The notes below the pieces were generated by a model. That model did not search any database and was not told where the DNA came from. It worked only from the letters and a program-made list of their open reading frames with translations. Positions 1-59,818 of a DNA stretch of 59,818 bases are shown here, piece after piece. Each line of letters starts with the position of its first letter. Within the stretch, counting starts at the first letter, position 1. Origin of the DNA: Candidatus Aenigmatarchaeota archaeon. GTDB lineage: Archaea > Aenigmatarchaeota > Aenigmatarchaeia > GW2011-AR5. The stretch spans positions 1 through 59,818 of the forward strand of contig JACPAH010000002.1 in assembly GCA_016180925.1 (NCBI GenBank), given 5' to 3'. A program made the position numbers and the translations under genes.

Positions 1-3
1 CTG

Positions 4-47
4 CGGAAGACAAAGTCTTCCGAGATGCCAAAAAGCTTCGCTTTTTG
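4..47. repeat. two short tandem hairpins (CGGAAGAC-aaa-GTCTTCCG and CAAAAAGC-ttc-GCTTTTTG) joined by AGATGC; member of the window-wide hairpin family
   Basis: inverted repeats read directly; linker and CAAAAG/CTTTTG stem base resemble 15544-15593 and 58316-58362. Confidence 0.5.
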
Positions 48-54
48 AGCATAT

Positions 55-172
55 GTGAAGCAAATAAGCATATCGGGATTCTTTATTTGCTTCACTATAA
101 AGAAAAGTCTTGGTGTCTGCAAAGAGCAAAGCTCTTTGAGACCTCAAAAACCCTTAAAGAGGTTTTTGCAGG
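55..172. repeat. divergent copy of the composite hairpin repeat: long hairpin GTGAAGCAAATAA..TTATTTGCTTCAC, then TCTGCAAAGAGC-aaa-GCTCTTTG, AGACCT, CAAAAACC..GGTTTTTG, CAGG
   Basis: same order of modules as 15497-15593 and 58268-58362; stems differ but remain complementary. Confidence 0.5.
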
Positions 173-193
173 AACCCCAAAGAAATAAATTAA

Positions 194-433
194 TTACTTC
201 GTCTTCCTTCCCATGTACACCGTCTTGACCTTCTGGTGTTTTCCGGGGATGGTCCTGCGGTTCCGGCTGTTTGCATGCTTCCATCTCCAGCTTTCCTTCC
301 TCATCTTAGGCCTGGGAAAACCGCACGCGCTGCACTTCTCCAGGCGCTTGTGGTAGGAATGCCGGCCGCACCTTCGGCAGCGTATATGGACTACCTTGTT
401 GTGCTTTCCGAATGAAGGAGTACCCTTTGACAT
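194..433 (-). CDS. rpl37e: 50S ribosomal protein L37e (eL37)
   Basis: [32 protein letters not shown] zinc-ribbon pattern typical of eL37; adjacent to an Sm gene as in many archaea. Confidence 0.9.
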
Positions 434-435
434 CT

Positions 436-660
436 CTACTCACTTTTCTCAGGAGAAACATAAAGTATGTTGTCGCCGCGGACAAGCAGGGTGCCGAGCC
501 TGGTCTTCTCGCCGTCGCTGTTCTGCTCGGCGCTCTCAAGCCACATGTTGAGATGCAGGTCCATTGCCTGTAATATACCTGATATCTCGGCCCCTTTCTT
601 GAGCTTTATCAGGACCCTCTTCCCTTTTGCATTGTTCAATACGTCTATCGGTCGTTCCAT
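436..660 (-). CDS. Sm-like (LSm/SmAP) RNA-binding protein
   Basis: Sm1/Sm2-like sequence ([27 protein letters not shown]...[11 protein letters not shown]); start moved to the ATG at 660, which has a GGAGG about 8 nt upstream (alternative start 684). Confidence 0.85.
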
Positions 661-786
661 TGAAAACCCTCCAAATTCCTTCAAAGACTGAAATAGTCTT
701 ATTAGAACGCATACTTTTATATACGCAATTCCGAGCCCGCCAATGGTTTTTTAAACATGCATGCGACAAGAAGATGAGGGAAACAG

Positions 787-1164
787 ATGACGAAATGGCA
801 GATAAAGTCCGGAAGAAAGGTCACGGGAGGCCTCCTGAGGAGGCACATGAAGAAGAAGCGATACCAGCGCGGGATGGACTTCGTACCCGTGCATGTGGCC
901 GAGACGAGGAAGCGCAAGCTGCGGACCATGGGCGGCAACATGAAGATATCGCTTATAGCGGCCAACGTCGCGAATGTCCTTGATTCCGGGAAATACAAGA
1001 AGGCGAAGATAGTGACGGTTCTCGAGAACAAGGCCGACCCCCAGTATGTGAGGCGTAACATAATAACCAAGGGCGCGGTAATACAGACCGAGCTGGGGAA
1101 TGCGCGCGTTACATCGAGGCCGGGCCAGGACGGCGTCATAAACGCAATTCTTCTGAAGAAATAA
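787..1164 (+). CDS. rps8e: 30S ribosomal protein S8e (eS8)
   Basis: KSGRKVTGG..RR..KKKRY..G motif and C-terminal ARVTSRPGQDG..NAILL typical of eS8. Confidence 0.9.
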   Translation: MTKWQIKSGRKVTGGLLRRHMKKKRYQRGMDFVPVHVAETRKRKLRTMGGNMKISLIAANVANVLDSGKYKKAKIVTVLENKADPQYVRRNIITKGAVIQTELGNARVTSRPGQDGVINAILLKK

Positions 1165-1170
1165 GGTGTC

Positions 1171-1362
1171 ATGATGAGACTTGTCATGCACGATGAAACA
1201 GGGCCGAAGGAGATAAAGACAGAGCATGGCGACTCCGTGTGGGTGTGCATGTGCGGCATCAGCAGGAACAAGCCCCTTTGTGACGGCTCCCACAAGAAAA
1301 CGAAGGACGAAGTTCCGGGCAAAACGTACATATACGAAGGCGATGCGAGAAAGGAAGTTTGA
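1171..1362 (+). CDS. CDGSH-type iron-sulfur domain protein
   Basis: literal C-x-C...CDGSH motif (VCMCGISRNKPLCDGSHKK). Confidence 0.8.
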   Translation: MMRLVMHDETGPKEIKTEHGDSVWVCMCGISRNKPLCDGSHKKTKDEVPGKTYIYEGDARKEV

Positions 1363-1480
1363 TTCTCTGCAAAGAGTATAATTATGACTAAAACTGATGC
1401 TTTTTAGGGCCAAAGTATTCCGCCGAGGATGTTATGATTGTACCAAAAACTGTATTTATAGGGCATACCCACTTCTTATC

Positions 1481-1594
1481 ATGCGGTGCATAGTGTGCAA
1501 TTCCGCCCCTGCCATGACAAAGTGCATGGGGGATGTGTGCGCCTCGTTCTGTTCCGACCACTGGGAAAAACTTAAATCCTTCGGAAACGATTGA
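1481..1594 (+). CDS. small Cys/His-rich protein (37 aa), possible zinc finger
   Basis: internal ATG of ORF 1397..1594 lies about 22 nt downstream of TATA-like TGTATTTATAGG (1451-1462); MRCIVCNS..C..C..C..H pattern. Confidence 0.3.
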   Translation: MRCIVCNSAPAMTKCMGDVCASFCSDHWEKLKSFGND

Positions 1595-1680
1595 TTATCA
1601 GGTGAGTCAATGAAAAATCTTATCCCGATATACTCATCTCGACACTGTCCTTCAACAGAAGAAAGAGCCAGAAGCTTTTC

Positions 1681-1878
1681 ATGGTCTCCATGGCATTCTT
1701 CATATTCACCCTGAAAAGCGTGTCCGACGTGATTTTCAACCACTTCATAGGAGGCTATTATCTTCTGGGCGTGCTGACCCAGGGAATGGAGCTTCTGGTC
1801 CTCCTGATATTCTCGTCCGTTCTTCTTTTCAGGAACGAGCCTGCGGCGGAGCAGGGGGCGGCCAGGAAAAAGAAGTGA
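1681..1878 (+). CDS. small hydrophobic (two-TM) protein
   Basis: ORF track; hydrophobic segments; ends 1 nt before the wHTH regulator gene; competes with antisense ORF 1456..2004. Confidence 0.3.
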   Translation: MVSMAFFIFTLKSVSDVIFNHFIGGYYLLGVLTQGMELLVLLIFSSVLLFRNEPAAEQGAARKKK

Positions 1879-1879
1879 G

Positions 1880-2419
1880 TTGCGTGAAATGGAAAATCCA
1901 GAAAGGTTCCTTAACCTGGAGATAAGGAGAAGGATATACGACTGCATAGACGGCTCCCCTGGCATCCATTTTCGCGAGATACAGAGGAGAGTCGTCATCG
2001 CCACGGGTTCCCTCGACTACCATCTCCATTTCCTCCACAAGAACGGGCTCCTGAGGACCGAAAAGGAGGGGAAGTATCTCAGGTATTACCCCGTTACGAA
2101 GAACTTTGACGCCGAGGAGAAGCAGATACTATCCCTCCTGAGAAACGACAAGATAAGGCACATACTCATCTATCTCATAGAGAACAAGAGGTCGCTCCCG
2201 ACCAGGATGGCGGAATACCTCGGCGTGTCAAACTCGACGCTTTCATGGTACCTGAAAAACCTCGAGGAAAAGGGCGTGATAGCCCAGACGAAGAAGGGGA
2301 GATTCCGCATATACCGCGTGAAAGAGCCGGAAAAAATCGTCAAGTACATAATAATCCACAAGAACAGCTTCCTTGACGAGATAGTCGACAGGTTCGCCGA
2401 CGCATGGGAGTCCGTGTGA
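1880..2419 (+). CDS. winged-helix (ArsR-like) transcriptional regulator with two wHTH-like segments
   Basis: RRRIYDCIDGSPGIHFREIQRR...GSLDYHLHFLHKNGLL and a second MAEYLGVSNSTLSWYLKNLEEKGVI segment; start may be the ATG at 1889. Confidence 0.75.
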   Translation: MREMENPERFLNLEIRRRIYDCIDGSPGIHFREIQRRVVIATGSLDYHLHFLHKNGLLRTEKEGKYLRYYPVTKNFDAEEKQILSLLRNDKIRHILIYLIENKRSLPTRMAEYLGVSNSTLSWYLKNLEEKGVIAQTKKGRFRIYRVKEPEKIVKYIIIHKNSFLDEIVDRFADAWESV

Positions 2420-2546
2420 AAACTTTTTATTCCTGCCCGTGCAGAAAGTAATAATGCCGCCGAAGAAAACCAAGAAGAAAAAGAACGTTTGCGAGTTCTG
2501 CTGAATCTCTAACGTATATATACCGTTTCCGTGAAGTATCTTTATA

Positions 2547-3263
2547 ATGAAATACTTTATGCTGGCGCTTGTGTTTCTGGCAGCCGTTTCCTTTGCCCAT
2601 CTCGGCGAAGAAGTGGAAGAGCATGAGGAATGCTACGGCGATTCATGCTTTGTGCACGAATCGGTGGACTACAACATAATTGCCGCGGAAGCGGGACTTG
2701 GCCTTCTGGTAGCATCTTCTGTCCTGTCCGTGGCTGCGGGAAAGAGGCTGAAAAGGCTCCACAGGAAGGCGATATTCGTTTTCATGGCCGGCGTAATAAT
2801 AGCGGCCACCGGATTCATAGCTGTCAATACCATAAGCGCCAATTATCTTTCTGCGACAGGCGGGCCTGTCCACTGGCACGCGGACTATGAGATATGGATA
2901 TGCGGGGAGAGGATGGAACTGCAGGAATCTGAAGGCCTTGAGAATAAAGTCGGAACTTCGGCTTTCCATCACCACAACGACGACAGGATACACGTAGAGG
3001 GAGTGGTGATGAAGCTGGAGGACGTGTCCCTCGGCAGGTTCTTCGAGGCGACAGGAGGCAGCCTGACGAACGAATATATGAAAATAGCGCTGGCCGATGA
3101 TTCAGCAGTGGAGGCAAGGAACGGGGACCTGTGCAACGGCGCGCCGGGAAGGCTGAGGCTCTTCATTGACGGCGAGGAGAACTTCGATTTCGACAAATTC
3201 ATACTGGCGCCTTACAGCACGGTGCCGCCGGGGAATTTCATAAACATAACGTTTGGTGATTAG
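2547..3263 (+). CDS. membrane-anchored extracytoplasmic protein of unknown function, His-rich (HWHADYE, HHHNDD)
   Basis: N-terminal signal/TM and two further TM segments; directly upstream of the CcdA-like gene; TATA-like GTATATATA at 2514-2522. Confidence 0.6.
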   Translation: MKYFMLALVFLAAVSFAHLGEEVEEHEECYGDSCFVHESVDYNIIAAEAGLGLLVASSVLSVAAGKRLKRLHRKAIFVFMAGVIIAATGFIAVNTISANYLSATGGPVHWHADYEIWICGERMELQESEGLENKVGTSAFHHHNDDRIHVEGVVMKLEDVSLGRFFEATGGSLTNEYMKIALADDSAVEARNGDLCNGAPGRLRLFIDGEENFDFDKFILAPYSTVPPGNFINITFGD

Positions 3264-3276
3264 ATGAAAAGGTGTT

Positions 3277-3993
3277 TTGAAAATGGCAGTTGAAGCAGCT
3301 TTGCCGGCGATAGGAACCGTACTGTTTACTGCGGCAATCGATTCCATAAACCCCTGCGCCATAGGGGTGCTCATACTTCTCATATCCACGATGGTCGCCA
3401 ATTCCAAGAGAAGGGGCAGGATGCTTGTCCTCGGGTTTGCATACGTATTCGCGGTGTTCATCACTTATCTTGTTGCAGGCCTCGGCCTGATAACTTTCCT
3501 GACCGCAATACCCCTCGTGGTGACGCAATACATATCAATAATAGTGGGTGTCCTGATAGCCGGCATGGGGATAGTGGAAATAAAGGAGTATTTCTGGTAT
3601 GGCAGAGGATTCAGCCTTGCCATATCGCCCAAGATGGCCAAGGCGATACACAAGAGGCTGCAGAACATAAGCGTGGCCGGTGTCATGCTCCTGGGCGCTT
3701 TCGTGTCAGCCGTGGAGCTTCCGTGCACAGGAGGCCCTTACCTGGCGATAACTCTTATGCTCGCCCAGAACTTCAACCTCATGGCATTTGCCCTGCTGGT
3801 GGTGTACAACATTATCTTTGTCCTGCCGCTCATCGTCATACTGCTCCTGGTGGCCGGAGGGATGAAGATAACCACGATAAAGAAGTGGAAGCATGCAAAC
3901 AGGTCGTATATGAGGCTGGCCACGGGCATACTGCTCGTGTTCCTGTCATGGCTCCTTATACTGATGGCGAACGGCTCGATAAACCTGGGATGA
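3277..3993 (+). CDS. CcdA/DsbD-family transmembrane thiol-disulfide oxidoreductase
   Basis: polytopic membrane protein with one Cys in each of two TM segments (DSINPCAIGVL and VELPCTGGPYL), as in the DsbD/CcdA family. Confidence 0.8.
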   Translation: MKMAVEAALPAIGTVLFTAAIDSINPCAIGVLILLISTMVANSKRRGRMLVLGFAYVFAVFITYLVAGLGLITFLTAIPLVVTQYISIIVGVLIAGMGIVEIKEYFWYGRGFSLAISPKMAKAIHKRLQNISVAGVMLLGAFVSAVELPCTGGPYLAITLMLAQNFNLMAFALLVVYNIIFVLPLIVILLLVAGGMKITTIKKWKHANRSYMRLATGILLVFLSWLLILMANGSINLG

Positions 3994-3997
3994 TATT

Positions 3998-4276
3998 ATG
4001 AAAATTATGAAATGCGTTGTGAAAAGAAAGGGACATGAAGAGAGGTTCAGCGAGAGGAAGCTCTACAGGAGCTGCTACTGCGCGTGCAAGAGCGCGCACC
4101 TGAAGACGAAGGAATGCGCGAAGATAGCCAGGAGCGTGACGTCAGAGGTGAAAAAGAGCGCGGGCTCCAGGAAATGCGTCACCTCAGCCTACATACACAA
4201 GGCGGCTTCGAAGGCATTGAAGAGACGCAACAGGGACGCCGGCTTCATGTACGAGACCCACAGGGACATCAGCTAA
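3998..4276 (+). CDS. ATP-cone domain protein
   Basis: VVKRKGHEERFSERKLYRS pattern typical of an ATP-cone N-terminus; no catalytic domain attached. Confidence 0.6.
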   Translation: MKIMKCVVKRKGHEERFSERKLYRSCYCACKSAHLKTKECAKIARSVTSEVKKSAGSRKCVTSAYIHKAASKALKRRNRDAGFMYETHRDIS

Positions 4277-4307
4277 AAATTTATACCTTCCGGAGCAATA
4301 ATTACGC

Positions 4308-4505
4308 ATGGCCACGTTCGACGATGCCAGGAAAAAGTACCTTGACGTGCTGTACCTCTTCGACAAGAAGCGCGGCACTTCCCACCACAAGCTCTCTCTG
4401 GACATGATATCCGATGAGCTGGAGGTCGCGAAGAACAATTCCAATCTCGTGGACTTCGACGGGATAATGAAGAGGCTTGAGGAGATAGAATCCGGCCTGA
4501 ATTAA
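4308..4505 (+). CDS. hypothetical 65-aa protein
   Basis: ORF track; TATA-like AAATTTATACC about 25 nt upstream of the ATG. Confidence 0.4.
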   Translation: MATFDDARKKYLDVLYLFDKKRGTSHHKLSLDMISDELEVAKNNSNLVDFDGIMKRLEEIESGLN

Positions 4506-4506
4506 C

Positions 4507-4515
4507 TTTATATAT
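4507..4515 (+). promoter_or_regulatory. TATA box (TTTATATAT) for the 4538 gene; implies a leaderless or near-leaderless mRNA
   Basis: archaeal TATA consensus 23-31 nt upstream of the ATG at 4538. Confidence 0.45.
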
Positions 4516-4537
4516 CGCCTTCTGACATTGATTTATA

Positions 4538-7500
4538 ATGCGTGCTGCATACGTAATTCTTGCAGTTGCAATACTTACATCTATTGCCGTTGCCCAGGAC
4601 AACGGAACGCAGCAACCCTATTGCCCGACAGCAAGCTGTGGTCAAAGCTCGCAGACGTGCGCCGACGGCTTCGTCGCGACATGCCAGCAGAGCTGCGACG
4701 AGGCTTCGCGTTCATGCCAGGCGTGCACGCCTTCATGCGCCGGCCATGAACAGGTTCAGGCATGTTCAACGACTTCGGACGGCGTCTGCCCGTCAGGATG
4801 CGCAGCTGGCTCTGACGCTGACTGCTGCACGAATGCCGGCAAGAAGTGGTATTCAGGATACGGATGTTATGACGCCAGCGCTCCTGCTCCAGCGACATGT
4901 TCTGTGACATCCGATGGCATATGCCCAGGAAACTGCGCAGCCGGTTCCGATTATGATTGCTGCACCAATTCAGGAAAATACTGGTATGACAATGGATGCT
5001 TCAGCACGCCAAAACAGACTTCAACTTCCACAGGCTCCTCATCGAATACATCAACTGCGACGACTTCGTGCCCCGCAGCGCCTTCGGCTCCTGCATGCGG
5101 AAAGGAGCAGTTTTTAGATACAAAATACGATTCGAACAGGTGTATAACAGGTTATGAATGCAAAGATTCTTCACGACCCCAGACCTCATGTCCTGCAGCC
5201 CCTTCACCCCCGGCATGCAATGGCTTCCTGGAAAACAGGTTTGACAACAACGGCTGCGTTGTCGGCTACGAATGCAGGACATCTACCAACGTAAACCAGC
5301 AATGCGTTCCAGGGACGATATCTGCCAGGGACGGGGCCGGAAACTGCCAGAATTTCCCCAATTCATGCCTGCCTCCGGGATGGAGCCGCGTTGACAGCTG
5401 CGACAGGTTCCAGGCGCCGTTCTGCGGCGACGGCAGGTGCGACATAGGCGAGAACCCGAATACATGCTCTTCCGACTGCAGCGGCAGCGTGCAGACGCGA
5501 ACGACACAGACATGCCCCGACGGCTCGCAGATACAGTGCAAGCAGGATGCCGACGGGCGCACGTTCTGCGACCAGTGCCCTGTCCAGAACCTGCCTCAGG
5601 GATGCCATCAGGAAAAAGATGACAAAGGCTTCGTGAGAGTCGTGTGCGAATCCAAGAGGACATGCCCAGAAATTTCGCAGGAAGTGAGGCTCAAATGCGT
5701 CGACCAGAAAGGCATTCCGGTCTTCAAGAAAGACCCTTCCGGGTGCGAACAATTCTCGTGTCAGTTTGGCAACGAAGTATCGAACCCGTTCAGCGGCTAC
5801 AACCAGTGCCCTCAGAAGGAGCAGATAGATGCTGAAATGAACAAGTGCGGTTCCCTCGGCCTGAGAGGCGCGATAGTGTTCGAAGGAGGATGCCAGATTG
5901 CGAGGTGCGTCGAGGAAAGGAGAGAGGAGCAGTGCCCGCATGTTTCATCGCAGGAAAAGGAAAAGATAAACAGCGAATGCCTGGCAAAGGGATTCCAGGG
6001 AATAAGAAACCGCTTCGAGGGATGCCGGGAAATCATAGAATGTGCTTCAAGCGACCAAGGCCAATATTCATGCCCAAGGGACGTGCCGCCTGAGGCTTAC
6101 CAGATGTGCGGCGAGAAGGGCGGCGAGCTTATAGTGCAGAGAAACCAGAATGGCTGCGTACAGTTCTCAAGGTGCGTAGCTCCCGGAGATGCGTCCAACG
6201 TTTATGTTGAAAGATCTTCAAGGATACTTGAAAGCTCCGAGCTTCTTTCCCTTGCGTTCAAGCTTGAGTCCCTCAATGTGGAGCTTGACAAGCTTGCAAA
6301 GCAGACCAATGACATAGCCGAATACTACAAATCAACGGGCTCTGCGGACGAAGGGAGATTCAGGCGCGTCTCGGACATGTTTGTTTCTGCAAAGGAAGAG
6401 TCTAGTGGAATAAAGGACAAGATACGAAGCAAAATTGACTCGCTCACTGAAGACGACATGCTCGAGATAAAACGCGACCTGAAATACCTCAAAGATGTGA
6501 TGATAAAGGACATACTCTACGTTATGCTCAGCAGCAATGAAGACGTTGAAGGCTTCTCAGCCACATCTGAAAAATCCGAAAATGACTGCGGCACAGACGG
6601 CGGGTGCTTTGATGAGGCGTTCAGGTTGTGCAAACCAATAACATTCGAGCCCGACAGAGAGGTCACGGTCAGTATAGCCGGTCTTGATGGCGACAACTGC
6701 ATACTGAAGGCAAGGATGAAGGAAGGGAAAGGGCCTCCAGCGGGCGTGATACAGGGAGTGAATCCGCCTTATGAAATGACATGCAAGATAAAGAATTACG
6801 CCCTTGGCATGAAAGGTCCTGAGGACATAATGCCTTTCTGTGAGGGCTCCATGGTCAAGCTCATGGAACAATTCGGGCCGAACGGCGAGAATGCACCGGG
6901 AGTTCCTGGCAAGTGCAGCGGCGATGAGTGCAGGGATTACTGCGGCAGAGGACAGACGGAAGCGAAGGAATGCCTCGAGAATCTCGGGCAATACCTGCCG
7001 CCTGAGGCGAAGCAGGGCCTTGAGATGCTTGCTTCGGGCAAAGGCGGTTTCGGACAGCAAAGGTTTGACCAGGGATTTGAAGGCCAGAGCTTCCAGCAGC
7101 AGGGCTACAGGCCGCAACAGACGATACGTCCAGAGCAGTGCGAATTTACGGACATGAGCGACGAAGAATGTGTTGACTACATACAAAAAAATCTCGGGCC
7201 CCCTTCAGAATGCAAGGGCCTCACGGACGCGCAGTGCAGGAAATTCCTGCTGAGGAAATGGGAAAACCAGAAGCAGCAGCCCGTCCAATCATATGGAGGG
7301 CCGCAGCAATTCCAGCAGAGAGGACAGCAATTTGACCAAGGCGGCTTCCAGGGACAGCAACAGTTTAAAGGACAACAGGATTTTAACCAGCCGGTTCAGC
7401 AATATGGCCAGCAGCAATTTGGAGGGCAGCAGGACTTCGGACAACAACAGTTTCCACAGCAGCAGTATGGGCATGGCGGATTCAACCAGCCTGTCCAGCA

Positions 7501-7657
7501 GTTTATTGAACAAGACTATGGAAGATATGAAGGCGGGGCCCAGGGACAGCAGCAGTATGGTGGTCAGCCTCAGCAGTATTATGGCGGCGCACAGCCGATC
7601 CAACAGACTGAGCCCACATCCCAGCAAACAGTGGCTTCAGGCGGCGGACAGGGGTAG
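4538..7657 (+). CDS. large secreted cysteine-rich protein with duplicated Cys modules, a central coiled-coil-like region and a Q-rich C-terminal tail
   Basis: signal peptide MRAAYVILAVAILTSIAVAQ; duplicated TSDG.CP..CAAGSD.DCCTN.GK.WY and SCPAAPS.PAC modules; tail of QQF/GQQ repeats. Confidence 0.8.
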   Translation: MRAAYVILAVAILTSIAVAQDNGTQQPYCPTASCGQSSQTCADGFVATCQQSCDEASRSCQACTPSCAGHEQVQACSTTSDGVCPSGCAAGSDADCCTNAGKKWYSGYGCYDASAPAPATCSVTSDGICPGNCAAGSDYDCCTNSGKYWYDNGCFSTPKQTSTSTGSSSNTSTATTSCPAAPSAPACGKEQFLDTKYDSNRCITGYECKDSSRPQTSCPAAPSPPACNGFLENRFDNNGCVVGYECRTSTNVNQQCVPGTISARDGAGNCQNFPNSCLPPGWSRVDSCDRFQAPFCGDGRCDIGENPNTCSSDCSGSVQTRTTQTCPDGSQIQCKQDADGRTFCDQCPVQNLPQGCHQEKDDKGFVRVVCESKRTCPEISQEVRLKCVDQKGIPVFKKDPSGCEQFSCQFGNEVSNPFSGYNQCPQKEQIDAEMNKCGSLGLRGAIVFEGGCQIARCVEERREEQCPHVSSQEKEKINSECLAKGFQGIRNRFEGCREIIECASSDQGQYSCPRDVPPEAYQMCGEKGGELIVQRNQNGCVQFSRCVAPGDASNVYVERSSRILESSELLSLAFKLESLNVELDKLAKQTNDIAEYYKSTGSADEGRFRRVSDMFVSAKEESSGIKDKIRSKIDSLTEDDMLEIKRDLKYLKDVMIKDILYVMLSSNEDVEGFSATSEKSENDCGTDGGCFDEAFRLCKPITFEPDREVTVSIAGLDGDNCILKARMKEGKGPPAGVIQGVNPPYEMTCKIKNYALGMKGPEDIMPFCEGSMVKLMEQFGPNGENAPGVPGKCSGDECRDYCGRGQTEAKECLENLGQYLPPEAKQGLEMLASGKGGFGQQRFDQGFEGQSFQQQGYRPQQTIRPEQCEFTDMSDEECVDYIQKNLGPPSECKGLTDAQCRKFLLRKWENQKQQPVQSYGGPQQFQQRGQQFDQGGFQGQQQFKGQQDFNQPVQQYGQQQFGGQQDFGQQQFPQQQYGHGGFNQPVQQFIEQDYGRYEGGAQGQQQYGGQPQQYYGGAQPIQQTEPTSQQTVASGGGQG

Positions 7658-7858
7658 GTGAAATATATGAACAAGAAAGCGATGATATTGGTATTCTTGG
7701 TTATGGCGTCGATGGTCTTTGTCAGCGGCTGCACTTCGCAGACACAGCTTGGCGACGTGAAGTCGCAGGAAGACGTGCAGAAGACCGTGACGGATGTCAG
7801 CACCAGCATTGACAACGTTGAATCAACGCTGAAGGACATAGACTCGAAGCTTGGATAG
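7658..7858 (+). CDS. small lipoprotein-like secreted protein
   Basis: hydrophobic leader ending in the lipobox-like VSGC; GTG start abutting the upstream stop (alternative ATG at 7667). Confidence 0.55.
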   Translation: MKYMNKKAMILVFLVMASMVFVSGCTSQTQLGDVKSQEDVQKTVTDVSTSIDNVESTLKDIDSKLG

Positions 7859-7874
7859 GTTTTTTTCCTTTTCC
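7859..7874 (+). terminator. oligo-T tract (GTTTTTTTCCTTTT), archaeal-type terminator candidate
   Basis: T-run immediately after the stop at 7858. Confidence 0.35.
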
Positions 7875-7887
7875 ACTAAATAATGTC

Positions 7888-8541
7888 ATGCAGAAAGACG
7901 AGCTTTTCAGGGAACTGCTCCTGCAGGGCGTCCGTGAAGGAGTAATAAACGCCATGAAGAAGGTGCCCAGGGAGGACTTCGTCCTGCCCGAGGACGCCGA
8001 CAAGGCATACTGCAACTACCCCCTTCTTCTCCATGAAGGCCAGACCATATCACAACCATTAACTGTCGCGCTGATGACAGAATGGCTGGACGTAAGAGCG
8101 GGCCACAAAGTGCTTGAGGTCGGCGCCGGAAGCGGCTACCAGGCTGCAATATTATCCGTCCTTGCCGGCCCGGAAGGCGGTGTCGTCACGTGCGAAGTCC
8201 GGAAAAGGCTTTACGAATTCGCAAGAAAGAATCTTGAAAGATACGGAAATGTCAAGGTAGTCCATGCGGACGGCTCGAAAGGCTATGTTGAGAGGAATTC
8301 TTTGACTTCCTCTAACATCTCAAAGGAACTCCGTTCCTTTGCAGATGACGGCAAGTTCGACAGGATAATTCTCACAGCCTCGGCAAAAAAGATGCCTGAA
8401 GCCCTCCTCGGCCACCTGAAGGAAGGCGGCATGGCCGTGCTGCCCGTAGGCGACGAGATGTATCTTGTGGAAAGACGCAACAAAAACAAATTCCTAAAGG
8501 AGATGAAAGGTTACTTCGCTTTCGTGCCGCTCGTGGAATAG
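7888..8541 (+). CDS. pcm: protein-L-isoaspartate O-methyltransferase, carrying a 19-codon repeat-derived insert
   Basis: GQTISQP, VLEVGAGSGYQAA, DRIILTA and VLPVG motifs of the Pcm family. Confidence 0.9.
   Translation: MQKDELFRELLLQGVREGVINAMKKVPREDFVLPEDADKAYCNYPLLLHEGQTISQPLTVALMTEWLDVRAGHKVLEVGAGSGYQAAILSVLAGPEGGVVTCEVRKRLYEFARKNLERYGNVKVVHADGSKGYVERNSLTSSNISKELRSFADDGKFDRIILTASAKKMPEALLGHLKEGGMAVLPVGDEMYLVERRNKNKFLKEMKGYFAFVPLVE
8290..8346. repeat. double-hairpin repeat unit inside pcm (AGAGGAA..TTCCTCT, AACATCT, CAAAGGAAC-tcc-GTTCCTTTG, CAGAT)
   Basis: same unit as the intergenic copies; exactly 57 nt, in frame. Confidence 0.7.
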
Positions 8542-8542
8542 G

Positions 8543-8794
8543 TCACTTATAGATATTCTTCCTGTGACCAATCTCTATGATCAATATCGTCATTATTTCG
8601 TTATTTATGTCTATAATAATCCTGTAATCCCCGACACGAAGCCTGAAATATTTATAACCAGAAAGCTTTTTCACAAAATCATACGGCCTTGTTTTGACCC
8701 TCTCCAAAACGACCAGTATGCGTTCTTGAACACTTCTATCGAGTTTTTTTAATTGGTCTTCTGATTTTGAGGTAAATTGTATCTTATACATCAT
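8543..8794 (-). CDS. RelE/ParE-family type II toxin
   Basis: F.A..QLKKLD...RI...L...P......KL.G....YRLRVGDYRII..I pattern; 4-nt overlap with the upstream small gene. Confidence 0.8.
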   Translation of the reverse strand: MMYKIQFTSKSEDQLKKLDRSVQERILVVLERVKTRPYDFVKKLSGYKYFRLRVGDYRIIIDINNEIMTILIIEIGHRKNIYK

Positions 8795-9009
8795 AAGCCG
8801 AGTTCCTTCTTTATTTGTTCAAGGGATTTTGTTTTACCTTCTTTGGCCTGTTTTTCTGAATCTAGTATGTTTCTTTTTGTCTCTTCGGAAAGCTCCATAG
8901 AATCCTCTATCAAGTCCCATATCACCTCTTCATAGCTTTCGTTTTCGTATAGCTTTCTTTTCTTCAGGCTCTGCTGAAGATTTTCACTTATTTGTATAGA
9001 CGTTACCAT
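8791..9009 (-). CDS. putative antitoxin of the RelE-family toxin
   Basis: small acidic protein overlapping the toxin start; paralogous to 24334..24510 (..SYEEVIWDLI.. versus ..TYDDIIRNMM..). Confidence 0.6.
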   Translation of the reverse strand: MVTSIQISENLQQSLKKRKLYENESYEEVIWDLIEDSMELSEETKRNILDSEKQAKEGKTKSLEQIKKELGL

Positions 9010-9034
9010 AGTATTCTATAGATAGCTATAGTAT

Positions 9035-9439
9035 TTAAAGCCGACGCCTGAAGAACCTGACTTCGTTCCCGTATATTGACGGCACGCTTCCCAAATCATG
9101 TTCATAGACGTGGCCGAAGCCCCACTTCAGCCTCACTCTCCCGTCGCCGACATAAATCCCGACATTCTGCCCGGTCGCCATGTTCACATATATCACTACA
9201 TCGCCTTCCTCGGGCTCGGCGGCCTCTTCATGCCCTTCAAGCCCTTTCACCGGTCCGTACCTTTCCCAGAATTCCGCTTCAAAGAAGTACCTGTCGCCGA
9301 AAAAGCAGTTTCTCGCGTCCGCCTCCACATCCCTTTTTTCATACAGCATAACGCCCGGCAAATCCCCTATCCTGTCGAATTCTCCGCCGTGAAACAGCCT
9401 GTCTATATCCCTTCGGGTGGGAGTGGATGGGATTTGCAT
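9035..9439 (-). CDS. hypothetical protein; GDVVIY...VGIYVGDG resembles the C-terminal part of NlpC/P60-type domains
   Basis: ORF 9035..9484; start moved to the ATG at 9439, which lies 22 nt from the palindromic TATA box at 9461-9468. Confidence 0.5.
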   Translation of the reverse strand: MQIPSTPTRRDIDRLFHGGEFDRIGDLPGVMLYEKRDVEADARNCFFGDRYFFEAEFWERYGPVKGLEGHEEAAEPEEGDVVIYVNMATGQNVGIYVGDGRVRLKWGFGHVYEHDLGSVPSIYGNEVRFFRRRL

Positions 9440-9460
9440 GGATAAATGAGAGCGCCAACT

Positions 9461-9468
9461 TTTATAAA
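9461..9468. promoter_or_regulatory. palindromic TATA box TTTATAAA shared by divergent genes
   Basis: equidistant (22 nt) from the ATG at 9439 (-) and the ATG at 9490 (+). Confidence 0.45.
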
Positions 9469-9489
9469 CTGTTCTATGATTCATTAGAT

Positions 9490-10245
9490 ATGCACGGAAT
9501 GGACTCCCACTGCCACCTGGAGAAGATGCCGGACGGAACGGCGGAAGAGGCGAAGAAGCACATCAACGGCATCGTCACGATATGCGCCGACATAGAGGAT
9601 GCGAAGAAAACGCTCGGCTTGATAGACGGCAAGTTCGTCTTCGGAGCCCTTGGCCTGCATCCGGAAAGCGCGGATAAATATCCGCCGAAGGCGCTCGACG
9701 ACTACATACAGTTCATATTTTCCAGCAGGAAAAAACTCTCTGCGATAGGCGAGGTCGGCGTCGACTACATATGGCATAAGAAGAAGGAGGAGCAGGAAAA
9801 TGACGAGGAAATATTCCGACAGTTCATAGAATTGTCAAAAGAGCTGAAGCTGCCACTTGTCGTGCACAGCAGGGGTGACAATGCAGTCCATGACGTGATA
9901 AGAATTCTGACAGGAGAGGACTGCAGAGGCTCTATATTACATTTCTTCTCGGGCACCGAGCAGGAACTGAAAGACGCCTTGGAGCTTGGTTATTGGATAG
10001 CCTACAACACAGTGATATGCAAGAGCAAGAAATATGAAATGCTGATACAGAAAACGCCTATTGGAAGCGTGCTTCTTGAGACGGACGCGCCGTGGTGCAG
10101 TCCGTTCCCTGACGAAAAAGGGCAGGAGAATGTCCCGTGGAACATCCACGAGAGCGCGAAGAAGATTGGCGGGATACTTGGGATGCCGAAGGAAGACGTC
10201 CTGAAAAAGACAGAGGAGAACGCGAGAAAGGCTTACAGAATATAG
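9490..10245 (+). CDS. tatD: TatD-family metal-dependent hydrolase/DNase
   Basis: MDSHCHL at the N-terminus, IGEVGVDY, PLVVHSR, ETDAPW motifs. Confidence 0.85.
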   Translation: MHGMDSHCHLEKMPDGTAEEAKKHINGIVTICADIEDAKKTLGLIDGKFVFGALGLHPESADKYPPKALDDYIQFIFSSRKKLSAIGEVGVDYIWHKKKEEQENDEEIFRQFIELSKELKLPLVVHSRGDNAVHDVIRILTGEDCRGSILHFFSGTEQELKDALELGYWIAYNTVICKSKKYEMLIQKTPIGSVLLETDAPWCSPFPDEKGQENVPWNIHESAKKIGGILGMPKEDVLKKTEENARKAYRI

Positions 10246-10275
10246 CATTTTAACCATAGCTGCACATTTCTTATA

Positions 10276-10719
10276 ATGAAGTACCACAGGCAGGAAACGA
10301 AGGACACATGCGGCCCCGCGTGCATGAGGATGGTGCTGGGACTTCTTGGAATAAAAAAACCCGAGAAAAGTCTGGCGAGGCTCCTGAAAACGGACAACGT
10401 ACATGGAACGCTTAACAAGAACTTCCCTCTCGTTGCAAAAAAATACAAATTGCGCTACAAGTCTGCCGGCGAGGCTTCAGTAAAGGAACTGAGAAATCTC
10501 ATAAAACAGGGATACGTGGTCATAGTCTGCTATTTCATCAGAAAGGAGAGGGAATACCACTACGCTGTCGTGAGGAAGATAGGAGCAAGGCATATACATC
10601 TTTACGATCCGTGGTTCGGACCAGGGCATTCGTATACCACACGGCATTTCACGAAAATATGGAAGGGCAACCGCAGCCTGAAGGAGGCCGACAGGTGGCT
10701 CTTTGCGGTGAAGAAATGA
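10276..10719 (+). CDS. stand-alone peptidase C39-like (papain-fold) cysteine protease domain
   Basis: Q..TKDTCGPACMRMVL catalytic-Cys context and a downstream YHYAVV His; no ABC transporter domain. Confidence 0.6.
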   Translation: MKYHRQETKDTCGPACMRMVLGLLGIKKPEKSLARLLKTDNVHGTLNKNFPLVAKKYKLRYKSAGEASVKELRNLIKQGYVVIVCYFIRKEREYHYAVVRKIGARHIHLYDPWFGPGHSYTTRHFTKIWKGNRSLKEADRWLFAVKK

Positions 10720-10728
10720 ACAGGATGC

Positions 10729-11274
10729 CTAGCCCCTTATGGACTGCCCGAATCTTTTCTGGTATCCCCAGTAAGGCAGCTTGAATTTGTTCGGGAGACT
10801 ATTGACGTGTTTTGTCCTGAACGTCAAGAACTGCCATTTATGCTGCTGGAAGCACCCAATGCAGCCGACATCCCATATTGGCGGCACTAGCAATGTGACA
10901 TTCCTTGACACCCTTCTTAGTTCTTCATAAAATTTATCAGGATCTTCTGTATGCTCCATTGTGTGAGAGCATATGACGTTTTCAAATTCCTTGTCCTTGA
11001 ACAGCAGTTTGTATATATCCTTGAGCAGAACAAAATTCGGCACGTTTCTTCCGACTATGTCAGCATTGATGCGGCCGCCATCTGTGTTGCCGCAGCAAAT
11101 ATTAAGGCCCCATTTGCGCTTCCTACAATAGTATCTCTTCAAAATCCTGTAGTCAATGATATTTGCTATCGCAACGTATACGAGAAGCGGCAGGTACAGA
11201 ATTCCAATGATTATTATGACAACTGACTCTTGCAAACCAGGAACATAATCTCTGGGCTTCATTAAACTTATCAC
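10729..11274 (-). CDS. class I SAM-dependent methyltransferase with an N-terminal TM helix
   Basis: LNICCGN glycine-rich motif, DI....NV, ICSHTMEHTEDP typical of Methyltransf_11-like enzymes. Confidence 0.6.
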   Translation of the reverse strand: MISLMKPRDYVPGLQESVVIIIIGILYLPLLVYVAIANIIDYRILKRYYCRKRKWGLNICCGNTDGGRINADIVGRNVPNFVLLKDIYKLLFKDKEFENVICSHTMEHTEDPDKFYEELRRVSRNVTLLVPPIWDVGCIGCFQQHKWQFLTFRTKHVNSLPNKFKLPYWGYQKRFGQSIRG

Positions 11275-11277
11275 TCA

Positions 11278-12474
11278 TCAGATATTATACCTCAACAACG
11301 CGCCGACGCCGCCCAGATATAAGAACTGCTGGCCCTCACGGGTGTCGGATGACACGGTTTCGAGCCTGGTGCCGAATCCCTTCACCTTTTCCTCGAAGGA
11401 CTCTATAACCTCGCGCTCGCCCAGCACCTTCATCGTCTGCTGGCACTGCTCGCACTTCTGCGCCTTCCTGTCGGAGAAGACGAACTTCTTCTGGAGGCCG
11501 TGCTGGGAGCATTCGTATTCAACTTCCTTCATGTCGAGGCCCTCGCTTACAATGACGGTATCGACGGCCCCCATCTCCAATGCGTTTATGACTTCCCTCA
11601 CACCGTAGGCGACGAGGCCGTGCGGCTTGTGCAGCTCGTCAAAGAACCTCTGGAGAAGCTTCTTCTCCTTTATTACAGAGCTTTCCTTCAGGAGGTCCCC
11701 GCTTTTCTCCACCGTTTCATGGAGGCCGAATTCGCCCGTATAGCTGGTGTCGACAGTCCCGATGACGCGTTGGCTCACTTCGGCATGCATGTAATTGTCA
11801 CGGATGAAAAATTCTTTCACCGGCCCGGAGCCTGATATTATTATGCCTATGACTTCCTTGTGCTCCCCGAAGAGCTTGTTCGCAGCCTCGGCCACCTTCT
11901 TGAGCCAGTCCTGGAGCATGCCCTCGCGGACGCGGGCGAAACGAAGACTGCTCTGTCCTCCAGCACGACTTTTCCCCGGCACTATGGAATCGAAATGGAC
12001 CATCGGCAGGATTTTCTTCCCGCTGAGTATTGCTATGTCGGCCTCGCTCTTGTCGAGGCATATTATGCCGTAGACCTCCTTCTCCTTTATCATCTCCTCG
12101 AGCGGCTCAAGGACGAACTTCTGGTCGCACCAGTAAAGTTTTGTCTTTATGGGCTCGGGCGGCTCAACGGGAAAAAGCTGTATGTCGGCGGCGCCTTCCT
12201 TCTCCGACACGTTGCCGCAGAAAAGCGCCAGGCCGTGCTCAGGCGTCTTCTTGTACAGCTGAATGTGCCTTATTATCTTCTCAAGCGACGAAACGACATT
12301 TTTGCGGACGGGTTTCGACTTGATGTTCTCGGCCGTGCCCTGCTCGCTCTTCAGCTGGGTGCTTACCTCATGGAGGCTGTAGCCGGCCGGCACATACACC
12401 GTGACGAGCTCGGTATGCCTGCCCCTGATGCTTCCAAGCTGCTTAACGAGTTTTTTCAGCGCGATTTCGCTCAT
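11278..12474 (-). CDS. prf1: peptide chain release factor aRF1
   Basis: NIKS motif (TAENIKSK) and GGQ motif (RAGGQS). Confidence 0.92.
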   Translation of the reverse strand: MSEIALKKLVKQLGSIRGRHTELVTVYVPAGYSLHEVSTQLKSEQGTAENIKSKPVRKNVVSSLEKIIRHIQLYKKTPEHGLALFCGNVSEKEGAADIQLFPVEPPEPIKTKLYWCDQKFVLEPLEEMIKEKEVYGIICLDKSEADIAILSGKKILPMVHFDSIVPGKSRAGGQSSLRFARVREGMLQDWLKKVAEAANKLFGEHKEVIGIIISGSGPVKEFFIRDNYMHAEVSQRVIGTVDTSYTGEFGLHETVEKSGDLLKESSVIKEKKLLQRFFDELHKPHGLVAYGVREVINALEMGAVDTVIVSEGLDMKEVEYECSQHGLQKKFVFSDRKAQKCEQCQQTMKVLGEREVIESFEEKVKGFGTRLETVSSDTREGQQFLYLGGVGALLRYNI

Positions 12475-12559
12475 TTCAACACCTATTCAAGTCCAAGAAC
12501 CAGATTGTCACAACTTTAGGGACATTAATGAATAATTGGAAAGGAGCGAATTTAAAGCT

Positions 12560-13081
12560 CTATACCGAAATTCTTTCGAGAATTTTTCTAATCAAACCAG
12601 CCTTACCCCACGCGAAATCATCCGGAACGCTGTCTTTGCCGAATGTTACGACTTCGCTGACAGGGCTCCCGCGGTTTCCGGGTTCCGGAATCTTATCGAC
12701 TTCAGCAATAATAAAAGGGATGACAGACCACTGTCTTATCTTCTTCCCGCCAGACTCTTCCATGAGAACCGTTCTCAAATCCACTACCTTATAGTCCGTG
12801 ACATTTACCTCTGACTGCTCCTTGACGATTCTTTTTACGCACTGCTCCACGGATTCGCCGTATCTGATAAGGTTATGACAAAGAAAAAGAAGACCTTCCG
12901 GATGATCTTTTATTTCAGGCGGGTTCTCATGGCCCGGGATGTTTTTCCTTCTTAATGCGATATATTTGTTCCCTTTCTTCAGCAGAATGTCAAAGGTGAT
13001 GTGCGTTCCGCCGTCCGTTTCCTTGTTCACAGGACGCCCGAAATTTGCTTCACTGTCTTGCCATCTGTATTCAAATCCCAT
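12560..13081 (-). CDS. hypothetical protein, weak Nudix-like box (YGESVEQCVKRIVKEQSEV)
   Basis: ORF track; the degenerate Nudix signature is the only hint, so the product name is uncertain. Confidence 0.45.
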   Translation of the reverse strand: MGFEYRWQDSEANFGRPVNKETDGGTHITFDILLKKGNKYIALRRKNIPGHENPPEIKDHPEGLLFLCHNLIRYGESVEQCVKRIVKEQSEVNVTDYKVVDLRTVLMEESGGKKIRQWSVIPFIIAEVDKIPEPGNRGSPVSEVVTFGKDSVPDDFAWGKAGLIRKILERISV

Positions 13082-13087
13082 TATGCT

Positions 13088-15460
13088 TCACAGCTCCACC
13101 TTCAACTCGCCGTAATCCGGCCTTTCCACGCCATGCGTGTACACTATGTCCTTCTCCACGCCCTTCAGGTTCTCTGGCATGACGAGCCTGCTAACCTTGG
13201 CTTTCAGCGAAAGTCCCGCATCTTTCTTCGCCTTCCACACGGCGCTGTTCAGCTCTTCCACGTCCTTGGATGAGAACGGCACTTCATACAGCACATTCGG
13301 CTCCGGGAACTTCTCTTTGTGGATGTCGTCACCCCTCATTTTCAGATAAAGCTCGTATGTGACGAAAGGCACTATCGGGGCAAGGAGCTTCAGGAGCACG
13401 TCGACGCAGTAGTGTAATGTATAGAGCGCCGATTCCTGCTGCTTCCTGGTGAAGGCCCCGGCCTGGTTGTATGCCCGGTTCTTCACGAGCTCAATATAAT
13501 GCGAGGCGAAGGTCTCCCACAGGAAATGCTTCAGCCTCGTTGCAGGCTCATGAAAATCGTATATTTCGTACCTCTGCCGGCAGAAATCGGCCAGCAGGTT
13601 GAGCTCGTTCAGTATCCACTTGTCGAGCTCCTCAAGATGCGATGCCGTCTCTGTCCTCTCGAACATCGACACGAAGCGGCATACATTCCACAGCTTCGTT
13701 ATCGTCTTCGAAGCGCCCTCTATGCGCTCGAACGAGCATTTCAGGTCCCCTTCGGAAATATTTCCTTCCGTGGCGCACCACAGCCTGAACGGCTCGGCGC
13801 CGTATTTTTCCAGGATTTTGTGAGGGTCTATTACGTTGCCGACGCTCTTTGACATCTTCTTTCCGGCCTCGTCGACTATGTGGTGATGTATCCAGACATC
13901 GTCAAATATTATCCTGTCCGTCAGCACGTAAGACTTCAGAAGCGTGTAGTAAAGCCATGTCCGCACTATCTCCTTCCCCTGCGGCCTCAAAGTGCACGAA
14001 TGCTGCCTGTTGAAGAACTCCCTGTCCGAATGCCATTTTAGTATGTAGAGCGGCGACGAAGAGGAGTCGAACCACGTGTCGAAGACCCGCTCCTCGCCCC
14101 TAAAGTCAGCGGAACCGCACTCGGGGCACCTGCCGACCGGGCATTTTTCCTTCCATGGCGTGTAGTACCTGCCTTTCTCCGGCACGAGCACGTGGCCGTT
14201 GCTGCAGTACCACAGCGGAATCTCGGTCGCATAGTAGCGCCTTCTGGAAATCGGCCAGTCTATGCTCACGCTGTCGAGCCAGTCAAGGAGGATTTGCCTG
14301 CTCTTTGGCGAATAGAAGCTTATGGCGTCCGAAGCGCTCCTCAAGGTTTCCTTCAGTTCGGTCTGCTTCATGTAGAATTCCTTCATCTCTATGAACTCGA
14401 CCGGATGCTTTGAGCGCTCGCATATCGGCGTCCTGTGGACGACTTCTTTGCTGGAGGCGAGAAGCCCGTTCTTTTTCAATTCTTCAATCATCTTTGTCCT
14501 TGCCTCTTCCACTTTCAAGCTCCGGAGGAATCCGGCGTTGTCGTTCATCCTTCCGTCGGTTCCTATGCTTATCACGGGCTCAAGATGCATCTCCCTGAAG
14601 AACCTTATGTCCGTCTGGTCGCCTGCCGAGCACATCATGGCAAGGCCCGTGCCCTTCCCCATGTCAGCGAAAGGATGGGCCTTGAGCGGGACTTCCTTCC
14701 CGAACAGCGGCGTAATTGCGGTCTTTCCGTCGAGTTCCGCATACCTTTTGTCCTCCGGGTTGAATATCACCATGCCGCATGAAGGGATGAGTTCGGGCCG
14801 TGTCGTCCCTATCACGATATTCTCGCCGGTTTCCTTGACCCTGAACTTGACTTCGTTGAACAGGGTATTCATGTCCTTGTAATCGATTTCGGCATCCGCT
14901 ATGCTCGTCCTGCAGCCGGGGCAGTAGTTGTTGATTCGCGTGTCCTCGTAGATGTATCCCATGTGCCACAGCTCTATGAACGTCTCCTGCGTCATGGCCC
15001 TGTACTCATACGAATCCGTGAAATAAACGCTTCCCGGCTTTTCGCCGGGTTCCCATGAGTTGAAGCTTATGCCAAGGCGCAGGAAGGAATCCATGCTTTC
15101 AGTGCTGCTTTCCTCCAGGACCTGCCTGCACATCCTGACGAACTCCTCCCTTGGGACGTCTGACATGCGCTTGCTGAACTTCTTCTCCGCCGCCATCTCT
15201 ATAGGAAGCCCGTTCCTGTCGAGCCCCAGAGGGAACAGGACGTTGTATCCCGTCATCCTCCGGAAGCGGGCGAACATGTCCATGAGCGTGTACGTCGCGG
15301 CATGGCCTATGTGAACAGGAGTGTTGACGTAAGGGGGCGGCGTGTCTATGCTGAACGTCGGTTTCGGGGATTTTGCATCAAAACCGTATTCGCCCGAGAG
15401 CTTCCATTTCTGGCGGATTTCCTTCTCCATCTCCTTGTCCCATCTTGATGGCATGTCCAT
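13088..15460 (-). CDS. valS: class I aminoacyl-tRNA synthetase, most likely valyl-tRNA synthetase (compact, 790 aa)
   Basis: FSIDTPPPYVN..HIGH, YNVLFPLG.D..GLP, DWPISRRR and KMSKS motifs; the FxIDTPPP pattern favours ValRS over Ile/LeuRS. Confidence 0.75.
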   Translation of the reverse strand: MDMPSRWDKEMEKEIRQKWKLSGEYGFDAKSPKPTFSIDTPPPYVNTPVHIGHAATYTLMDMFARFRRMTGYNVLFPLGLDRNGLPIEMAAEKKFSKRMSDVPREEFVRMCRQVLEESSTESMDSFLRLGISFNSWEPGEKPGSVYFTDSYEYRAMTQETFIELWHMGYIYEDTRINNYCPGCRTSIADAEIDYKDMNTLFNEVKFRVKETGENIVIGTTRPELIPSCGMVIFNPEDKRYAELDGKTAITPLFGKEVPLKAHPFADMGKGTGLAMMCSAGDQTDIRFFREMHLEPVISIGTDGRMNDNAGFLRSLKVEEARTKMIEELKKNGLLASSKEVVHRTPICERSKHPVEFIEMKEFYMKQTELKETLRSASDAISFYSPKSRQILLDWLDSVSIDWPISRRRYYATEIPLWYCSNGHVLVPEKGRYYTPWKEKCPVGRCPECGSADFRGEERVFDTWFDSSSSPLYILKWHSDREFFNRQHSCTLRPQGKEIVRTWLYYTLLKSYVLTDRIIFDDVWIHHHIVDEAGKKMSKSVGNVIDPHKILEKYGAEPFRLWCATEGNISEGDLKCSFERIEGASKTITKLWNVCRFVSMFERTETASHLEELDKWILNELNLLADFCRQRYEIYDFHEPATRLKHFLWETFASHYIELVKNRAYNQAGAFTRKQQESALYTLHYCVDVLLKLLAPIVPFVTYELYLKMRGDDIHKEKFPEPNVLYEVPFSSKDVEELNSAVWKAKKDAGLSLKAKVSRLVMPENLKGVEKDIVYTHGVERPDYGELKVEL

Positions 15461-15496
15461 GAATATAACAATGGATTTCAGGTTTTAATAATTATA

Positions 15497-15640
15497 GTGA
15501 AACCAGAAAAGAATCCGAACATGAATTCTGGTTTCACATATCTGCAGAAAGCATAGCTTTCTGACATCTCAAAAGACTCTGTCTTTTGCAGATAGTGCAC
15601 AAGGAAAATAATATCTTATTTCTTTCCTTGTAGCACTATA
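15497..15640. repeat. composite hairpin repeat, copy B: GTGAAACCAGAA..TTCTGGTTTCAC, CAGAAAGC-ata-GCTTTCTG, ACATCT, CAAAAGAC-tct-GTCTTTTG, CAGAT, GTGCACAAGGAAA..TTTCCTTGTAGCAC
   Basis: near-identical by eye to 58268-58415 over about 145 nt; differences inside the stems are largely compensated. Confidence 0.75.
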
Positions 15641-15687
15641 GATGCGACACGACAGTAAAACCCGAACGACATAAATCTTGAAGTCTA

Positions 15688-16515
15688 TTATAGGTCGTCC
15701 TGAGTGGCATTCCCTGAAAGAATCTTGTCGATGTCGACCTGCATGAAGTCGTCGGCGTGTATCACCTGGACGCCTGTGGCATCCTTCATTATCTTCTCCT
15801 GCTTCCACAGGTTCGCCCTGAGCATCCACAGGGAGAAATGCTGCAGTATGACGAGCTTCGGCTTCTTCTTCATGCCCCGTATGAATTTTATGGCCTCGTC
15901 GACGCTCATGTGCTTTTTCTCCTCGGGCTCCACTCCTTTCGGCACCAGAACGTTCATTATGAGGATATTGCAGCCCTCGTACCGGCTTTCCTGGCCCGGA
16001 TAATGCCTTCCGTCCGACGTGCAGCCTATCCTGAATTTGTCGGTTGAAATTATGAAGCCCACCGTGGGCCCGTAGTGCTCTGACTTCACAGCCTCGAACC
16101 TTATGCCTTTCATCTTCACGACGCCCCTGTCCCTGACCGCATGGAGCTTCCCGACTCTTTTCCTCTGGTAGGGGCTTACGCACGGATAATAATCGTAATC
16201 TTTCTCCCCGAGCTCTGCCTTGTCCATGACGCAGTGTTCCTCGGCTATCAGAAAAGGCTTTTCAAGGCCGTCAAGCCACACGTTCGCGTCGGTGGAATGG
16301 TCTATGTGGTGGTGCGACAGGACGACGCCCTCCACGCCCTCCGCCTTTAGCTTCGCGCTCCTTGCGTTCACCAGAGAACCTGGCCCGGGGTCCATGACGA
16401 ATTTGAGGCCGTTCTTATCATCACCGAGCTCGAAGTACATGCCGCCGGTCTTCCGGAGCTGGGAGAACATCATGTGGCGGCCGCCTCCTGTCCCGAGAAA
16501 AACAATCCTGTTCAT
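15688..16515 (-). CDS. metallo-beta-lactamase-fold hydrolase
   Basis: LSHHHIDH motif plus downstream His/Asp ligands. Confidence 0.8.
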   Translation of the reverse strand: MNRIVFLGTGGGRHMMFSQLRKTGGMYFELGDDKNGLKFVMDPGPGSLVNARSAKLKAEGVEGVVLSHHHIDHSTDANVWLDGLEKPFLIAEEHCVMDKAELGEKDYDYYPCVSPYQRKRVGKLHAVRDRGVVKMKGIRFEAVKSEHYGPTVGFIISTDKFRIGCTSDGRHYPGQESRYEGCNILIMNVLVPKGVEPEEKKHMSVDEAIKFIRGMKKKPKLVILQHFSLWMLRANLWKQEKIMKDATGVQVIHADDFMQVDIDKILSGNATQDDL

Positions 16516-16536
16516 TTAATCACTCACTCATGAATA

Positions 16537-17718
16537 TCATTTCCTTAACCATAAAAGGCTTTCCCTCAATGTGCCCACCTTCTCGCTCCTGTTCTCCAGC
16601 GCGAACCTCTTGTTGAGCACGATTATCTTTTCCAGGGAAAACCCGAGCTGCTCCGCCATATACGCAAGGACGACGTCGCTGTCCACGACTCCACTCACGT
16701 CTGTGGAGAACGTGCGTTCTCCAAGATCTCCGGGAAGCCTCCGGCTACCCGGCAGATAGCCGTTGCCGACGACAAGCGCGACATTGGCGCCGGGGACGCA
16801 GACGCGATACAGTTCGCCAAGGACCTTTTCCATGTCCTTGAAATACGATACCGCGGCTTGGGGCAGCCCCAGGAACCCATCCTCCGATATCCTTGAGCCG
16901 ATATAAGAGCGCATTGGAGGCAGTCCCTTCGGGCGTATGAAGAACTCCTCTATCGCATAAACTTTCGTGTAGTCTATGTTGTTCAGGTAGGGGGGAGATG
17001 TTATGATGGAACCCACACTTTCGTCCTCCAGCTCGAGCCTCCTTGCGTCGCACAGTGCGACGCCAGTCCTGCAGTCCCTGAAGCTGAGCCTCTTCACGTC
17101 CTTCGCCATCTTCTTCACGACGTTCCTGAACATTATCCTCAGCGGGGCCGCCTGGCGCTTCCTTATCTTCAGCGAGCCGCCGTCTTTCCTGGCATAGCTG
17201 CACCTGATGGAGGCGTTTATCAGGGCGAGGATGAAGAAGTCCCTGTACTTCTCGTCTTCTATTTTCATTATGTCCCTCATGAGAAATGCGATGTCCTCGA
17301 GGGCGAATTTGCTGAAAGCCCGCTTCATAAGCGGCGGATATTCGGAAGGCAGCTTTTCGAACTTCCTCCTGAACCCGGAATATATCTCCCTTACCGTTGC
17401 CGTGTCGTAGTCCTTCGCCTTGACCGAGGACGCAAAAATCGAGACAGGCAGCACGTCAAGGCCCACGGAGTCTATCCCAAGCTCCCTGCATGCAAGGAGA
17501 GTCGTGCCGGAACCACAGAACGGGTCAAGGACAGGCAGCGAGACGTCATGCTGAAACATGTCCAGTATCTTGAGCACGAGTTCCCTCGAGAAGCCTTCCT
17601 TGTAGTAGAACCAGTTGTATACCGGCGTCTTCTTGTTGGGCACGAACGTCGCAAGCTCCGCCCATTCCAGCTTTTCCTCTATCTTTCCTATAATACTATG
17701 CGCATATTCCTTGAACAT
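16537..17718 (-). CDS. SAM-dependent N6-adenine/N4-cytosine-type methyltransferase (DNA methylase-like), no adjacent endonuclease recognised
   Basis: DPFCGSGTT (motif I) near the N-terminus and TSPPY (motif IV) about 175 aa later. Confidence 0.7.
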   Translation of the reverse strand: MFKEYAHSIIGKIEEKLEWAELATFVPNKKTPVYNWFYYKEGFSRELVLKILDMFQHDVSLPVLDPFCGSGTTLLACRELGIDSVGLDVLPVSIFASSVKAKDYDTATVREIYSGFRRKFEKLPSEYPPLMKRAFSKFALEDIAFLMRDIMKIEDEKYRDFFILALINASIRCSYARKDGGSLKIRKRQAAPLRIMFRNVVKKMAKDVKRLSFRDCRTGVALCDARRLELEDESVGSIITSPPYLNNIDYTKVYAIEEFFIRPKGLPPMRSYIGSRISEDGFLGLPQAAVSYFKDMEKVLGELYRVCVPGANVALVVGNGYLPGSRRLPGDLGERTFSTDVSGVVDSDVVLAYMAEQLGFSLEKIIVLNKRFALENRSEKVGTLRESLLWLRK

Positions 17719-17777
17719 AATCAGATTCTGCCGAAACAGTTAAAAGATGAGAGCCCCTTATAAGCCTTTTTTCAACT

Positions 17778-17975
17778 GTGAATAGCAGAGAAAGATACCC
17801 TGAATTCTACAGAAGGCTTGACAGAAACCATGACGGCTCGGTGAGCCAGCACGAAATCGCGGAATACCAAAAAACATTCAGTGACGCAACCGGAAAATAT
17901 CCCGAGGGCGACATGGATTCAGTTGTGAGGGAGTTCCTGAGAAGGACGGAAGACAAATTCGGCCCTTTCAGGTAA
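17778..17975 (+). CDS. 65-aa protein with one canonical EF-hand loop
   Basis: DRNHDGSVSQHE fits D-x-N-x-D-G-x-V-x-x-x-E; GTG start. Confidence 0.55.
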   Translation: MNSRERYPEFYRRLDRNHDGSVSQHEIAEYQKTFSDATGKYPEGDMDSVVREFLRRTEDKFGPFR

Positions 17976-18000
17976 AGGCGATAACTTACTTGCAGCCAAT

Positions 18001-18016
18001 AAAAAAGTATATATAC
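18001..18016 (+). promoter_or_regulatory. A-rich BRE-like tract plus TATA box (AAAAAAGTATATATAC)
   Basis: 24-31 nt upstream of the ATG at 18039. Confidence 0.45.
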
Positions 18017-18038
18017 TAGGACAAAACATGAAATAATA

Positions 18039-18458
18039 ATGGATGGTTCTCTGAAGAGTTCTCATGCTAGGAAAAATTTCTTACTTATTGGGTTGCTCTT
18101 TGCATTCGTCTTCGCGATGGCGGCGCCTTCGCAGGCAGCTTTGATGAATATCACGGTGGTGCAGGAAATAAGAAACCTCAGTTATTATACCATAAGCGAC
18201 CCGGTAAACGCTTCCAATATCACATTTGTCCAGCCTGAACTCAAGATAAATGTCACGGGCAACATAACCACCGTCTATAATTTCACGCTCACCGTTGATG
18301 GTGTCGAGGGACAATCATACAACATCACGAACAACACTGCTGTATATGTTAATATTTCAACCAGGCTTGCCAACGGGACGCACACCGTCTGTCATAAACG
18401 TGAGCGCCGGCACCGGAGCAACCACGAACGCCACCAATACAACGGACACCACGCCTGA
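18039..18458 (+). CDS. N-terminal fragment (signal peptide plus first repeat) of the large surface glycoprotein, in a different frame from the main body
   Basis: signal peptide LLIGLLFAFVFAMAAPSQA; NxS/T-rich repeat like the downstream repeats up to ..ANGTHTV, then nonsense (CHKRERRHR..). Confidence 0.6.
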   Translation: MDGSLKSSHARKNFLLIGLLFAFVFAMAAPSQAALMNITVVQEIRNLSYYTISDPVNASNITFVQPELKINVTGNITTVYNFTLTVDGVEGQSYNITNNTAVYVNISTRLANGTHTVCHKRERRHRSNHERHQYNGHHA

Positions 18459-21219
18459 AATACTGTTCAACCTGACTGACAATGCTGAAACGGACCAGAT
18501 AAACGTCAGCGTATACGTGGGATTCACAGGAGGAACCCTAAGCTATGACGGCAGCAAATTAATCACTAACAATACTATCGGCAGGTTCAATCTCTCGGCA
18601 AGGGCAAATGGCACTTTCCTAGTGAGATTTGAGGCAAATGATTCAGCGCGCAACCTTGCAAACGCCTCCCTGCTTACTATAACTGTCGACGACACAGCGC
18701 CGGTTTTTCAGGCGTTCACAGGCTCCGGCGGCACAGGAGCCACCCTCAATGCCACCAACACGACGGATACGACGCCTGAAGTACTTTTCAACCTCACCGA
18801 CAACGCCGAGACTGACCAGATAAATGTCAGTGTCTATATTGGCGGCACTTATGACAACTCATTTCTCTTCACTAATAACACGATAGGAAGATACAACCTG
18901 TCGGCAAGGGCAAACGGCACTTTCAGCGTTCGATTCGAGGCAAATGATTCCGCAGGAAACCTCGCCAATGCCTCCCTGTTCACAATATATGTTGACGACA
19001 CGAAGCCTTCATTCCAGTCGTTTAACTCGACTACTGGAACTACCAACAATGCCACAAACTTCACTGACACGACACCTGAAATAATAGTTAATTTCACTGA
19101 CGCCGGCGGCAGCTTCACCTTGATAAATGTTAGCCTCTATATCGGCAGCACGTTTGACCATACAGAGCTTCTCGCAAACAACACCCTTGCGAGAATAAAC
19201 GTGACTTCAGCAAGGGCTAACGGGACATTTATCTTAAGGCTGGAATCCAATGATTCTGCGGGCAATTTAGCAAACGCTTCACTGCTCACGATAACAGTTG
19301 ACGACACCAAGCCTGTATTCCAGCCGTTCAATCCTGGCAACAGCACCTCTACGAATGCCACAAATACCACGGATACAACCCCCGAGATAGCAGTCAACCT
19401 GACAGATAACGGCTTCACCACGATAAACGTCAGCGTTTATATTGACAGCACGTTCATGCAGACGTTCCTGTTCACGAATAACACGATAAACAGGGTCAAC
19501 CTTACAGCTAGGGCAAACGGCACGTTCTGGATAAGGTTTGAAGCCAATGACTCTTCAGCGAATCTTGCCAATGCAAGCCTCCTGACAATAACTGTCGACG
19601 ACACGAAGCCCGCATTCAATACATTCGACGCGTCAAATGGCGCCACTGACAATGCCACAAATACCACGGACACGACGCCGGAAATTCTGGTCAACCTGAC
19701 AGACAACGGATTTACCTCGATAAACATCAGCGCTTACATAGACGGCACATTTACCCAGACTTACCTGATAACGAACAACACTATCACGCGCATAAATCTC
19801 TCAATGGCTGGAAACAACACACCTGCAAACGGCACCCATATCGTGCGCTTCGAGGCAAATGACTCCTCCGGGAACCTGGCAAACGCGTCGCTGTTCACGA
19901 TAACCACCGATGCCGAGGCGCCTTACATAACGATATCCTCGCCTGTGAACAACACCAACACGACGGACCTCACCCCGGCATTCCAGTTCACGCTCATTGA
20001 CAATTCGTCTGCGTTCCTCAACGTGCTGAACTGGACGATATGGGTGGACGGCGCAGTCAACGGCCAGACGGGTCTTGCGGCCAACAACACACTGGTTAAC
20101 GTTTCGCTCAATGTGCTTTCAAATGTCACGCATAATATTACTATACAGGTCGGCGACTTCCTCAACAACACGAGAAACCTCACAAGATGGCATGTTTCAA
20201 CAGATGCCGTTGCACCTGTCCTCACGATATCACATTCGCCTACAACTATCTATCAGGGCAATGTGGTCACGGTCTCATGCACCATAGCCGAGAACCTGCT
20301 TACAGTTGCATCCAAGTTGACTGTAACGAAGCCGAACAGCCAGGTCACGACTCTCTCTGGCTGCGGTGCTGAATTCGGCGACACGACTGCCGTCGGCACA
20401 TATACAATCACGCTCACAGCAAATGACACAGCGGGCAATGGCGCCACGTCAACCAAGACATTTGCCGTAAGCGACTCCGGCGGCTCTTCCTCCAGCAGCA
20501 GCGGGGGCGGCGGAAGCAGCAGCGCAGCGGCGTCCACGCCAAGCACGACAGCCTCGAAGACCCTGATAGTCGATTCATTCGTTCCTGACAAGCCGAACGT
20601 GGTCAAGCTTACGAGCGAGAACATAGGCTTCAAGGAAATAAGCGTTGACATCACAAACAAGGTCAATGCCGTCGAGATAAAGGTGGTGAAGACGGACTCA
20701 GCGCCTGCTGAAGTGACAAAGGCTGTTGAAGGCAAAGTCTACCAGTACATAGAAATAAAGCACGACAAGCTGAAGGATGATAATATAAAGAGTGCAAAAG
20801 TCAAGTTCACTGTTACAAACAAATGGGCAACTGACAACGGCGTTGCAAAGGAAAATGTAGTCCTGAAGAGGTTCAAGGAAGGCTCGTGGACGGACATGAA
20901 AACAACGCTTTCAAGCGAAAGCTCAACAGAGACAACTTACGAGGCCGAGCTTCCAGGTCTTTCGGTGTTCGCAATAGGCGAAGCCGTGCCGACTGCCGCA
21001 GCCCAGCAGCCTGCCGAACAGCCTTCACAACAAACTGGACAGCAGCCTGCGCAACAACCTGCAACGCCTTCAGCTCCGGAGCAGCCTTCGGCGCAACAAC
21101 CAACTGCGGCATATTCAAATGAAACGATGTACTACGTTGCCGGCGGCGTCATACTGGTCCTTATAATCGCTTACTTCTGGGTGAAAGCCAGGAAGATAGG
21201 CAAGACTAAGAAGAAATAA
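18295..21219 (+). CDS. large sequon-rich surface glycoprotein (S-layer-like): about 6-7 tandem repeats of about 100 aa, Ser/Gly linker, PGF-pre-PGF-like domain, Q/P-rich stalk, C-terminal TM anchor
   Basis: repeats TNATNTTDTTPE...ARANGTF.VRFEANDS.GNLANASL.TITVDDTKP; ..YEAELPGLSVFAIG; final hydrophobic helix plus KARKIGKTKKK. The true 5' end is probably supplied by 18039..about 18390. Confidence 0.8.
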   Translation: MMVSRDNHTTSRTTLLYMLIFQPGLPTGRTPSVINVSAGTGATTNATNTTDTTPEILFNLTDNAETDQINVSVYVGFTGGTLSYDGSKLITNNTIGRFNLSARANGTFLVRFEANDSARNLANASLLTITVDDTAPVFQAFTGSGGTGATLNATNTTDTTPEVLFNLTDNAETDQINVSVYIGGTYDNSFLFTNNTIGRYNLSARANGTFSVRFEANDSAGNLANASLFTIYVDDTKPSFQSFNSTTGTTNNATNFTDTTPEIIVNFTDAGGSFTLINVSLYIGSTFDHTELLANNTLARINVTSARANGTFILRLESNDSAGNLANASLLTITVDDTKPVFQPFNPGNSTSTNATNTTDTTPEIAVNLTDNGFTTINVSVYIDSTFMQTFLFTNNTINRVNLTARANGTFWIRFEANDSSANLANASLLTITVDDTKPAFNTFDASNGATDNATNTTDTTPEILVNLTDNGFTSINISAYIDGTFTQTYLITNNTITRINLSMAGNNTPANGTHIVRFEANDSSGNLANASLFTITTDAEAPYITISSPVNNTNTTDLTPAFQFTLIDNSSAFLNVLNWTIWVDGAVNGQTGLAANNTLVNVSLNVLSNVTHNITIQVGDFLNNTRNLTRWHVSTDAVAPVLTISHSPTTIYQGNVVTVSCTIAENLLTVASKLTVTKPNSQVTTLSGCGAEFGDTTAVGTYTITLTANDTAGNGATSTKTFAVSDSGGSSSSSSGGGGSSSAAASTPSTTASKTLIVDSFVPDKPNVVKLTSENIGFKEISVDITNKVNAVEIKVVKTDSAPAEVTKAVEGKVYQYIEIKHDKLKDDNIKSAKVKFTVTNKWATDNGVAKENVVLKRFKEGSWTDMKTTLSSESSTETTYEAELPGLSVFAIGEAVPTAAAQQPAEQPSQQTGQQPAQQPATPSAPEQPSAQQPTAAYSNETMYYVAGGVILVLIIAYFWVKARKIGKTKKK

Positions 21220-21281
21220 GGCGGATTTTTTCCATTTTAAATCCCTGAACTTAAGTATTACTTCTGTCAATATTTGAGAAA

Positions 21282-21369
21282 GGGCTGGTAGATCAACTGG
21301 AAGATCGCTTGCATGGCATATCTTGCGAGCCAAGGCAAGAGGCTACGGGTTCGAGTCCCGTCCAGTCCA
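21282..21369 (+). tRNA. tRNA-Ala(GGC) with an intron of about 15 nt (21319-21333) in the anticodon loop
   Basis: manual cloverleaf: acceptor GGGCTGG/CCAGTCC with G3:U70, D arm GATC-AACTGGAA-GATC, anticodon stem CTTGC/GCAAG enclosing 22 nt, variable AGGCT, T arm ACGGG-TTCGAGT-CCCGT, discriminator A; CCA not encoded. Confidence 0.8.
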
Positions 21370-21370
21370 T

Positions 21371-21420
21371 AAGCCCCTTTTCTTTTCAAAAAAGAAAAGG
21401 CCCTTGGGTTCAAAAGAAAA
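21371..21420 (+). repeat. trailer module AAGCCCC-[11-bp hairpin]-GGCCCTTGGGTTCAA.., homologous to the 5' part of the tRNA-Cys intron (58491-58540)
   Basis: by-eye alignment; hairpin arms CCTTTTCTTTT/AAAAGAAAAGG here versus CCTTCTTTCTT/AAGAAAGAAGG there, changed on both arms. Confidence 0.6.
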
Positions 21421-21453
21421 TAATATATTTTAAGAGAAGAGGAGGTTGATAAG

Positions 21454-21563
21454 TCTGCAACGGAATAAGATTCCGTTGAGATGCTAATGGCATTGAAGAA
21501 TGCCATTCAGCAGATGAGAACTCTGCAAAGAATTCTCTCAGAATTCTTTGAGATCTCAGAGAG
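21454..21563. repeat. array of three family hairpins (CAACGGAAT-aag-ATTCCGTTG; AATGGCATT-gaag-AATGCCATT; CAAAGAATTCT-ctc-AGAATTCTTTG) with TCTGCA / AGATGC / CAGCAGAT / AGATCTC linkers
   Basis: inverted repeats read directly. Confidence 0.6.
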
Positions 21564-21576
21564 CCGTGGGTTCTGT

Positions 21577-22137
21577 TCAAATCCCCCCGTGTCCACTTTT
21601 CATCTTCTTGATTATCATATCGACGATTTGCTCCGGCTCCTTGTCCGACGTGTCCACCACGATATCGGCCTCGTTCTCCTGCGAGAAAGTGTCGAAGCCG
21701 TATATATGGAGGAAGCTCTGCCTCTCTATCCTGTCCCTCTCCTTCACGGCTCTCAGTGCGTCCTTTTCAGGCATGCCGTCCCTGCCGGAGATGCGCCTGG
21801 CCCTGACCTCGTCCGGCGCCTTGAGCCATACAGATACGCTGTACAAGCCCGAAAGAAGGCGTATGGAAAGCTTGCCGTCTATGACTATATTCCCGGCTCT
21901 TGCAAGCTCTTTCTGAAGGTCGTCGATGTTGACGTGAAAATCCCTCCTGGAGCCCTTCTTTGTAAGGAGGAACTCAGTTGCCCGCCTTGTTTCACCCTCA
22001 TTTACGCCGCTCTCAATGGCTTTTTGCTTGAAGAAATCCCCGGCCGAGAAATGCTTCAGCCCCAGACGCTTTGCCAGAAGCTTGGCGACGGTCGACGAGC
22101 CCGCTCCCGGCATTCCGGAAACGACTATGACTGTCAT
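21577..22137 (-). CDS. cmk: archaeal-type cytidylate (CMP) kinase
   Basis: P-loop SGMPGAGSSTVAKLLAKRLGLKHFSAGDFF and overall layout of archaeal Cmk; adenylate-kinase-like alternatives not excluded. Confidence 0.75.
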   Translation of the reverse strand: MTVIVVSGMPGAGSSTVAKLLAKRLGLKHFSAGDFFKQKAIESGVNEGETRRATEFLLTKKGSRRDFHVNIDDLQKELARAGNIVIDGKLSIRLLSGLYSVSVWLKAPDEVRARRISGRDGMPEKDALRAVKERDRIERQSFLHIYGFDTFSQENEADIVVDTSDKEPEQIVDMIIKKMKSGHGGI

Positions 22138-22187
22138 AGAAGTGTATTGCTAGTCAAATAGATAAATATGACGTATTTGGCAGCAAT

Positions 22188-22245
22188 GTACAAAAGACAA
22201 AGCCTTTTGACATGCCAAAGAACTTTCAGTTCTTTGCGCATATGC
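22188..22245. repeat. double hairpin unit (CAAAAG-acaaagc-CTTTTG, ACATGC, CAAAGAAC-tttca-GTTCTTTG, CGCAT)
   Basis: inverted repeats read directly. Confidence 0.55.
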
Positions 22246-22337
22246 TAACCAACGTATTAATGTCTTGAATATTAAGTTGGTTAACTATTTTGCAGGAACA
22301 ATGTTAAATACCCTTCGCCACCTATTCTGTTATGGCA

Positions 22338-22446
22338 ATCTGCAAATGTGCGAAAACCGAAGGATTTCGACATCCCAAAGGAATTCTATTCCTTTGCGGA
22401 AAGCTTCGCTCTTTGAGATCTCAAAGGAGGGACCTCCTTTGAAGAT
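22338..22446. repeat. array of four family hairpins (ATCTGCA.., CGAAAACC-gaa-GGATTTCG, ACATCC, CAAAGGAAT-tct-ATTCCTTTG, .., GAGATCT, CAAAGGAG-ggac-CTCCTTTG, AAGAT)
   Basis: read directly; 22369-22400 is nearly identical to 24983-25014. Confidence 0.6.
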
Positions 22447-22480
22447 ACGGAAACGCCGAAAAAAGAAGAATTATCCCCGG

Positions 22481-23311
22481 GTGCTTCTAGTCGCGAAGCA
22501 GAACAAGGCTGGCTTAAGGCACATAAAGAAGCTGGAGAAGATGCTGCGCAAATACACCGACGAAATACACTTCGACCACTCGACCGCGATAAGGCTCAGG
22601 AAACGCGGTTATTCCATAAGAAAATTCACCGGCGATTTCATAATAACTGTCGGCGGCGACGGCACCTTCCTGTGGACGGCCCACAAGGCCAACGTTCCCA
22701 TACTTCCGGTGAGGATAGAGGGACAGGGTTTTTTGTGCACAATAGACTTCAGGCATCTCGAGAAGCACATAAAAGACCTGGTGCGCAAGAACTACAAGAT
22801 AATGGAGAGGATGAGGCTCGTATGCACGAGGGCCAAGACCCGCCGCATAGAGAAATACATGGAGAAGATACTGAGCAACGAGTACCCCCTTGCGCTGAAT
22901 GAGATAGCTTTCGGCAGGAAAAGGCCGTCCAAGGTCCTTTACGTATCCTTCGTCATAGACGGCGTCAGGTTTGAATCCGTCGGCGACGGTGTGATGTTTT
23001 CCACCCCCTCCGGAAGCACCGCATACAACTCGTCAGCCGGCGGCTCCATAATAGACCCGAAGCTCAATGCGATAAGCATAACCCCATTATACCCATTCTA
23101 CTCCAAGGTCAAGCCGATGGTGATATCTGGCGACAAGAAGATACTCGTGGAAGTGAGCGGCGGCGAATGTGCGGTCGTCATCGACGGGCATGGCGGCGAA
23201 TACGTCAAATCCGGAACAAAGTTCGTCATAGAAAAGGCGAGGCCGGCCAAGGTGATAACATTCAGCGAGCAAAACGTCTTCGAGAAGCTGAAGAGCAACC
23301 TCATCGACTGA
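22481..23311 (+). CDS. nadK: NAD kinase
   Basis: GGDGTFL motif, ..NEIAF.., STPSGSTAYN..AGGSI; the ORF starts at 22265 but its first 72 codons are the hairpin array, so the start is set to the GTG at 22481 (alternative ATG at 22541). Confidence 0.8.
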   Translation: MLLVAKQNKAGLRHIKKLEKMLRKYTDEIHFDHSTAIRLRKRGYSIRKFTGDFIITVGGDGTFLWTAHKANVPILPVRIEGQGFLCTIDFRHLEKHIKDLVRKNYKIMERMRLVCTRAKTRRIEKYMEKILSNEYPLALNEIAFGRKRPSKVLYVSFVIDGVRFESVGDGVMFSTPSGSTAYNSSAGGSIIDPKLNAISITPLYPFYSKVKPMVISGDKKILVEVSGGECAVVIDGHGGEYVKSGTKFVIEKARPAKVITFSEQNVFEKLKSNLID

Positions 23312-23416
23312 TTCTTTATATTGTCTGCAATGGCATTATGAATAAATGGCGCTGAGATGATAAAGATGGCGGCAAATGCTATCTTTAATCATTTTGCCGA
23401 ATCTAATAGAAACATG

Positions 23417-23553
23417 GGCAGGTAGCTTAGCCTGGTAGAGCACCTGACTGATATCGCAGAAAGCGCAGCTTTCTGGGAGCTTGGAAAGAAGGAAACACTG
23501 AAGTTCTTTCCCAATCATCAGGAGGTCGAGAGTTCAAATCTCTTCCTGCCCAT
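23417..23553 (+). tRNA. tRNA-Ile(GAU) with a 63-nt anticodon-loop intron (23455-23517)
   Basis: manual cloverleaf: acceptor GGGCAGG/CCTGCCC, D arm GCTT-AGCCTGGTA-GAGC, anticodon stem CCTGA/TCAGG, loop CTGATA+A, variable AGGTC, T arm GAGAG-TTCAAAT-CTCTT, discriminator A. Confidence 0.85.
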
Positions 23554-24226
23554 TGCACATGCATTTACCGTCTTTTCTTGTCTTTACAGTTTCAAATTTG
23601 TTGCCGAAGAAATCAAAACTCGCCAGCCCTTCCAGAGGCTTCTCCCCAACCAGATATTTTATGGCTTCTATCGCCGACAACGTTCCGACGAAGGCGGCAA
23701 CAGGCGACAGGATGCCGTCTTTTTCGCATGAGTCGTTTGCAGCCTTTCCTGAAAAGACGCATCGCAGGCACGGCCTTCCCGGCAGCCAGAACATGAATGA
23801 GGATTCGGCGCGTATGGCCGCGGCGTACGTGAACGGCTTTTTCTTTTTTATACAATAATCATTGACAACAAAACGCGCCTCGAAATTGTCCGTCCCGTCC
23901 AGGATTATACCGGCTTTCTGCAGGAATTTGTCTATATTATATGAAGAAAGCATTTCAGCGTGCGTTTCCACATTCACGAAAGGGGAAAGCCTTTCCTTCA
24001 TGACAACCACCTTCAGACGGCCTATATCATCAATCCCGTATGCCTGCCTGCCAAGATTGCATCTTTCGACGACGTCATTGTCCACTAGTATGAGCTTTAT
24101 GCCTGCGCGCGCAAGATATTCGGCAGCCGCATGACCGGTGCCGCCGAGGCCGACTACGGCAATGGTGCTTTTTTCCAGGATTTCCTGTTTTTCCTTTCCT
24201 ATGAAGGCCTGCTGGCGGGAGCGCAT
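23534..24226 (-). CDS. ThiF/MoeB/HesA-family E1-like adenylyltransferase
   Basis: VVGLGGTGHAAAEYLARAGI..LVDND.V...NL.RQ Rossmann motif and CLRC; its 3' end overlaps the tRNA-Ile 3' end on the opposite strand by about 20 nt. Confidence 0.8.
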   Translation of the reverse strand: MRSRQQAFIGKEKQEILEKSTIAVVGLGGTGHAAAEYLARAGIKLILVDNDVVERCNLGRQAYGIDDIGRLKVVVMKERLSPFVNVETHAEMLSSYNIDKFLQKAGIILDGTDNFEARFVVNDYCIKKKKPFTYAAAIRAESSFMFWLPGRPCLRCVFSGKAANDSCEKDGILSPVAAFVGTLSAIEAIKYLVGEKPLEGLASFDFFGNKFETVKTRKDGKCMCNGQEEI

Positions 24227-24333
24227 GTTTTACATCAGTATGGTTTTCTTTTAAATATGCGGACCGGCTGCAGCGGCACTGTTGGGCAAAACTATAAATA
24301 CTATAATGATTATAGATATTATAGGTGTTATAG

Positions 24334-24510
24334 ATGGCAACGACGATAGCGGTAAGCGATGAAACAAAAGAAATGCTTAAAACCCTCGGGACAAAGGACG
24401 AGACATACGACGATATAATCAGGAACATGATGATAGCATATGAAGAATTCCTGAACAGACAGTACAAAAGGCTTGAAGAAAGAAATAAATTCAAAAAGAT
24501 GGTTTTCTAG
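24334..24510 (+). CDS. putative antitoxin (58 aa; below the ORF-track size cut-off)
   Basis: hand translation MATTIAVSDETKEMLKTLGTKDETYDDIIRNMMIAYEEFLNRQYKRLEERNKFKKMVF; the stop abuts the toxin ATG; paralogue of 8791..9009. Confidence 0.55.
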   Translation: MATTIAVSDETKEMLKTLGTKDETYDDIIRNMMIAYEEFLNRQYKRLEERNKFKKMVF

Positions 24511-24774
24511 ATGGATGTATTTCTGCACAATCAGGCAGAAAAATTTCTGAACACTCTTGATAGAAAAATACAACCATCGATAAAAGAGCATCTGAAAACC
24601 CTCTCAAAAGAGCCGTATTCAAAGCTGCTTGACATAAAAAAACTGAAAGGCATGGGCAGAAAACCTGACATTTTTCGGCTTCGTGTCGGGGAATACAGGA
24701 TAATATACTTTATTCAAGGAAATGAAATACTTGTTACCGACATAATCAGAAGAGAAGCCGGATATAATCTGTGA
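24511..24774 (+). CDS. RelE/ParE-family type II toxin (second copy)
   Basis: ..A.KFL..LD......I...L..L...P.....KKL.G....FRLRVGEYRIIY.I pattern, paralogous to 8543..8794. Confidence 0.8.
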   Translation: MDVFLHNQAEKFLNTLDRKIQPSIKEHLKTLSKEPYSKLLDIKKLKGMGRKPDIFRLRVGEYRIIYFIQGNEILVTDIIRREAGYNL

Positions 24775-25024
24775 AAACCGGACTTCGACTTCAAATTCAG
24801 ATTTAAATAGCTTATCACCGAATTAAAGTAAGCTCTCACGTACTCGGAAAGGCATAGTTTTGTCTTTCGCCGCGTTCTACGTACAGGCAATTGACGCCTC
24901 CGGCGCCGGTCTGGTTGGGCGAGGGCCAGTCCTCAGAGAGAACTGGTTCGCTGACAAAGGAATTTCATATTTACTCAAATAACATCCCAAAGGAATAGAA
25001 TTCCTTTGCGGAGAGGAATGGAGA
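24775..25024 (+). promoter_or_regulatory. non-coding leader of about 250 nt upstream of rpl3, with a GC-rich structured core and a terminal family hairpin (24983-25014)
   Basis: no credible ORF; CGCCGCGT..ACGCCTCCGGCG, palindrome CCGGCGCCGG, CCAGT..ACTGG, then ACATCC-CAAAGGAAT-aga-ATTCCTTTG-CGGAGAGG just before the ATG. Confidence 0.4.
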
Positions 25025-25981
25025 ATGCCGCACAGAAACAGACCGAGACGGGGAACACTGCAGTACTGGCCTAGAAAGAGAGCCAAGAGAATATATCCCA
25101 GGACGAGCTTCTGGCCCGAATCCGCCGAAACGAAGCCGCTCGGCTTTGCCGGATGGAAGGCCGGGATGACGCACGTCCAGGCGGTCGACAATAATTCCAA
25201 GTCACCAACGTACGGCAAAATCATCTCAAGGCCTGTCACGGTCATTGATGCTCCTTCTCTGTTCGTTTGCGGTTTCCGCGCTTATAAAAAAACCGGCTCC
25301 GGCATGAAATGCATCGGCGAAAAATGGTCCGGCAGCATACCAAAGGAAGTTCATATTGAAAAAAAGACCGTCCCCGGAAAGAAGGCGCCGGAGATGAAAG
25401 ATTTCTCCGACATAAGGCTGATAGTTGCAACCCAGCCGGCCAAGAGCGGCATGCACAAGTCGAAGCCTGAAGTCTTCGAGATAGGCATAGGCGGCGGCAA
25501 GAAGCTGGAATATGCTGAAAGCGTCCTGGGCAGGGAGATAGGAATGAAGGACGCCTTCAAGCCCGGCGAGTTTGTCGACGTTTCCGCAGTCACCCAGGGC
25601 TACGGATACACAGGCCCGGTGAAGAGGTTCAACATACGCATACAGACCAGGAAGGACAAGCAGATGCACCGCCACGTCGGCAGCATAGGCTCCACAACCC
25701 CAAGGAAAGTCGACTGGCGTGTGCCGCAGGCAGGGCAGCACGGCTTCCATGCCAGGACGGAGTTCACGAAGAGGATAATGATGTTTGACGATGACGCCAC
25801 CAAGGTGATACCCGATGGGGGGTTTGTCGGCTACGGCATTCCAAAATCTTTCATACTGATTGAAGGCTCGGTGCCGGGCCCGAGGAAGCGCCTGATAAGG
25901 CTCAGGAAGGCAGTGAGGAAGAACAGCCCCGTCCCGGTGGAGATAAAATTCATATCAAGGGAGAGCAAGCAGGGCAGGTAA
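25025..25981 (+). CDS. rpl3: 50S ribosomal protein L3 (uL3)
   Basis: PRRGTLQYWPRKRA.. N-terminus, FAGWKAGMTHV; first gene of the conserved archaeal cluster. Confidence 0.93.
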   Translation: MPHRNRPRRGTLQYWPRKRAKRIYPRTSFWPESAETKPLGFAGWKAGMTHVQAVDNNSKSPTYGKIISRPVTVIDAPSLFVCGFRAYKKTGSGMKCIGEKWSGSIPKEVHIEKKTVPGKKAPEMKDFSDIRLIVATQPAKSGMHKSKPEVFEIGIGGGKKLEYAESVLGREIGMKDAFKPGEFVDVSAVTQGYGYTGPVKRFNIRIQTRKDKQMHRHVGSIGSTTPRKVDWRVPQAGQHGFHARTEFTKRIMMFDDDATKVIPDGGFVGYGIPKSFILIEGSVPGPRKRLIRLRKAVRKNSPVPVEIKFISRESKQGR

Positions 25982-26778
25982 TGATGAAAGCAAAAGTCTA
26001 TGACATGTCGGGCAAGGAAGCCGGCAGCGTAGAGCTGCCGCGAGTCTTTTCAACGCCTTACAGGCCGGACGTCATACGGAGAGCTGTCCTGTCGCAGCAG
26101 AGCAAGGGAAGGCAGAAATACGGGACAGACCCGCTGGCAGGAAAGCGCACTTCAGCGCACTACCACGGCCGCCGGAAATACAGGTTCACCATGATGAACA
26201 AGGAGCTCTCAAGGATACCCAGGATACACGGGAAGGGCGCGGGCATGTACGCCTACCGGGCGCGGTTCGCGCCGCATGCGGTAAAAGGCAGGATGGCGCA
26301 TCCCCCGAAGGCCGACAAGAACTGGGCCCAGGGAATAAACGACAAGGAGCGCAGGCTTGCCATAAAGTCCGGCATAGCCGCGTCCGCGGTCAAGGAGCTC
26401 CTGGAAAGAAGAAGCCATCTGGCGCTCCAGTCGCCTTATATTTTCACGGACGAGTTCGAGGGGCTCAAGAAATCGAAGCAGGTGAAGGAGCTCCTGGAAA
26501 AGGTCATGCCAGAGGAGCTTGAAAGGTCGGAGAAGAAAAAGCTCAGGGCAGGCCGCGGGAAGATGCGCAACAGGAAGTACGCCAAGAGGAAAGGGCCGCT
26601 CGTGGTCGTTTCATCCAACAGCGACGTGATAAAGGCCGCGAGGAACGTTCCCGGCATTGACGCCGTGTCGGTGCAGAACCTGAACGCAGAGCTTCTCGCG
26701 CCAGGGACGCATGCCGGAAGGGTGATGGTAATCACGAAGGCCGGGCTTTTGAAGATGAAGGAGATATTCGGTGAATAA
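25981..26778 (+). CDS. rpl4: 50S ribosomal protein L4 (uL4)
   Basis: cluster position; ..PDVIRRAVLSQQSKGRQKYGTDPLAGKRTSA.. typical of archaeal L4. Confidence 0.9.
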   Translation: MMKAKVYDMSGKEAGSVELPRVFSTPYRPDVIRRAVLSQQSKGRQKYGTDPLAGKRTSAHYHGRRKYRFTMMNKELSRIPRIHGKGAGMYAYRARFAPHAVKGRMAHPPKADKNWAQGINDKERRLAIKSGIAASAVKELLERRSHLALQSPYIFTDEFEGLKKSKQVKELLEKVMPEELERSEKKKLRAGRGKMRNRKYAKRKGPLVVVSSNSDVIKAARNVPGIDAVSVQNLNAELLAPGTHAGRVMVITKAGLLKMKEIFGE

Positions 26779-26779
26779 A

Positions 26780-27133
26780 ATGGCTGAAGAAAAGAAAAGC
26801 GCCGCGAAATCCGTGAAACAGGTGACGAAAAAGCCGAAGAAGGAAGAGAAGAAAGGGGAATTCAAGTTTGACGGCCAGCCTTACGAGACGATAAAGTTCG
26901 TCCTCATGACGGAAAAGGCCGTGCGCTTCATAGAGACGCAGAACAGGCTGATTTTCGTCGTGGACAGGAAAGCCGGAAAGGACGAAATAAAGGGAGCGGT
27001 GCAGGCGGCATTCCAGTCGAAGGTCAGCGACGTCAACGTGCTGATAGACCAGAAAGGACGGAAGAGGGCTTTCGTGAAGTTCGAAAAGCCCGGAGAGGCG
27101 GGGGAAATAGCAATACGCCTCGGAATCATATGA
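26780..27133 (+). CDS. rpl23: 50S ribosomal protein L23 (uL23) with a Lys-rich N-terminal extension
   Basis: ..LMTEKAVRFIE..N.LIFVVD..A.K.EIK.AV...F..KV..VN motif; ATG preceded by GGTGA (alternative GTG at 26771). Confidence 0.88.
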   Translation: MAEEKKSAAKSVKQVTKKPKKEEKKGEFKFDGQPYETIKFVLMTEKAVRFIETQNRLIFVVDRKAGKDEIKGAVQAAFQSKVSDVNVLIDQKGRKRAFVKFEKPGEAGEIAIRLGII

Positions 27134-27143
27134 TGGTGTTCAA

Positions 27144-27830
27144 ATGGGAAAAAATCTAAGGCAGCAGAGGAGAGGGAAGGCGAATCCCAGGTACACGTCG
27201 CCGGGCCACAGGTACATGGGAGACGTGAGCTACAGGAAGTTCTCTCTTGGCGAGGTCGTGGACATAGTCCATGCTCCAGGAAGAAGGTCGCCCCTGGCTG
27301 TCGTTGATTCCGGCGGGCAGAAGTCCCTTTTCCTTGCGACGGACGGGATGCAGGTGGGCCAGAAAATAGGACACGACTTCGCGCAGGGAAACCTGGTCGA
27401 ACTTTCCAATATACCGGAAGGCACGAAGATATGCAATATTGAGCTTAATCCCGGAGACGGCGGAAAATTATGCAGGGCGTCAGGCGCATTCGCGATGCTG
27501 GTGACGAAGGACGGCAACAGGTGCACCCTTCTTATGCCTTCGAAGAAGAAGAAGGTTGTTTCGGCAAGATGCCGCGCCACAGTCGGCACTGTAGCGTCTT
27601 CCGGACGGACAGAGAAGCCCTTCATGAAGGCGGGCACGAAGCACCATGCCATGATGGCTCTCGGAAGAGTGTACCCGCACACGGCCGGGGTGAGCATGAA
27701 CGCGGTGGACCATCCATTCGGCGGCCAGACAAGGCCCGGCAAGGTCAAGACCGTTTCGAGGAACATGCCGCCCGGTAAGAAGGTAGGAAGCATATCTCCT
27801 TCGAGGACGGGAAAGAAGAAGAGGAAGTAA
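27144..27830 (+). CDS. rpl2: 50S ribosomal protein L2 (uL2)
   Basis: ..GGKLCRASGAFA.., MNAVDHPFGG motifs. Confidence 0.93.
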   Translation: MGKNLRQQRRGKANPRYTSPGHRYMGDVSYRKFSLGEVVDIVHAPGRRSPLAVVDSGGQKSLFLATDGMQVGQKIGHDFAQGNLVELSNIPEGTKICNIELNPGDGGKLCRASGAFAMLVTKDGNRCTLLMPSKKKKVVSARCRATVGTVASSGRTEKPFMKAGTKHHAMMALGRVYPHTAGVSMNAVDHPFGGQTRPGKVKTVSRNMPPGKKVGSISPSRTGKKKRK

Positions 27831-27850
27831 AATGGCAAATGAAACAAATT

Positions 27851-27915
27851 TCATTTCAATTGCTCAAAGACCGAAGGTCTTTGGCATCTCAAAAGGGCAA
27901 AGCTCTTTTGCAGAT
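27851..27915. repeat. family double hairpin in the L2-S19 spacer (TCATTTCAATTGCT, CAAAGACC-gaa-GGTCTTTG, GCATCT, CAAAAGGGC-aaa-GCTCTTTTG, CAGAT)
   Basis: read directly; homologous flank-to-flank with 29047-29111. Confidence 0.7.
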
Positions 27916-27947
27916 TCAAAAACAGAAATCTGTGTGGTGTCTTAGAA

Positions 27948-28337
27948 ATGGCAAAGAAATTCATGCTGCGAGGCAAGACGCTTGAGGAGCTCAACGAGAT
28001 GAACCTCGAGGAGCTGTCAAAGCTCTTCACCGCGCGCGAAAGGCGCGCCCTCAAGAGGGGAATGCCGGAAATCCACAAGAAGCTCCTTGAAAAGATACGC
28101 AGCTCAAGGGGCAAGGACAAGCTCATAAGGACGCACGCAAGGGACATGGTAATCCTGCCGGAAATGGTGGGAGCCAAGCTCGGCATCCACAGCGGCGGCG
28201 AGTTCCAGATGGTAATAGTAAACGAGAGCATGATAGGGCACAGGCTCGGCGAGTTCGTGATGACACGAAAGCGCGTCAAGCACTCGTCGCCCGGGCTCGG
28301 AGCAACCAGGTCCAGCAAGTTCGTGCCTCTCAAGTGA
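27948..28337 (+). CDS. rps19: 30S ribosomal protein S19 (uS19)
   Basis: ..RRALKRG...H.KLL.K.R......IRTH.RDM.ILPEMVG..LGIH.G..F..V. Confidence 0.92.
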   Translation: MAKKFMLRGKTLEELNEMNLEELSKLFTARERRALKRGMPEIHKKLLEKIRSSRGKDKLIRTHARDMVILPEMVGAKLGIHSGGEFQMVIVNESMIGHRLGEFVMTRKRVKHSSPGLGATRSSKFVPLK

Positions 28338-28349
28338 TGTGCTCTTAAT

Positions 28350-28580
28350 ATGAACGACGTAAGAATCGAAAGAACCGGAAAGGATTCATTCAGGGTAGGC
28401 GACAGGGAAGTCAGGACGCTGAAAGTAGGCTCGGACATATTTCCCGTGAGGACATATGTCTTTGACATGAAAACAGAGGAGTATCTGGGAGAATTTTACG
28501 GAAGCCCGCTACCGTCATTTCCGGAGCTGGATATGGAGTTCAGAGAAGGCTTGATAAGAGTAGTATACGGAAGAGAGTGA
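28350..28580 (+). CDS. 76-aa protein of unknown function inserted between rps19 and rpl22
   Basis: ORF track; 12-nt and 4-nt spacers to its neighbours; no motif recognised. Confidence 0.5.
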   Translation: MNDVRIERTGKDSFRVGDREVRTLKVGSDIFPVRTYVFDMKTEEYLGEFYGSPLPSFPELDMEFREGLIRVVYGRE

Positions 28581-28584
28581 CAAT

Positions 28585-29031
28585 ATGCCATACACGTTCA
28601 ATCCCGAGGAAAAGCACGCGAAAGCGTACAGCACCCTCCCGATATCGGTCAAGTCGGCCGAGCTGTTGTGCAGGGTGATACGCAAGAAGCCTCTCAGGAG
28701 GGTGAAAAGGCTGCTTTCCGATCTGGAGTCGCGGAGAAGGAGCCTGGGAGGCAAGTACCACTCCAACGCAGTGTCCAACATCAAGAAGCTCGTGGAGAGC
28801 TGCGAAAAGAACGCCGAGTTCCTCGGCCTTGACAACGAGAGGCTCATGGTGCACGCGTCCGCCCACGAAGGCATGAGGATAAGGAGAAGGAGGAGAAAAG
28901 GGAAGTTCGGAAACAGGATGAAGCGGGCCAACATCGAGGTCATGCTGATAGAAAGCGGCAGGAGCGACAGGGTGCCCAGGGAGAAGCTCAAGAAACAGAT
29001 GGAAGCGAAGAAAGAGGATGAGAAGAAATGA
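28585..29031 (+). CDS. rpl22: 50S ribosomal protein L22 (uL22)
   Basis: cluster position and ..ISVKSAELLCRVIRKKPL..V..LL.. pattern. Confidence 0.9.
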   Translation: MPYTFNPEEKHAKAYSTLPISVKSAELLCRVIRKKPLRRVKRLLSDLESRRRSLGGKYHSNAVSNIKKLVESCEKNAEFLGLDNERLMVHASAHEGMRIRRRRRKGKFGNRMKRANIEVMLIESGRSDRVPREKLKKQMEAKKEDEKK

Positions 29032-29046
29032 GAAACGGAATAATAT

Positions 29047-29111
29047 TCCATTTCATTGCCCAGAGAACTCCTGTTCTCTGGCATCTCAAAAGAGACACCT
29101 CTTTTGCAGAT
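29047..29111. repeat. family double hairpin in the L22-S3 spacer (TCCATTTCATTGC, CCAGAGAAC-tcct-GTTCTCTGG, CATCT, CAAAAGAG-acac-CTCTTTTG, CAGAT)
   Basis: read directly; homologous to 27851-27915. Confidence 0.7.
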
Positions 29112-29143
29112 TTCGAAACGAAAGACTCGAAGGTGTTTCAAAA

Positions 29144-29812
29144 ATGAAGGAACGGATATTCATACAGAAAGCGAAGGAGCAGATAGAACTTGAGGAGTTC
29201 ATACGCTCCCAGTTCAGGCAGGCGAAGGTCGGGGACATCGAGATACAGCACACGCCTGTCGTCACCAGGATAGTGCTCTACACCACGACTCCCGGCCTCA
29301 TCATAGGCAGCGGCGGGGAGCGCATAAAGGAAATGGCGGAAACCATAAAGAGCAAATACAAGATAGACAACCCGCAGATAGATGTCCAGAAGATAGAGGA
29401 CGCCGACCTGGACCCGGTGATATCCGCTCAGTCCATAGCAAACCAGATAGAGGGCGGCGTCAACTACAAGAGGCTGGGAAATTATTATCTCGACAGGATA
29501 ATGCAGGCAGGGGCCACTGGATGCGAAATCATAATAACAGGAAAGCTTTCCGGCGAGAGGTCCAGAAGGGAGAGGTTCTACGCCGGATACCTGAAGAAGT
29601 GCGGCGAGCCCGCAAGAAGGGAGGTCATGAAGGGCTTCGCCCTCGCCAACCCCAAACTGGGGAATATAGGGATAACGGTGAAGATAATGACGACGCGCCC
29701 GGACAATATCATGAGCATAAGAGAGCCGCAGCCTCGCAACGAAGAGGCCAGACAACAGGAGAAGACGAAAGATGGCAATACTCAGGATGAAGAAAATAAG
29801 GGAAATGAGTGA
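29144..29812 (+). CDS. rps3: 30S ribosomal protein S3 (uS3)
   Basis: KH-domain GLIIGSGGERIKE and GCEIIITGKLSGERSR motifs; the ORF begins at 29018 but its first 42 codons are the hairpin spacer, so the start is set at MKERIF. Confidence 0.9.
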   Translation: MKERIFIQKAKEQIELEEFIRSQFRQAKVGDIEIQHTPVVTRIVLYTTTPGLIIGSGGERIKEMAETIKSKYKIDNPQIDVQKIEDADLDPVISAQSIANQIEGGVNYKRLGNYYLDRIMQAGATGCEIIITGKLSGERSRRERFYAGYLKKCGEPARREVMKGFALANPKLGNIGITVKIMTTRPDNIMSIREPQPRNEEARQQEKTKDGNTQDEENKGNE

Positions 29813-29996
29813 GAAAGAACTCGAAGAGAAGAGAGGGGAACTGATGCTGGAGAAGTCAAAGGAGACAGCGTCGGCAGAGATAGGCGGCACCGTGAAGAAT
29901 CCGGGCAGGATACGCGAGATAAAGAGGACAATTGCCAGGATGAAGACACACGCCTCCGCGAAAGCCGGCGAAAAGCCAAGAGGTGAGCGCAAGTAA
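29772..29996 (+). CDS. rpl29: 50S ribosomal protein L29 (uL29)
   Basis: MAILRMKKIREMSEKELEEK..EL N-terminus typical of L29; overlaps the S3 tail by 41 nt. Confidence 0.88.
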   Translation: MAILRMKKIREMSEKELEEKRGELMLEKSKETASAEIGGTVKNPGRIREIKRTIARMKTHASAKAGEKPRGERK

Positions 29997-30298
29997 TGGT
30001 ATGCCCCAAGTGCGGCCTCCCGGAGGAACTTTGCGTTTGCGAGGTCATAGCAAAGGAAGTCCAGAAAATAAAGATAACCTTCACGCAGAAAAGGTACGGA
30101 AAGTACGTTACCATCATAAGGGGCATCGACCCGAAAAAGATAGACCTGAAGGAGCTCATGAGGAAGCTGAAGTCGAAGCTTGCATGCGGAGGCACATACA
30201 AGAACGGCGAAATAGAGCTCCAGGGCGACCACAGGGAAAGGGTGAAGAAAATACTGATAGAGGAAGGCTTCCAGAAGGACATAATCGAGGTGGCATGA
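29996..30298 (+). CDS. translation initiation factor aSUI1 (eIF1 homologue)
   Basis: N-terminal CPKCG..C.C zinc motif plus the SUI1 fold pattern ..RYGK.VTII.GID....DLKEL.RKLKSKLACGGT...G.IELQGDHRE.V. Confidence 0.88.
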   Translation: MVCPKCGLPEELCVCEVIAKEVQKIKITFTQKRYGKYVTIIRGIDPKKIDLKELMRKLKSKLACGGTYKNGEIELQGDHRERVKKILIEEGFQKDIIEVA

Positions 30299-30573
30299 TG
30301 AGGACGCCCGAGAACATACTGATGCACGAGCTCATAGGGCTCAGGTGCGAGGTCGTGGCGTCCCTCAACAGGTCCCAGACCGGGATTTCCGGAAGCATCG
30401 TCGACGAGACGATGAAAAGCATCGTCATCGAGACCGCGGCCGGGAGGAAGACGGTGCTGAAAAGCGGCACGATATTCCGCGTCTCGTCGGGCTCATGGAA
30501 GGCCGACATCGACGGCAGCGCGATATTGGCAAGAAGCGAGGACAGGATAAAGAAAAGGATTTCAAGATGGTGA
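30295..30573 (+). CDS. rnp1: RNase P protein component 1 (Rpp29/Pop4 homologue)
   Basis: ..HELIGL...VV.S.N....GISG.IVDETMKSIVIET......V.K....F pattern; conserved position between SUI1 and S17; start at the ATGATG overlapping the SUI1 stop. Confidence 0.85.
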   Translation: MMRTPENILMHELIGLRCEVVASLNRSQTGISGSIVDETMKSIVIETAAGRKTVLKSGTIFRVSSGSWKADIDGSAILARSEDRIKKRISRW

Positions 30574-30580
30574 AGAAAAT

Positions 30581-30607
30581 TGCAAATGGAATACAATTCC
30601 ATTTGAT
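30581..30607. repeat. single family hairpin TG-CAAATGGAAT-aca-ATTCCATTTG-AT in the Rpp29-S17 spacer
   Basis: read directly. Confidence 0.5.
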
Positions 30608-30639
30608 TTTTGAAAAAGAAATTTAAGAGGTTTTCAGAA

Positions 30640-30972
30640 ATGAAAAAGAAAAAAGTCAATGATATCGGGCTCGAGGCCAAGGCTCCGGCCGGCGTCTGCG
30701 ACGGCGAGAAGTGCCCGTGGCACGGGCGGCTGAAGATACGCGGCAGGATATTCGAGGGAAAAATCGTCTCAAGCAAGCCGGCCAACACCGCCATAATCTC
30801 GTGGAACTACTACAAGTACGTGCCGAAATACGAGAGATACGAGAGGAGAAAGACGAAGATAGAGTCCCACAACCCGAAGTGCATAGACGCCAGGGCCGGC
30901 GACATGGTGAGGATAGGGGAATGCAGGCCGATTTCCAAGTCGAAAAGATTCGTGGTATTTGAAAAATTGTGA
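30640..30972 (+). CDS. rps17: 30S ribosomal protein S17 (uS17)
   Basis: ..C.D..CPWHG.LKIRGR.F.G.VVS.K...T..I....Y.YV.KYERYE.R..K..HNP.C; start set at the second ATG. Confidence 0.9.
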   Translation: MKKKKVNDIGLEAKAPAGVCDGEKCPWHGRLKIRGRIFEGKIVSSKPANTAIISWNYYKYVPKYERYERRKTKIESHNPKCIDARAGDMVRIGECRPISKSKRFVVFEKL

Positions 30973-31045
30973 TAGAAATGACAATAAATTTTTCGAATAT
31001 ACAGGATGAAAACATCCTGAAAATACCTGAGAAGGTGCCGGAAGA

Positions 31046-31447
31046 ATGAAAGCGATAACATCGAATATTGTGAAAGGAATACCCCTAGGGTCAAGGCTGG
31101 TATGCGCCGACAATTCCGGAGCAAAGGAGCTCGAGCTGATAGCCGTAAAAGGATACAAGGGAAGGCTGCGAAGGCTCCCGAAGGCCGGGGTGGGCGACGT
31201 CATAATATGCAGCGTCAAGAAGGGCAAGGAAAAGATAAGGAAGACTGTCGTTTATGCCGTCGTAGTAAGGCAGAAAAAGGAGTACATGCGCATGGACGGC
31301 TCGAGGGTGAAATTCGAGGACAACGCGGCGATACTCGTGAACCCCAAGACATTCGAGCCGCAGGGCACTGAAATAAGGACGGTCATAGCGAAGGAGGCAG
31401 TTGAAAGGTTCTCTGCCATAGGGAAGATAGCCAGCGTGGTGCTGTGA
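31046..31447 (+). CDS. rpl14: 50S ribosomal protein L14 (uL14)
   Basis: ..L.CADNSGAKEL..I.V.GY.G...R.P.AGVGD... Confidence 0.93.
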   Translation: MKAITSNIVKGIPLGSRLVCADNSGAKELELIAVKGYKGRLRRLPKAGVGDVIICSVKKGKEKIRKTVVYAVVVRQKKEYMRMDGSRVKFEDNAAILVNPKTFEPQGTEIRTVIAKEAVERFSAIGKIASVVL

Positions 31448-31452
31448 TAATC

Positions 31453-31848
31453 ATGAAGAAAAAATACTCTCCTGCATGGAAGAGCAGCGTCCAGAGAAGG
31501 AAGCAGAGGAAATACAGGTACAACGCCCCGCTCCATGCAAGGCACAAGATGCTGTCGGCACATCTCAGCAGGGAACTGCGCAAGGATTTCGGCTTCCGCT
31601 CAATGGCACTGAGGAAGGGCGATGAAGTGACAGTGATGAACGGCGAGAACAGGAAAATGAAGGGGAGCGTGACAAGGGTCGACATGAAGAGCCTGAAGGT
31701 TTATGTTGATGGAATAAAGAAAAGGAAGGTTTCGGGGCAGGAAGTCGAGATTCCCATCGACCCCAGCAACCTCAAGATAACGAAGCTCAACCTCGAGGAC
31801 CCGAAAAGGAAGAAGATTGCCGAGAGGAAAAAAGGAGCGGCCAAATAG
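31453..31848 (+). CDS. rpl24: 50S ribosomal protein L24 (uL24)
   Basis: KOW motif ..LRKGDEV.VM.G...G..G.V..VD; ATG chosen over the overlapping GTG at 31444. Confidence 0.88.
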   Translation: MKKKYSPAWKSSVQRRKQRKYRYNAPLHARHKMLSAHLSRELRKDFGFRSMALRKGDEVTVMNGENRKMKGSVTRVDMKSLKVYVDGIKKRKVSGQEVEIPIDPSNLKITKLNLEDPKRKKIAERKKGAAK

Positions 31849-31902
31849 AGGTGTTTGAATGGTTCAGCTAAAAATTCAAGACGAAAAGGGTTCCGCTTTA
31901 TG

Positions 31903-32016
31903 TGCAACGGCATTGAAAACCTCTGTCTTTAGACAGAGAATGAAACACAATGCCGTTGACATGACAAAGATGTTAGAAACCGGCATCTTTAGATGCCGGA
32001 GATATAAACATCTTTG
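31903..32016. repeat. enlarged family unit: two long outer stems (CAACGGCATTG/CAATGCCGTTG; CAAAGATGTT/AACATCTTTG), each enclosing an inner hairpin, joined by ACATGA
   Basis: read directly; lies in the 198-nt L24-S4e spacer. Confidence 0.65.
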
Positions 32017-32046
32017 CTCATTTTTAGCTTTGCATGAGGTGCTAGA

Positions 32047-32742
32047 ATGACTCAGCTAAAAAGGCTAAAGGCGCCAAGCTTCTGGCCTGTGGAGAGAAAG
32101 AACAGGAAATACATAGTCCCGCCCGTGCCGGGCGCCCATTCCGTCCAGAACTCCATGCCGCTCGGGGTCGTCCTGAGGGACGTGCTCAAATGCGCAAAGA
32201 CGATGAAGGAGGCAAGATACATACTCAACAGGGGGCTTGTCAGCATAGACGGCGCCAGGAAGAAGGACAAGAACTTCGGCGCCGGCGTCATGGACGTCCT
32301 GAAGGTCGGTGACGACTCTTACAGGATAATACCCGGCAAGGCCGGATTCAGGTTCCAGAAAGTGAGCGGCGGCGAGGCCACGTTCAAGCTCATGAGGGTA
32401 AGGAACAAGAAAACCCTGCGAAAGGGCAGGACGCAGATAAACTTCCATGACGGCAGGAACATGATAGTCAGCAAAGACGAATTCAGGACCGGCGACGTCG
32501 TCGTCTTCGACTTCCAGAAGAAGGAGATAAAGCAAAAAATAAAATTCGAGGAAGGCTCGACCATAGTCGTCATGAAGGGACGCAGCCGCGGGGCCGTCGG
32601 GAAGATAGACGGGATAAAAACAACGAAAGGCTCCAAGCCGAACGAGGTCACGGTGAGCATAGGCTCCGGCAGCATAGTGCTCCCGAAGGATTACGTCTTC
32701 GTAATAGGGCCCGACAAGCCCGTCATCACGATGGGTGAGTAA
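32047..32742 (+). CDS. rps4e: 30S ribosomal protein S4e (eS4)
   Basis: LKRL.AP..WP..RK..K....P.PG.H....S.PL..VLRD.L. Confidence 0.92.
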   Translation: MTQLKRLKAPSFWPVERKNRKYIVPPVPGAHSVQNSMPLGVVLRDVLKCAKTMKEARYILNRGLVSIDGARKKDKNFGAGVMDVLKVGDDSYRIIPGKAGFRFQKVSGGEATFKLMRVRNKKTLRKGRTQINFHDGRNMIVSKDEFRTGDVVVFDFQKKEIKQKIKFEEGSTIVVMKGRSRGAVGKIDGIKTTKGSKPNEVTVSIGSGSIVLPKDYVFVIGPDKPVITMGE

Positions 32743-32745
32743 GGA

Positions 32746-33240
32746 ATGAACAAAATGATCGATATAAGGATAGAGAAAATAACGCTGAACATAGGCTGCG
32801 GAACGGACACTCCGGTGAACGTCGCCAGGCAGGTCCTCGAGAGGATAACGGGGAAAAAGGTCGTGATAACGAGAACCAAGAAGAGGACGACCTTCAATGT
32901 CCCGAAGGACAAGGACATAGGCTGCAAGACGACGATACGCAGCGGCTCCGAGGAGTTCCTCAGAAGGATGCTGGATGCAGTGGACAACAGGCTGAAGGAG
33001 AACAGCTTCGACAGCACGGGAAACTTCTCCTTCGGCATAAAGGGCTACATAGACATACCGCAGATGGAATACGACCCCAAGATAGGCGTACTGGGGCTGG
33101 ACGTATGCGTGACGCTGGAGAGGCCCGGCTACAGGGTGAAGAGGAAGAAGCTGTCGAAGAAACTAGGGAAATCCCACGTCATAAAAAAGCCTGACGCGGT
33201 TGACTACATGAGGAACAAATTCGGGGTTGCAATAACGTGA
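32746..33240 (+). CDS. rpl5: 50S ribosomal protein L5 (uL5)
   Basis: ..I.IEKI.LN.G.G......A..VLE.ITG.K.V.T...K....F. Confidence 0.92.
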
Positions 33241-33250
33241 CGGTGATGGA

Positions 33251-33412
33251 ATGGTCAGAACGAAAGCGATAAAAAGAAAGTATGGAAAAGGCTCAAAGAA
33301 GTGCGTGAAGTGTGGGAGCATGAAGGGCATAATACGCAAGTATAACCTCGCATACTGCAGGCGGTGCTTCAGGGAGGTCGCGCCGCAAATCGGGTTCAGG
33401 AAATACAGGTGA
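33251..33412 (+). CDS. rps14: 30S ribosomal protein S14 (uS14, zinc type; 53 aa, below the ORF-track cut-off)
   Basis: hand translation [53 protein letters not shown] with the C..C...C..C zinc motif. Confidence 0.88.
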
Positions 33413-33418
33413 CGAAAA

Positions 33419-33778
33419 ATGGCAAAGATAATGGTCGTAGAGGATGAGGAACGATATATGGCGCAGATAGCGGAGATAGCGGAACGTGCAGGACACAGCG
33501 TTGTGAAATGTTATTATGGAGGAAGTGCGGCTGATGTTTACGACAGAGAAGTCCCGGATATGGTAGTCACTGATTTTTCATGCGGAATTACAACAGGCGT
33601 TGATGTAACAAGGCAAATAAGAGAAAGAGGAAGTGAAGTTCCTGTTTATATCCAGTCCATGCGGTCTATACCGGGTGGGCTCGTTGCAAGAAGCGGTGCA
33701 AACGGTTTCATCTTAAAGGGTAATCTTGATGCAGAACTCCCCCCTGTAATAAGAAAGCATTTTGGTGGTAGAGAATGA
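33419..33778 (+). CDS. stand-alone CheY-like response-regulator receiver domain
   Basis: KIMVVEDEE acidic pocket, MVVTDFS phospho-acceptor Asp context, ..VYIQSMRS.. Ser/Thr position, ANGFILKG Lys position; ATGA overlap with the rps8 start. Confidence 0.75.
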   Translation: MAKIMVVEDEERYMAQIAEIAERAGHSVVKCYYGGSAADVYDREVPDMVVTDFSCGITTGVDVTRQIRERGSEVPVYIQSMRSIPGGLVARSGANGFILKGNLDAELPPVIRKHFGGRE

Positions 33779-34161
33779 GGCATGACATACTTTCGGACGT
33801 GCTGTACGTGATGAACAATGCGGAAAAGATAGGCAGGGCTACCTGCACCATTCCGGCGTCGAACCTGGTGAAGAACGTCCTGAAAGTGCTGCAGAAGGAG
33901 AACTACATAGGGAGCTTCGAGTTTGCCGACGACGGCAAGTCCGGCCATTTTGCTGTCGAGCTCATAGGGAAGATAAACTTCTCGAGGTCCATAAAGCCCA
34001 GGTTCTTCGTCAAGAAGGACGACTACGAGAAGTGGGAGAAGAGGTACCTCCCTGCAAAGGGCTACGGCGTCATGATAGTCTCGACGTCGAAGGGCGTGAT
34101 GAGCCAGAAGGAGGCGGAAAAGCTCGGCATAGGAGGCCGCCTGCTCGGGTGTGTTTATTAA
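33775..34161 (+). CDS. rps8: 30S ribosomal protein S8 (uS8)
   Basis: D.LSD.L..MNNAE..G.......PAS.L....L.VL.KE.YI..FE. Confidence 0.92.
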   Translation: MRHDILSDVLYVMNNAEKIGRATCTIPASNLVKNVLKVLQKENYIGSFEFADDGKSGHFAVELIGKINFSRSIKPRFFVKKDDYEKWEKRYLPAKGYGVMIVSTSKGVMSQKEAEKLGIGGRLLGCVY

Positions 34162-34167
34162 ATCAAA

Positions 34168-34737
34168 ATGGAGAGACGAATAAAAATGGAGTACACAGCG
34201 CAGATTCCGGACGGAGTACAGGTTTCAGTCAGCGGAACCGCTGTCTCGGTGAAGGGGCCGCGCGGCGGTCTGGACAGGGATTTCGGCGACCCCAGGTACG
34301 ACACGGAGCTGGTGATGTCGGTTTCCGGGGACAAGTTCTCCGTGAAGACCGATTCCAAGAAGAGGAAGATATTCGCAATGGCAGGCACCATAGCGGGCCA
34401 CGTCAAGAATATGTGCATTGGCGTCACGAAGGGATACATGTACACGATGAAAATAGTCTACACCCACTTCCCGATAACGCTGTCCCTGAAGGACGGGCAT
34501 GTCGAGGTGAAGAACTTCCTCAGCGAGAAGGGCGTGAGGAGGGGGAAGATAATGGGCGACTGCGAAGTGAAGTTCGACAAGGAGTCCGTGACAGTGACGG
34601 GAAACGACCTGGAGAACGTCAGCCAGACGGCCGCCAACATAGAGCAGTCCTGCAGGCTGTCAGGGCGGGACAGGAGAATCTTCATAGACGGCATATATGT
34701 GTCCGGAAAGATGCTGGCCACGGGCGAGAAAATATAG
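34168..34737 (+). CDS. rpl6: 50S ribosomal protein L6 (uL6)
   Basis: ..IP.GV.V.V.G..V.VKGP.G.L.R.F.... pattern; alternative start at 34186. Confidence 0.9.
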   Translation: MERRIKMEYTAQIPDGVQVSVSGTAVSVKGPRGGLDRDFGDPRYDTELVMSVSGDKFSVKTDSKKRKIFAMAGTIAGHVKNMCIGVTKGYMYTMKIVYTHFPITLSLKDGHVEVKNFLSEKGVRRGKIMGDCEVKFDKESVTVTGNDLENVSQTAANIEQSCRLSGRDRRIFIDGIYVSGKMLATGEKI

Positions 34738-34747
34738 GGTGATTATA

Positions 34748-35230
34748 ATGAGCAAAAGATTCAAGTCGCAGGATTATTTCAGGTATCCTCGCCTCGGCAT
34801 CAAATGGAGAAGGCCGAAAGGCCTCCAGAGCAAGCTCCGGCTGAAGATAGGCGGCGCCGGAAAGCTCGTTGCTGTAGGATACGGCACCAGCAGAGAGAGG
34901 AGGAATACGATAAACGGCGTCAGGTATGCCGTGGTTTCAAATGCGGAGCAGCTCGGACAGACCGATTCCAGGACCGTCATAATATCATCCGCGACCGGCT
35001 CAAAGAAGGCCCTTGAGATATCCGAGAAGGCTGCGGGCCTCGGGATAAAGATACTCAACATGAAAAAAGTCAGGAAGTCGCGCGCCATACTGAAGAAGCT
35101 CCGGGACAAAAAGACGGCGCCTTCAAAGGACGCGGGGAAAAAGGAGGACGCCAAAAAGAAAGAAGAGGCCCTCCCAGAAGAAGAAAAGCCGCGCGAGAAG
35201 ACAAAAGCGCCTGCGGAGGCAAAGAAATAA
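34748..35230 (+). CDS. rpl32e: 50S ribosomal protein L32e (eL32) with a Lys/Glu-rich C-terminal tail
   Basis: ..F..QD..RY.RLG.KWRRP.G.QSK.R... motif; start moved to MSKRFKSQ. Confidence 0.88.
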   Translation: MSKRFKSQDYFRYPRLGIKWRRPKGLQSKLRLKIGGAGKLVAVGYGTSRERRNTINGVRYAVVSNAEQLGQTDSRTVIISSATGSKKALEISEKAAGLGIKILNMKKVRKSRAILKKLRDKKTAPSKDAGKKEDAKKKEEALPEEEKPREKTKAPAEAKK

Positions 35231-35394
35231 TGTTCATAGTGTTCGGAAGCGGAAAATGCCCGCTGTGCGGGGACTTCGGGACTGAAATCTCGGAAGAAAT
35301 ATACAAATGCGAGAAGTGCCTTGTCGCGTTCAACAACTTCGGCATATCCTCGCAGTCCGGGGCAAGGCAGGCGGAAACGAAATACTGGAACTGA
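35230..35394 (+). CDS. 54-aa zinc-ribbon-like protein inserted between rpl32e and rpl19e (below the ORF-track cut-off)
   Basis: hand translation MFIVFGSGKCPLCGDFGTEISEEIYKCEKCLVAFNNFGISSQSGARQAETKYWN; CPLC..CEKC; TAATG overlap upstream, stop 1 nt before the rpl19e ATG. Confidence 0.45.
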   Translation: MFIVFGSGKCPLCGDFGTEISEEIYKCEKCLVAFNNFGISSQSGARQAETKYWN

Positions 35395-35395
35395 G

Positions 35396-35878
35396 ATGTG
35401 GAACGACATGGACCTGAAATCACAGAAAAACATGGCATCAAAAGTCATGAAATGCGGGAAAAGCAGGGTATGGATAGACCCGGCCAGGATAGCCGACGCC
35501 TCGGACGCCATAACACTTGCCGACATAAGGAAGCTGATATCCGACGGCGTCATAAAAAAGCTTCCTGAAAAGGGGCAGGGCAGTTTCAGGGCGAAGAAGA
35601 CGGCGTCCCAGAAGAAGAAAGGCAGGCGGAAGGGCAGGGGCTCCAGAAAAGGTTCCGCGAAGACCAGGCTCCCAAAGAAAAAGACATGGATGAAGAAGAT
35701 ACGGGCCATCAGAAAACTCATAAAGCACCTGAAGAGCGAAGGAAAAATCGACAACAGGAGCTACAGGGATGTGTATGTCAAATCGAAGAGCGGCTTTTTC
35801 AGGAGCAAGTCGCACGTCATGATTTATCTTGAAAGGAACAACCTGCTGAAAGACCCGGGCAAGAAAGAGGAGAAATAA
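35396..35878 (+). CDS. rpl19e: 50S ribosomal protein L19e (eL19)
   Basis: DLKSQK..ASKVMKCGKSRVWIDP motif; alternative start at 35408. Confidence 0.9.
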   Translation: MWNDMDLKSQKNMASKVMKCGKSRVWIDPARIADASDAITLADIRKLISDGVIKKLPEKGQGSFRAKKTASQKKKGRRKGRGSRKGSAKTRLPKKKTWMKKIRAIRKLIKHLKSEGKIDNRSYRDVYVKSKSGFFRSKSHVMIYLERNNLLKDPGKKEEK

Positions 35879-36463
35879 ATGAACCAATACATAATGTTCA
35901 GGCGCAGAAGGGAGAAAAAGACCGACTACAGGCAGAGGCTGGCCCTCCTGAAGTCGAAGAAGACCAGGATGATAATAAGGCGCTCCCTGAAAGGGGTAAG
36001 GATACAGTTCACCAACTCCGGCCCTTCGGGCGATGTCGTCGTTGTCGAGAGGACATCGAAGAACCTTTCGGAGCTGGGGTGGAGCTGCCACAGCGCGAAT
36101 CTTCCGGCATCCTATCTCACGGGATTTCTGGCCGGCGCTGAAGCCCTCTCGAAAGGCGTCAAGGATGCCATAGTCGACATAGGGCTCCAGAATTCAGCCA
36201 GGTCATCCGGCCTTTATTGCGCCGCCGCCGGTGCCAGGGACGCAGGGGTCGCCGTAAACATCGGAGAGGAAGCGATACCGCCGAAGGACAGGATAAGCGG
36301 GAAGCACATAGCAGATTACGCGGCGAAGATAAAAAACAGCCCCGCATACCAGAGGCAATTCTCGTCATATTTAAAGAAAGGAATCAATCCTGAAAAAATA
36401 AACGAGATATTCAGCCACGTAAAGACCGAAATCGCCGCCAAATACGGCATAAAGGAAAGATGA
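35879..36463 (+). CDS. rpl18: 50S ribosomal protein L18 (uL18)
   Basis: ..FRRRREKKTDYRQRL.LL.S...R...R.S pattern. Confidence 0.9.
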   Translation: MNQYIMFRRRREKKTDYRQRLALLKSKKTRMIIRRSLKGVRIQFTNSGPSGDVVVVERTSKNLSELGWSCHSANLPASYLTGFLAGAEALSKGVKDAIVDIGLQNSARSSGLYCAAAGARDAGVAVNIGEEAIPPKDRISGKHIADYAAKIKNSPAYQRQFSSYLKKGINPEKINEIFSHVKTEIAAKYGIKER

Positions 36464-37194
36464 TAATGACAGAGTGGAAACCAAGAACCGAGCTGGGCAA
36501 GCAGGTCGCGGCCGGGACAATAACCCTGGAAGAAATATTCAGCACCGGGAAGAAGATAAAGGAGTCGGAGATAATAGACATGCTTCTCCCGGCTTTGCAG
36601 AGCGAGATAATCTTCATAGGAGGCTCTCCGGGGAAGGGCGGGGGCATAAAGAGGACGCCCACGAAAAGGACCGCGAGGATGCACCGCTCCGGAAGGCGGT
36701 ACAGGGTGTCAGCCCTTGCGGTCGTGGGCGACGGCAACGGATACATAGGAGTCGGCGCCTCGCATTCAAAGGAGCACAAGGATGCCGTTGACAAGGCCAT
36801 ACATAATGCCAAATTAAATGTCATAACGGTCAAGAGGGGCTGCGGCTCGTGGGAATGCAGCTGCGGCGGTAACCATTCCATACCCATAAGGATAACAGGC
36901 GGTGAGGGCTCCAACCGCGTCATGCTCATACCTGCGCCGAAGGGCATCGGACTCTGCATAAACGACGAAGCGAAAAAGGTACTGAAGCTTGCCGGCATCC
37001 GCGACGTATGGTCCAAGTCGTTCGGGGAGAGCAGGACCAGGTCAAATTACACGCTCTCCATATTCGACGCGTTCAGGCAAATGAACAGGATGAAGACGGA
37101 GGCCGTCGTGAAAAGGCCGAAGCCGGACGGCTCGCATGATTATCCGGACGAGGACGAAAAGTCCCGAAGAAAAAAGAAGGGCGATGACGAATGA
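36460..37194 (+). CDS. rps5: 30S ribosomal protein S5 (uS5) with an acidic/basic C-terminal extension
   Basis: W.P.T.LG..V..G.I...EEI...G..I.E.EI.D.L.P.L..E.......Q..T..G.R.RF.A.VV.GD..G..G.G. Confidence 0.9.
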   Translation: MIMTEWKPRTELGKQVAAGTITLEEIFSTGKKIKESEIIDMLLPALQSEIIFIGGSPGKGGGIKRTPTKRTARMHRSGRRYRVSALAVVGDGNGYIGVGASHSKEHKDAVDKAIHNAKLNVITVKRGCGSWECSCGGNHSIPIRITGGEGSNRVMLIPAPKGIGLCINDEAKKVLKLAGIRDVWSKSFGESRTRSNYTLSIFDAFRQMNRMKTEAVVKRPKPDGSHDYPDEDEKSRRKKKGDDE

Positions 37195-37517
37195 TGGCAG
37201 CCATAAGATTGCGCGGTTCGATAAAGGTCGGGAAGGCCATACTTGACACCATGAGGATACTGAAGCTTGACAGGGTGAATACGCTGAGCATTGTGGACGA
37301 CAGCCCTTCCGTAAAAGGGATGATAAAGAAAGTGGAGAATTTCATAACTTGGGGGGAAATTTCCGAGGACGCCGCGAAGAAGCTCGGCGGGAAGAAAGTT
37401 GTCCGCCTCCATCCGCTCAGGGGCGGGATGAGGTCGGTAAAGAAGAAGTATCCGAAAGGCGACCTCGGCTACAGAGGAGCCGGAATAAACGAGCTGATAG
37501 AGAAGATGATACAATGA
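37191..37517 (+). CDS. rpl30: 50S ribosomal protein L30 (uL30)
   Basis: ..IRLRGS......I.DT...L.L.R.N....V.D.P...GM..KV pattern and cluster position. Confidence 0.85.
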   Translation: MMAAIRLRGSIKVGKAILDTMRILKLDRVNTLSIVDDSPSVKGMIKKVENFITWGEISEDAAKKLGGKKVVRLHPLRGGMRSVKKKYPKGDLGYRGAGINELIEKMIQ

Positions 37518-37963
37518 GCGTAAGATTCAGGAAAAAGATAACGAGGCAGCGCGGAAGCAGCACGCACGGCTGGGGCTCCAAGAAAAAGCACCGCGGCGGC
37601 GGCTCCCTTGGCGGACGCGGCATGTCCGGATACCACAAGCACAAATTCTCTTTCGTTGTCAGCAAGGATCCGGAGCATTTCGGCTACAAGGGCTTCACTT
37701 CAATCGAAAAAAAGGACAAAACAATCAACATCGATGACATGAAAAGGCTTATGAATAAATCCGCGATTCCTTCAGGCTCTCAGAAGATTTCATCCTCTGC
37801 AGAGCTTATGAAGGACGGCGCTGTAGACCTGGTTTCCATGGGATACGGAAAGCTTCTGTCGAGGGGAAAAATAGACAAGGCCGTCACGGTCAGGGTAAGA
37901 AAGTTTTCGGCCAAAGCCAAGGAAAAGATAGAAGCAGCCGGCGGAAACATAGTATCCGAATAG
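37514..37963 (+). CDS. rpl15: 50S ribosomal protein L15 (uL15)
   Basis: ..R.K..RQRGS.THGWG.KK.HRG.G..GG.G..G..KH.. motif; start at the ATG overlapping the L30 stop. Confidence 0.9.
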   Translation: MSVRFRKKITRQRGSSTHGWGSKKKHRGGGSLGGRGMSGYHKHKFSFVVSKDPEHFGYKGFTSIEKKDKTINIDDMKRLMNKSAIPSGSQKISSSAELMKDGAVDLVSMGYGKLLSRGKIDKAVTVRVRKFSAKAKEKIEAAGGNIVSE

Positions 37964-37978
37964 CTTCAAGAGGAAAGG

Positions 37979-39496
37979 GTGAAAATGAATTTTGTTTCGA
38001 TTGCGTCAAGGCTTCCGGGCATAGAGGAGCCCAAGGTCCATCTCAATTTCAAGGCGAGGCTTAAGTGGACCGTTATAATACTCCTGCTTTTCATAATACT
38101 CTCGCACATAACTCTTTTCGGCGTGTCGCCAGAGGAGCGCCAGAGGTTCCAGTTCTTCGAGCTCATACTTGGCTCCTCCATCGGCACTCTGATGACGCTG
38201 GGCATAGGGCCTATCGTGACGGCATCCATAATACTCCAGCTTCTGGTCGGTTCCAAGATAATACCGTGGAACCTCAGGGACCCGGAAGGCAAGAGGAAGT
38301 TCCAGTCGGCGCAAAAACTCATGGTCATATTCTTCTGCGTGTTCGAGGCCTTCGCTTATGTGAGCTTCGGCGCGATAAAATCGTCTTCACCCGACTTCAC
38401 ACTGGTGCTTATAGCGCAGATAGCCTTCGGCGGCTACCTCGTGCTGCTCATGGACGAGGTGATTTCCAAGTGGGGCATAGGCTCCGGCGTCTCGCTCTTC
38501 ATAGCGGAGAACGTGTCGAGGACGATATTCGTCCGCGCATTGAATCCCCTGACACCGCTTGGCGAAACCATACCGTCCGGCCTCATACCGCAGTCCATCT
38601 CGTTCATAGGGCTGGGCGACATGTTCCAGGCCGCGATAGCATGGGTTCCGATAATCGCAACCGTGATAGTATTCCTGACTGTCGTCTACATACAGGCCAT
38701 GAAGGTGGAGATACCGCTCGCGTTCGGCAGCATACGCGGCTTCAGCCGGAGATGGCCCCTTAACATGATATACACGAGCAACATGCCCGTCATTCTTATC
38801 GCCGCTTTGCTTGCAAACCTCCAGCTCGTGGGCACGATGGTTGCAAGGCAGACCGAGGAAGGCCTCCGCTGCGGATTCCTCGGATGCTTCGACAGCAACA
38901 ACATCGCCATAAGCGGGATAGTGCAGTTCTTCCAGCCTGTCGCCTCGCTTCCGGTGCAGATATTCTTCCTCACGATACTTTCCATAGTGTTCATAACGGC
39001 TTTCGCTTCGTTCTACTTCAAGTTCAGGCACGGCCCCAGGATGGTACTGGCGGCAGGGACTGCCAGCGTCATGCTGGCTATTCTCATATCATCAGCTACG
39101 GTAGGCATGCCGACATGGGATGAATTCCTCCGCGCCGGCGTTTATTCTCTCCTGCTCATAGCCGGCTCTGTCATGTTCTCCGTTTTCTGGGTGTCGACAA
39201 GCGGAATGGACGCCAGGAGCGTCGCCGAGCAGATAGAAGGCCTCGGCATGCAGATACCTGGATTCCGCCGCGACCCAAGGATAATCGAGCAGGTCCTCAA
39301 CCGCTACATACCGACGCTTGCCATAATATCCGGCCTGTTCATCGGCACGCTGGCGGCAGTGGCCGACTTCACCGGCGCCCTCGGCACCGGCACAGGAATA
39401 CTGCTCATGGTGATGATAATCTACAATCTCTACGAGAATATAGCCAACAGGTACATGGAAGACATGCACCCGGCCATGAGGAAGTTCTTCAGGTAG
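37979..39496 (+). CDS. secY: preprotein translocase subunit SecY
   Basis: 10-TM pattern; ..LGIGPIVTASIILQLL.. plug/TM2 region; closes the cluster as usual. Confidence 0.93.
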   Translation: MKMNFVSIASRLPGIEEPKVHLNFKARLKWTVIILLLFIILSHITLFGVSPEERQRFQFFELILGSSIGTLMTLGIGPIVTASIILQLLVGSKIIPWNLRDPEGKRKFQSAQKLMVIFFCVFEAFAYVSFGAIKSSSPDFTLVLIAQIAFGGYLVLLMDEVISKWGIGSGVSLFIAENVSRTIFVRALNPLTPLGETIPSGLIPQSISFIGLGDMFQAAIAWVPIIATVIVFLTVVYIQAMKVEIPLAFGSIRGFSRRWPLNMIYTSNMPVILIAALLANLQLVGTMVARQTEEGLRCGFLGCFDSNNIAISGIVQFFQPVASLPVQIFFLTILSIVFITAFASFYFKFRHGPRMVLAAGTASVMLAILISSATVGMPTWDEFLRAGVYSLLLIAGSVMFSVFWVSTSGMDARSVAEQIEGLGMQIPGFRRDPRIIEQVLNRYIPTLAIISGLFIGTLAAVADFTGALGTGTGILLMVMIIYNLYENIANRYMEDMHPAMRKFFR

Positions 39497-39541
39497 AACT
39501 TCCTCATCGAAAACAGCGCCCGCAAGAACATAACAATCAGA

Positions 39542-39796
39542 TTATTTTTTGCCTTTGGCTTTGTTTCTTATAACCTCTTTCGTTTCAGTGTCGAGCACCA
39601 TTTTGACGTGATTCACGCCTCTTCCGGGTTTTTCGTAATCAGCCACCTTGTAGATGAATACAGGATTGTCATCGGGGTTGTACAGATAAGTGCCCGCATA
39701 ACTTCCTACGCGCACTTCAATCACCTTGAAACTCAATTTCCAGTCCTCGATGCGGCCGTAGCCATTATCTATCCGCGCCTCAAACATCATGGCCAT
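39542..39796 (-). CDS. hypothetical 84-aa protein
   Basis: ORF track only. Confidence 0.4.
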   Translation of the reverse strand: MAMMFEARIDNGYGRIEDWKLSFKVIEVRVGSYAGTYLYNPDDNPVFIYKVADYEKPGRGVNHVKMVLDTETKEVIRNKAKGKK

Positions 39797-39847
39797 GCAG
39801 AAGGTTTTCCTGAAAATTATTTATACCAATGACTTCATGTAATAGGA

Positions 39848-40210
39848 ATGCGCCGGATGTACAAACTCGGCATATCCATGTCGACATTCGTTTTCATCAT
39901 ACTTCTGGGCACCATCGCTTACCATAATCTCGAGAGATGGAATTACGTGGACTCGTTTTATTTTTCGGGAATAACGGTGATGACGGTGGGATACGGCGAC
40001 CTGCATCCGACAACGCCGGAGTCAAAAATATTCACTGTGTTCTTTGCGGCTGCGGGCATCGCCGTCGGCCTTGTTACCCTGACTTTTCTCGGCCAGCTCA
40101 TAATAGAAGGCAGGCGGCGCGCCGGAAGAAGATTCAATACCGCAGTCAGGAACCATCACAGGAGAATCAGAAAGTCGAAACGTGAAATCATCAAGGGCAG
40201 CAGGTTCTAA
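39848..40210 (+). CDS. minimal two-TM potassium channel (KcsA-like pore only)
   Basis: selectivity filter TVGYGD between two hydrophobic helices; basic C-terminal tail, no RCK domain. Confidence 0.8.
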   Translation: MRRMYKLGISMSTFVFIILLGTIAYHNLERWNYVDSFYFSGITVMTVGYGDLHPTTPESKIFTVFFAAAGIAVGLVTLTFLGQLIIEGRRRAGRRFNTAVRNHHRRIRKSKREIIKGSRF

Positions 40211-40235
40211 TACCGGCAGGATAATTATCATACTT

Positions 40236-40550
40236 ATGTACGACTTCCAGTACATCATAAGCACGCTGGCATTTTCCTTTGACGTCGTGGGCGCCATAAT
40301 ACTGACGCTTGCCGGCATAATCATCCTTTTCAGGATTTTCGACGCCGAGTTCATCTCGAGAAAAAGGAACTCGCACCGGGCATTGAGAAGGAATTTCACG
40401 CACCACATAAACTTCGCGCTTGAATTCTTCATCGCGGGCGACATACTGCGCACCGTGATAGCCCCCGACATCCAGAGCATAATGAAGCTAGGCGCCATAG
40501 TGGCGATAAGGGTTGTCCTCGGATACGTTCTTTCAAGGGAGTCAGAATAG
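40236..40550 (+). CDS. DUF1622-like small membrane protein
   Basis: ..LEFFIAGDILRTV..P......L.AIV.IR..L pattern; start moved downstream of the channel stop. Confidence 0.55.
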   Translation: MYDFQYIISTLAFSFDVVGAIILTLAGIIILFRIFDAEFISRKRNSHRALRRNFTHHINFALEFFIAGDILRTVIAPDIQSIMKLGAIVAIRVVLGYVLSRESE

Positions 40551-40609
40551 GCCGATTGCCGTAATGGATAACCTTAAATAGATATCAAAATAATATCAAA
40601 CTGATATGG

Positions 40610-40846
40610 GTGATAATTAAGGGTAAGGAAGTGACCTATACTTATCATCTTTATGAGAGGCTTTACAGAGTAAAGGACATTGACGTTGTGAATGAGACAT
40701 TGCTGACGGGCGAATGGAACGCCTTCGGCAAAGACATGTTCAAGGTGTCAAGGAAATTCAAGAAAAGAAAAATAACTCTGGTGGTCAAGGAACTGCCGGA
40801 CAGATTTAAAGTGATAACAGTAGAAGGCGATAAACATGAAATGTGA
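40610..40846 (+). CDS. small protein, possible toxin partner (weak DUF4258-like YHLYERLYRV.. segment)
   Basis: GTG start; 11-nt overlap with the downstream AbrB/zinc-ribbon gene. Confidence 0.4.
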   Translation: MIIKGKEVTYTYHLYERLYRVKDIDVVNETLLTGEWNAFGKDMFKVSRKFKKRKITLVVKELPDRFKVITVEGDKHEM

Positions 40847-41138
40847 ATGCGGGAGCGAAATGAAAATAGAAAAAGTGGAGGTTTTTCCCGGCTTGTTTAG
40901 CGAGGGGTACAAATGCCAGAAATGCGGCGAAATAGAGTTCAATGAGGAGCAGATGAGGAAAGCCTTGCTTGTGAAAGAAAAGGCAATAAAAATCATGGTC
41001 AAAAGAAAGCTTGGAAAGCTTGGCGAATCACTGATTCTTAGAATACCGAAATCCGTCGAAGAGTCATTGAACCTGAAATCGGGCGAGGACGTGAAGATAA
41101 TTGTCGAGAGAAATAAAATGATAATAGAATCCGACTAA
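40836..41138 (+). CDS. zinc-ribbon plus AbrB/MazE/SpoVT-like domain protein (antitoxin-like)
   Basis: MKCECG...CQKCG ribbon; LILRIPKSVEESLNLKSGEDVKI swapped-hairpin motif. Confidence 0.6.
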   Translation: MKCECGSEMKIEKVEVFPGLFSEGYKCQKCGEIEFNEEQMRKALLVKEKAIKIMVKRKLGKLGESLILRIPKSVEESLNLKSGEDVKIIVERNKMIIESD

Positions 41139-41208
41139 TGGAAATTTTCTTATCCTACATCATATCCAAAGCGCCTAAGCATCGGCGTGGCAATTCCCGC
41201 TGATTTTG

Positions 41209-41916
41209 TCAGAATAGCCTGACCACAATGAACGCAAAAAGCAGCATGCTTGCGAAGTCGGCGAGCGACGTCGTTATCGGCACGAGGAAGTTGTTCGGGT
41301 CCTCCTTCTTCCTGTATATGTAGATGCCGGCCGCGAGCGATGCCAGGAATATTATTCCAACGAGTATCATGGTGCACAAAACCGAGACAGCCATGACCTT
41401 CAGGAACACTGACGGGTCGAACGGGAAGCCGCCGTAATATGCCATGCCATATGATACCGCCCCGATGTACAGCGACGTTATCAGGGCGACGGCAAGAAGC
41501 GTCGCCATAAGCTTCCTAAGCCCAGGAGATTTCATCACGCCTGCCCTGATGCTTATCTTCCCTGTATAGAGCATGGCAGTGAACTTCGACGAGACTATGG
41601 TGCCGTAATCCCCTATCATGTCGTTCAGTGCCGGGAGCATTATCAGCAGCGGAATTATGGTGACGAGCTTTTCCTTCACGTTCTCAAGGCCCACGCCGCC
41701 TACCGAGCTTATGATGGCCGCTATTATAAGGATTTTCATGCTTTCCTTCATGATGACGGAAGCGATATGTGACCTCGTCCCGTATTCCTTCATGTAGAAG
41801 AGCGTCATGTAGGATATCCTGTGTTTCTTGTGCATTGAATGGATGACAGGGTGGTGCTTATGGCGCTTTATGCCGTGCAGCTTCGCGAATTTCTTGTCAA
41901 TCTTCAAAGGAGGCAC
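41209..41916 (-). CDS. MgtE-type divalent-cation transporter membrane domain protein
   Basis: ..IIPLLIMLPALNDMIGDYGTIVSSKF.. and five TM helices; the GTG start lies inside a repeat hairpin, so the true start may be further downstream. Confidence 0.7.
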   Translation of the reverse strand: MPPLKIDKKFAKLHGIKRHKHHPVIHSMHKKHRISYMTLFYMKEYGTRSHIASVIMKESMKILIIAAIISSVGGVGLENVKEKLVTIIPLLIMLPALNDMIGDYGTIVSSKFTAMLYTGKISIRAGVMKSPGLRKLMATLLAVALITSLYIGAVSYGMAYYGGFPFDPSVFLKVMAVSVLCTMILVGIIFLASLAAGIYIYRKKEDPNNFLVPITTSLADFASMLLFAFIVVRLF

Positions 41917-41954
41917 CTCCTTTGATATCTCAAAAAACTTCGTTCTTTGCAGAG
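41903..41954. repeat. family double hairpin between the two MgtE-domain genes (CAAAGGAG-gcac-CTCCTTTG, ATATCT, CAAAAAAC-ttc-GTTCTTTG, CAGAG)
   Basis: read directly; reads as the same consensus on either strand. Confidence 0.65.
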
Positions 41955-41956
41955 CT

Positions 41957-42487
41957 TCATGCGACCACCACTATTGCTATCATGAACGACACGACGCTCA
42001 TGACGTCTCCCAGGGTAGTTATATAGGGCCCCATGATGTTGTTCGGGTCGTGCCCTTTCCTGAACACCCAGAACGTCGTATACACTGTCAACGGCGCCAT
42101 GAGTATCGAAACCATGCCTGCGATGACTGAAATGAAAATTATCTTCATATTTTCAATCCCGAAGAACCAGCTGCTGGCGAGATAGGCGAAGATGCCCAGT
42201 ATGACGCTTGATATCATTATAAGGGAAGCCGTGGCCAGCATGTTGCTCTTGGCCGTCCTGTCGTTCATCTTCGGCCTGACGACACCAAGGAAAAGGCCTG
42301 AGCTGAGGCGTGCCGCCATGGAGCCGCCAAGGCTGCCGCGCATCTCGAGGAAGCCCGGTATAAGTATGAACAGGCCTGGTATGAGATATATCTGGTTTGT
42401 CATGGAAGCGAGAACCACGCCGGCGAGCAGCCCGCCCGACACCGATATGAGCTCCACGGCGAGGATTTCCCTGAAGTCATTTCCCAT
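41957..42487 (-). CDS. MgtE-type divalent-cation transporter membrane domain protein
   Basis: ..LIPGFLEMRGSLGGSMAARLSSGL..; start moved to MGNDFREIL because the ORF's 5' extension runs into the tRNA-Gly gene. Confidence 0.75.
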   Translation of the reverse strand: MGNDFREILAVELISVSGGLLAGVVLASMTNQIYLIPGLFILIPGFLEMRGSLGGSMAARLSSGLFLGVVRPKMNDRTAKSNMLATASLIMISSVILGIFAYLASSWFFGIENMKIIFISVIAGMVSILMAPLTVYTTFWVFRKGHDPNNIMGPYITTLGDVMSVVSFMIAIVVVA

Positions 42488-42553
42488 TATAAGATATTGG
42501 TTTGGGGTTAAAAAAGAGTTTTTTATAAGCTTATACAGCAATTTCTCAATAAA

Positions 42554-42684
42554 GCGCCTGTAGTCTAATGGTAGCTTGACGCTAAAGACGTCGTGCCAGT
42601 AAAGGACCACAGCCTTCCAAGCTGTTGACTGTAGCTAATAATTTGGCTCAGGCAGAAATCCGGGTTCGAATCCCGGCGGGCGCA
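42554..42684 (+). tRNA. tRNA-Gly(UCC) interrupted at three positions (about 42574-42585 D loop/stem, 42591-42608 at position 26/27, about 42626-42654 variable region)
   Basis: manual fold: acceptor GCGCCTG/CGGGCGC, GTCT-AATGGTA-[12 nt]-AGAC, G, [18 nt], ACAGC-CTTCCAA-GCTGT, [about 29 nt], GAAAT, CCGGG-TTCGAAT-CCCGG, discriminator A; TATA-like TTTTTATAAGC 24-34 nt upstream. Confidence 0.55.
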
Positions 42685-42687
42685 TTG

Positions 42688-43701
42688 ATGACGTGCAAAA
42701 AATATCTTCTGATAGCTGTCTTCCTGGCGGCTGCATCCGGATGTGTTTCTGAAAGCACCAGCATACCTACTGCACCTGATGCAGGAGAGGCGATTGCGGA
42801 AACGTTTTCTTATTCGGCAGCCGGTTACCCTGAAATGAGCGAAATTTCCATGGAGGCGGCAGGCTATCCGCTGCTTCTTGAAAATCCCATAATGGCACTT
42901 CCGATAAAATACTACATAAACGAAAGCACTATAAACTACAGCTACGCGGTCTTTTACCCTGAAATGGTTAACGACACCATAGAAGGCCTGAAGGAATGGG
43001 AGCGTGCCACGGGCGGTGCCGTGAGATTTGCAGAAGCCAGAGAGATGTCCGATGCCAGTGTCGTAATAAACTTCGTCAAGTTCTACAACATAACGTCCGT
43101 GACGTCCAGCGAATACGGCCTGTCGTGGACGAGCCAGCTCGGCGAAGGCGGACCCACGTCCATCGTCTCATACAGAGGGTTCAACCTCATAAACAGCTCG
43201 GTGATGTTCATCTTCCCGAACAGGAATGACAGGTGCGAGACGGTGCAGACAGCGGAGCACGAGTTCGGGCACGCGACAGGCCTCGACCACGACGGCATCC
43301 CGGACAGCATAATGTTTTCAAGCGCCAGAGGCACATGCCTGCAGAAATTCAAGCAGCCCACAACGGATGCCATAAAAAGCCTTTACAGTAACGCCAAACC
43401 GGACCTCAGGTTCGCCTATGTAAGGACGTCAGAGTCAAACGGGACTTTCGACATCGACATGAAAATCGAGAACGTCGGCCTCGCATATTCCGGCAGCGTG
43501 AGCCTGAAGCTCTACGACGGCTCGTTCTTCAGATGGGAAAGCACGACAAGGCCGCTGGGCCCGGGCGGCTCCGAAGTGTTCCTGATGAAAGGACTCAGAA
43601 TGTCGCCCGCGAACGGTTCCATCCAGGCTTTCATCGATATAGAATCGTCCCAGGAAGAGATATCCAGGGAAGACAACGAGATAACACTGAGAAAACGGTA
43701 A
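42688..43701 (+). CDS. secreted lipoprotein-like zinc metalloprotease (matrixin/M10-like) with a C-terminal beta-sandwich-like domain
   Basis: leader ..LIAVFLAAASGC; HEFGHATGLDHD = HExxHxxGxxH; start set after the tRNA. Confidence 0.75.
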   Translation: MTCKKYLLIAVFLAAASGCVSESTSIPTAPDAGEAIAETFSYSAAGYPEMSEISMEAAGYPLLLENPIMALPIKYYINESTINYSYAVFYPEMVNDTIEGLKEWERATGGAVRFAEAREMSDASVVINFVKFYNITSVTSSEYGLSWTSQLGEGGPTSIVSYRGFNLINSSVMFIFPNRNDRCETVQTAEHEFGHATGLDHDGIPDSIMFSSARGTCLQKFKQPTTDAIKSLYSNAKPDLRFAYVRTSESNGTFDIDMKIENVGLAYSGSVSLKLYDGSFFRWESTTRPLGPGGSEVFLMKGLRMSPANGSIQAFIDIESSQEEISREDNEITLRKR

Positions 43702-43893
43702 TCATTTCCTCAGCTCGTTCAGCATCATGGCGAGAAGCGAGAGAATGGAAACCGTGAGAAGGCCTGCGGCAATAGTGTACTGCTGCGCGTAGAATGCCAG
43801 GTCCATCAGTATAACCATAAGAAGGATGAATGACGGGAGCTTGTTTTTCATGACGGCGTTCTTCAGGTTCATTTTATCACCACGTTGTCCCAT
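43702..43893 (-). CDS. small two-TM membrane protein
   Basis: ORF track; hydrophobic. Confidence 0.35.
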   Translation of the reverse strand: MGQRGDKMNLKNAVMKNKLPSFILLMVILMDLAFYAQQYTIAAGLLTVSILSLLAMMLNELRK

Positions 43894-44165
43894 GTTTCTA
43901 TCTTCATGAACGGGCGTGCTTCCGACAGGTTCTTCCCCTCAAGCTGGAATTTTATGATGCCTTCCGCATCACCTTCCGATATCACGCCTTCCTTCAGGCC
44001 TTTCAGCTGCTCCTCCCTACCGAGGCATTTTATTGAAAAGCCGTTGCCGGCCGCGGCCGTAAATTCCACGAGGTCTGAATTCTTCTTCAATGCCGATATC
44101 TCCATGCCGACAAGAGACAGATAGTCATTGGGATATCGCAGCCTTTCCGAATCAAGCTCTACCAT
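43869..44165 (-). CDS. hypothetical 98-aa protein
   Basis: ORF track only. Confidence 0.4.
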   Translation of the reverse strand: MVELDSERLRYPNDYLSLVGMEISALKKNSDLVEFTAAAGNGFSIKCLGREEQLKGLKEGVISEGDAEGIIKFQLEGKNLSEARPFMKIETWDNVVIK

Positions 44166-44193
44166 AGAGAAGAAATGGAAGAAAACTTTATAT

Positions 44194-45792
44194 TCATTTA
44201 AATTCCGTCTTTACCGAAAGCGTCCTGCCGTCTATCTCCCTCCGGACGAAGCTGCCGTCAAGCCTGATTGGAGCGTCCTCGGAATCGAGCTCATGGAGCT
44301 GGAAGTATCTGGAGGCCGGGACGTACCTTGAGGCGAAGACCGAATTCAGAACTGCGTCCTTCACGCCGCGGAGCGAATCGACGACTTCTATGTCGCTTCC
44401 AAGGCGGATGTTCCGCTCGAAGACTGCCCGGTGCTTCCTGTCCTTTGTTATGAGCTTGTTTATGAGGAGCTTCTTCGTGTAGAAGGAGCTGCGCCCGCCG
44501 ACAGACGACAGATACGCCCTTGAAAGTATCATCTTCTTCGACGAAAGGTAATCCGCCGGGACCTCGTGGAAATTCCCCGATACTGACATGTTGCCCTTCT
44601 GGACAGACGCCGAGCAGTCGCCAAGCCATCCCGAAGTTATTATCCTGCCGCCGTCAACAGCCGAAATGCCCGAATCGACAAGCGATTTCCCTTTTGAAAA
44701 GACCTGGAAGACGCCGCCTTTCTTCATGTTGGCCGTGAAATAATAATCTCTCTTCGCGGCAACCATCCCGGATTCCGGAAAGTATTTTTCGAAGGGCTTC
44801 CCGTCGCACGGCAACACAGCCTTCGGCCTTTTCCTCGAGAAGTCCAGGTATGAGAGGAGGAATTCTATGACAAGATTGGGGAGGTATTTCTGGTCGACTG
44901 CCGCGGGCGACAATGCGTAACCGTTGCTCAGGCCCTTCAGCGTCCTGTCGGACATGGCCGCAGCCTCCCTGACATGCCCTGCAAGAAGCTCATATCCATG
45001 CGGGTGGAAATGTGTTGTATGGCGGCTTCCTATGACGCCGCCGTAGAAGCCGTTCGGGTAAATGAAGTATGATGAGAATTCTATGGCCTTCCTCGCACTC
45101 TCGAGGAACCTGGAATCCTTCGTGTCGCGGAAGGCCTTCGCAAGGAAGCTTATTGTCGTCGTAAGGTATCCCAGGTCGCACCCGTCATACTCAAGGAACC
45201 ACCCCTCGCCGGACTGCCTGTCCAGCGTTATCCTGAACTTCCTGTCGGCTGCCTTGAGGAGGCTTTCGTCCCCTGTCATGGAATGGAGTTTCTGCAGGCA
45301 GTATCCTGCTATGACCTGGTGATTCGTTATCTTTCCCGGCTCGTCACCTGCTGCGAGGAATCCGGCGGCCTTGGTTATCGACTCGAATATCCTGTCCTTT
45401 TCCCTCCCGTTCATTTCATCCTTGAGAAGCTCGTATGATTCGATAACTGCGTAGAGGGTCCAGGCGGCGGCGCCGAAGCTGTGCTCGTTTGGGTAGTGCT
45501 CGTCGAAGGAGCCGTCTTTCTTCTGTATGTCGCACCAGAAATCCATCCCTGCAACGGCCCAGTCAAGAATCTTTTTCCTTCCATGATAAGGACTTCCAGG
45601 GAACTTGTGCCTGTATACAAGCGCAAGAGGGAGGACGCACATCTGAGGATGCGCCGACGCGATGTCCGTTGCCTTGTCGTGCCAGAAAGGCCTGTAGAAG
45701 CATCCATATGTTGCTGAAGGCATGTTCCTGTCCATAACGCTGAGGATGCGCGGCACCTGCGATACGGCTTCGCGTGAGTAGATGTCCCTCAT
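44194..45792 (-). CDS. 533-aa protein of unknown function in the glycan cluster (possibly an alpha/alpha-toroid, heparinase/terpenoid-cyclase-like fold)
   Basis: start set at MRDIYS, where ATGA overlaps the GT2 stop; the longer ORF extension overlaps the GT2 gene; the fold guess is weak. Confidence 0.6.
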   Translation of the reverse strand: MRDIYSREAVSQVPRILSVMDRNMPSATYGCFYRPFWHDKATDIASAHPQMCVLPLALVYRHKFPGSPYHGRKKILDWAVAGMDFWCDIQKKDGSFDEHYPNEHSFGAAAWTLYAVIESYELLKDEMNGREKDRIFESITKAAGFLAAGDEPGKITNHQVIAGYCLQKLHSMTGDESLLKAADRKFRITLDRQSGEGWFLEYDGCDLGYLTTTISFLAKAFRDTKDSRFLESARKAIEFSSYFIYPNGFYGGVIGSRHTTHFHPHGYELLAGHVREAAAMSDRTLKGLSNGYALSPAAVDQKYLPNLVIEFLLSYLDFSRKRPKAVLPCDGKPFEKYFPESGMVAAKRDYYFTANMKKGGVFQVFSKGKSLVDSGISAVDGGRIITSGWLGDCSASVQKGNMSVSGNFHEVPADYLSSKKMILSRAYLSSVGGRSSFYTKKLLINKLITKDRKHRAVFERNIRLGSDIEVVDSLRGVKDAVLNSVFASRYVPASRYFQLHELDSEDAPIRLDGSFVRREIDGRTLSVKTEFK

Positions 45793-46709
45793 TTCTTGTC
45801 GACCCTGTTCTTTATCTCTATCATTATGCTGAGCATGAACCCGAAGAAGAACAGCAGCACGCCGAGGAGTATTAGAAGCGCCGTGAGGATGAGAGCGGGT
45901 ATGTGGTTGAATGTCCTGATTATGTTGAAGTTCTCTATCGCGAGCACGGAAAGCCCCACAATGAAGCCTGCCACGGTCAGAAGTATGCCGAGAAAAGTGA
46001 ACAGCATGGTGTGCCATCCTGCCCTGAGGAGGAGTATGGGCAGCGTCCACGCAAAATAGCGCTTCGCCGACGCAACGACCTTCGACCTGCCGAAGCTGCG
46101 CCTTTTCCACGCCGACGGCACTTCCTTTATGCGGAAGCCCTTCTTCGCGGCGTCTATGATGGTCTCCTGGACGTAGGTGTGAGTGCCTATCATCTCAAGG
46201 CTCTCGGCGACCTCGCGGCGCATTGCGCGGAATCCGGCCTGCGCGTCGGTTATCGGCAGCCTGGTTATCCTCCTGACCATCCACGAAAGGGACTTGTTGC
46301 CGAGCCTGTTCATCAGAGGCATGCGGTATTCCATCAGGGACTTGTCAAGAAACCGCGAACCTATGACCAGGTCGGCTTCCCCGCTCAGGACAGGGCTGAC
46401 GACGTTCGGTATTTCCTCCGGCTCTGTCTGCCCGTCGGCGTCTATGCTGACTATTATATCGGCATCCATCTCAGCGGCGGCCTTGAGGCCCCTGAACATG
46501 GCCGCTCCGAGCCCTTTCCCGTCGCCCCTCACCGCCCTGGCGCCCGCCTTTTCCGCCACTTCCATCGTTTTATCGCGGGAGTCGCTCACTACAAGGACCT
46601 TGAAATCAAGCTTGTGCTTCTTTCCGACGTCCTGTATCCGCTTCACCATGCCGCCTATGGTGTCCTGCTCGTTCTTCGCGGGTATGACAACAACTATCTT
46701 TTTGGCCAT
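45789..46709 (-). CDS. family-2 glycosyltransferase (dolichyl-phosphate sugar synthase-like) with C-terminal TM helices
   Basis: VVIPAKNE.., SDS.D.T, DADGQ motifs. Confidence 0.8.
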   Translation of the reverse strand: MAKKIVVVIPAKNEQDTIGGMVKRIQDVGKKHKLDFKVLVVSDSRDKTMEVAEKAGARAVRGDGKGLGAAMFRGLKAAAEMDADIIVSIDADGQTEPEEIPNVVSPVLSGEADLVIGSRFLDKSLMEYRMPLMNRLGNKSLSWMVRRITRLPITDAQAGFRAMRREVAESLEMIGTHTYVQETIIDAAKKGFRIKEVPSAWKRRSFGRSKVVASAKRYFAWTLPILLLRAGWHTMLFTFLGILLTVAGFIVGLSVLAIENFNIIRTFNHIPALILTALLILLGVLLFFFGFMLSIMIEIKNRVDKK

Positions 46710-46739
46710 AGTCCTAATCTCGCGGATAGATATAAAAAG

Positions 46740-47846
46740 TCAGAACTGGAGGTCGTAATTCTCGTGCCTTATGACGGCACATCTGCCGTAATCGTCCTCT
46801 GACGCCACCATGACGCCCAATTTGCTGGCGAGCTTCCCGAGCTGCGCTGATGGGATGTTGGGGTCATATATCTTTATTTCACAACCCTTCTCCTTCAGGA
46901 GCATTATGACGTCGATTACGGGCGAATCCCTGGTGTCGTGTATTTTTTCCTCGATAGGCTTCGAGGTGACGCCGTGGAAAAGCAGCGCCTTTCCCGGATG
47001 CTTCTCCGTGATGCGCTTCGCGCGGGCTTTGGCAAGCTGCATCCTCACATGCTCCGTCGCCTGAAGCAGGTGCGGCTCATGTCCTTTATCCTTTGCATGG
47101 CTTATCAACATCTTCGTGTCCTTCGGCAGGCAGTATCCGCCCCATATGCCGGGCTTCTTTATCCTCCTGTGAGGGTCGCCTTCGTTCGTTATGCGGAATA
47201 TCTCTTCAGGCTCGAAGCCGTGCAGGCGGGCGATTTCCCCGAGCTCGCCTGCGAGCGCGAATTCGGCCTGGCGGAACGCGTTGGAAAAGAGCTTGGCAAG
47301 CTCGGCCTTCTCAGGCGGCACGGCTTTTACGGTCCTGCATCCAAGCGACTCGAATATGGAAGAAATTCTGCGGAATAATTCTTCATCAAACGCCCCTATT
47401 ATGTGCGGAAATTCATGGAACTGCCTCACGACCTTCCCCTCGAACGTCCTGACAGGCACGAATGACAGCCTGATATTCCTGAACTTCTCCTGCATCCTTC
47501 GGGTGAAGCCCGGATAGACCGTTGACATTATGACGACATCCCCAGTGTAAAACCCGTCAAGGCTTTCAAGCGAGCTCTCTATGGCAGAAAAATCGCCTTG
47601 AGTGCTCGGAAGGGAGATGAAGACAATGCTGCAGCCTTTGAGCTCCCTTATATCAGAGGTCGCCGACATCTTTGCATTCCGGGACATCTCTTCAATGCCC
47701 TCCTCGGTGCACGAATAAGCGCCCCTGTTTATCGCGCCGACCTTGTCCTCATTGATGTCAACCCCCGTCACGTCGAACTTCTGCGCGAACATGACGGCGA
47801 GAGGATATCCGGCGAAGCCCAAACCTATGAAGCCCAATTTCATCAT
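46740..47846 (-). CDS. UDP-sugar 6-dehydrogenase family protein (UDP-glucose/UDP-ManNAc dehydrogenase-like)
   Basis: GFIGLGFAG Rossmann motif, GGYCLPKD catalytic-Cys motif; start moved to MMKLGF. Confidence 0.8.
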   Translation of the reverse strand: MMKLGFIGLGFAGYPLAVMFAQKFDVTGVDINEDKVGAINRGAYSCTEEGIEEMSRNAKMSATSDIRELKGCSIVFISLPSTQGDFSAIESSLESLDGFYTGDVVIMSTVYPGFTRRMQEKFRNIRLSFVPVRTFEGKVVRQFHEFPHIIGAFDEELFRRISSIFESLGCRTVKAVPPEKAELAKLFSNAFRQAEFALAGELGEIARLHGFEPEEIFRITNEGDPHRRIKKPGIWGGYCLPKDTKMLISHAKDKGHEPHLLQATEHVRMQLAKARAKRITEKHPGKALLFHGVTSKPIEEKIHDTRDSPVIDVIMLLKEKGCEIKIYDPNIPSAQLGKLASKLGVMVASEDDYGRCAVIRHENYDLQF

Positions 47847-47895
47847 GATACTCTTGAAAAAGTCTTTATAAATATAAATTAGAAGTACGTTTAGC

Positions 47896-48531
47896 ATGAT
47901 GAAAAAGGATGAAATTAACCGATATCCGGATATTCCAGGCTGGCTTGCTGACGAGGAAGGCGAACTGCTGTACAGGCTTGCCATGGAATGCAAGGATGGC
48001 GAGATAGTGGAGATAGGCTCGTGGAAAGGCAAGTCCACCGTCTGGCTTGCTGAAGGCTCGAGAGCTGGAAGGGGCCTGAAGATACACGCGATAGACCCTC
48101 ACAAAGGCTATGACGGCAAGTCCACGCTGAAAGAATTCAAGGACAATATCGCCAGGGCCGGTGTCGGCGGCATGATAATTCCGGTAGTGAAAACGTCAGA
48201 GGAAGCCGCAAAAGGATTCAGCAAGCCTGTCGGCCTCATATTCATCGACGGCTCGCACGAATACAATGACGTGAAGAAGGATTTTGAACTGTGGTTCCCC
48301 AGGCTCGTCGACGGGGGCGTGATGGCGTTCCACGACACTCTCGGCTACGACGGGCCCAGGAGGCTAGTGAACGAGCTCGTCTACAAATCGCGCAGCTTCA
48401 GGAATGTCAGGCTTGTGAACAACATAACATACGCGGTGAAGGCGGAGAACACCTTTCCAGACAGGCTCCGGAACAGGCTGTCGCTTCTTATCAAGAGGCT
48501 CCGCGAAATGGCGATAAGGAAGAAGGGCTGA
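47896..48531 (+). CDS. class I SAM-dependent methyltransferase (Methyltransf_24 / O-MTase-like)
   Basis: IVEIGSWKGKST.WLA, IFIDGSHEY..V..D, GG...FHD. Confidence 0.7.
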   Translation: MMKKDEINRYPDIPGWLADEEGELLYRLAMECKDGEIVEIGSWKGKSTVWLAEGSRAGRGLKIHAIDPHKGYDGKSTLKEFKDNIARAGVGGMIIPVVKTSEEAAKGFSKPVGLIFIDGSHEYNDVKKDFELWFPRLVDGGVMAFHDTLGYDGPRRLVNELVYKSRSFRNVRLVNNITYAVKAENTFPDRLRNRLSLLIKRLREMAIRKKG

Positions 48532-48634
48532 CGCATGAAAGAAATAGGCATTTAAGAACATTGAGAATACAACTATAATTAATATGCTCCCCGGTCTTGT
48601 ACTTTCTTCGGAAAGGCAACACCGGGTCTAATAT

Positions 48635-49180
48635 TTATTTCTTCATGAGATTCTTAACAATTTCATCAAGCAGGACAGACGAATCACACACGCTTCTCAG
48701 GAAGTCAGACCTGCTAACCGAGAAATACGCATTTTCGACCTTTTTGCCAAGCTTCTGGACCTTCTTTATGGCCGGTACAAAATCACCGTCTCCGCTTACA
48801 AGTATAGCAGTATCGTATACATTTTCATAGGCAAAGGAAAGCATATCAGTGGCCAGATATATGTCATCACCTTTCACGGCAAATTCAAACTTTCCGTCAG
48901 GCTTCTTTATTTTTCTCATGTCGCACAATACAACATGAAAGCCGGGTATCTTCCTCAATTCGGAGAAAAACTTCTGTTGTTTCCGGTAAATTTCGAAATT
49001 ATAACCCCTGTCAAGCGGGGCGTTGTAATAATAAACACCGATAAGTAAACGCTTGTTTTTCAGAACTTCTATCAGTTTCGCAAAATCCACCTGATTATCA
49101 TGTATCTGGAAAGTGCCTTTTACGCTGTGATAAAAATTGCTCCCGTCTATGAAGATTGCCGCGCGCTCAGTGCTCGGCAT
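48635..49180 (-). CDS. NYN (LabA-like) domain protein, putative RNase
   Basis: AIFIDGSNFYH..., ..ILVSGDGDF.P... acidic motifs. Confidence 0.7.
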   Translation of the reverse strand: MPSTERAAIFIDGSNFYHSVKGTFQIHDNQVDFAKLIEVLKNKRLLIGVYYYNAPLDRGYNFEIYRKQQKFFSELRKIPGFHVVLCDMRKIKKPDGKFEFAVKGDDIYLATDMLSFAYENVYDTAILVSGDGDFVPAIKKVQKLGKKVENAYFSVSRSDFLRSVCDSSVLLDEIVKNLMKK

Positions 49181-49246
49181 AAAGATATGATGGGACTATA
49201 TTGTTATTAAAGGATTGTTATCTTCGTAGTCAAAAGGTGAAACCTA

Positions 49247-49465
49247 ATGCAAAGATATACACCTGAGGAAAAAGAGGCATTTGACAGTGCGCTCCTTGAT
49301 TTGTTTTCCGACAACAGGCCGCGCTCGACAGCTGGAATTGGTATCGGCTTGTTGAGGGCAACACGTTATCAATACTCGGCGACTGCAGTTTCTTCATATG
49401 TTCATGATATGATTGATAGTAGAGTGCTGGAAGATAAAGGATTCGGAACTTATGCTATTTCTTGA
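49247..49465 (+). CDS. hypothetical 72-aa protein
   Basis: ORF track only. Confidence 0.35.
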   Translation: MQRYTPEEKEAFDSALLDLFSDNRPRSTAGIGIGLLRATRYQYSATAVSSYVHDMIDSRVLEDKGFGTYAIS

Positions 49466-49479
49466 AGGTATATGCCTAA

Positions 49480-50406
49480 TCATTTGATTCCTTTGTATGC
49501 GTCTATTATCATGTCCACGTTGCCGTATTCCGGCTTCCACTTGAGGAGGCGCTTGGCCTTCGAGTTGTCCAGGATGAACGTCTTGTCCATGAGGAGGTAA
49601 TGCTCCGGCGTCAGCGGCGACACGTGAAGGAAGTGGCCTGCGCGGAAAATATTCCTGAAAAGCGTTGTGTTGAGAGTTATGAGCCTTGACTTTGAGCCTG
49701 TCATGGAGAACACGGCTTCGAACATTTCCCTGAGCTCGGGCACGTTGTCGGAGCCGATGTTCATTATTTCGCCTGCGGCCTTGCACTTTTCGGCCTTCAT
49801 GCACGCATCAGCCATGTCATGCACGCTTATCATCTGCATGCGGTTCTTTCCGGAGCCCAGTATCGGTATGGGACGGCCCTTCTTTATCCATCGGAGGCAC
49901 ATGTCGAATATCCCGTATATGCCGGGGCCGACCATCGTCATCGGCCTGAGCCCGACGACATCGAGCCCCTTGGCATGATATTGGAGCATGAGCTCTTCAG
50001 CCTCAAGCTTGCTCTTTCCGTACATCCCCAGCGGGGCTTTCGGGTCATCCTCGGCATAAGGGACTTTCTTCGGCTGCCCGAAGACCGACGAGCTTGATAC
50101 GTGGACGACCTTTGTCCCTGCACCGAGAGCGCACGAAAATACGTTCCCGGAGCCTGCAACTATCACGTCCCGGACGTCTTTGCCTGAGGCGCCTGACTGC
50201 GGCAGAAGGGAAGCAAGATGGAAGACGGTGTCGCATCCTTTCAGGGCTTTTTTCACGTCGTCCACGGCCCTTACATCGCCTTTTACGAATTCCGCATCCC
50301 CGGCTTTGGGCTCCTTTATGTCAAGTACCCTGACGTCATCCTTCTTGAGGAGTTCCTCCACCAGGAACGAGCCGAAAAAGCCTGAGCCGCCTGTCACGAG
50401 CTTCAT
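49480..50406 (-). CDS. NAD-dependent nucleotide-sugar epimerase/dehydratase (extended SDR)
   Basis: VTGGSGFFGS motif, YGKSK catalytic motif. Confidence 0.85.
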   Translation of the reverse strand: MKLVTGGSGFFGSFLVEELLKKDDVRVLDIKEPKAGDAEFVKGDVRAVDDVKKALKGCDTVFHLASLLPQSGASGKDVRDVIVAGSGNVFSCALGAGTKVVHVSSSSVFGQPKKVPYAEDDPKAPLGMYGKSKLEAEELMLQYHAKGLDVVGLRPMTMVGPGIYGIFDMCLRWIKKGRPIPILGSGKNRMQMISVHDMADACMKAEKCKAAGEIMNIGSDNVPELREMFEAVFSMTGSKSRLITLNTTLFRNIFRAGHFLHVSPLTPEHYLLMDKTFILDNSKAKRLLKWKPEYGNVDMIIDAYKGIK

Positions 50407-50456
50407 CGTTAGACTATGGGAGAAACCTTTTTTAGCTTAGTAATTTCACTACATAT

Positions 50457-51929
50457 ATGCCTCTTGGAAAGCACTATGCGGCAATCCTATGCCTCCTTCT
50501 TGCATCTGTATCCGTCATATATTACTTCAACACACAGTACCTGCACCCTCCCGGAAAAGTGCCGGTGATAGGCTCCGACGAAGTCGTATGGATGGATTCT
50601 GCAAAGGCCGTTTTATGGGATTTCAGGAACCCGTTCTTCTTCAACGAAGGCCGCATATTCCACGACCCGTTCCCGGGCTCGCCGTATATAATGGCGTTCA
50701 TAGGCGTCGTCTTTTACGTGACTGCCGTGGACCCGGCAACAATACTTATCGCGCTGAAATTCGTGTTCCTGTTCCTGCTATTCGCGGCCGCCTACGAAAT
50801 CATGCGCCATTTCTTTCCCGAGAGTGGCCAGAGAAACGCCGCTTTCCTGCTCTACGCCACGCTTGGCGGGATAGGAGGGCTTGCATATATCATATTCTTC
50901 GCGGTGAACGGGAGCGTTCCAGGCCTGTACGAGGGCGTCATGCTGTTTACAGGCATAACGAAACCCGATTCGGCTATATACCATGTCGTGTCGCTCTTCT
51001 TCGGCTTCGCTTCGGTGCTCATGATGCTCAAAAGGAAGCATTTCATCCTCATAGGCCTCGGCCTCGGGATGTCTGCGCTCATATACCCAATATTCGGCGC
51101 GGCGTTCTTTCTCGCGGCGCTTATTCACGGCGCAATTATCAAGGACAGGAAATGCGTTCCGGCACTCATTACCGGCCTCCTTGTGGCATTGCCGTGGGCG
51201 ATAAGCTACATCCAGTATCCTGATATTATAGAGAGCATCGGGGCGCAGAAAAACTACATCAACCCCGCCGCGCTCCTGCTGCAGGGATTCTTTATAATAA
51301 CGCTGTCCGCCGCTTACCTGATAAAGCGCCCGAAGATGGACTCCAGCACCCGCTTCATGGCGATTTTCGCCGTTCTGCTGGCACTCGCATCGATGATACC
51401 GCCCCAAGTGAACCCTGTCACGAACGCGCAGAGATTCATATGGATAATCTTCCTACCCTTCGCGATACTGGGGACGAAGGGCATGTACTCCCTCTTCAAG
51501 AAGGACACCGCGAGGAAAATTTCCGCCGCAATAATCATAATATCCTCGCTCACGTTTTTCGCGGGAAATGCAAGGATAATAACCGCAGAGCCGCTCCGCA
51601 TCCAGCAGAACGAGTATGACGCGGTAAAATTCCTGAGAATGCAGGAATTCGGCAACGTCCTCACAACAGAAAGCCTTGGCGATTACGTGCCTTACATCGC
51701 GGAAAAGCGCTCGCACCACACCCTTTTCTACAGGGAAAACGGCTTCTTCCCTAAACTCAGGCAGGCAAGGGACGGCATGGATGCCTCGCTCATGGCGGAC
51801 ATGGTGGCGGAATACGATATAGCGTACATAATTGCACCCGAAGGCGATGCCCTGGACTCGATGGCATTCAGCATGGGTTACAAAATTATTTATGACGAAG
51901 GCGGGTTCAGAATTTTTTCAACGGCCTGA
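50457..51929 (+). CDS. polytopic membrane protein (more than 10 TM), candidate GT-C-type glycosyltransferase
   Basis: hydrophobicity pattern and context only. Confidence 0.45.
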   Translation: MPLGKHYAAILCLLLASVSVIYYFNTQYLHPPGKVPVIGSDEVVWMDSAKAVLWDFRNPFFFNEGRIFHDPFPGSPYIMAFIGVVFYVTAVDPATILIALKFVFLFLLFAAAYEIMRHFFPESGQRNAAFLLYATLGGIGGLAYIIFFAVNGSVPGLYEGVMLFTGITKPDSAIYHVVSLFFGFASVLMMLKRKHFILIGLGLGMSALIYPIFGAAFFLAALIHGAIIKDRKCVPALITGLLVALPWAISYIQYPDIIESIGAQKNYINPAALLLQGFFIITLSAAYLIKRPKMDSSTRFMAIFAVLLALASMIPPQVNPVTNAQRFIWIIFLPFAILGTKGMYSLFKKDTARKISAAIIIISSLTFFAGNARIITAEPLRIQQNEYDAVKFLRMQEFGNVLTTESLGDYVPYIAEKRSHHTLFYRENGFFPKLRQARDGMDASLMADMVAEYDIAYIIAPEGDALDSMAFSMGYKIIYDEGGFRIFSTA

Positions 51930-53772
51930 GGCCCCCGCTTTCGATGAATGTCCTGTGCCACAGCTCGAACGTTATGAGAGCCCAGAGCTGCCTCTCGCGG
52001 ATGAGCTTCGAGTTCCTGTAGTCGCCGAGCATTTTTTCTATAAAGGATTTCCTGAAAAACTCGCTCTCATGCAGTATGCTGCACATGTCGAGCAGCTGCC
52101 TTTCGCCCCAGAAGTGCACAGGCGTGATAAAAGTTCTTTTCTTTCGATTCACTATCTGCGGAGGCAGCATCCCGCGAAGGGCTCTTCTCAGCACGTACTT
52201 GTCGCCTGTCCTGAGGCCTGGCGGCAGCTTGGATGCAAATTCCACCAGTCTGTAGTCAAGGAACGGCGCCCTTCCTTCGATTGAATTCGCCATCGTCATC
52301 CTGTCAAGGCGCGGCAGGATGTAATTGGGCAGCCACACGTTCGCGTCGACGAGAAGCATTTTGTTCGACAGGTTTGTGCCGGCGCCGAAAAAAGGCCTGA
52401 ACAGGCTTTCCGCCGGACTGCCGGAGAATTTGCAAAGCTCCTTTTTCTCGCCGTCATCGAAGGCGCTCACGAGGCTTGAGTACATCGCGGGCTCGTTTCC
52501 CATGTTCCTTACGTATTCGGCAAGCCTTTCCCTCCCCTTGCCGCCCATCGACGCAGGATACTCGAAGAACCTGTTTAGTAGCGGGAGAGGAAGCCGCTTC
52601 ACGGCCCCTGACGCAAGCCTCCTTGAAAACATGATATTTTTCATCCTTTGCGTCGCCAGCATCGCCTTTTCGTGCGCATATCCAGAGAAGAGCTCGTCGC
52701 TCCCCTCCCCCGTGAGGACTACGGTGACATGCTTCCTGGCGAGCTGCGAGATGAGGTAAGTCGGGACGTTTGTTATGTCCGCGAGCGGCTCGTCAAGGTG
52801 CCACACGAGTTTCGGGAGGAGCTTCGTCAGGTCAGTGCCTTCAACCACGAACTCCCTGTGGTTTGTGCCGTAGAATCCCGAGGCAATGCGGGCGTAGCCG
52901 GTTTCGTCGGATTCGAGCCCGAAGCCTATCGAGAAGGTGTTGATATCCGGAGCGCTCTCTTTCATGAGGGCAACAATTGCGGTTGAGTCAAGGCCGCCCG
53001 AAAGGTAGACGCCGAGCGGAACCTCGCTTATGAGCCTTTTCCTGACGGAATCCTGCAGGAGGGACTTCAGGCCTTCAAGATAGAAATCCCTGCCTTCGGC
53101 ATTTTCATCGCGGAACTTGACGTCCCAGTATCTCTTTATCGAGGACTTGCCCCTGCTGTATGCCATCACGCGGCCCGGCAGCAGCTTGTAAATCCCGCTG
53201 AGCATCGTCTCGCCGCCGGGGCAGTACCTGAGTGAAAGGTAGTTGTGCAGGGCTTTTTTGTTCACGCTTCGCTTCACCCCGTCGTGGAGCAGGAGAGCCT
53301 TCATCTCCGAAGCAAACAAGAGATTTCTTCCGAGCATCGTGTAATAAAGCGGCTTCTTCCCCAGCCTATCCCTTGCCAGGACAAGCGTTTTCTTCCCCGA
53401 ATCCCACAGGGCTATCGCGAACATGCCGTTCAGCTTTTCCGGGAAGCGAAGGCCGTACTCCTCGTAGGCATGGACGATGCACTCCGTGTCGCTGCTTGTA
53501 TAGAACTTGTGCCCCTTCTTCTCCAGCTCCTGCCGAAGCTCCCTGTAGTTGTATATCTCGCCGTTGAAGACCGCCAGCACGTCGCGTTTTTCGTTGTGAA
53601 CCGGCTGCTTCCCGCCCTTCACGTCTATTATGCTGAGCCTCCTCATCCCGAGCCCTATTCCATCGTCGGTGAAGTAGCCGTCGTCATCAGGACCCCTGTA
53701 GCTGAGCAGGCGCCCCATCTTCCTGAGAAGGGCCCTGTCGGAGAAGCCCGCCATGCCAAATATCCCGCACAT
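51907..53772 (-). CDS. asnB: asparagine synthase (glutamine-hydrolysing) family amidotransferase
   Basis: MCGI N-terminal nucleophile, ..YLSGGLDS.. PP-loop. Confidence 0.88.
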   Translation of the reverse strand: MCGIFGMAGFSDRALLRKMGRLLSYRGPDDDGYFTDDGIGLGMRRLSIIDVKGGKQPVHNEKRDVLAVFNGEIYNYRELRQELEKKGHKFYTSSDTECIVHAYEEYGLRFPEKLNGMFAIALWDSGKKTLVLARDRLGKKPLYYTMLGRNLLFASEMKALLLHDGVKRSVNKKALHNYLSLRYCPGGETMLSGIYKLLPGRVMAYSRGKSSIKRYWDVKFRDENAEGRDFYLEGLKSLLQDSVRKRLISEVPLGVYLSGGLDSTAIVALMKESAPDINTFSIGFGLESDETGYARIASGFYGTNHREFVVEGTDLTKLLPKLVWHLDEPLADITNVPTYLISQLARKHVTVVLTGEGSDELFSGYAHEKAMLATQRMKNIMFSRRLASGAVKRLPLPLLNRFFEYPASMGGKGRERLAEYVRNMGNEPAMYSSLVSAFDDGEKKELCKFSGSPAESLFRPFFGAGTNLSNKMLLVDANVWLPNYILPRLDRMTMANSIEGRAPFLDYRLVEFASKLPPGLRTGDKYVLRRALRGMLPPQIVNRKKRTFITPVHFWGERQLLDMCSILHESEFFRKSFIEKMLGDYRNSKLIRERQLWALITFELWHRTFIESGGLRPLKKF

Positions 53773-53803
53773 GATAATTTTTCTTTACACAACGGTTAAA
53801 TGC

Positions 53804-55159
53804 CTAAAAAACCCCCAAAACACGAAGGATTGCCATGAGGCTTACAACGCCTATTATGTCGGCAGAGCTTGCGATAAGGGGCAGCGTGGTGTTGTCCGGG
53901 TCGAGGTTGAACCTGAAGGACATTATTGACATGAAAAATGCTATCGCTATCACGGCAGTCGTCAGAACAATGCCCGATATTATAATGGATTCCGTTATGA
54001 TGACGAGGTCTATCCCTCCTATCCCGATAACGGAGCCTGCCGCGAATGTCAGCAGAGCCAGGAGCGGGAACAATATGAAAGAGAATATGTACGAGTTGAT
54101 AATATCCTCCCTGGAGCCTTCGATGGAAAATTTCGGCTCCATGGCTCCCAGGTGAAGCTTCGTCGAGAGCCTTGATGCCAGTATGTTGCCTATGTTCCCG
54201 CCCTGCTCAAGGAAGCCAGGAATCAGAAGCAGCACCACAGGGAGCATGGCAATATTCTCCATGTTCGACTGGAGTATCATGCCGGCGAAGGAGTCCAGCA
54301 GGATGCCTGCAAAAAGGATTGGCGAGCTCTGCCTCACTATCTCGGCAAAATACGCCTTCCCGGCTTTTGCCATTCGGAAGGCGCATGCAATGAAAATAAC
54401 AAGGATGATTATTGCCGCAGGAAGGACAAGCTGCTGGAACGAGAGGATAAAAAATGCGGCGAGGAGGAGGGAGGGTATGGTGAACATGTCGCCCAGCGCG
54501 GTTATTATCGGGGACGATATGTTGTCCGGATTCCATCCCCTCCTGAACGAGGCGAACGCGATGATGAAAGTCATTGCCAGAAGTATGGCTCCCGATATGA
54601 TTCCGCCCATGAAGGATATCACGACAAGCGAAAGGAGCGTTATGCTTTCTATGCCGAACGCAAGAAGGATGACCCTTGCGATGAACGCCAGAAGCACGGA
54701 GAAAATGACGGACAGGACCACCGACGAATATATGTTGCTCCTGATTATGTGGTTGTCCTTCGAGAAGCCTTTTACGGTGCCGAGGTGCAGCGCGGAGCCG
54801 AGCCTCGAGCCAAGCGATGAAAATATGTTGCCTCTCATGCCTATCGCGGCCGGAACAAGGACAATGAGGCCGGGCAGTGCTATCAGCATTTCATTGTAAT
54901 GTCCCAGGAATATCCCGGCAAACAGCCCTGCAAGGATGCTTATGGCGTACGCAACCGAGCTCTGCCTGAAGAATGAAGAGTTCCTCCTCATGTGCTTCGC
55001 GAAGCGCCTTGCAGAATCAGCAAGGCTGTCGCCAACAGTGACATCCCTTCCAAGCGGCTCAGACGCAGGCCTGTGATATTCGTAGCTCTGTTCCTCAGAA
55101 ACGAACATCCTCTTCAGGAGGCGCCTTGCCTTGTCCCTTTTCCGGGCTTGTTTCATCAT
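53804..55159 (-). CDS. tandem (fused double) MgtE-type divalent-cation transporter membrane domains
   Basis: two copies of the P(A/G).......G.....LASRLS..LHLG pattern (VPAAIGMRGNIFSSLGSRLGSALHLG; IPGFLEQGGNIGNILASRLSTKLHLG). Confidence 0.8.
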   Translation of the reverse strand: MMKQARKRDKARRLLKRMFVSEEQSYEYHRPASEPLGRDVTVGDSLADSARRFAKHMRRNSSFFRQSSVAYAISILAGLFAGIFLGHYNEMLIALPGLIVLVPAAIGMRGNIFSSLGSRLGSALHLGTVKGFSKDNHIIRSNIYSSVVLSVIFSVLLAFIARVILLAFGIESITLLSLVVISFMGGIISGAILLAMTFIIAFASFRRGWNPDNISSPIITALGDMFTIPSLLLAAFFILSFQQLVLPAAIIILVIFIACAFRMAKAGKAYFAEIVRQSSPILFAGILLDSFAGMILQSNMENIAMLPVVLLLIPGFLEQGGNIGNILASRLSTKLHLGAMEPKFSIEGSREDIINSYIFSFILFPLLALLTFAAGSVIGIGGIDLVIITESIIISGIVLTTAVIAIAFFMSIMSFRFNLDPDNTTLPLIASSADIIGVVSLMAILRVLGVF

Positions 55160-55173
55160 CGCACCCCATCATT

Positions 55174-55746
55174 TCAGCGCCTCCCTTCAGCCATACGACG
55201 GAGCTTCTTGCAGCTTGCCTTCGGACCGATCCCTATCAGTATGTCGTTCTTCGCGAGCCTGGTCTCCTTCCTCGGGTTGAATATCCACTTCGGGCCGCGC
55301 CTTATGGCTATTATATGTATTCCGGTCTCGGTGCGCAGGCGCAGGTCGCCTATCGTCCGGTTCGCAAGGGGCGATATTCCGGATATCACGGTGCGCGCTA
55401 TCCCTTCGTCGCTTTCCTTCAGAGCCTCCTTTATTATCGGATGCAGTTCCTTGTTGTCAAGCACGAGCTGGCTCATGTTGCGCGCGGCGCCGGCAACGCG
55501 CTTTGCGCTTTCCACCACTTCAAGGACGCTTATAAGCTTCTTCGCGAGATGGGGCTCGCGGGACGCGGACAGAAGGTGTATGGTTATCTTCTCTTCCATT
55601 GACTCTATCCTGTCATAAAGCTCCACCACTTCGGAAGCGATGTCCTTGCTCGTGAAAAAGACCGAAGAGTAGGACAGGTCGAGCATCAGACTCGAAAGGT
55701 TCTTCATTTCCTCAAGCAAGTCCTTGACGTTCTCCTGCATAAGCAT
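55174..55746 (-). CDS. PhoU-like helical domain fused to a TrkA-C (RCK C-terminal) domain; likely regulator of the adjacent transporter
   Basis: ..LANRTIGDLRLRTETGIHIIAIRRG.....P....RL...D.L...G TrkA-C pattern; start set at MLMQENVK. Confidence 0.65.
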   Translation of the reverse strand: MLMQENVKDLLEEMKNLSSLMLDLSYSSVFFTSKDIASEVVELYDRIESMEEKITIHLLSASREPHLAKKLISVLEVVESAKRVAGAARNMSQLVLDNKELHPIIKEALKESDEGIARTVISGISPLANRTIGDLRLRTETGIHIIAIRRGPKWIFNPRKETRLAKNDILIGIGPKASCKKLRRMAEGRR

Positions 55747-55915
55747 CACCTGAATAGACTTCCCACCCGAAGATTTAAAACGATTTGGGACATCAATTAA
55801 TAATGAATCTGCACAGTGCAGAAAGAACACACGAGCTCGATATGGCCCTCATAGAGCAATACGTCAGGGAACTGCTTGAAGGCCCGGAGCGCGCGCCTCT
55901 GGCAAGGGTGGAGAT

Positions 55916-56239
55916 GTGACAATGCAGCCGACAATAATAGCATACCTGAAGCCGCACTGCGGATGGAGCGCCGGCGTGAGAGCGATAATGAAGAAGTACG
56001 GGCTTGAATACGAGGACAGGGACATAATCAACGACCCCTTCCAGTTCCAGGAGATGGCGAGGAAATCAGGGCAAACTTTGTCGCCGTGCGTGGAGATTGA
56101 CGGGAAGCTCCTGCCGGACGTATCCGGGGAAGAGGTCGAGAATTATCTTGTTGAAAATGGATACGTCGAAAGAAAAGGCGACGAGCCTGAAGTGCCGATT
56201 GATTCTGCGTGCGGCGACGAGCATGTGCACGGAAATTGA
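55916..56239 (+). CDS. glutaredoxin-fold protein with a monothiol CGWS site (CGFS-type-like)
   Basis: IIAYLKPHCGWSAGVRAIMKKYGLEYE..DI.... resembles the K.xPxCGFS context; GTG start (alternative ATG at 55922). Confidence 0.55.
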   Translation: MTMQPTIIAYLKPHCGWSAGVRAIMKKYGLEYEDRDIINDPFQFQEMARKSGQTLSPCVEIDGKLLPDVSGEEVENYLVENGYVERKGDEPEVPIDSACGDEHVHGN

Positions 56240-56287
56240 ATGCGTTCTACTTCGTGGGAATGAGCCGCTTTAATTCTTTCCCTGTCT

Positions 56288-57265
56288 ATGCTGTTTGGTA
56301 TGCCCGACATATACGAATTCGAGCTGATAACGCCGGAGAAGAAGGACGAGCTGCTCGACGAAATAAACGGCAGGAAAATAAACATAGAGAAGGCGTACAT
56401 ACACGGGATGTGCATAGAGCTCATCACGGACAGCAAGGAGTTCAAGGAGTTCTGGCAGGACAACTTCCACCACATCTCGGAGCACATAAGGCCCCATGGC
56501 CGCGTGATAGCGATGCAGCATCCTGGATACGGGAAGCCTGAGTTCCTCTACGAGCCCATGTCCAAGACGTGCTTCGTCATGAACTGCGACTATTACGGGT
56601 ACGTGAAGAGCATCGCGCTTGCGGTGGCGGCCGACTTCCTCGAGGACTACCATTCGCTTACGAACAGGTACTCGATACACGGCTCCTGCATAGACATAAA
56701 CGGGCAGGGGCTTGTCCTGATAGCCCCGTCGAACACCGGAAAGACGACCCACAGCTTCGGGCTGCTTCTTTACAGGAACGCCAGCCTTGTCAGCGATGAC
56801 TGGCTGTTCGTCCGGATGAAGAAGGACACTGCTATCGCATACTCGTCGGAGCGCAACAGCTACATACGCGACGACATTGGCAAGAACTGGAAAATCTTCC
56901 AGCCGCTTGTCGACAACGCAATGCTCGACAAGAAAGGCCGCGGCATCGCCAGTGTCCAGGACGTCATAGGGATGGACAGAACGAGGGAGACAACTACCAT
57001 AAGAAGCGTATTCATACTCAAGAGGGACGCCTCGGACAGCAGGATAATATATAGACTGCCGCCTGACGAAGCCGTGGAATACATATCGAAGCACTATTAC
57101 TGCAATCCCTACCAGCTTGTCATGGACGAAAGGAAGATACGCCTGCGCACTGCGTTCTTCATGCAGCTTTTCTCCATGCTGGACGTCTACATGGTCAACA
57201 CCGTGAAGCCGCCGGAAGAGACGCAGGCTGAAATCCGCAGGCTTGTGGATGAAATATTCAAGTGA
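56288..57265 (+). CDS. P-loop protein resembling the HPr kinase/phosphorylase C-terminal (PEPCK-like) fold
   Basis: HGSCIDINGQGLVLIAPSNTGKTTHS resembles HG....V.G.GVL..G.SG.GKS; function not assignable. Confidence 0.45.
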   Translation: MLFGMPDIYEFELITPEKKDELLDEINGRKINIEKAYIHGMCIELITDSKEFKEFWQDNFHHISEHIRPHGRVIAMQHPGYGKPEFLYEPMSKTCFVMNCDYYGYVKSIALAVAADFLEDYHSLTNRYSIHGSCIDINGQGLVLIAPSNTGKTTHSFGLLLYRNASLVSDDWLFVRMKKDTAIAYSSERNSYIRDDIGKNWKIFQPLVDNAMLDKKGRGIASVQDVIGMDRTRETTTIRSVFILKRDASDSRIIYRLPPDEAVEYISKHYYCNPYQLVMDERKIRLRTAFFMQLFSMLDVYMVNTVKPPEETQAEIRRLVDEIFK

Positions 57266-57326
57266 ATCCCGGGCCGCCGCGAAGACAGGCAAAAAACTTT
57301 ATCTTGTCGCGTCCTGATAATTTCTT

Positions 57327-58253
57327 ATGCTGCTGCCCGCCATCCTTCTCATTGCCGGTTTCGTCGTCCTGCTGAAGGCAAGCGACTACACAGTGAGGCA
57401 CTCGATTGCCCTGTCGCGCCAGTCGGGAATAAGCGAAATCATAATAGGATTCGTCCTTGTTGCGATAGGAACTTCGGTGCCTGAGATGTCCATAGCCGTG
57501 ATATCGTCGCTTCACGGGAACGGCTCGCTGAGCTTCGGCAACCTCATAGGCGCCAACGTGGCGCTTCTTACCCTGATATTCGGCGTGATGGCGCTCATCG
57601 GCTTCAAGATACAGAAGGAGCGCCTGATGGAGATAAACCAGGCTGTGATATTTACCGCAATAATCGCTGTGTTCCTCATATACCTGATGAAGGTGGATAT
57701 TGCATTCGGGCTCTTCTCCATAATCCTTTTCTACGCATTCCTGAAGAACATATACAGCGAGGAGAAACGGTTCGAGCGCAAAAGGCACCCGAAAGACAGG
57801 AAAAAGACGGCAAAAATTCTCCTGTACCTTCTTGCGTCGATAGCCCTTGTCGTGGCCGGGGCCGAGATGATAACAAAATCCGCCACGGAAATCTCCGCCC
57901 TGTTCGGCCTCGGCAATACCGTTATAGGAGCCACGCTGCTTGCCGTAGGAACGACGATACCGGAATTCAGCGTCAATATAATGGCGCTGAGAAGGAAGGA
58001 CATAAACTTGGCTATAGGCGACAGCATAGGAAGCATAGTCACCAACATAACCCTGGTGCTGGGCATAGCGTCCATAATAAGCCCCATATACATAGACGCT
58101 TCAGGGAGACTGGCCCTGGTGACGATGCTTGTCGCGAGCGGCATATTCCTCTACTTTGCGACGCACCTCAAGCTGAAAAAGGAGCAGGGGCTGATACTAA
58201 TCGCCTCATACATAATTTTCCTCTACCTTATGCTCTCCGGCGCGGCCGTATAG
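57327..58253 (+). CDS. CaCA-family sodium/calcium exchanger (YrbG/NCX_Mj-like)
   Basis: two alpha-repeats GTSVPEMS and GTTIPEFS; about 10 TM. Confidence 0.85.
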   Translation: MLLPAILLIAGFVVLLKASDYTVRHSIALSRQSGISEIIIGFVLVAIGTSVPEMSIAVISSLHGNGSLSFGNLIGANVALLTLIFGVMALIGFKIQKERLMEINQAVIFTAIIAVFLIYLMKVDIAFGLFSIILFYAFLKNIYSEEKRFERKRHPKDRKKTAKILLYLLASIALVVAGAEMITKSATEISALFGLGNTVIGATLLAVGTTIPEFSVNIMALRRKDINLAIGDSIGSIVTNITLVLGIASIISPIYIDASGRLALVTMLVASGIFLYFATHLKLKKEQGLILIASYIIFLYLMLSGAAV

Positions 58254-58267
58254 TTTCGCGATTTATA

Positions 58268-58415
58268 GTGAAGCCAGAAAAGAATCCGGACATGAATTCC
58301 GGTTTCACATATGCTCAAAAGCGAAGCTTTTGGCATCTCAAAAGACTCTGTCTTTTGCAGATAGTGCACAAGGAAAATAAATATATTGTTTCTTTCTTTG
58401 CATGACTATAAATGT
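58268..58415. repeat. composite hairpin repeat, copy C; its 3' part carries the TATA-like ACTATAAATG (58405-58414) about 25 nt upstream of tRNA-Cys
   Basis: near-identical by eye to 15497-15640. Confidence 0.75.
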
Positions 58416-58437
58416 ATTCCAGACAATTTCTAAGAGT

Positions 58438-58620
58438 GCTGGCGTGACAGAACGGCCATCTGCAAAGACCGTAGATGTGACCGCCTGCAGAAGCCCCTTC
58501 TTTCTTCAAAAGAAAGAAGGCCCTTGGGTTCAAGAAAGAATAAGCAAAATTATTATGAATATTCTTGAATCCTGCAGAAGCAGCAAGCGGTATAACCCGG
58601 TTCAACTCCGGGCGCCAGCT
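58438..58620 (+). tRNA. tRNA-Cys(GCA) with a 15-nt D-arm insertion (58461-58475) and a 95-nt anticodon-loop intron (58491-58585)
   Basis: manual fold after removing both: acceptor GCTGGCG/CGCCAGC, TG, D stem ACAG/CTGT, loop AACGGCCAT, G26, anticodon stem ACCGC/GCGGT, loop CTGCAG+A, variable ATAA, T arm CCCGG-TTCAACT-CCGGG, discriminator U (Cys identity). Confidence 0.7.
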
Positions 58621-58624
58621 CTCG

Positions 58625-58843
58625 ATGATGACGATAAAAGTAAGGGTAACCACCAATGCAAAAAGGAGCGAGGTTGCCGAAGGAGAAGGCATGATGAGGG
58701 TCAGGCTGAAGGCGAAGCCTGAGGACGGCAGGGCGAATGCCGAGCTGATAAGAGTCCTCTCGGCGCATTTTGGCGTGGAAAAAAATTGCGTGAAGATTCT
58801 GAAAGGGCTGAAGTCGCGCGATAAAACAGTCCTGACAGGATGA
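58625..58843 (+). CDS. DUF167 (YggU-like) protein
   Basis: ..V.V...AK.S.V.......V.L.A.P.DG.AN.ELI..L...FGV.K..V.I..G..SR.K pattern; start moved to MMTIKV just after the tRNA. Confidence 0.7.
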   Translation: MMTIKVRVTTNAKRSEVAEGEGMMRVRLKAKPEDGRANAELIRVLSAHFGVEKNCVKILKGLKSRDKTVLTG

Positions 58844-58849
58844 GAAAAA

Positions 58850-59302
58850 TCACCGGCGAGCCTCGAAATCGCTTATTTTTGCGAGCCTTCTTCCGTGACG
58901 TTCTTCGCCCGTGAAAGGAGTTCCCAGCCACAATCCGACGGCTTTTATCGCGCTCTCTTCGCCGACGAAGCGGGCGCCTATGGACAGCACGTTCGAGTTG
59001 TTGTGCTCCCTGGACAGGAGGATTATCTCGTCAGGCCCGCCGTAAAAGACTGCGGCCCTCACGCCTTTCACCTTGTTGGCGGCTATCGCTTCGCCCTGGC
59101 CGGAGCCGCCGAAGATTATGCCCCTGTTTCCGGGATGCAAAGCCGTTTTTTCCGCCGCCGGAATTACGAAATCCGGGTAATCATCATCCTTGTCGTAAGA
59201 ATGCGGACCCATGTCGGCGAACCCGAGGTTTTTTTCCGCAAGAAATCTTTTCACTGCCTCCTTCAGCCCGTATCCGGCATGGTCGGAAGCCAGATATATC
59301 AT
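58850..59302 (-). CDS. rpiB: ribose-5-phosphate isomerase B (RpiB/LacA/LacB family)
   Basis: MIYLASDHAGYGLK N-terminus, ..GIIFGGSGQGEAIAANK.. Confidence 0.88.
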   Translation of the reverse strand: MIYLASDHAGYGLKEAVKRFLAEKNLGFADMGPHSYDKDDDYPDFVIPAAEKTALHPGNRGIIFGGSGQGEAIAANKVKGVRAAVFYGGPDEIILLSREHNNSNVLSIGARFVGEESAIKAVGLWLGTPFTGEERHGRRLAKISDFEARR

Positions 59303-59391
59303 GTTTTACCATCTCCTTCAAAATTTTTACACACAAAAATCTTTATATATTACCGTCCAGCATAATTACCTTAACAGAGTGGAGTGGTTTA

Positions 59392-59818
59392 ATGCGTAAT
59401 TTCGCGGTAATTGTCACAATCCTGTCATTTTTCGTATTTGCTTCCACGGTTATTGCTGCCTATCAGGTTTATTCAGATGCCACTGTCATCGCCGGTCAGC
59501 CGTTTTACGTGAAAGGCAACATAAGCGGAACAACCCAATACAACATGAGCGTGAACATAACCGGCAACAACGCGAACAACTCGTTTTCATCCGGCGGCGG
59601 ATATTTCCACGTCAATGTTTCAGCCCCCACGGTTGTCGGTGAATACAATGTCACCGTCATAAGCGTCAATGACACGTCCAACAACAAGACGATAAGGATA
59701 TACGTCACGAACATCTCGTCTAACTTCTCCACCATAACATTCACCAGAAACAAGCCTACTTTTTCGGCAGGCGCCTCATTCACCATAAACGTGTCGATGA
59801 AGAACACCACAAACAGCT
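59392..59818 (+). CDS. 5' part of another secreted, sequon-rich surface protein (runs off the window end)
   Basis: hand translation MRNFAVIVTILSFFVFASTVIAAYQV...NISGT..NMSVNITGNNANNS..NVTVISVNDTSNNKT; open to the last base. Confidence 0.6.
   Translation, partial: MRNFAVIVTILSFFVFASTVIAAYQVYSDATVIAGQPFYVKGNISGTTQYNMSVNITGNNANNSFSSGGGYFHVNVSAPTVVGEYNVTVISVNDTSNNKTIRIYVTNISSNFSTITFTRNKPTFSAGASFTINVSMKNTTNS

Follow-up and report, generated by a model that had tools for sequence, protein, structure and literature searches.

The 3′ trailer of a tRNA-Ala gene and an intron of a tRNA-Cys gene in a Candidatus Aenigmatarchaeota archaeon carry two copies of one short structured repeat, which belongs to a strand-specific family found across the Aenigmatarchaeota (DPANN). 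The reading that we favor, with a probability of roughly 60%, is that this module is a structured repeat, strand-specific and probably mobile, that seeds tRNA introns or rides in them. It is an undescribed variant that joins two known kinds of sequence, triplex repeats and shared tRNA intron families. We refer to the whole stretch of DNA that was analyzed (59,818 nt of contig JACPAH010000002.1, assembly GCA_016180925.1) as the window; all tRNA and module coordinates given below are on its forward (+) strand.

Results

A shared module in a tRNA-Ala trailer and a tRNA-Cys intron

The small genome has a G+C content of 0.50, and nearly all of its detectable tRNA genes are interrupted. ARAGORN run without introns reported zero tRNAs in the window, and detection required Rfam or ARAGORN with introns. 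Rfam recovered three intron-bearing tRNAs in the window and missed tRNA-Cys, a two-intron gene that intron-aware ARAGORN also fails to find before splicing by hand. One protein encoded in the window shares 60-67% identity with proteins of MAGs from groundwater that are labelled Candidatus Aenigmatarchaeota archaeon.

The tRNA-Ala(GGC) gene (21282..21369) was identified by Rfam (tRNA, 53.7 bits), by ARAGORN with introns and by reading the sequence. It has a G3:U70 pair, a 15-nt intron at about 21320-21334 and an A discriminator at 21369, where the initial annotation had placed it; CCA is not encoded. A single T separates the discriminator from the first copy of the module (copy 1, 21371..21423). 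Parsed by segment, this copy consists of the two strands of a short helix, P0 (AAG, 21371-73; CTT, 21403-05), the opposed dinucleotides CC/CC (21374-75 and 21401-02), a hairpin, P1, whose 5′ arm is CC plus a pyrimidine tract (21376-86) and whose 3′ arm is a purine tract plus GG (21390-21400) around a loop (21387-89), a GGGTTC spacer (21406-11), a mirror purine tail (21412-20) and TAA (21421-23). Both the hairpin and P0 are predicted by RNAfold. Copy 1 is a trailer and not an intron, as it lies downstream of the discriminator of a complete tRNA-Ala; by eye, we found no bulge-helix-bulge (BHB) motif between the tRNA-Ala end and the sequence 3′ of the module. That sequence comprises a TATA-like stretch and then a hairpin array of another family, beyond which a convergent gene, for cytidylate kinase, has its 3′ end.

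The tRNA-Cys(GCA) gene (58438..58620) was recognized by ARAGORN after removal of both introns. Its exons are 58438-58462, 58478-58490 and 58586-58620, with a T discriminator at 58620, and a clean 74-nt cloverleaf is obtained with ARAGORN only if both 58463-58477 and 58491-58585 are excised. The first intron (58463..58477, 15 nt) is on the 3′ side of the D stem and is unrelated to the module; a congener (G001) has a 26-nt version of it in the same place. The second intron (58491..58585, 95 nt) is at the canonical 37/38 position, as verified by the splice check, and the second copy of the module (copy 2, 58491..58543) begins at its 5′ splice site. By the same segment parse, P0 pairs 58491-93 with 58523-25, P1 pairs 58496-58506 with 58510-20, and the spacer (58526-31) is followed by the mirror tail (58532-40).

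The two copies align without gaps and are identical at 44 of 53 positions (83%), which confirms over 53 bases the claim of the initial annotation that the trailer and the intron share a module; the sequences that it quoted were also correct. The nine differences are all confined to three tracts, each of which differs at three positions that correspond among the tracts: the pyrimidine arm (TTTTCTTTT in copy 1 versus TTCTTTCTT in copy 2), the purine arm, whose three changes compensate those of the pyrimidine arm, and the purine run 3′ of GGGTTC (AAAAGAAAA versus AAGAAAGAA). The annotation had described two compensated differences per hairpin arm. The compensation is real, whereas the number is three per arm, and the annotation had overlooked the module's most informative feature, a third tract that co-varies with the arms. 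The 13-nt G+C-rich linker is identical between the copies. Against an expectation of 0.15 occurrences, the 15-mer GGCCCTTGGGTTCAA is found twice in the window, a count that was reached in 0 of 100 shuffles.

Splicing context of the tRNA-Cys intron

The genome encodes both enzymes of intron removal: the splicing endonuclease EndA (PF01974, 95.5 bits, G000:C12:15922-16200) and the ligase RtcB (PF01139, G000:C30). We derived a putative BHB of the second tRNA-Cys intron by hand, for this intron only. It comprises the anticodon stem ACCGC/GCGGT, 3-nt bulges CAA and AGA and a 4-bp helix CUGC/GCAG that pairs 58485-88 with 58580-83. There is no contiguous outer helix, and P0 and P1 of the module stand in its place.

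RNAfold assigns the whole intron -29.5 kcal/mol (z -3.75). Two features are found in this intron only. A segment TTCTTGAATCC (58562..58572) can pair over 11 bp with GGGTTCAAGAA (58526-36) and is thus a rival Watson-Crick partner of the spacer and the start of the tail. In addition, an 11-nt direct repeat, CCTGCAGAAGC, has its second copy at 58571..58581 and its first at 58484-58494, where it consists of the exon end and the first four bases of the module. No Rfam match points to an intronic C/D-box RNA or to any other small RNA of a known kind.

Size and range of the family

Within the 844-kb, 41-contig assembly, blastn-short detected these two full copies only. The genome also has four further triplex-type modules, whose linkers differ; tRNA D-loops contain at least two of these. 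Searches of 61 related genomes gave matches in 59 at E ≤ 10, of which the weak ones cover the hairpin only. At E ≤ 1e-6, matches were found in 42 of 371 genomes of the phylum, spanning several orders of the class. Good matches number up to about a dozen per genome, and some relatives have a dozen or more matches of any quality. From the loci fetched and an HMM search, we gathered 97 distinct copies. No Rfam family covers the module at gathering score (the best sub-threshold matches have E > 1), and our literature search returned no published description of the module and none linking triple helices to archaeal tRNA introns. A viral or plasmid donor was considered and set aside, as no exact 22-mer match to the module was found in the IMG/VR viral contigs.

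A conserved fold supported by covariation

The unit is about 50 nt long and comprises P0, the CC/CC internal loop, a pyrimidine/purine hairpin of 9-13 bp, GGGTTC and the purine tail. P0 is a 3-bp helix between the first three bases of the module and three linker bases. It is fully paired in 62 of the 65 parsed copies and occurs in six Watson-Crick variants (AAG/CTT, CAG/CTG, AGG/CCT, GAG/CTC, TAG/CTA and TGG/CCA). Because the first three bases co-vary in P0, the module begins exactly where the initial annotation put it. We had also considered that the linker forms a CCC-NN-GGG mini-hairpin; this was dropped because the bases in its middle co-vary with the three that open the module.

In P1, CC plus the pyrimidine tract is paired with the purine tract plus GG, and more than 15 run-length variants are all complementary. 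The 64 distinct hairpins contain 735 Watson-Crick pairs, 3 G-U pairs and 1 A.C apposition. A comparison of G-U with A.C appositions as a test of the transcribed strand gave no signal, because the stems are almost perfectly Watson-Crick. The GGGTTC spacer is almost invariant across orders, and the purine tail mostly terminates at a C. An archaeal oligo-T terminator is unlikely because the same T4-5 tracts must be transcribed through within tRNA introns.

The tail mirrors the purine arm

To compare tails with hairpins, we coded the pyrimidine arms and tails as run lengths and used the 39 copies with asymmetric arms as a test of direction. In 29 of these the tail runs parallel to the pyrimidine arm, 9 are ties, and the single antiparallel copy is a mis-parsed tail. 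A tail parallel to the pyrimidine arm is a mirror image of the purine arm of the hairpin. Arm and tail match exactly in run length in 47 of 74 copies; when tails were shuffled among copies, the mean number of matches was 8.5 and the maximum 17. Where the linker was canonical, a linker-independent detector found 32 mirror and 0 direct arrangements; for a dozen other linkers the counts were 25 and 1, or 57 versus 1 in total. Given the mirror symmetry of the asymmetric arms, we rejected the idea that the tail is a direct repeat of the purine arm, which would have made it an alternative Watson-Crick partner and part of a switch. Replication-type processes yield direct or inverted repeats, not mirror repeats.

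We read the module as triplex-coded because a tail that mirrors the purine arm follows the rule for a purine-motif triplex. A class II intrastrand triplex is defined by Holder et al. 2015 (PMC4666352), and its domain order of pyrimidine, complementary purine and third purine is present in both window copies and in the family. As in that class, the third domain runs antiparallel to the purine arm, so placed that A.A-T and G.G-C triplets would result. In the ITxF nomenclature, the complementary strand is class IV, with T.A-T and C+.G-C triplets (PMC4666352). The architecture of the module would thus correspond to a class II (purine-motif) intrastrand triplex on the sense strand, or to class IV on the complement. 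From this covariation we suggest a physical triplex.

Whether such a third strand would bind in RNA or in DNA can be argued from both sides. The strict sense orientation of the copies (see below) favors RNA and points to selection on the transcript. For DNA speak the scarcity of G-U pairs and the literature that excludes RNA from purine-motif triplexes: these are held not to form in RNA (PMC4666352), and a purine-motif RNA triplex is described as disputed (PMC7583470).

Copies are located on RNA and gene boundaries

All copies that could be oriented have the sense orientation relative to their host genes. Using a conservative automatic rule, we placed 39 copies inside tRNA genes. Of these, 26 are bracketed by a matching acceptor 5′ strand and a T arm plus acceptor 3′ strand, and 13 split a T arm. 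The rule left 36 copies unclassified, many of which are by eye D-loop or anticodon-loop insertions of tRNAs with several introns. For 24 copies, excision of an interval that begins at the module resulted in an ARAGORN tRNA, with junctions mostly at ~13-24 (D-loop), 34-40 (anticodon loop) and 57-64 (T-loop). This brute-force splicing is noisy, and we used it for junction positions only because anticodon calls are unreliable where other introns remain. The module forms the first half of tRNA and 5S introns, beginning at the 5′ splice site, and similar module-bearing introns occur at D-loop, 37/38 and T-loop positions in many different tRNAs.

Around one third of the copies collected are outside tRNAs. 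Twenty of the roughly 30 copies outside stable-RNA genes overlap a stop codon, at -4 to 0 from it and at the end of frames open for at least 80 codons; the most common overlap is a T followed by the AA or AG of the module. Six to eight copies are 1-3 bases downstream of tRNA 3′ ends (L001, L006, L024, L025, L037 and L127). In two families, 5S rRNA genes are interrupted by module-type insertions at one site. In three genomes, copies lie at one site inside or next to the RNase P RNA gene; among these only locus L033 has an Rfam match, below the gathering score. Copies are also present in probable SRP RNA genes, and about ten remain unplaced.

These positions bear on the search for further copies that the initial annotation had proposed. 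The genome holds none that is complete beyond the two in the window, and in relatives the copies are tied to tRNA exon boundaries. The annotation's idea would have failed if the module were ubiquitous in non-tRNA contexts with no boundary association; instead, the non-tRNA copies are also on boundaries, namely stop codons, tRNA 3′ ends and the fixed 5S and RNase P RNA sites.

Turnover and persistence of copies

Orthologous tRNA loci, which the annotation had proposed to compare, include both empty and filled sites. In one congener (G001) the three bases TGA separate tRNA-Ala(GGC) from tRNA-Ala(CGC), and the site lacks the module. In another (G002) the module and ~57 nt lie between the same two tRNA-Ala genes, and this copy is 100% identical to the tRNA-Ala copy of the window. 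The 37/38 site of tRNA-Cys is occupied in at least four genomes (G000, which is the genome of the window; G001; G009; and G010). The variants at this site differ in arms, tails and even linkers, and the three-way match is kept in each. It is also kept at one orthologous gene end (G027 versus G017) and at the end of the same small gene in G018 and G009. Non-orthologous sites can share a variant: TTCTTTCTT is letter-identical in four genomes at four different tRNA sites, and the tRNA-Cys variant that carries it is 100% identical to copies in other tRNAs and at other positions in G031, G035 and G044, which belong to other genera. From this patchy occupancy together with orthologous persistence, we conclude that copies are both replaced and conserved, the fold being maintained in place either through selection or because active copies convert the others.

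Some insertions are nested, and partial units occur in tandem. We looked for target-site duplications, consistent terminal repeats and a partner transposase (Y1 and TnpB were searched) and found none. Inverted ends of the form AAGCCCC...GGGGCT(T) are limited to a subset of D-loop introns. The IS200/IS605 transposase TnpA (Y1) is present in 10 of 41 relatives and TnpB-type proteins in 16 of 41, and neither tracks the module. G001 has TnpA without the module, and the genome of the window has the module and lacks TnpA. As far as incomplete assemblies can tell, IS200/IS605 does not co-occur with the module and is a less likely mobilizer.

Discussion

Comparison with known systems

In architecture, the module is closest to the PIT/BoxC/TMECO (ITxF class II) repeats, bacterial intrastrand triplex repeats described by Hoyne et al. 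2000 and Holder et al. 2015 (PMC4666352); in behavior, it is closest to the intron families of Thermoproteales. The bacterial repeats have the same order on one strand, with a pyrimidine tract, a purine tract and then a further purine tract that runs antiparallel to the purine arm in reverse-Hoogsteen pairing. Like the module, they are multi-copy, conserved and non-coding, have no known function and are linked to loci that vary between close strains. TMECO is G/C-rich and intergenic, with no reported orientation or gene association, whereas the module is rich in A/T, includes one or two G.G-C steps, possesses P0 as an additional co-varying helix of 3 bp along with a conserved spacer, is strictly sense, sits exactly on RNA or gene boundaries and is part of tRNA introns. 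We saw no sequence homology between the module and BoxC/TMECO, as judged by inspection against the description in PMC4666352; composition and linker differ.

In Thermoproteales, intron families are common to several tRNA genes and positions, which was attributed to "large-scale intron transposition" (Fujishima et al. 2010, as summarized in PMC4090602 and bioRxiv 10.64898/2026.10.13.758758). The introns are removed by BHB splicing and their mechanism of arrival is unknown. The module differs in belonging to a DPANN lineage and in that the shared part is only the 5′ half of the intron. Unlike these families, it is not confined to tRNA genes and also occurs in trailers, in the genes for 5S and RNase P RNA and at stop codons. 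To our knowledge, no triplex-type covariation signature has been reported for the Thermoproteales intron families.

Two further comparisons can be made. Miniature transposable elements and REP-type repeats (Sulfolobus SM elements, REP/BIME) are also short, non-coding, hairpin-forming, dispersed and patchy, with nested and tandem units. The module differs from MITEs in that we found neither a target-site duplication nor a partner transposase (Y1 and TnpB searched), in that terminal inverted repeats (AAGCCCC...GGGGCTT) occur in some intron copies only, and in its far more constrained position and strand. The triple-helix elements of long non-coding and viral RNAs (MALAT1, MEN-beta and PAN ENE) likewise combine a hairpin with a downstream A-rich tract that folds back, at RNA 3′ ends (PMC7583470), and the MALAT1 triple helix is beside a tRNA-like cleavage site (PMC7583470). 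These are pyrimidine-motif U.A-U structures in which two U-rich strands clamp one A-rich strand (PMC7583470), whereas the module would combine one U-rich and two purine strands in A.A-U and G.G-C triplets, a type that is not established for RNA.

A probably mobile repeat and its alternatives

In the explanation that we favor, the module would be a DNA element that is, or formerly was, mobile. Its insertions would survive only past the end of a gene or where their flanks form a bulge-helix-bulge, in which case EndA and RtcB would splice them out. Since insertions that EndA and RtcB can splice would survive, the module would be a source or carrier of tRNA introns. The three-stranded fold, which may form more readily in single-stranded DNA than in RNA, would be kept by selection. 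For the initial annotation's suggestion of intron mobility or transposition between tRNA sites, this gives a divided outcome. At the level of the family it is supported: introns at many positions, and of many different tRNAs, begin with the module, as would fit the gain or spread of introns. A transfer between the tRNA-Ala and tRNA-Cys loci is not supported, because the sub-variants differ and each copy has closer relatives elsewhere. Several observations count against a mobile element: target-site duplications, consistent terminal repeats, a partner transposase (among Y1 and TnpB) and copies in IMG/VR viral contigs were not found, the overlap with stop codons is too precise for random insertion followed by selection, and the three-way match at orthologous sites across genera resembles a host function. 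Against a triplex in the tRNA-Cys intron stands the competing 11-bp partner of the tail start. A more specific version holds that a triplex-coded, strand-specific mobile element is the vehicle of tRNA (and 5S) intron gain, that it lands at RNA boundaries or in RNA genes and persists where its flanks form a BHB, and that it is recognized or moved via its hairpin-plus-third-strand fold. We regard this version as possible and put it forward tentatively.

Some of the same observations could be accounted for if the module were a functional RNA signal of the host, akin to the shared processing signal that the initial annotation gave as its alternative: a self-folding cap directly 3′ of a finished RNA piece that might mark or protect ends, guide cleavage by EndA, RNase Z or a 3′-end nuclease, or shield tRNA folding, its spread reflecting function and not mobility. 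Strictly sense copies that start exactly at processing sites would be expected of such a signal. The stop overlaps in 20 of roughly 30 copies come in registers from -4 to 0 and do not resemble one fixed insertion target, the GGGTTC spacer is nearly invariant across orders in the manner of a putative binding site, and orthologous copies persist with three-way compensation (the tRNA-Cys intron in four genomes, G027/G017 and G018/G009). However, the module is patchy between congeners (G001 is empty; there are two copies here versus a dozen or more matches in some relatives), and it is absent from most genes and tRNAs, which excludes a general signal. Different families carry identical variants at sites that are not orthologous. 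The nested insertions and the partial units in tandem resemble the dynamics of repeats, and the scarcity of G-U pairs would be odd for an RNA under long selection. A host signal is the main rival of the explanation that we favor, and on balance we think it rather unlikely. We consider it improbable that the module acts purely as a DNA structure, in which a class II (A.A-T, G.G-C) fold in the non-template strand, or H-DNA, arises during transcription or replication and serves as a site of pausing, insulation or recombination where highly transcribed genes end. In the presence of Mg2+, purine-motif triplexes made entirely of DNA are stable, and they can arrest polymerases; bacterial triplex repeats are tied to local genomic instability (PMC4666352). 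The hairpins are nearly free of G-T appositions, and the sense strand is the one left single in transcription. Yet RNA polymerase must traverse the whole module in tRNA introns, so there is no strong block; H-DNA requires a mirror repeat only, which leaves the co-varying inverted repeat and P0 unexplained; and PIT elements were without promoter or terminator activity in E. coli (PMC4666352).

Both remaining possibilities concern the pair of copies in the window. That the genome's only two full copies are 83% identical and have identical linkers could suggest a recent move, inside this genome, from the tRNA-Cys intron to the tRNA-Ala trailer or the reverse. Such a move is very improbable: the copies are different sub-variants with nine coordinated differences, closer relatives exist elsewhere (for tRNA-Ala at the same site in G002, for tRNA-Cys in G031, G035 and G044), and the tRNA-Cys intron site is old, being occupied in several genera. 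A chance likeness of low-complexity, A/T-rich hairpins or terminators might be invoked, given that the arms are of low complexity and that many unrelated T/A hairpins give genome matches of 11-13 nt. This is scarcely credible in view of the identical 13-nt G+C-rich linker, an exact 15-mer count above that of every shuffle, and the conservation of the family with covariation in three separate elements.

Implications for intron gain

The route by which archaeal tRNA genes gain introns is an open question. The "transposition" proposed for Thermoproteales lacked a known vehicle, and a 2026 census of Asgard tRNA introns left the route of arrival open. The module is found both free, at tRNA 3′ ends and stop codons, and within introns, at the 5′ splice site, and congeners have empty and filled sites. 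It is thus a concrete candidate vehicle for tRNA intron gain, with loci at which this can be tested. The three-way mirror covariation is rare comparative evidence for selection on a triple-helical fold, here of the purine-motif type that is known from bacterial DNA repeats without a known function and is disputed in RNA. If it is true that the fold forms in the transcript, the module would provide the first natural example of a contiguous RNA triple helix of the purine motif.

Diversity of triplex-type modules

The triplex-type design extends beyond the GGGTTC subfamily of the module. In the genome of the window (G000), additional modules combining a hairpin and a mirror tail with other linkers were found at C7:20916, C9:16047, C13:23957 and C38:16584, and at least two of these four (C7 and C38) are located in a tRNA D-loop. 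At L089/L090 (G009) and L110 (G006), one hairpin is followed by tandem linker-plus-tail units, with two to three repeats of about 26–41 nt, so that several candidate third strands are available per hairpin. Other copies have different small hairpin elements nested in the linker or loop of the module (L044 in G017, L060 in G010 and L057/L047 in G032), and the match between arm and tail is preserved across the insertion.

Beyond the module, many D-loop introns (L100, L099, L102, L019, L022, L078 and L091) have a conserved 3' half in common (...GGCTTCGCAAATATTAAAGGGGCT), the end of which is complementary to the first module bases, AAGCCCC. Thus, the whole of some D-loop introns is a repeated unit, about 90 nt long, whose ends are inverted.

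Context of the tRNA-Cys and tRNA-Ala copies

The tRNA-Cys gene, whose 95-nt intron (window 58491–58585) begins with the module, contains an additional intron of 15 nt (58463–58477) at the D stem, on its 3' side, and it is because of this extra intron that Rfam and ARAGORN overlook the gene. In the congener G001, the D-stem intron occupies the same place but is 26 nt long. Most of the longer intron is enclosed by an exact 11-nt direct repeat, CCTGCAGAAGC (58484–58494 and 58571–58581), the upstream copy of which consists of the exon end and the first four module bases. This repeat, which could be a duplication or insertion footprint, is not present in the Cys intron of G001.

Downstream of the module copy in the tRNA-Ala 3' trailer (21371–21423), another repeat family contributes three hairpins (21454–21563). 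They end short of a convergent cytidylate kinase gene (21577–22137, minus strand; Pfam), whose 3' end faces the module. A long plus-strand ORF at 21481–22161 is probably spurious.

The RtcB RNA ligase gene of G000 probably contains an intein, as the RtcB match at G000:C30:24002-26746 is in two pieces within a single 984-aa open frame, with a gap of about 455 aa.

Modules in or beside other structured RNA genes

Module variants from three genomes (L033, L106 and L129) follow one conserved motif (...AAATGTTG...) inside or adjoining RNase P RNA genes, an assignment with Rfam support in L033 only, below the gathering score, and none for L106 and L129. Two genomes of another order have module variants within SRP-RNA-like sequence (L118 and L120). 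In two families, 5S rRNA genes are split at an identical position, after ...CCCGTTCCCAT; the insertion measures about 130 nt in L008 (G054:C52) and about 70 nt in L025:613-803 (G017:C4). Each insertion starts with a triplex-type module, and both are candidate introns or expansion segments.

Follow-up and report, generated by a model that had tools for sequence, protein, structure and literature searches.

REP, BIME and REPIN sequences are mobilised by RAYT tyrosine transposases, and DPANN archaea possess very small, densely packed genomes that are commonly called streamlined. In Proteobacteria, REP, BIME and REPIN sequences are short imperfect palindromes, often paired and present in high copy number, which are mostly extragenic, lie within operons and are co-transcribed with adjacent genes, vary between strains and are sometimes located in genes (PMC3733652). 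REP sequences carry GTAG or CGTC as a conserved tetranucleotide at one of their ends, and Rickettsia palindromic elements (RPEs) are found between genes as well as in-frame within ORFs that stay intact (PMC3733652). Here, we describe a family of double hairpins (DHs) in a 59.8-kb stretch of DNA from an Aenigmatarchaeota genome, the whole of which we refer to as the window. In this genome a palindromic repeat occurs roughly every 4 kb, even in the core ribosomal protein operon and in enzymes.

The DH resembles REP sequences in being a short palindromic repeat of high copy number that is chiefly extragenic and also located within operons. It differs from them in its host, a DPANN archaeon, in its far more variable stem tops, in its unit, which couples two different bulged hairpins in a fixed arrangement, and in the lack of a tag, GTAG being present in 1 of 26 copies and CGTC, GACG or CTAC in 0 of 26. 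Moreover, none of the scanned ORFs of the window was identified as a transposase, RAYT and Y1 included. Like RPEs, DHs are located in-frame in intact ORFs, adding 20 codons to a protein-L-isoaspartate methyltransferase (PCMT) gene and 18 to a DNA methyltransferase gene, the homologues of which lack them. However, RPEs are 100-150 bp in length, CGTC-tagged and bacterial, whereas DHs comprise 50-62 nt, are untagged and show no sequence similarity to RPEs. A search of the literature did not reveal a description of such repeats in Aenigmatarchaeota.

Two structured spacers in the ribosomal protein operon

According to Pfam, the operon comprises the genes of L3, L4, L23, L2, S19, L22, S3, L29 and SUI1, with L2 at positions 27144-27830, S19 at 27948-28337, L22 at 28585-29031 and S3 at 29144-29812. 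The L2-S19 junction comprises 117 nt (27831-27947, + strand) and the L22-S3 junction 112 nt (29032-29143, + strand), and the majority of neighbouring junctions overlap or measure at most 12 nt. The sequence-only reading had set these two spacers apart from an otherwise compact operon. Most junctions are indeed tight, but S17-L14 (73 nt) and L24-S4e (198 nt) contain hairpin insertions, too: the former (30973-31045, + strand) is 63 nt longer than in the related loci L001 and L002, and in the latter (31849-32046, + strand) nested hairpins are inserted and the S4e start is duplicated. As stated by the same reading, the two spacers are homologous and can be aligned along their full length (82% column identity), and every motif it listed is present.

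The L2-S19 spacer consists of hairpin A (AAATGAAA-CAAA-TTTCATTT; 27837-27856, + strand), a DH core of 54 nt (27862-27915, + strand), a small hairpin C and a Shine-Dalgarno (SD) site, the GGTG core of which (27936-27939, + strand) is located 8 nt 5′ of the S19 ATG. Within the DH core, hairpin 1 (27862-27885) comprises the foot GC, a bulged T and CAAAGACC/GGTCTTTG, followed by hairpin 2 (27886-27915) with the foot ATCT/AGAT, a bulged C and CAAAAGGGC/GCTCTTTTG. The 10-nt direct repeat AAATGGCAAA flanks the spacer; its left copy (27830-27839, + strand) duplicates the S19 start region, where the right copy (27946-27955) is located, and this duplication is also present in L001 and L178. The L22-S3 spacer has the same architecture, with a DH core of 54 nt (29058-29111, + strand; hairpin 1, 29058-29082; hairpin 2, 29083-29111), followed by hairpin C (TTCGA..TCGAA) and a GGTG SD core at 29132-29135 (together 29112-29135, + strand). 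The GGTG motif is thus found 5′ of S3 as well, and it also precedes further genes. The basal spacer module upstream of S3 shows a weak terminal inverted repeat (TIR) of 5-7 nt (GAAAC..GTTTC).

The predicted hairpins fold in both spacers, with z scores of -3.7 (L2-S19) and -3.5 (L22-S3) for the whole spacers. The respective DH cores reach -25.0 and -26.6 kcal/mol with z scores of -5.0 and -6.5, and 0 of 200 shuffled sequences were as stable. Hairpin 1 had been described as completely different in sequence between the spacers while still pairing; the pairing is retained, but only two of the eight stem pairs and the loop differ, and both changes are compensated (A-T to G-C and C-G to A-T). Both spacers are identical across contigs from six samples, and the spacer sequence was located in DNA metagenomes only and in no RNA runs.

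Neither spacer DH is followed by a terminator-like site or a T-run on the + strand, and a bacterial promoter and terminator scan yielded no signal at the elements. Rfam at gathering and relaxed thresholds returned only three tRNAs and chance matches, and no ribosomal leader; ARAGORN recovered no tRNAs, because the tRNAs here contain introns. Unlike intrinsic terminators, the DHs lack a T-run, and the copies are located upstream of essential genes without a promoter-like TATA.

A genome-wide family of double hairpins

A covariance model built on related DH copies yielded approximately 16 sites in the window, corresponding to about one site per 3.7 kb, and assigned a score of 68 bits (E about 2e-13) to each of the two spacers. 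The hairpin-2 pattern alone occurs five times in the window, with 0.00 occurrences expected. The consensus TGCTCARAR..YTYTGGCATCTCAAAR..YTTTGCAGAT describes a unit of two adjoining bulged hairpins, the feet of which are conserved and the tops variable but perfectly paired. At the ends of the DH, the CAAAG/CTTTG feet are the only common sequence, and the left flanks share just the preceding T.

Two copies (1-56 and 111-177; span 1-177, - strand) are located downstream of the L37e gene, and three tandem copies (22182-22243, 22342-22405 and 22405-22448; span 22182-22448, no strand assigned) lie upstream of the NAD kinase gene. A further copy (15536-15595, + strand) is part of a composite of about 150 nt (15492-15645) that is duplicated at 58263-58415, there with the DH at 58307-58364; the TIR of this composite measures 7-8 nt only. 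Another copy (41896-41956, + strand) separates two tandem MgtE-domain ORFs, which might possibly represent one gene split by the DH. Outside the window, a metagenome scan filtered by stem length and upstream hairpin revealed about 23 further true copies from contigs of 31-53% GC, the remaining approximately 97 of 120 loci being chance matches without a paired stem. Among five pattern matches in viral contigs none represents a true hairpin pair.

In the DH alignment, 97% of the cells are paired, Watson-Crick. Hairpin 1, which played no part in the selection of sequences for the covariation test, shows compensatory changes in six of nine pairs, and 0 of 500 shuffles matched its paired-cell percentage or its covariation score. 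In total, 559 Watson-Crick pairs stand against just two G-T mismatches. The asymmetry between G-T and A-C mismatches was considered as an indicator of the RNA strand and discarded as uninformative (2 versus 4).

Pairing that is nearly all Watson-Crick and independent of orientation would suit a host function at the level of DNA, with the palindromes serving as binding or cruciform sites of a chromosomal protein with a role in nucleoid organisation, topology or recombination; the binding of BIME/REP by gyrase and IHF provides a parallel. The conserved foot sequences and the high density of sites point in the same direction. Nevertheless, we regard such a function as improbable, given the patchy occurrence among Aenigmatarchaeota loci and the lack of a candidate protein; moreover, inner stems that vary while their pairing is kept are unexpected for a duplex-binding site.

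REP and Correia elements in bacteria set a precedent for RNA punctuation, and DHs co-opted for this purpose would shield the upstream mRNA from 3′-5′ decay and could additionally provide processing or pause sites by which relative expression in operons is tuned. Against this, DH copies are found in both orientations relative to genes and transcription, their positions differ between close relatives, and some are located within intact ORFs that look essential and would suffer from cleavage or termination. In contrast to typical selected RNA helices, G-U pairs are nearly missing, and no T-run follows the hairpins. We therefore consider RNA punctuation rather unlikely, despite the high stability of the hairpins, the chiefly intergenic location of the copies, many of them directly behind a stop codon or at the 3′-end of a gene, the strong covariation and the feet conserved over deep lineages, and the fixation of both spacers in the population.

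Two further features of the family weigh against a reading of the DHs as mobile insertions. Strong covariation together with feet conserved across deep lineages could equally reflect a host function, and the high diversity of stem tops among the copies of one genome is unusual for recently transposed MITEs.

Turnover among relatives and in-frame copies

Comparison with related loci reveals gain or loss of the DH as a discrete unit. The L2-S19 spacer of L001 equals that of the window minus exactly 54 nt, the segment absent being the DH core, with an ambiguity of 1 nt and no target duplication; in L178 this spacer is likewise DH-less. Hairpin A belongs to a basal spacer module common to L001, L178 and the X7/X8 strain. 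At the L22-S3 junction, the X7/X8 strain contains this DH-less basal module, with 41 nt as compared to 95 nt in the window (54 nt shorter), and its 58-nt spacer can be aligned without gaps to the S19 spacer of L001. In L002, L177 and L178, L22 and S3 overlap without any spacer.

In L006, L008, L013 and L173, DH copies are present at further junctions of this operon. In L176, the S19-orf76 junction contains a DH-like pair, of which only a 12-nt footprint is left in the window. At this junction we rejected the idea that the hairpin arms are fold-back copies of target flanks, the 12 nt of the window being a deletion footprint and not host sequence. The covariance model detected DHs in the Aenigmatarchaeota loci L001, L002, L004, L006, L008, L013, L165, L173, L174 and L178, whereas L028-L044 yielded none save one marginal match in L034 (25.7 bits, E 0.007). 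The distribution is thus patchy, many loci lacking any DH in about 12 kb, and at the junctions of the two spacers the great majority of related loci examined either lack the elements or differ from the window.

These data support part of the sequence-only reading, which had proposed a duplicated or inserted functional RNA element: the spacers do contain duplicated, inserted structured elements rather than products of drift, with pairing kept by compensatory changes. A dedicated functional RNA of the operon, be it a processing site, operator, promoter or terminator, does not fit a repeat that is spread genome-wide in both orientations, is missing in close relatives, is located in-frame in two genes, and has neither a T-run downstream nor an Rfam match. 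The same distribution bears on a more specific proposal, namely that the spacers mimic an rRNA site and act as an operon-specific translational operator through which a ribosomal protein autoregulates the synthesis of S19 and S3. The two homologous structured elements immediately 5′ of two ribosomal protein genes are in favour of such an operator; however, the same element is found beside unrelated genes and within ORFs, it is missing at L2-S19 in L001 and L178 and at L22-S3 in L002, L177 and L178, and the ribosomal leaders in Rfam gave no match. Unlike known autoregulatory leaders, the DH is neither conserved at a junction among relatives nor limited to ribosomal protein operons. The operator is already largely refuted by this distribution, and we judge it the least credible of the readings considered.

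The two coding copies provide a different view of the family. The DH in the PCMT gene (8287-8346, + strand; 20 codons) is missing in PDB homologues and in the closest relatives. It is nearly identical in two lineages, with 95% identity as compared to 68% for the host gene, which may indicate either re-insertion in a site-specific manner or a patch transfer. The DH in the DNA methyltransferase gene (16695-16759, + strand; 18 codons) is antisense to its host gene, which is encoded on the - strand; it is gone from the closest relatives, and distant relatives retain it in a decayed form with indels of 3 aa. Coding DH copies change by 3-aa indels and are therefore translated. The boundary of an archaeal bulge-helix-bulge intron comprises a 3-nt bulge, a 4-bp helix and a 3-nt bulge, and the intron is removed from the RNA. 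As the DH folds show only single-nucleotide bulges and the coding copies are translated, an intron of this type was ruled out. Likewise, a design for in-frame insertion was rejected, as DH lengths are multiples of three in only 8 of 26 copies family-wide, without enrichment.

Like MITEs and the Correia elements of Neisseria, DHs are small, non-autonomous and presumably co-transcribed insertions within operons that are polymorphic for presence and absence at orthologous sites, and the basal spacer module shows a target duplication. Unlike MITEs, they have no TIRs of 15-30 bp, no target duplication at L2-S19 and no known parent IS, and the duplications at basal insertions are of non-fixed length (about 7 to 27 nt). 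The DH indel without target duplication and the bulged hairpins at the ends are reminiscent of the IS200/IS605 family (peel-and-paste ssDNA transposition, PATE-like elements), and the relative L173 contains genes of this family, Y1_Tnp (TnpA) and TnpB. However, the ends of the L173 TnpA element carry unrelated GC-rich hairpins, and this link was discarded. In addition, the DH indel boundaries coincide with the hairpin feet instead of lying 10-19 nt beyond them, a conserved target tetranucleotide is lacking, and no matching transposase was found.

Bridge ORFs and proposed nested insertions

Both spacers are spanned by a short open frame, which we term bridge ORF. The L2-S19 bridge ORF comprises 37 codons (27832-27945, + strand; probability of being open by chance, 0.06), its ATG located 1 nt past the L2 stop codon (TAA) and its TAG 2 nt before the S19 ATG. 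The L22-S3 bridge ORF comprises 39 codons (29028-29147, + strand; probability 0.08), its ATG overlapping the L22 stop codon (ATGA) and its TGA overlapping the S3 ATG (ATGA). In the DH-less spacers of L001 and L178, the former is 19 codons long (19 + 18 = 37), and in the X7/X8 strain the latter has 21; the DH contributes exactly 18 stop-free codons to each. Bridge ORFs of 23 and 63 codons are likewise present at S17-L14 (30978-31049) and L24-S4e (31859-32050). All nine hairpin-bearing spacers examined in the operon contain one, four of them belonging to the window and five to relatives, and the joint chance of the four in the window is about 8e-6, a value somewhat overstated by the common ancestry of the L2-S19 and L22-S3 spacers.

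Open frames with starts and stops positioned for translational coupling might denote real micro-protein genes, the spacers being short coding genes; a 39-aa product had already been predicted by a gene caller, and the peptides on the S19 side (MANETSFISISKTKVVKVF) and on the S3 side (MRNEMSFIYISETEIQQVFQK) are similar. This similarity is accounted for by common nucleotide ancestry, however, and both ORFs tolerate an insertion of 18 codons in their middle. Together with the wide divergence of the peptides across junctions (S17-L14, L24-S4e) and relatives, this renders genuine genes very improbable.

We consider it probable that both spacers are nested insertions of selfish palindromic repeats akin to REP, RPE and MITE sequences, which are tolerated through preserved translational coupling, rather than dedicated regulators of rps19 and rps3. 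A first layer of about 50-60 nt would have been inserted where the downstream gene begins, duplicating the start region (AAATGGCAAA in the case of S19). This basal insertion would bring its own GGTG ribosome-binding site near the 3′-end and leave a short ORF extending from the old start position beside the upstream stop codon as far as the true start codon or its immediate vicinity. The second layer would be the 54-nt DH inserted within the first, gained or lost between close relatives with the hairpin feet as boundaries and, at L2-S19, without target duplication. Persistence of the insertions may be explained by their translational transparency: a ribosome leaving L2 or L22 would re-initiate, read through the bridge ORF while melting the hairpins, and stop at the start of S19 or S3. 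According to this model, the insertion is tolerated because the bridge ORF is lengthened by exactly 18 codons, none of them a stop, and the same logic would account for the in-frame copies in the PCMT and DNA methyltransferase genes. The spacers would then have no regulatory role.

Neutral MITE-like insertions, absent from close relatives, had been named in advance as the alternative to a functional element. The comparison of junctions fits MITE-like insertions, but they are not neutral in form, because every insertion in the operon keeps the bridging frame open. The geometry of the bridge ORFs corresponds to the termination-reinitiation (ATGA) coupling that relatives use directly at L22/S3, S17/L14 and L24/S4e, whereas here the coupling appears to be relayed via an inserted hairpin-rich mini-ORF. 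To our knowledge, there is no described precedent for such a relay, and a literature search likewise gave no match.

As to the mechanism, mobility would be mediated by a putative structure-specific enzyme acting on DNA hairpins. The target duplications of the basal insertions are variable (about 7, 10 and 27 nt) and therefore fit a classical transposase poorly. Tentatively, and with somewhat less than even confidence, we suggest that the DHs of Aenigmatarchaeota (DPANN) constitute a new class of structure-defined mobile elements, with an enzyme recognising the feet and mediating insertion and excision there without target duplication, possibly into hairpin loops; selection would retain none but frame-keeping copies, which could thereby spread into tightly coupled operons and coding regions and, in operons, relay coupling through bridge ORFs. 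If true, the DH would be an archaeal counterpart to the bacterial REP and RPE elements and would reveal a route by which DNA can invade translationally coupled operons and leave them intact, the coupling being relayed by the bridge ORF, and a hairpin-recognising activity should be sought. For annotation, 'hypothetical proteins' of 37-63 codons in such spacers would represent products of repeat insertion and not genuine genes, and the 18-20-residue loops of PCMT and the methyltransferase likewise would not be genuine domains.

Finally, one lone hairpin of the family is located immediately upstream of the L3 start (24982-25015, + strand), a region that contains additional hairpins in L001.

Nested insertions at two junctions of the ribosomal protein cluster

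The window is archaeal: its three tRNA genes all contain introns, and its closest relatives are metagenome-assembled genomes of Aenigmatarchaeota (DPANN); the sequence of the organism was found in DNA metagenomes only. Pfam analysis delineated a plus-strand cluster in the order L3-L4-L23-L2-S19-orf76-L22-S3-L29-SUI1-p29-S17-L14-L24-S4e-L5-S14. As the sequence-only reading had claimed, two homologous spacers of about 110 nucleotides interrupt a cluster whose other genes mostly overlap or abut: the L2-S19 (27831-27947, 117 nt) and L22-S3 spacers (29032-29143, 112 nt) can be aligned over their full length with 82% column identity, and most remaining junctions overlap or comprise at most 12 nt. 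Folding of both spacers agreed with the hairpins described, and the 54-nt cores, termed double hairpin (DH; 27862-27915 and 29058-29111), yielded energies of -25.0 and -26.6 kcal/mol (z = -5.0 and -6.5). Hairpin 1, reported to pair in both spacers despite a completely different sequence, does pair, but the difference amounts to two stem pairs, both compensated, and the loop. Neither a TATA-like box, of the type lying some 30 nt upstream of the tRNA genes, nor a T-run 3' of the hairpins is present in either spacer. The hairpin-1 loop TCCT (29069-29072) is nearly the reverse complement of AGGG in the related locus L001 (5926-5929), which suggests that the loop may have been flipped by recombination between the arms.

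The same junctions in related genomes, a comparison that had been proposed, indicate that the spacers were rightly regarded as an inserted structured element. The L2-S19 spacer of L001 (approximately 89% nucleotide identity) comprises 63 nt and corresponds to that of the window minus exactly the 54-nt DH, with indel boundaries at the hairpin feet and an ambiguity of just 1 nt; the spacer of L178 (S19 81% identical) likewise lacks the DH. At L22-S3, L001 harbors the full element with 91% identity, and the two genes overlap by 4 nt in L002, L177, and L178. Moreover, a variant strain in runs X7/X8 (flanks 93-96% identical) contains 41 nt, recovered from loose ends, versus 95 nt in the window, i.e., 54 nt fewer, and the resulting spacer of 58 nt gives a gap-free alignment with the L2-S19 spacer of L001. 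Since the DH-less spacers are gaplessly alignable, sequence comparison places a basal module of approximately 60 nt, a shorter hairpin-bearing insertion, at both junctions; the DH is nested at the same internal place in both window copies. Contigs from six samples showed both spacers to be fixed in the population of the window.

Further turnover was observed along the cluster. In L176 (S19 95% identical) a DH-like pair is located between S19 and orf76, of which the window retains just the first 12 nt; these make up its S19-orf76 spacer (28338-28349, TGTGCTCTTAAT), all that is left, at the 5' end, of the 61-nt hairpin pair that L176 still has, and the Shine-Dalgarno region AGTGATAAAA, kept in L001 and L176, is lost in the window. 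DH copies, some in opposite orientation, reside in the L23-L2 spacer of L006, L008, and L173 and in the L2-S19 spacer of L013, and L001 contains additional hairpins upstream of L3.

Several other features of the cluster were noted. Insertions recur at the L2-S19 junction of Aenigmatarchaeota, a hot spot with 266-820 nt inserted, apparently with ORFs, in L004, L008, L009, L011, L012, L018, and L023; at L23-L2, L001 has gained 257 nt that also appear to contain an ORF. Orf76 (28350-28580), an unusual additional gene for its place between S19 and L22 in an archaeal S10-type cluster, has no Pfam match and is kept in L001 and L002 (70-79% identity) and in L176-L178. A response-regulator receiver-domain gene (33419-33778) is flanked by S14 and S8, and in L178 (3265-3932) the L2 gene is called as two ORFs of 163 and 59 aa, which may reflect a frameshift or an assembly error.

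A genome-wide repeat family

Repeat and hairpin scans revealed the same hairpin type throughout the window (CAAAG-top-loop-top-CTTTG, CATCTC linker, GCAGAT tail), and the hairpin-2 pattern was observed five times versus 0.00 expected. Scanning metagenome contigs with this pattern, hairpin 1 being outside the query, returned 120 loci, approximately 23 of which contain a truly paired stem with a conserved hairpin 1 upstream; these true copies share the consensus TTGCTCAGAAAGC-GAA-GCTTTCTGGCATCTCAAAGAGC-TTT-GCTCTTTGCAGATTT and reside on contigs with a GC content of 31 to 53%. The DH consists of two adjacent hairpins, the first with a foot of 2 bp and a 5'-side bulged base, the second with the foot ATCT/AGAT and a 3'-side bulged C. 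An alignment of 26 sequences yielded 97% paired cells, compensatory changes in six of nine hairpin-1 pairs, and a foot pair 11-39 that is C-G in 20 sequences and U-A in 6. None of the shuffles matched the alignment in its share of paired cells or its covariation score, no slid register came near, and pairing is almost purely Watson-Crick (2 G-T mismatches versus 559 pairs).

A covariance model made from this alignment and run on the window and related loci identified approximately 16 DH sites in the 59.8-kb window and copies in the Aenigmatarchaeota loci L001, L002, L004, L006, L008, L013, L165, L173, L174, and L178, and a single marginal match among the non-Aenigmatarchaeota loci L028-L044 (L034; 25.7 bits, E 0.007). 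No Rfam match to the DH in the window, no true copies in the viral contigs searched, and no description of these repeats in the literature search were found. The DH is a genome-wide family, not a feature of the ribosomal operon. Nested arrangements are seen in L111 and L147, where a CCTTTCTT..AAGAAAGG hairpin holds a DH in its loop, and at L24-S4e, with hairpins inside hairpin loops.

Two copies of a composite of approximately 150 nt (15492-15645 and 58263-58415; 94-96% identical) consist of a long hairpin, a DH, and another hairpin, with TTATAGTG..CACTATAA inverted repeats as ends; a related composite is present in L109. A conserved cassette (21368-21440 and 58488-58543; also in L004, L005, L008, L012, and L013) contains a T-rich hairpin (GCCCCTTTTCTTTT..AAAAGAAAAGG) followed by CCCTTGGGTTCAAAAGAAAATAATAT, and by its sequence looks like a terminator preceding a BRE/TATA promoter; loops of this hairpin type often hold DH copies (L111, L147). 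Two tRNA genes (23416-23552 and 42554-42684) carry insertions, tRNA-Ile(GAU) a 64-nt intron with a family-like hairpin (CAGAAAGC-GCA-GCTTTCTG) and the other two insertions of approximately 31 nt at non-canonical positions; ARAGORN detected none of the three tRNAs of the window.

Copies in translated contexts

Both spacers are spanned by a bridge ORF, a stop-free frame leading from the upstream stop codon to the downstream start codon. The L2-S19 bridge ORF (27832-27945, 37 codons) begins 1 nt past the L2 stop, within 10 nt that repeat the S19 start (AAATGGCAAA; 27830-27839 and 27946-27955), and ends 2 nt ahead of the S19 ATG. In the L22-S3 bridge ORF (29028-29147, 39 codons) the ATG overlaps the L22 stop and the stop codon overlaps the S3 ATG. 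The DH contributes exactly 18 stop-free codons to either frame, and the corresponding frames comprise 19 codons at L2-S19 in L001 and L178 and 21 codons at L22-S3 in the X7/X8 strain. In addition, bridge ORFs span the hairpin insertions at S17-L14 (+63 nt compared with L001 and L002; 23 codons) and L24-S4e (approximately 164 nt longer, with about 27 nt of the S4e start duplicated; 63 codons), as well as the differing L24-S4e insertion of L002. With shuffled interiors, the chances of an open frame were 0.06, 0.08, 0.15, and 0.01 for the four window bridge ORFs; their product is about 8e-6, which somewhat exaggerates the case since two of these frames are homologous. Family-wide, the DH length is a multiple of three in 8 of 26 copies, i.e., without bias; therefore, the in-frame copies represent a selected subset.

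DH copies were likewise found within genes. The PCMT gene (7888-8541) contains a 20-residue insertion exactly at the covariance-model match 8287-8346, which is absent from solved PCMT structures and from the closest homologs (89% and 82% identical). A near-identical insert is present in a 69%-identical homolog of the L002 genome, with 3 differences in 60 nt, one being a compensatory stem change, and 68% identity between the host genes. Comparison of 8287-8346 with L165 3474-3541 gives about 95% identity for the insert between two lineages with 68% for their PCMT genes, and the closer relatives L166 and L167 show neither insert nor footprint. This distribution may reflect independent site-specific gain, patch transfer, or repeated clean loss. 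The minus-strand DNA methyltransferase gene (16537-17718) contains an 18-residue insert corresponding to an antisense DH, which is absent from its two closest homologs; decayed inserts with 3-residue indels occur in more distant homologs, down to 54% identity, indicating that the segment is translated, old, and repeatedly lost.

These in-gene copies argue against a strong terminator or cleavage-site role, and together with the genome-wide distribution and the turnover between relatives they speak against the dedicated functional RNA that the sequence-only reading had envisaged; a secondary RNA role, e.g., segment stabilization or pausing, is possible. We conclude that the DH persists in translated contexts only with an open reading frame. 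Ribosomes would relay coupling over the insert via the bridge ORF, possibly assisted by the GGTG site of the basal module, which lies 8 nt ahead of each true start.

In a separate region (41209-42610), a DH lies between two MgtE-like ORFs of 217 and 235 aa, arranged in tandem and each with a single domain, and the window also encodes a two-domain paralog of 451 aa (53804-55159). Either the DH may have split an originally single gene, or two separate genes may be the natural form here.

Relation to known repeats and mobile elements

The DH behaves like REP/BIME and Rickettsia RPE elements (features taken from PMC3733652); however, it fits neither group, given its different size and the lack of a GTAG or CGTC tag; the scanned window ORFs revealed no RAYT gene. 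Unlike MITEs, DH elements lack long TIRs and a fixed TSD. Bulged hairpins and insertion without duplication are shared with IS200/IS605 ends, whereas the sole transposase of that family seen in a relative has ends unrelated to the DH.

The data fit selfish repeat DNA that is defined by its hairpins and undergoes gain and loss over short timescales, a reading based on the multi-copy, lineage-patchy spread in both orientations, the near-pure Watson-Crick pairing, the indel boundaries at hairpin feet, the nested arrangements, and the in-gene copies. Some enzyme might recognize the conserved DH feet. The interest lies chiefly in the bridge-ORF relay and in the in-frame palindromic repeats within a DPANN archaeon.

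In the syntenic relative L173, a TnpB of IS200/IS605 and, separately from it, a Y1 TnpA are encoded at 6143-7318 and 19478-19909, and the end hairpins are GC-rich and unrelated to the DH. Two ParE-toxin/antitoxin pairs are located at 8543-9009, adjoining PCMT, and at 24334-24774, shortly before the ribosomal protein operon. Finally, a 974-aa ORF (18295-21219) consists of tandem repeats of approximately 100 residues with a period of about 300 nt in at least six copies.

Follow-up and report, generated by a model that had tools for sequence, protein, structure and literature searches.

A variable receiver gene at the S14-S8 junction of the ribosomal protein cluster in one Aenigmatarchaeota subclade

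Few gene orders in prokaryotes are as stable as L5-S14-S8-L6. The window analyzed here (the whole stretch of 59,818 nucleotides) carries the ribosomal protein cluster of a member of the Aenigmatarchaeota (DPANN), and its spc operon holds an exception to that order, a gene for a putative CheY-like receiver (REC) standing between rps14 and rps8. An earlier note had described this ORF (33419..33778, forward strand, 119 aa) and its position implied, in that note, a functional link to translation. We asked what the encoded protein is, and whether its place among ribosomal genes reflects such a link.

The ORF between rps14 and rps8

Pfam matches to both flanks confirmed the placement of the ORF as described. 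The upstream flank, rps14 (33251..33412, forward strand), encodes a 53-aa zinc-type S14 (PF00253, 36.8 bits), and the downstream flank, rps8 (33775..34161, forward strand), encodes a 128-aa S8 (PF00410, 91.5 bits), with L5 before S14 and L6 after S8. The receiver gene itself starts with ATG and stops with TGA. As read from the sequence, a Shine-Dalgarno-like GGTGA (33408..33412, forward strand) that includes the S14 stop codon (TGA, 33410-33412) precedes the receiver ATG (33419), from which the stop codon is separated by a 6-nt spacer, CGAAAA. At the other end, the receiver TGA (33776-33778) and the S8 ATG (33775-33777) overlap as ATGA. The junctions thus appear to be arranged for cotranscription and coupled translation, as the earlier note had proposed. 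The same arrangement of S14, receiver and S8 was found in independent NCBI, ENA, Logan and JGI assemblies, whose agreement rules out an artifact.

The upstream signal, AGGTGA followed by a 4- to 6-nt spacer and ATG, is also present in lineages L001, L004, L084 and L088, and where the junction is empty (L007, L008 and L119) a GGTGA motif, placed 4 to 5 nt before the S8 start codon, would be used by S8 itself. In the window, a Shine-Dalgarno-like GGTGGT for S8 (33764..33769, forward strand) lies 5 nt before the S8 ATG, within the receiver codons for HFGG. The codons CAT TTT GGT G are identical in five of five lineages, despite the saturation of the synonymous sites around them, and part of the conservation of the receiver C terminus is probably conservation, at the nucleotide level, of this embedded S8 ribosome-binding site. 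A candidate internal archaeal TATA box (TTTATAT, in the VYI codons) was dropped because L084 does not share it and has ATTTACGTT instead.

GC1 in excess of GC3 marks shadow ORFs in the window, but an out-of-frame shadow ORF was rejected as an explanation for the receiver. Its Pfam score speaks against this, as do catalytic residues that do not vary and a protein sequence conserved across seven lineages; moreover, it is the opposite-strand ORFs that overlap S14 and S8.

The Pfam profile Response_reg (PF00072) matched receiver residues 4 to 107 over profile positions 1 to 106 of 111 (E = 6.4e-13; 49.3 bits, gathering score 30.2), which supports the receiver fold that the earlier note had read by eye. 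An AlphaFold model (pLDDT 87.9, pTM 0.84) has a (βα)5 fold with five parallel strands (residues 3-7, 27-31, 48-52, 76-80 and 96-99) and helices at residues 11-23, 34-44, 60-69, 86-92 and 100-115. In Foldseek comparisons with solved receivers (YycF, Spo0F, DesR, MtrA and others), the model gave TM scores of 0.78 to 0.87, and the top PDB matches were all receivers. The motifs named earlier were all present: VVEDEE (E8, D9 and E10), MVVTDFS (D52), the serine region VYIQS (S80) and GFILKG (F97 and K100). Their positions fit the strands of the model, the acidic pair following β1, D52 and S80 lying at the ends of β3 and β4, and K100 following β5; F97 supplies an aromatic residue at the switch position. 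E8, D9, D52, S80, F97 and K100 are unchanged in six of six full-length alleles that are themselves only 42 to 60% identical. By sequence and model, then, the ORF is a stand-alone receiver with a predicted intact phospho-acceptor pocket, apparently phosphorylatable on Asp52 (GAT codon, 33572..33574, forward strand), the predicted phospho-acceptor at the end of β3.

No C-terminal output domain is present, the protein ending at residue 119 after α5, where the S8 start overlaps. Matches to NCBIfam response-regulator models covered the receiver part only and fell far below the cutoffs, as did the receiver for every curated NCBIfam equivalog; no equivalog-level CheY match was reached (CheY_Halo, 25 bits against a cutoff of 200). 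In its single (βα)5 domain of ~120 aa and its full residue set, the protein nevertheless resembles the REC-only regulators CheY, Spo0F, DivK and FilR2.

One reading of so variable a gene is that it is a decaying or nonfunctional relic, kept for the embedded S8 ribosome-binding site and start codon. Fast evolution, poor codons, clean loss in some lineages and the nucleotide-level conservation of the HFGG codons would all fit such a relic. Against this, the frame is intact in six lineages (118 to 124 aa), the phosphorylation residues have stayed invariant while the rest of the protein diverged, the fold is confidently predicted, and dN/dS is well under 1 (0.2 to 0.4, rough values because dS is saturated). 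Furthermore, the clean empty sites imply that S8 expression does not need the receiver gene. We consider decay very unlikely.

Carriers, empty junctions and allele divergence

Seven receiver alleles were found, in the window, L084, L118 (partial), L004, L001, L128 and L129, all within one Aenigmatarchaeota subclade whose carrier lineages are separated by ribosomal protein distances of up to 0.34. All seven lie in the S14-S8 slot and share the junction design. L084 belongs to the bin GCA_964373695.1, L128 to GCA_030017665.1 and L004 to the JACPJX01 MAG, and the insert-free L120 to GCA_964409105.1. Inside the same subclade the junction is empty in three lineages (L119; L120/L121; L122-L127), and it is likewise empty in 22 other surveyed DPANN loci, in keeping with the premise that S14 is normally followed directly by S8. 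An hmmsearch of 1.84 billion representatives returned only three family representatives at E < 1e-30, the next matches being generic multireceiver proteins at E = 1e-23 or worse; the family is therefore tiny and isolated, with no donor family outside the S14-S8 slot. When metagenomes were scanned with an alignment of the family, the sole addition was L088, which is a second copy of the L001 allele; the remaining 25 matches were generic receivers of 24 to 31% identity. A viral or mobile-element origin was rejected: a scan of IMG/VR (2.9 million viral contigs) with the family alignment found no relative, GenBank phages gave generic receivers of 25 to 32% identity, and PHROGs gave generic receiver families.

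We then compared the window with L084, a close relative. Twenty-four neighboring genes are 78 to 96% identical (dS 0.14 to 0.88), whereas the receivers are 45% identical (dS 1.76, with synonymous sites saturated; dN 0.55). S14 is 81 to 89% identical in the insert-bearing L084, L004 and L001, and S8 is 94% identical to that of L084 and 78% to that of L001. The nucleotide alignment of the window and L084 has sharp boundaries of divergence. The 5' segment of the receiver gene (33419..33480, forward strand), which encodes β1, the acidic loop E8-D9-E10 and the start of α1, is conserved, its first 60 nt having 87 to 95% nucleotide identity to L084 and L004, and MAKIMVVEDEE.YMA.IA is near-invariant across all alleles. 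The hypervariable core (33481..33750, forward strand), which runs from β2 to α5 and carries D52, S80, F97 and K100, has only ~50% nucleotide identity to L084, between flanks of 85 to 93%. Thus, it is the core and not the whole gene that departs from the allele of this close relative. By structural element, conservation is 0.73 to 1.0 for β1, β3, β4, β5 and the acidic loop and 0.56 for α1, and it is lowest (0.11 to 0.15) for β2, the β4-α4 loop and α4.

Two explanations for this divergence were set aside. A recent burst of positive selection does not fit the core, where even conserved residues have randomized synonymous sites: codons at such residues are identical at 11 of 30 positions in the core, against 98 of 115 in S8 (85 to 90% in S8, L5 and S14; 71% in SecY). 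A diversity-generating retroelement seemed a poor candidate, since indels are among the differences and these extend over all of the core; neither a reverse transcriptase nor a template repeat was found among the ORFs scanned.

The alleles and their hosts also group differently. In the allele tree the window allele pairs with that of L129 (98% bootstrap) and the L084 allele with that of L004 (92%), whereas in the ribosomal protein tree the window groups with L084 and L118 at a distance of 0.07. Both trees were built by neighbor joining from short alignments, and the number of losses versus transfers is uncertain because the host tree draws on 165 to 529 sites with missing data. The conflict between the two trees indicates exchange of the cassette by recombination and, as far as sequence comparison goes, shows that alleles have moved between lineages. 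In addition, Logan contigs L115 and L116 begin at 33481, and contigs break within the receiver gene in four samples, which suggests that variants co-occur. The S14-S8 insert thus has a divergent core within conserved flanks, an odd composition in all carriers and a tree in conflict with that of its hosts, and in these respects it is a variable cassette. With one gene or two (receiver, or receiver and orf139), the cassette measures ~0.36 to 0.8 kb; the second cargo gene, orf139 of L129, ends in GGGTGA followed by a spacer and by ATGA.

Codon usage and the link to the ribosome

The receiver gene had been noted by eye to favor A/T-ending codons, and the calculations agreed. Its GC3 is 0.34, against 0.54 to 0.82 in the 26 other cluster genes, and its codon adaptation index of 0.45 is the lowest among 60 window genes (mean 0.71, SD 0.063, z = -4.1). 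GC3 is 0.32 to 0.42 in every allele measured, against 0.64 to 0.85 in flanking genes; the contrast recurs in L084, L001, L004 and L129, and orf139 is also low (0.39). The low GC3 persists although the alleles are so diverged, and its presence in at least seven lineages means that the bias is either kept by selection for low output or renewed from a pool of low-GC alleles. Its cause could be recurrent import out of an AT-rich pool that has not been sampled, and not selection acting on expression.

The bias had been taken as a sign of acquisition. The bias itself stands, but recent acquisition by the window genome is contradicted by its occurrence, at low GC3 throughout, in at least seven lineages. 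Recent horizontal transfer from a donor of high AT content, leaving the gene without a settled role, would fit the composition and codon adaptation of the window allele and the departure of its core from that expected from the closest relative. Yet lineages as distant as the most divergent carriers have in common the slot, the design of its junctions and the conserved gene ends, the 1.84 billion representatives held no donor family beyond the slot, the catalytic residues are invariant at a dN/dS of 0.2 to 0.4, and relative to the L084 allele only the core differs. This scenario has been largely refuted already, and we give it scant credence.

The earlier note had also expected expression in step with the ribosomal proteins. 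At the mRNA level, and only there, this is plausible; no other gene in the window is as poorly codon adapted, which argues that the protein output of the receiver is below that of its neighbors. A parallel may exist in the rpsU-dnaG-rpoD operon of E. coli, in which Konigsberg and Godson reportedly described, in 1983, rare codons in dnaG, and these are thought to limit the yield of DnaG. Like the receiver gene, dnaG is nonribosomal, rich in rare codons and located directly after a ribosomal protein gene in one transcript, and its product has the low abundance that we infer for the receiver; unlike it, dnaG is essential, universal and conserved, whereas the receiver gene is lineage specific, dispensable and hypervariable. 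Closer at hand, the window also holds aIF1/SUI1 (29996..30298), RNase P Rpp29 (30298..30573) and SecY (37979..39496), nonribosomal passengers of the archaeal S10-spc cluster that share with the receiver gene a tight packing and the use of stop/start overlaps. These three have a host-like GC3 of 0.71 to 0.82 and are 89 to 96% identical between the window and L084, against 0.34 and 45% for the receiver.

These results bear on the reading implied at the outset, in which operon position reflects a functional link: the receiver would bind the small subunit, an assembly intermediate or a translation factor, and its phosphorylation would tune translation. The S14-S8 position and the coupled start and stop signals are kept in seven of seven alleles, the family is found nowhere else, and the conservation of α1, β5 and parts of α5 would allow for a fixed interface. 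However, ribosomal components are 78 to 96% identical where the receiver is 45% identical (window versus L084), the gene is missing from close lineages (L119, L120 and L122), alleles have been exchanged across lineages, and codon usage favors substoichiometric output; part of the C-terminal conservation, moreover, reflects nucleotides of the S8 ribosome-binding site. The receiver has neither the conservation nor the distribution of a ribosomal protein. Rare codons, huge variation between close relatives and absence from some lineages together point to a swappable accessory cassette and not to a part of the ribosome, and hypervariability, patchy presence and tree conflict argue against a conserved ribosome-bound role. 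We therefore regard a regulator of translation as an improbable identity for this protein. A conserved structural or stoichiometric role in the ribosome is likewise unlikely, given the diverged alleles between near-identical flanks, their exchange and the clean empty junctions. A literature search returned nothing relevant on a receiver within a ribosomal protein operon or on a single-domain regulator on ribosomes.

Phosphodonors and possible functions

As the earlier note had reported for histidine kinases, a Pfam scan of the plausible ORFs of the window (59.8 kb) found no histidine kinase, HPt protein, CheA or second receiver, and there was no HisKA, HATPase_c or HPt domain in the 12-kb L084 locus. 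Neither cheA, cheW and cheF nor archaellum genes occurred among the window ORFs, and no cognate kinase adjoins the regulator, as in a paired two-component system, in the window or the L084 locus. The four complete DPANN genomes in a census of archaeal two-component systems had zero to one histidine kinase each (PMC5847659). In the same census, REC-only proteins made up ~40% of archaeal response regulators, most of them without an informative gene neighborhood (PMC5847659). The present receiver differs from other REC-only regulators in being fixed at the S14/S8 position of the spc operon, with no kinase or che genes in 60 kb, and in belonging to a tiny, isolated and hypervariable family with low GC3 and scores below the equivalog cutoffs.

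The explanation that we favor, with somewhat better than even confidence, is that the gene encodes a functional response regulator of a single domain, phosphorylatable and akin to CheY and Spo0F, on an exchangeable accessory cassette at the S14/S8 junction of one Aenigmatarchaeota subclade. The anatomy of the locus suggests that its own expression signals would be limited to a ribosome-binding site and that it would be transcribed within the operon mRNA. Initiation would occur from the GGTGA overlapping the S14 stop codon, and ribosomes would be passed to S8 via the ATGA overlap, with S8 probably retaining its own GGTGG site in the last codons of the receiver. Nonpreferred A/T-ending codons would most likely keep the receiver yield under that of the neighboring ribosomal proteins, through the kind of throttling by rare codons thought to act on dnaG. 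A donor encoded away from this locus would phosphorylate Asp52. It could be a small acyl phosphate, or it could be a histidine kinase or an HPt protein that docks on the α1 face, which is conserved; the phosphorylated receiver may then engage in protein-protein contacts or act as a phosphate relay or sink. Allele exchange would be achieved most simply by homologous recombination in the conserved ribosomal protein genes and the conserved gene ends. Counting against this explanation is the hypervariable α4, a feature not usually seen in a regulator that has a single fixed partner for its output.

The variation of that surface would fit a conflict cassette, in which the receiver (together with orf139 in L129) would be a defense, counterdefense or host-interaction system under diversifying selection, using the ribosomal protein slot for its recombination arms and its strong constitutive transcription. 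The β4-α4 loop and α4, both surface elements, vary most; deep allele types lie within near-identical flanks, presence or absence differs between close lineages, low GC3 extends to both cargo genes, allele and host trees disagree, and the contig breaks in four samples suggest co-occurring variants. Membership in a known defense system was nonetheless rejected because the PADLOC matches were unconvincing: the best (E = 1.5e-5) was that of the L129 allele only, to the SduA N terminus, the window receiver reached E = 0.01, and orf139 had none. The 2.9 million viral contigs and the GenBank phages held no relatives save generic receivers of ~30% identity, the cassettes of six of the seven lineages carry no nuclease, toxin or other effector, and positive selection is not measurable because dS is saturated. 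As for orf139, searches of Pfam, NCBIfam, PADLOC, PHROGs and PDB sequences gave no match, and no copy was found in the window or any fetched locus. We rate the conflict reading as doubtful.

Equally speculative, and in our judgment a long shot, is the proposal that the S14/S8 junction is a dedicated hot spot for small cargo cassettes kept diverse by selection. Here the ribosomal protein genes would provide homology arms for exchange between lineages as well as a strong constitutive promoter, and the receiver (with orf139 in one lineage) would serve in conflict or in partner recognition, its target being a virus or the organism that hosts these episymbionts, the α4 surface diversifying while the phosphorylation chemistry stays fixed. 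The O-antigen (galF-gnd) and pneumococcal capsule (dexB-aliA) loci are variable loci exchanged through conserved flanks. The receiver locus resembles them in its low GC relative to the genome, its diverged alleles within conserved flanks and the discord between allele and strain trees; it differs in being a one- or two-gene cytoplasmic signaling cassette with ribosomal protein flanks and no surface structure.

On the favored explanation, of an accessory cassette bearing a single-domain response regulator, the break in the L5-S14-S8-L6 order means that the spc operon can carry accessory, recombining cargo. It would also provide a testable case of how output is set within a polycistronic ribosomal protein mRNA, by rare codons and embedded ribosome-binding sites. 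The slot gives an archaeal REC-only protein a rare conserved neighborhood; for most such proteins, the archaeal census inferred no function because they lack one (PMC5847659). The locus further raises the question of what role a phospho-receiver plays in DPANN archaea. The carriers are a small group of tiny groundwater archaea within the Aenigmatarchaeota.

Anatomy and identity of the receiver gene

The receiver ORF (33419..33778, + strand; ATG start, TGA stop, 119 aa) lies within a long, densely packed archaeal S10/spc ribosomal-protein (r-protein) cluster, in which the genes for L3, L4, L2, S19, L22, S3, L29, aIF1/SUI1, Rpp29, S17, L14, L24, S4e, L5, and S14 precede it and those for S8, L6, L32e, L19e, L18, S5, L30, L15, and SecY follow. 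The TGA stop codon of the S14 gene (33251..33412) is contained in a GGTGA motif (33408-33412), six bases separate this stop codon from the receiver ATG, and the receiver stop codon overlaps the S8 start codon in the sequence ATGA (33775-33778). The observation described in an earlier note was borne out in all its details and is real; the interpretation given there was partly right.

The claim that the product is a receiver domain with an acidic pocket, an acceptor Asp, and characteristic Ser and Lys residues was borne out by the HMM search that the note had named, with a Pfam Response_reg match over residues 4-107 (49.3 bits versus a gathering score of 30.2). All of the named residues are present, with E8 and D9 following β1, D52 ending β3, S80 ending β4, and F97 and K100 lying around β5. 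A model predicted by AlphaFold from three members of the family (pLDDT, 87.9) had the regular (βα)5 topology, and its best PDB neighbors were receiver domains without exception (TM, 0.78-0.87). The ORF is therefore a member of the receiver superfamily. The protein has no output domain, and a CheY ortholog was ruled out (25 bits versus a cutoff of 200).

All phosphorylation residues are invariant across the six full-length receiver alleles, and we consider it most improbable that the ORF is decaying. Mean pairwise identity among the alleles is 0.73-1.0 in β1, the acidic loop, β3, β4, and β5, 0.56 in α1, and 0.46 in α5, and it is 0.15 in β2, 0.14 in α4, and 0.11 in the β4-α4 loop. In receivers in general, kinases and phosphotransferases dock on a face made up of α1 and the active-site loops, while output usually proceeds through α4-β5-α5, and the pattern would fit a conserved phosphodonor or relay function combined with a variable output surface. 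At the C terminus (HFGG), all lineages share the codons CAT TTT GGT G. These codons make up the predicted GGTGG/GGTGA ribosome-binding site (RBS) of the S8 gene, so that part of the C-terminal conservation would be accounted for at the RNA level.

Distribution and codon usage of the cassette

Groundwater was the main source of the Candidatus Aenigmatarchaeota MAGs that contained the nearest L5 and S8 homologs. We found seven allelic forms of the receiver, every one of them at the S14|S8 position: the window allele (119 aa, identical to that of Logan contig L003) and those of the related loci L084 (CAYJVT010000005.1, 123 aa), L118 (ENA, partial), L004 (JACPJX010000058.1, 118 aa), L001, L002, and L088 (one allele from ENA, Logan, and JGI; 119 aa), L128 (JASEIF010000224.1, 118 aa), and L129 (JGI 3300045950, 124 aa). 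Common to all is a 5′ junction in which S14 ends in AGGTGA and a spacer of 4-6 nt leads to the start ATGGCAAA (replaced by ATGATGGCCAAAA in L129), and a 3′ junction in which a GGTGG or GGTGA motif and a short spacer lead to the ATGA overlapping S8. When 1.84 billion representative proteins were searched in full with HMMER, just three representatives of the family scored E < 1e-30, the next matches being generic multireceiver proteins at E = 1e-23 or worse. The family is thus tiny and, as far as sampled, confined to this slot.

The survey of S14-S8 junctions that the earlier note had proposed revealed these related carriers and empty junctions in distant DPANN lineages. In the more distant Aenigmatarchaeota loci (L006-L011) and in those of Woesearchaeota, Nanoarchaeota, and Micrarchaeota (L012-L027), the insert is absent and S14 is followed directly by S8, with gaps of <35 nt. 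In a neighbor-joining tree of concatenated r-proteins, one subclade takes in all carriers, together with three lineages that lack the insert and have clean junctions (L119, L120, and L122), of which L119 adjoins L004 and L120 adjoins L001. Two histories would explain this distribution: a single gain of the insert followed by two or three losses, or lateral spread among members of the subclade.

Two genes occupy the slot in L129. The second is orf139 (L129 799..1218, +; 139 aa), which lies between the receiver gene and S8 and had zero matches in Pfam, NCBIfam, PADLOC, PHROGs, and PDB sequences. Its GC3 is also low (0.39), and it ends in GGGTGA followed by an ATGA overlap with S8, the same GGTGA/ATGA hand-over as in the receiver gene. 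This likeness shows that the junction takes cargo of one plan, with an RBS in the end of the preceding gene and an ATGA hand-over.

The codon calculations suggested in the earlier note placed the receiver gene well below its neighbors. Its GC3 is 0.34, versus 0.54-0.82 in the other 26 cluster genes (about 0.49 to 0.78 in the remaining real genes of the window), and its codon-adaptation index, with all other genes as the reference, ranks last of 60 (0.45 versus 0.71 ± 0.063; z = -4.1), with GGT, GAT, AGA, and GTT strongly in excess. The A/T-ending bias that the note had taken to suggest acquisition is therefore real, but the low GC3 recurs in every ortholog measured (0.34 in L084, 0.38 in L001, 0.42 in L004, and 0.32 in L129, versus 0.64-0.85 in the flanking genes of these loci). 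Pairwise identity among the alleles is only 42-60%, and over so deep a divergence their composition would have had time enough to approach that of the host. Together, these findings indicate that the bias is a maintained property of the cassette rather than a mark of recent arrival in the window genome, and simple recent acquisition is largely refuted.

Probable exchange of receiver cores between lineages

The surprise lies less in the presence of a receiver in this operon than in its evolution there. Across 24 neighboring genes, the window and its close relative L084 share 78-96% amino acid identity (dS, 0.14-0.88; dN at most 0.14), whereas their receivers are 45% identical (dS, 1.76; dN, 0.55). 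The nucleotide alignment has sharp edges: identity is about 81-93% in S14 and S8 and in the terminal stretches of the receiver gene (~60 nt at the 5′ end and ~25 nt at the 3′ end), and it is near 50% in the hypervariable core of ~270 nt (about 33481-33750). Only 11 of 30 conserved residues in the core use the same codon, versus 98/115 in S8, 135/150 in L5, and 321/454 in SecY, so that the core divergence is old and does not reflect a recent burst of amino acid change.

In L118, a third close relative whose S8 is 95% identical, the allele is different again. The allele and host trees conflict: in the former, the window pairs with L129 (98% bootstrap) and L084 pairs with L004 (92%), whereas the latter places the window, L084, and L118 together at a distance of 0.07, with L129 and L004 at 0.26-0.34. 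Between the window and L004, the first 60 nt of the receiver gene are 95% identical, versus 80-87% for the flanking genes. Most simply read, these data mean that lineages have exchanged receiver cores, a swap that would proceed through homologous recombination in the r-protein flanks and the conserved ends of the gene.

In four independent short-read contigs of related samples, the break falls within the receiver gene: L115 and L116 begin at window position 33481, the 5′ edge of the variable core, L117 begins at 33543, and L118 begins at a point within the gene. These breaks suggest, and fit without proving, co-occurring alleles in those samples.

O-antigen and capsule loci are variable loci exchanged through conserved flanks. 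The receiver cassette behaves alike in evolution but differs in scale, being a single cytoplasmic signaling gene. That conflict drives the cassette is a reading to which we give a small share of credence. That the gene is dispensable, exchanged, and variable at the surface of its product speaks against a fixed ribosomal role, and a true ribosome-linked regulator is accordingly rather unlikely. The literature searched yielded no earlier case of a receiver encoded within an r-protein operon. Among archaeal response regulators, the REC-only type is the commonest and mostly lacks informative neighborhoods, and the complete DPANN genomes surveyed so far have 0-1 kinases (PMC5847659).

Possible working of the receiver and other genes of the window

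The receiver gene would be transcribed along with the r-protein operon, with its translation starting from the GGTGA that contains the S14 stop codon and S8 initiation following at its own embedded site. The nonpreferred codons of the receiver gene would make its translation less productive than that of its neighbors, by analogy with dnaG, which follows rpsU in E. coli. The plausible ORFs of the window included no histidine kinase, HPt, CheA, or second receiver, in agreement with the earlier note as to histidine kinases. D52 would be phosphorylated either by an acyl phosphate or by a kinase or HPt whose gene lies elsewhere, and the receiver would exert its effect through contacts with other proteins or serve as a relay or sink. 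A single kinase-like protein, of 325 aa, was seen in the window (56288..57265, +). It is not a histidine kinase and weakly matches the C-terminal domain of HPr serine kinase (35.3 bits versus a cutoff of 33.3).

Two small ORFs of the cluster matched no family, with Pfam and NCBIfam covered for the first. A 54-aa CxxC...CxxC zinc-ribbon ORF (35230..35394, +), tightly set between L32e and L19e, is kept in L084 (94% identical; dN, 0.024), L114, and L120 and has host-like codon usage (GC3, 0.72; adaptation, 0.78). Unlike the receiver gene, it resembles an r-protein gene in behavior and so may encode a lineage-specific ribosome-associated small protein. The other, a 76-aa ORF between S19 and L22 (28350..28580, +), is also present in L084 (78% identical; dN, 0.14), and its GC3 (0.54-0.57) is the second lowest of the cluster.

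Elsewhere in the window, two of three tRNA genes (23416..23552, 42554..42684, and 21282..21369, all +) span 131-137 nt and therefore probably carry long introns. Three genes for MgtE-domain divalent-cation transporters (41209..42610, 53804..55159, and 55174..55830, all -) lie with a PhoU/TrkA_C regulator within 15 kb, and an MgtE gene follows SecY in L084 too. Of two very large ORFs, one (4538..7657, +; 1039 aa) had no Pfam match, and the other (18295..21219, +; 974 aa) has bacterial Ig-like domains and probably encodes a surface protein.
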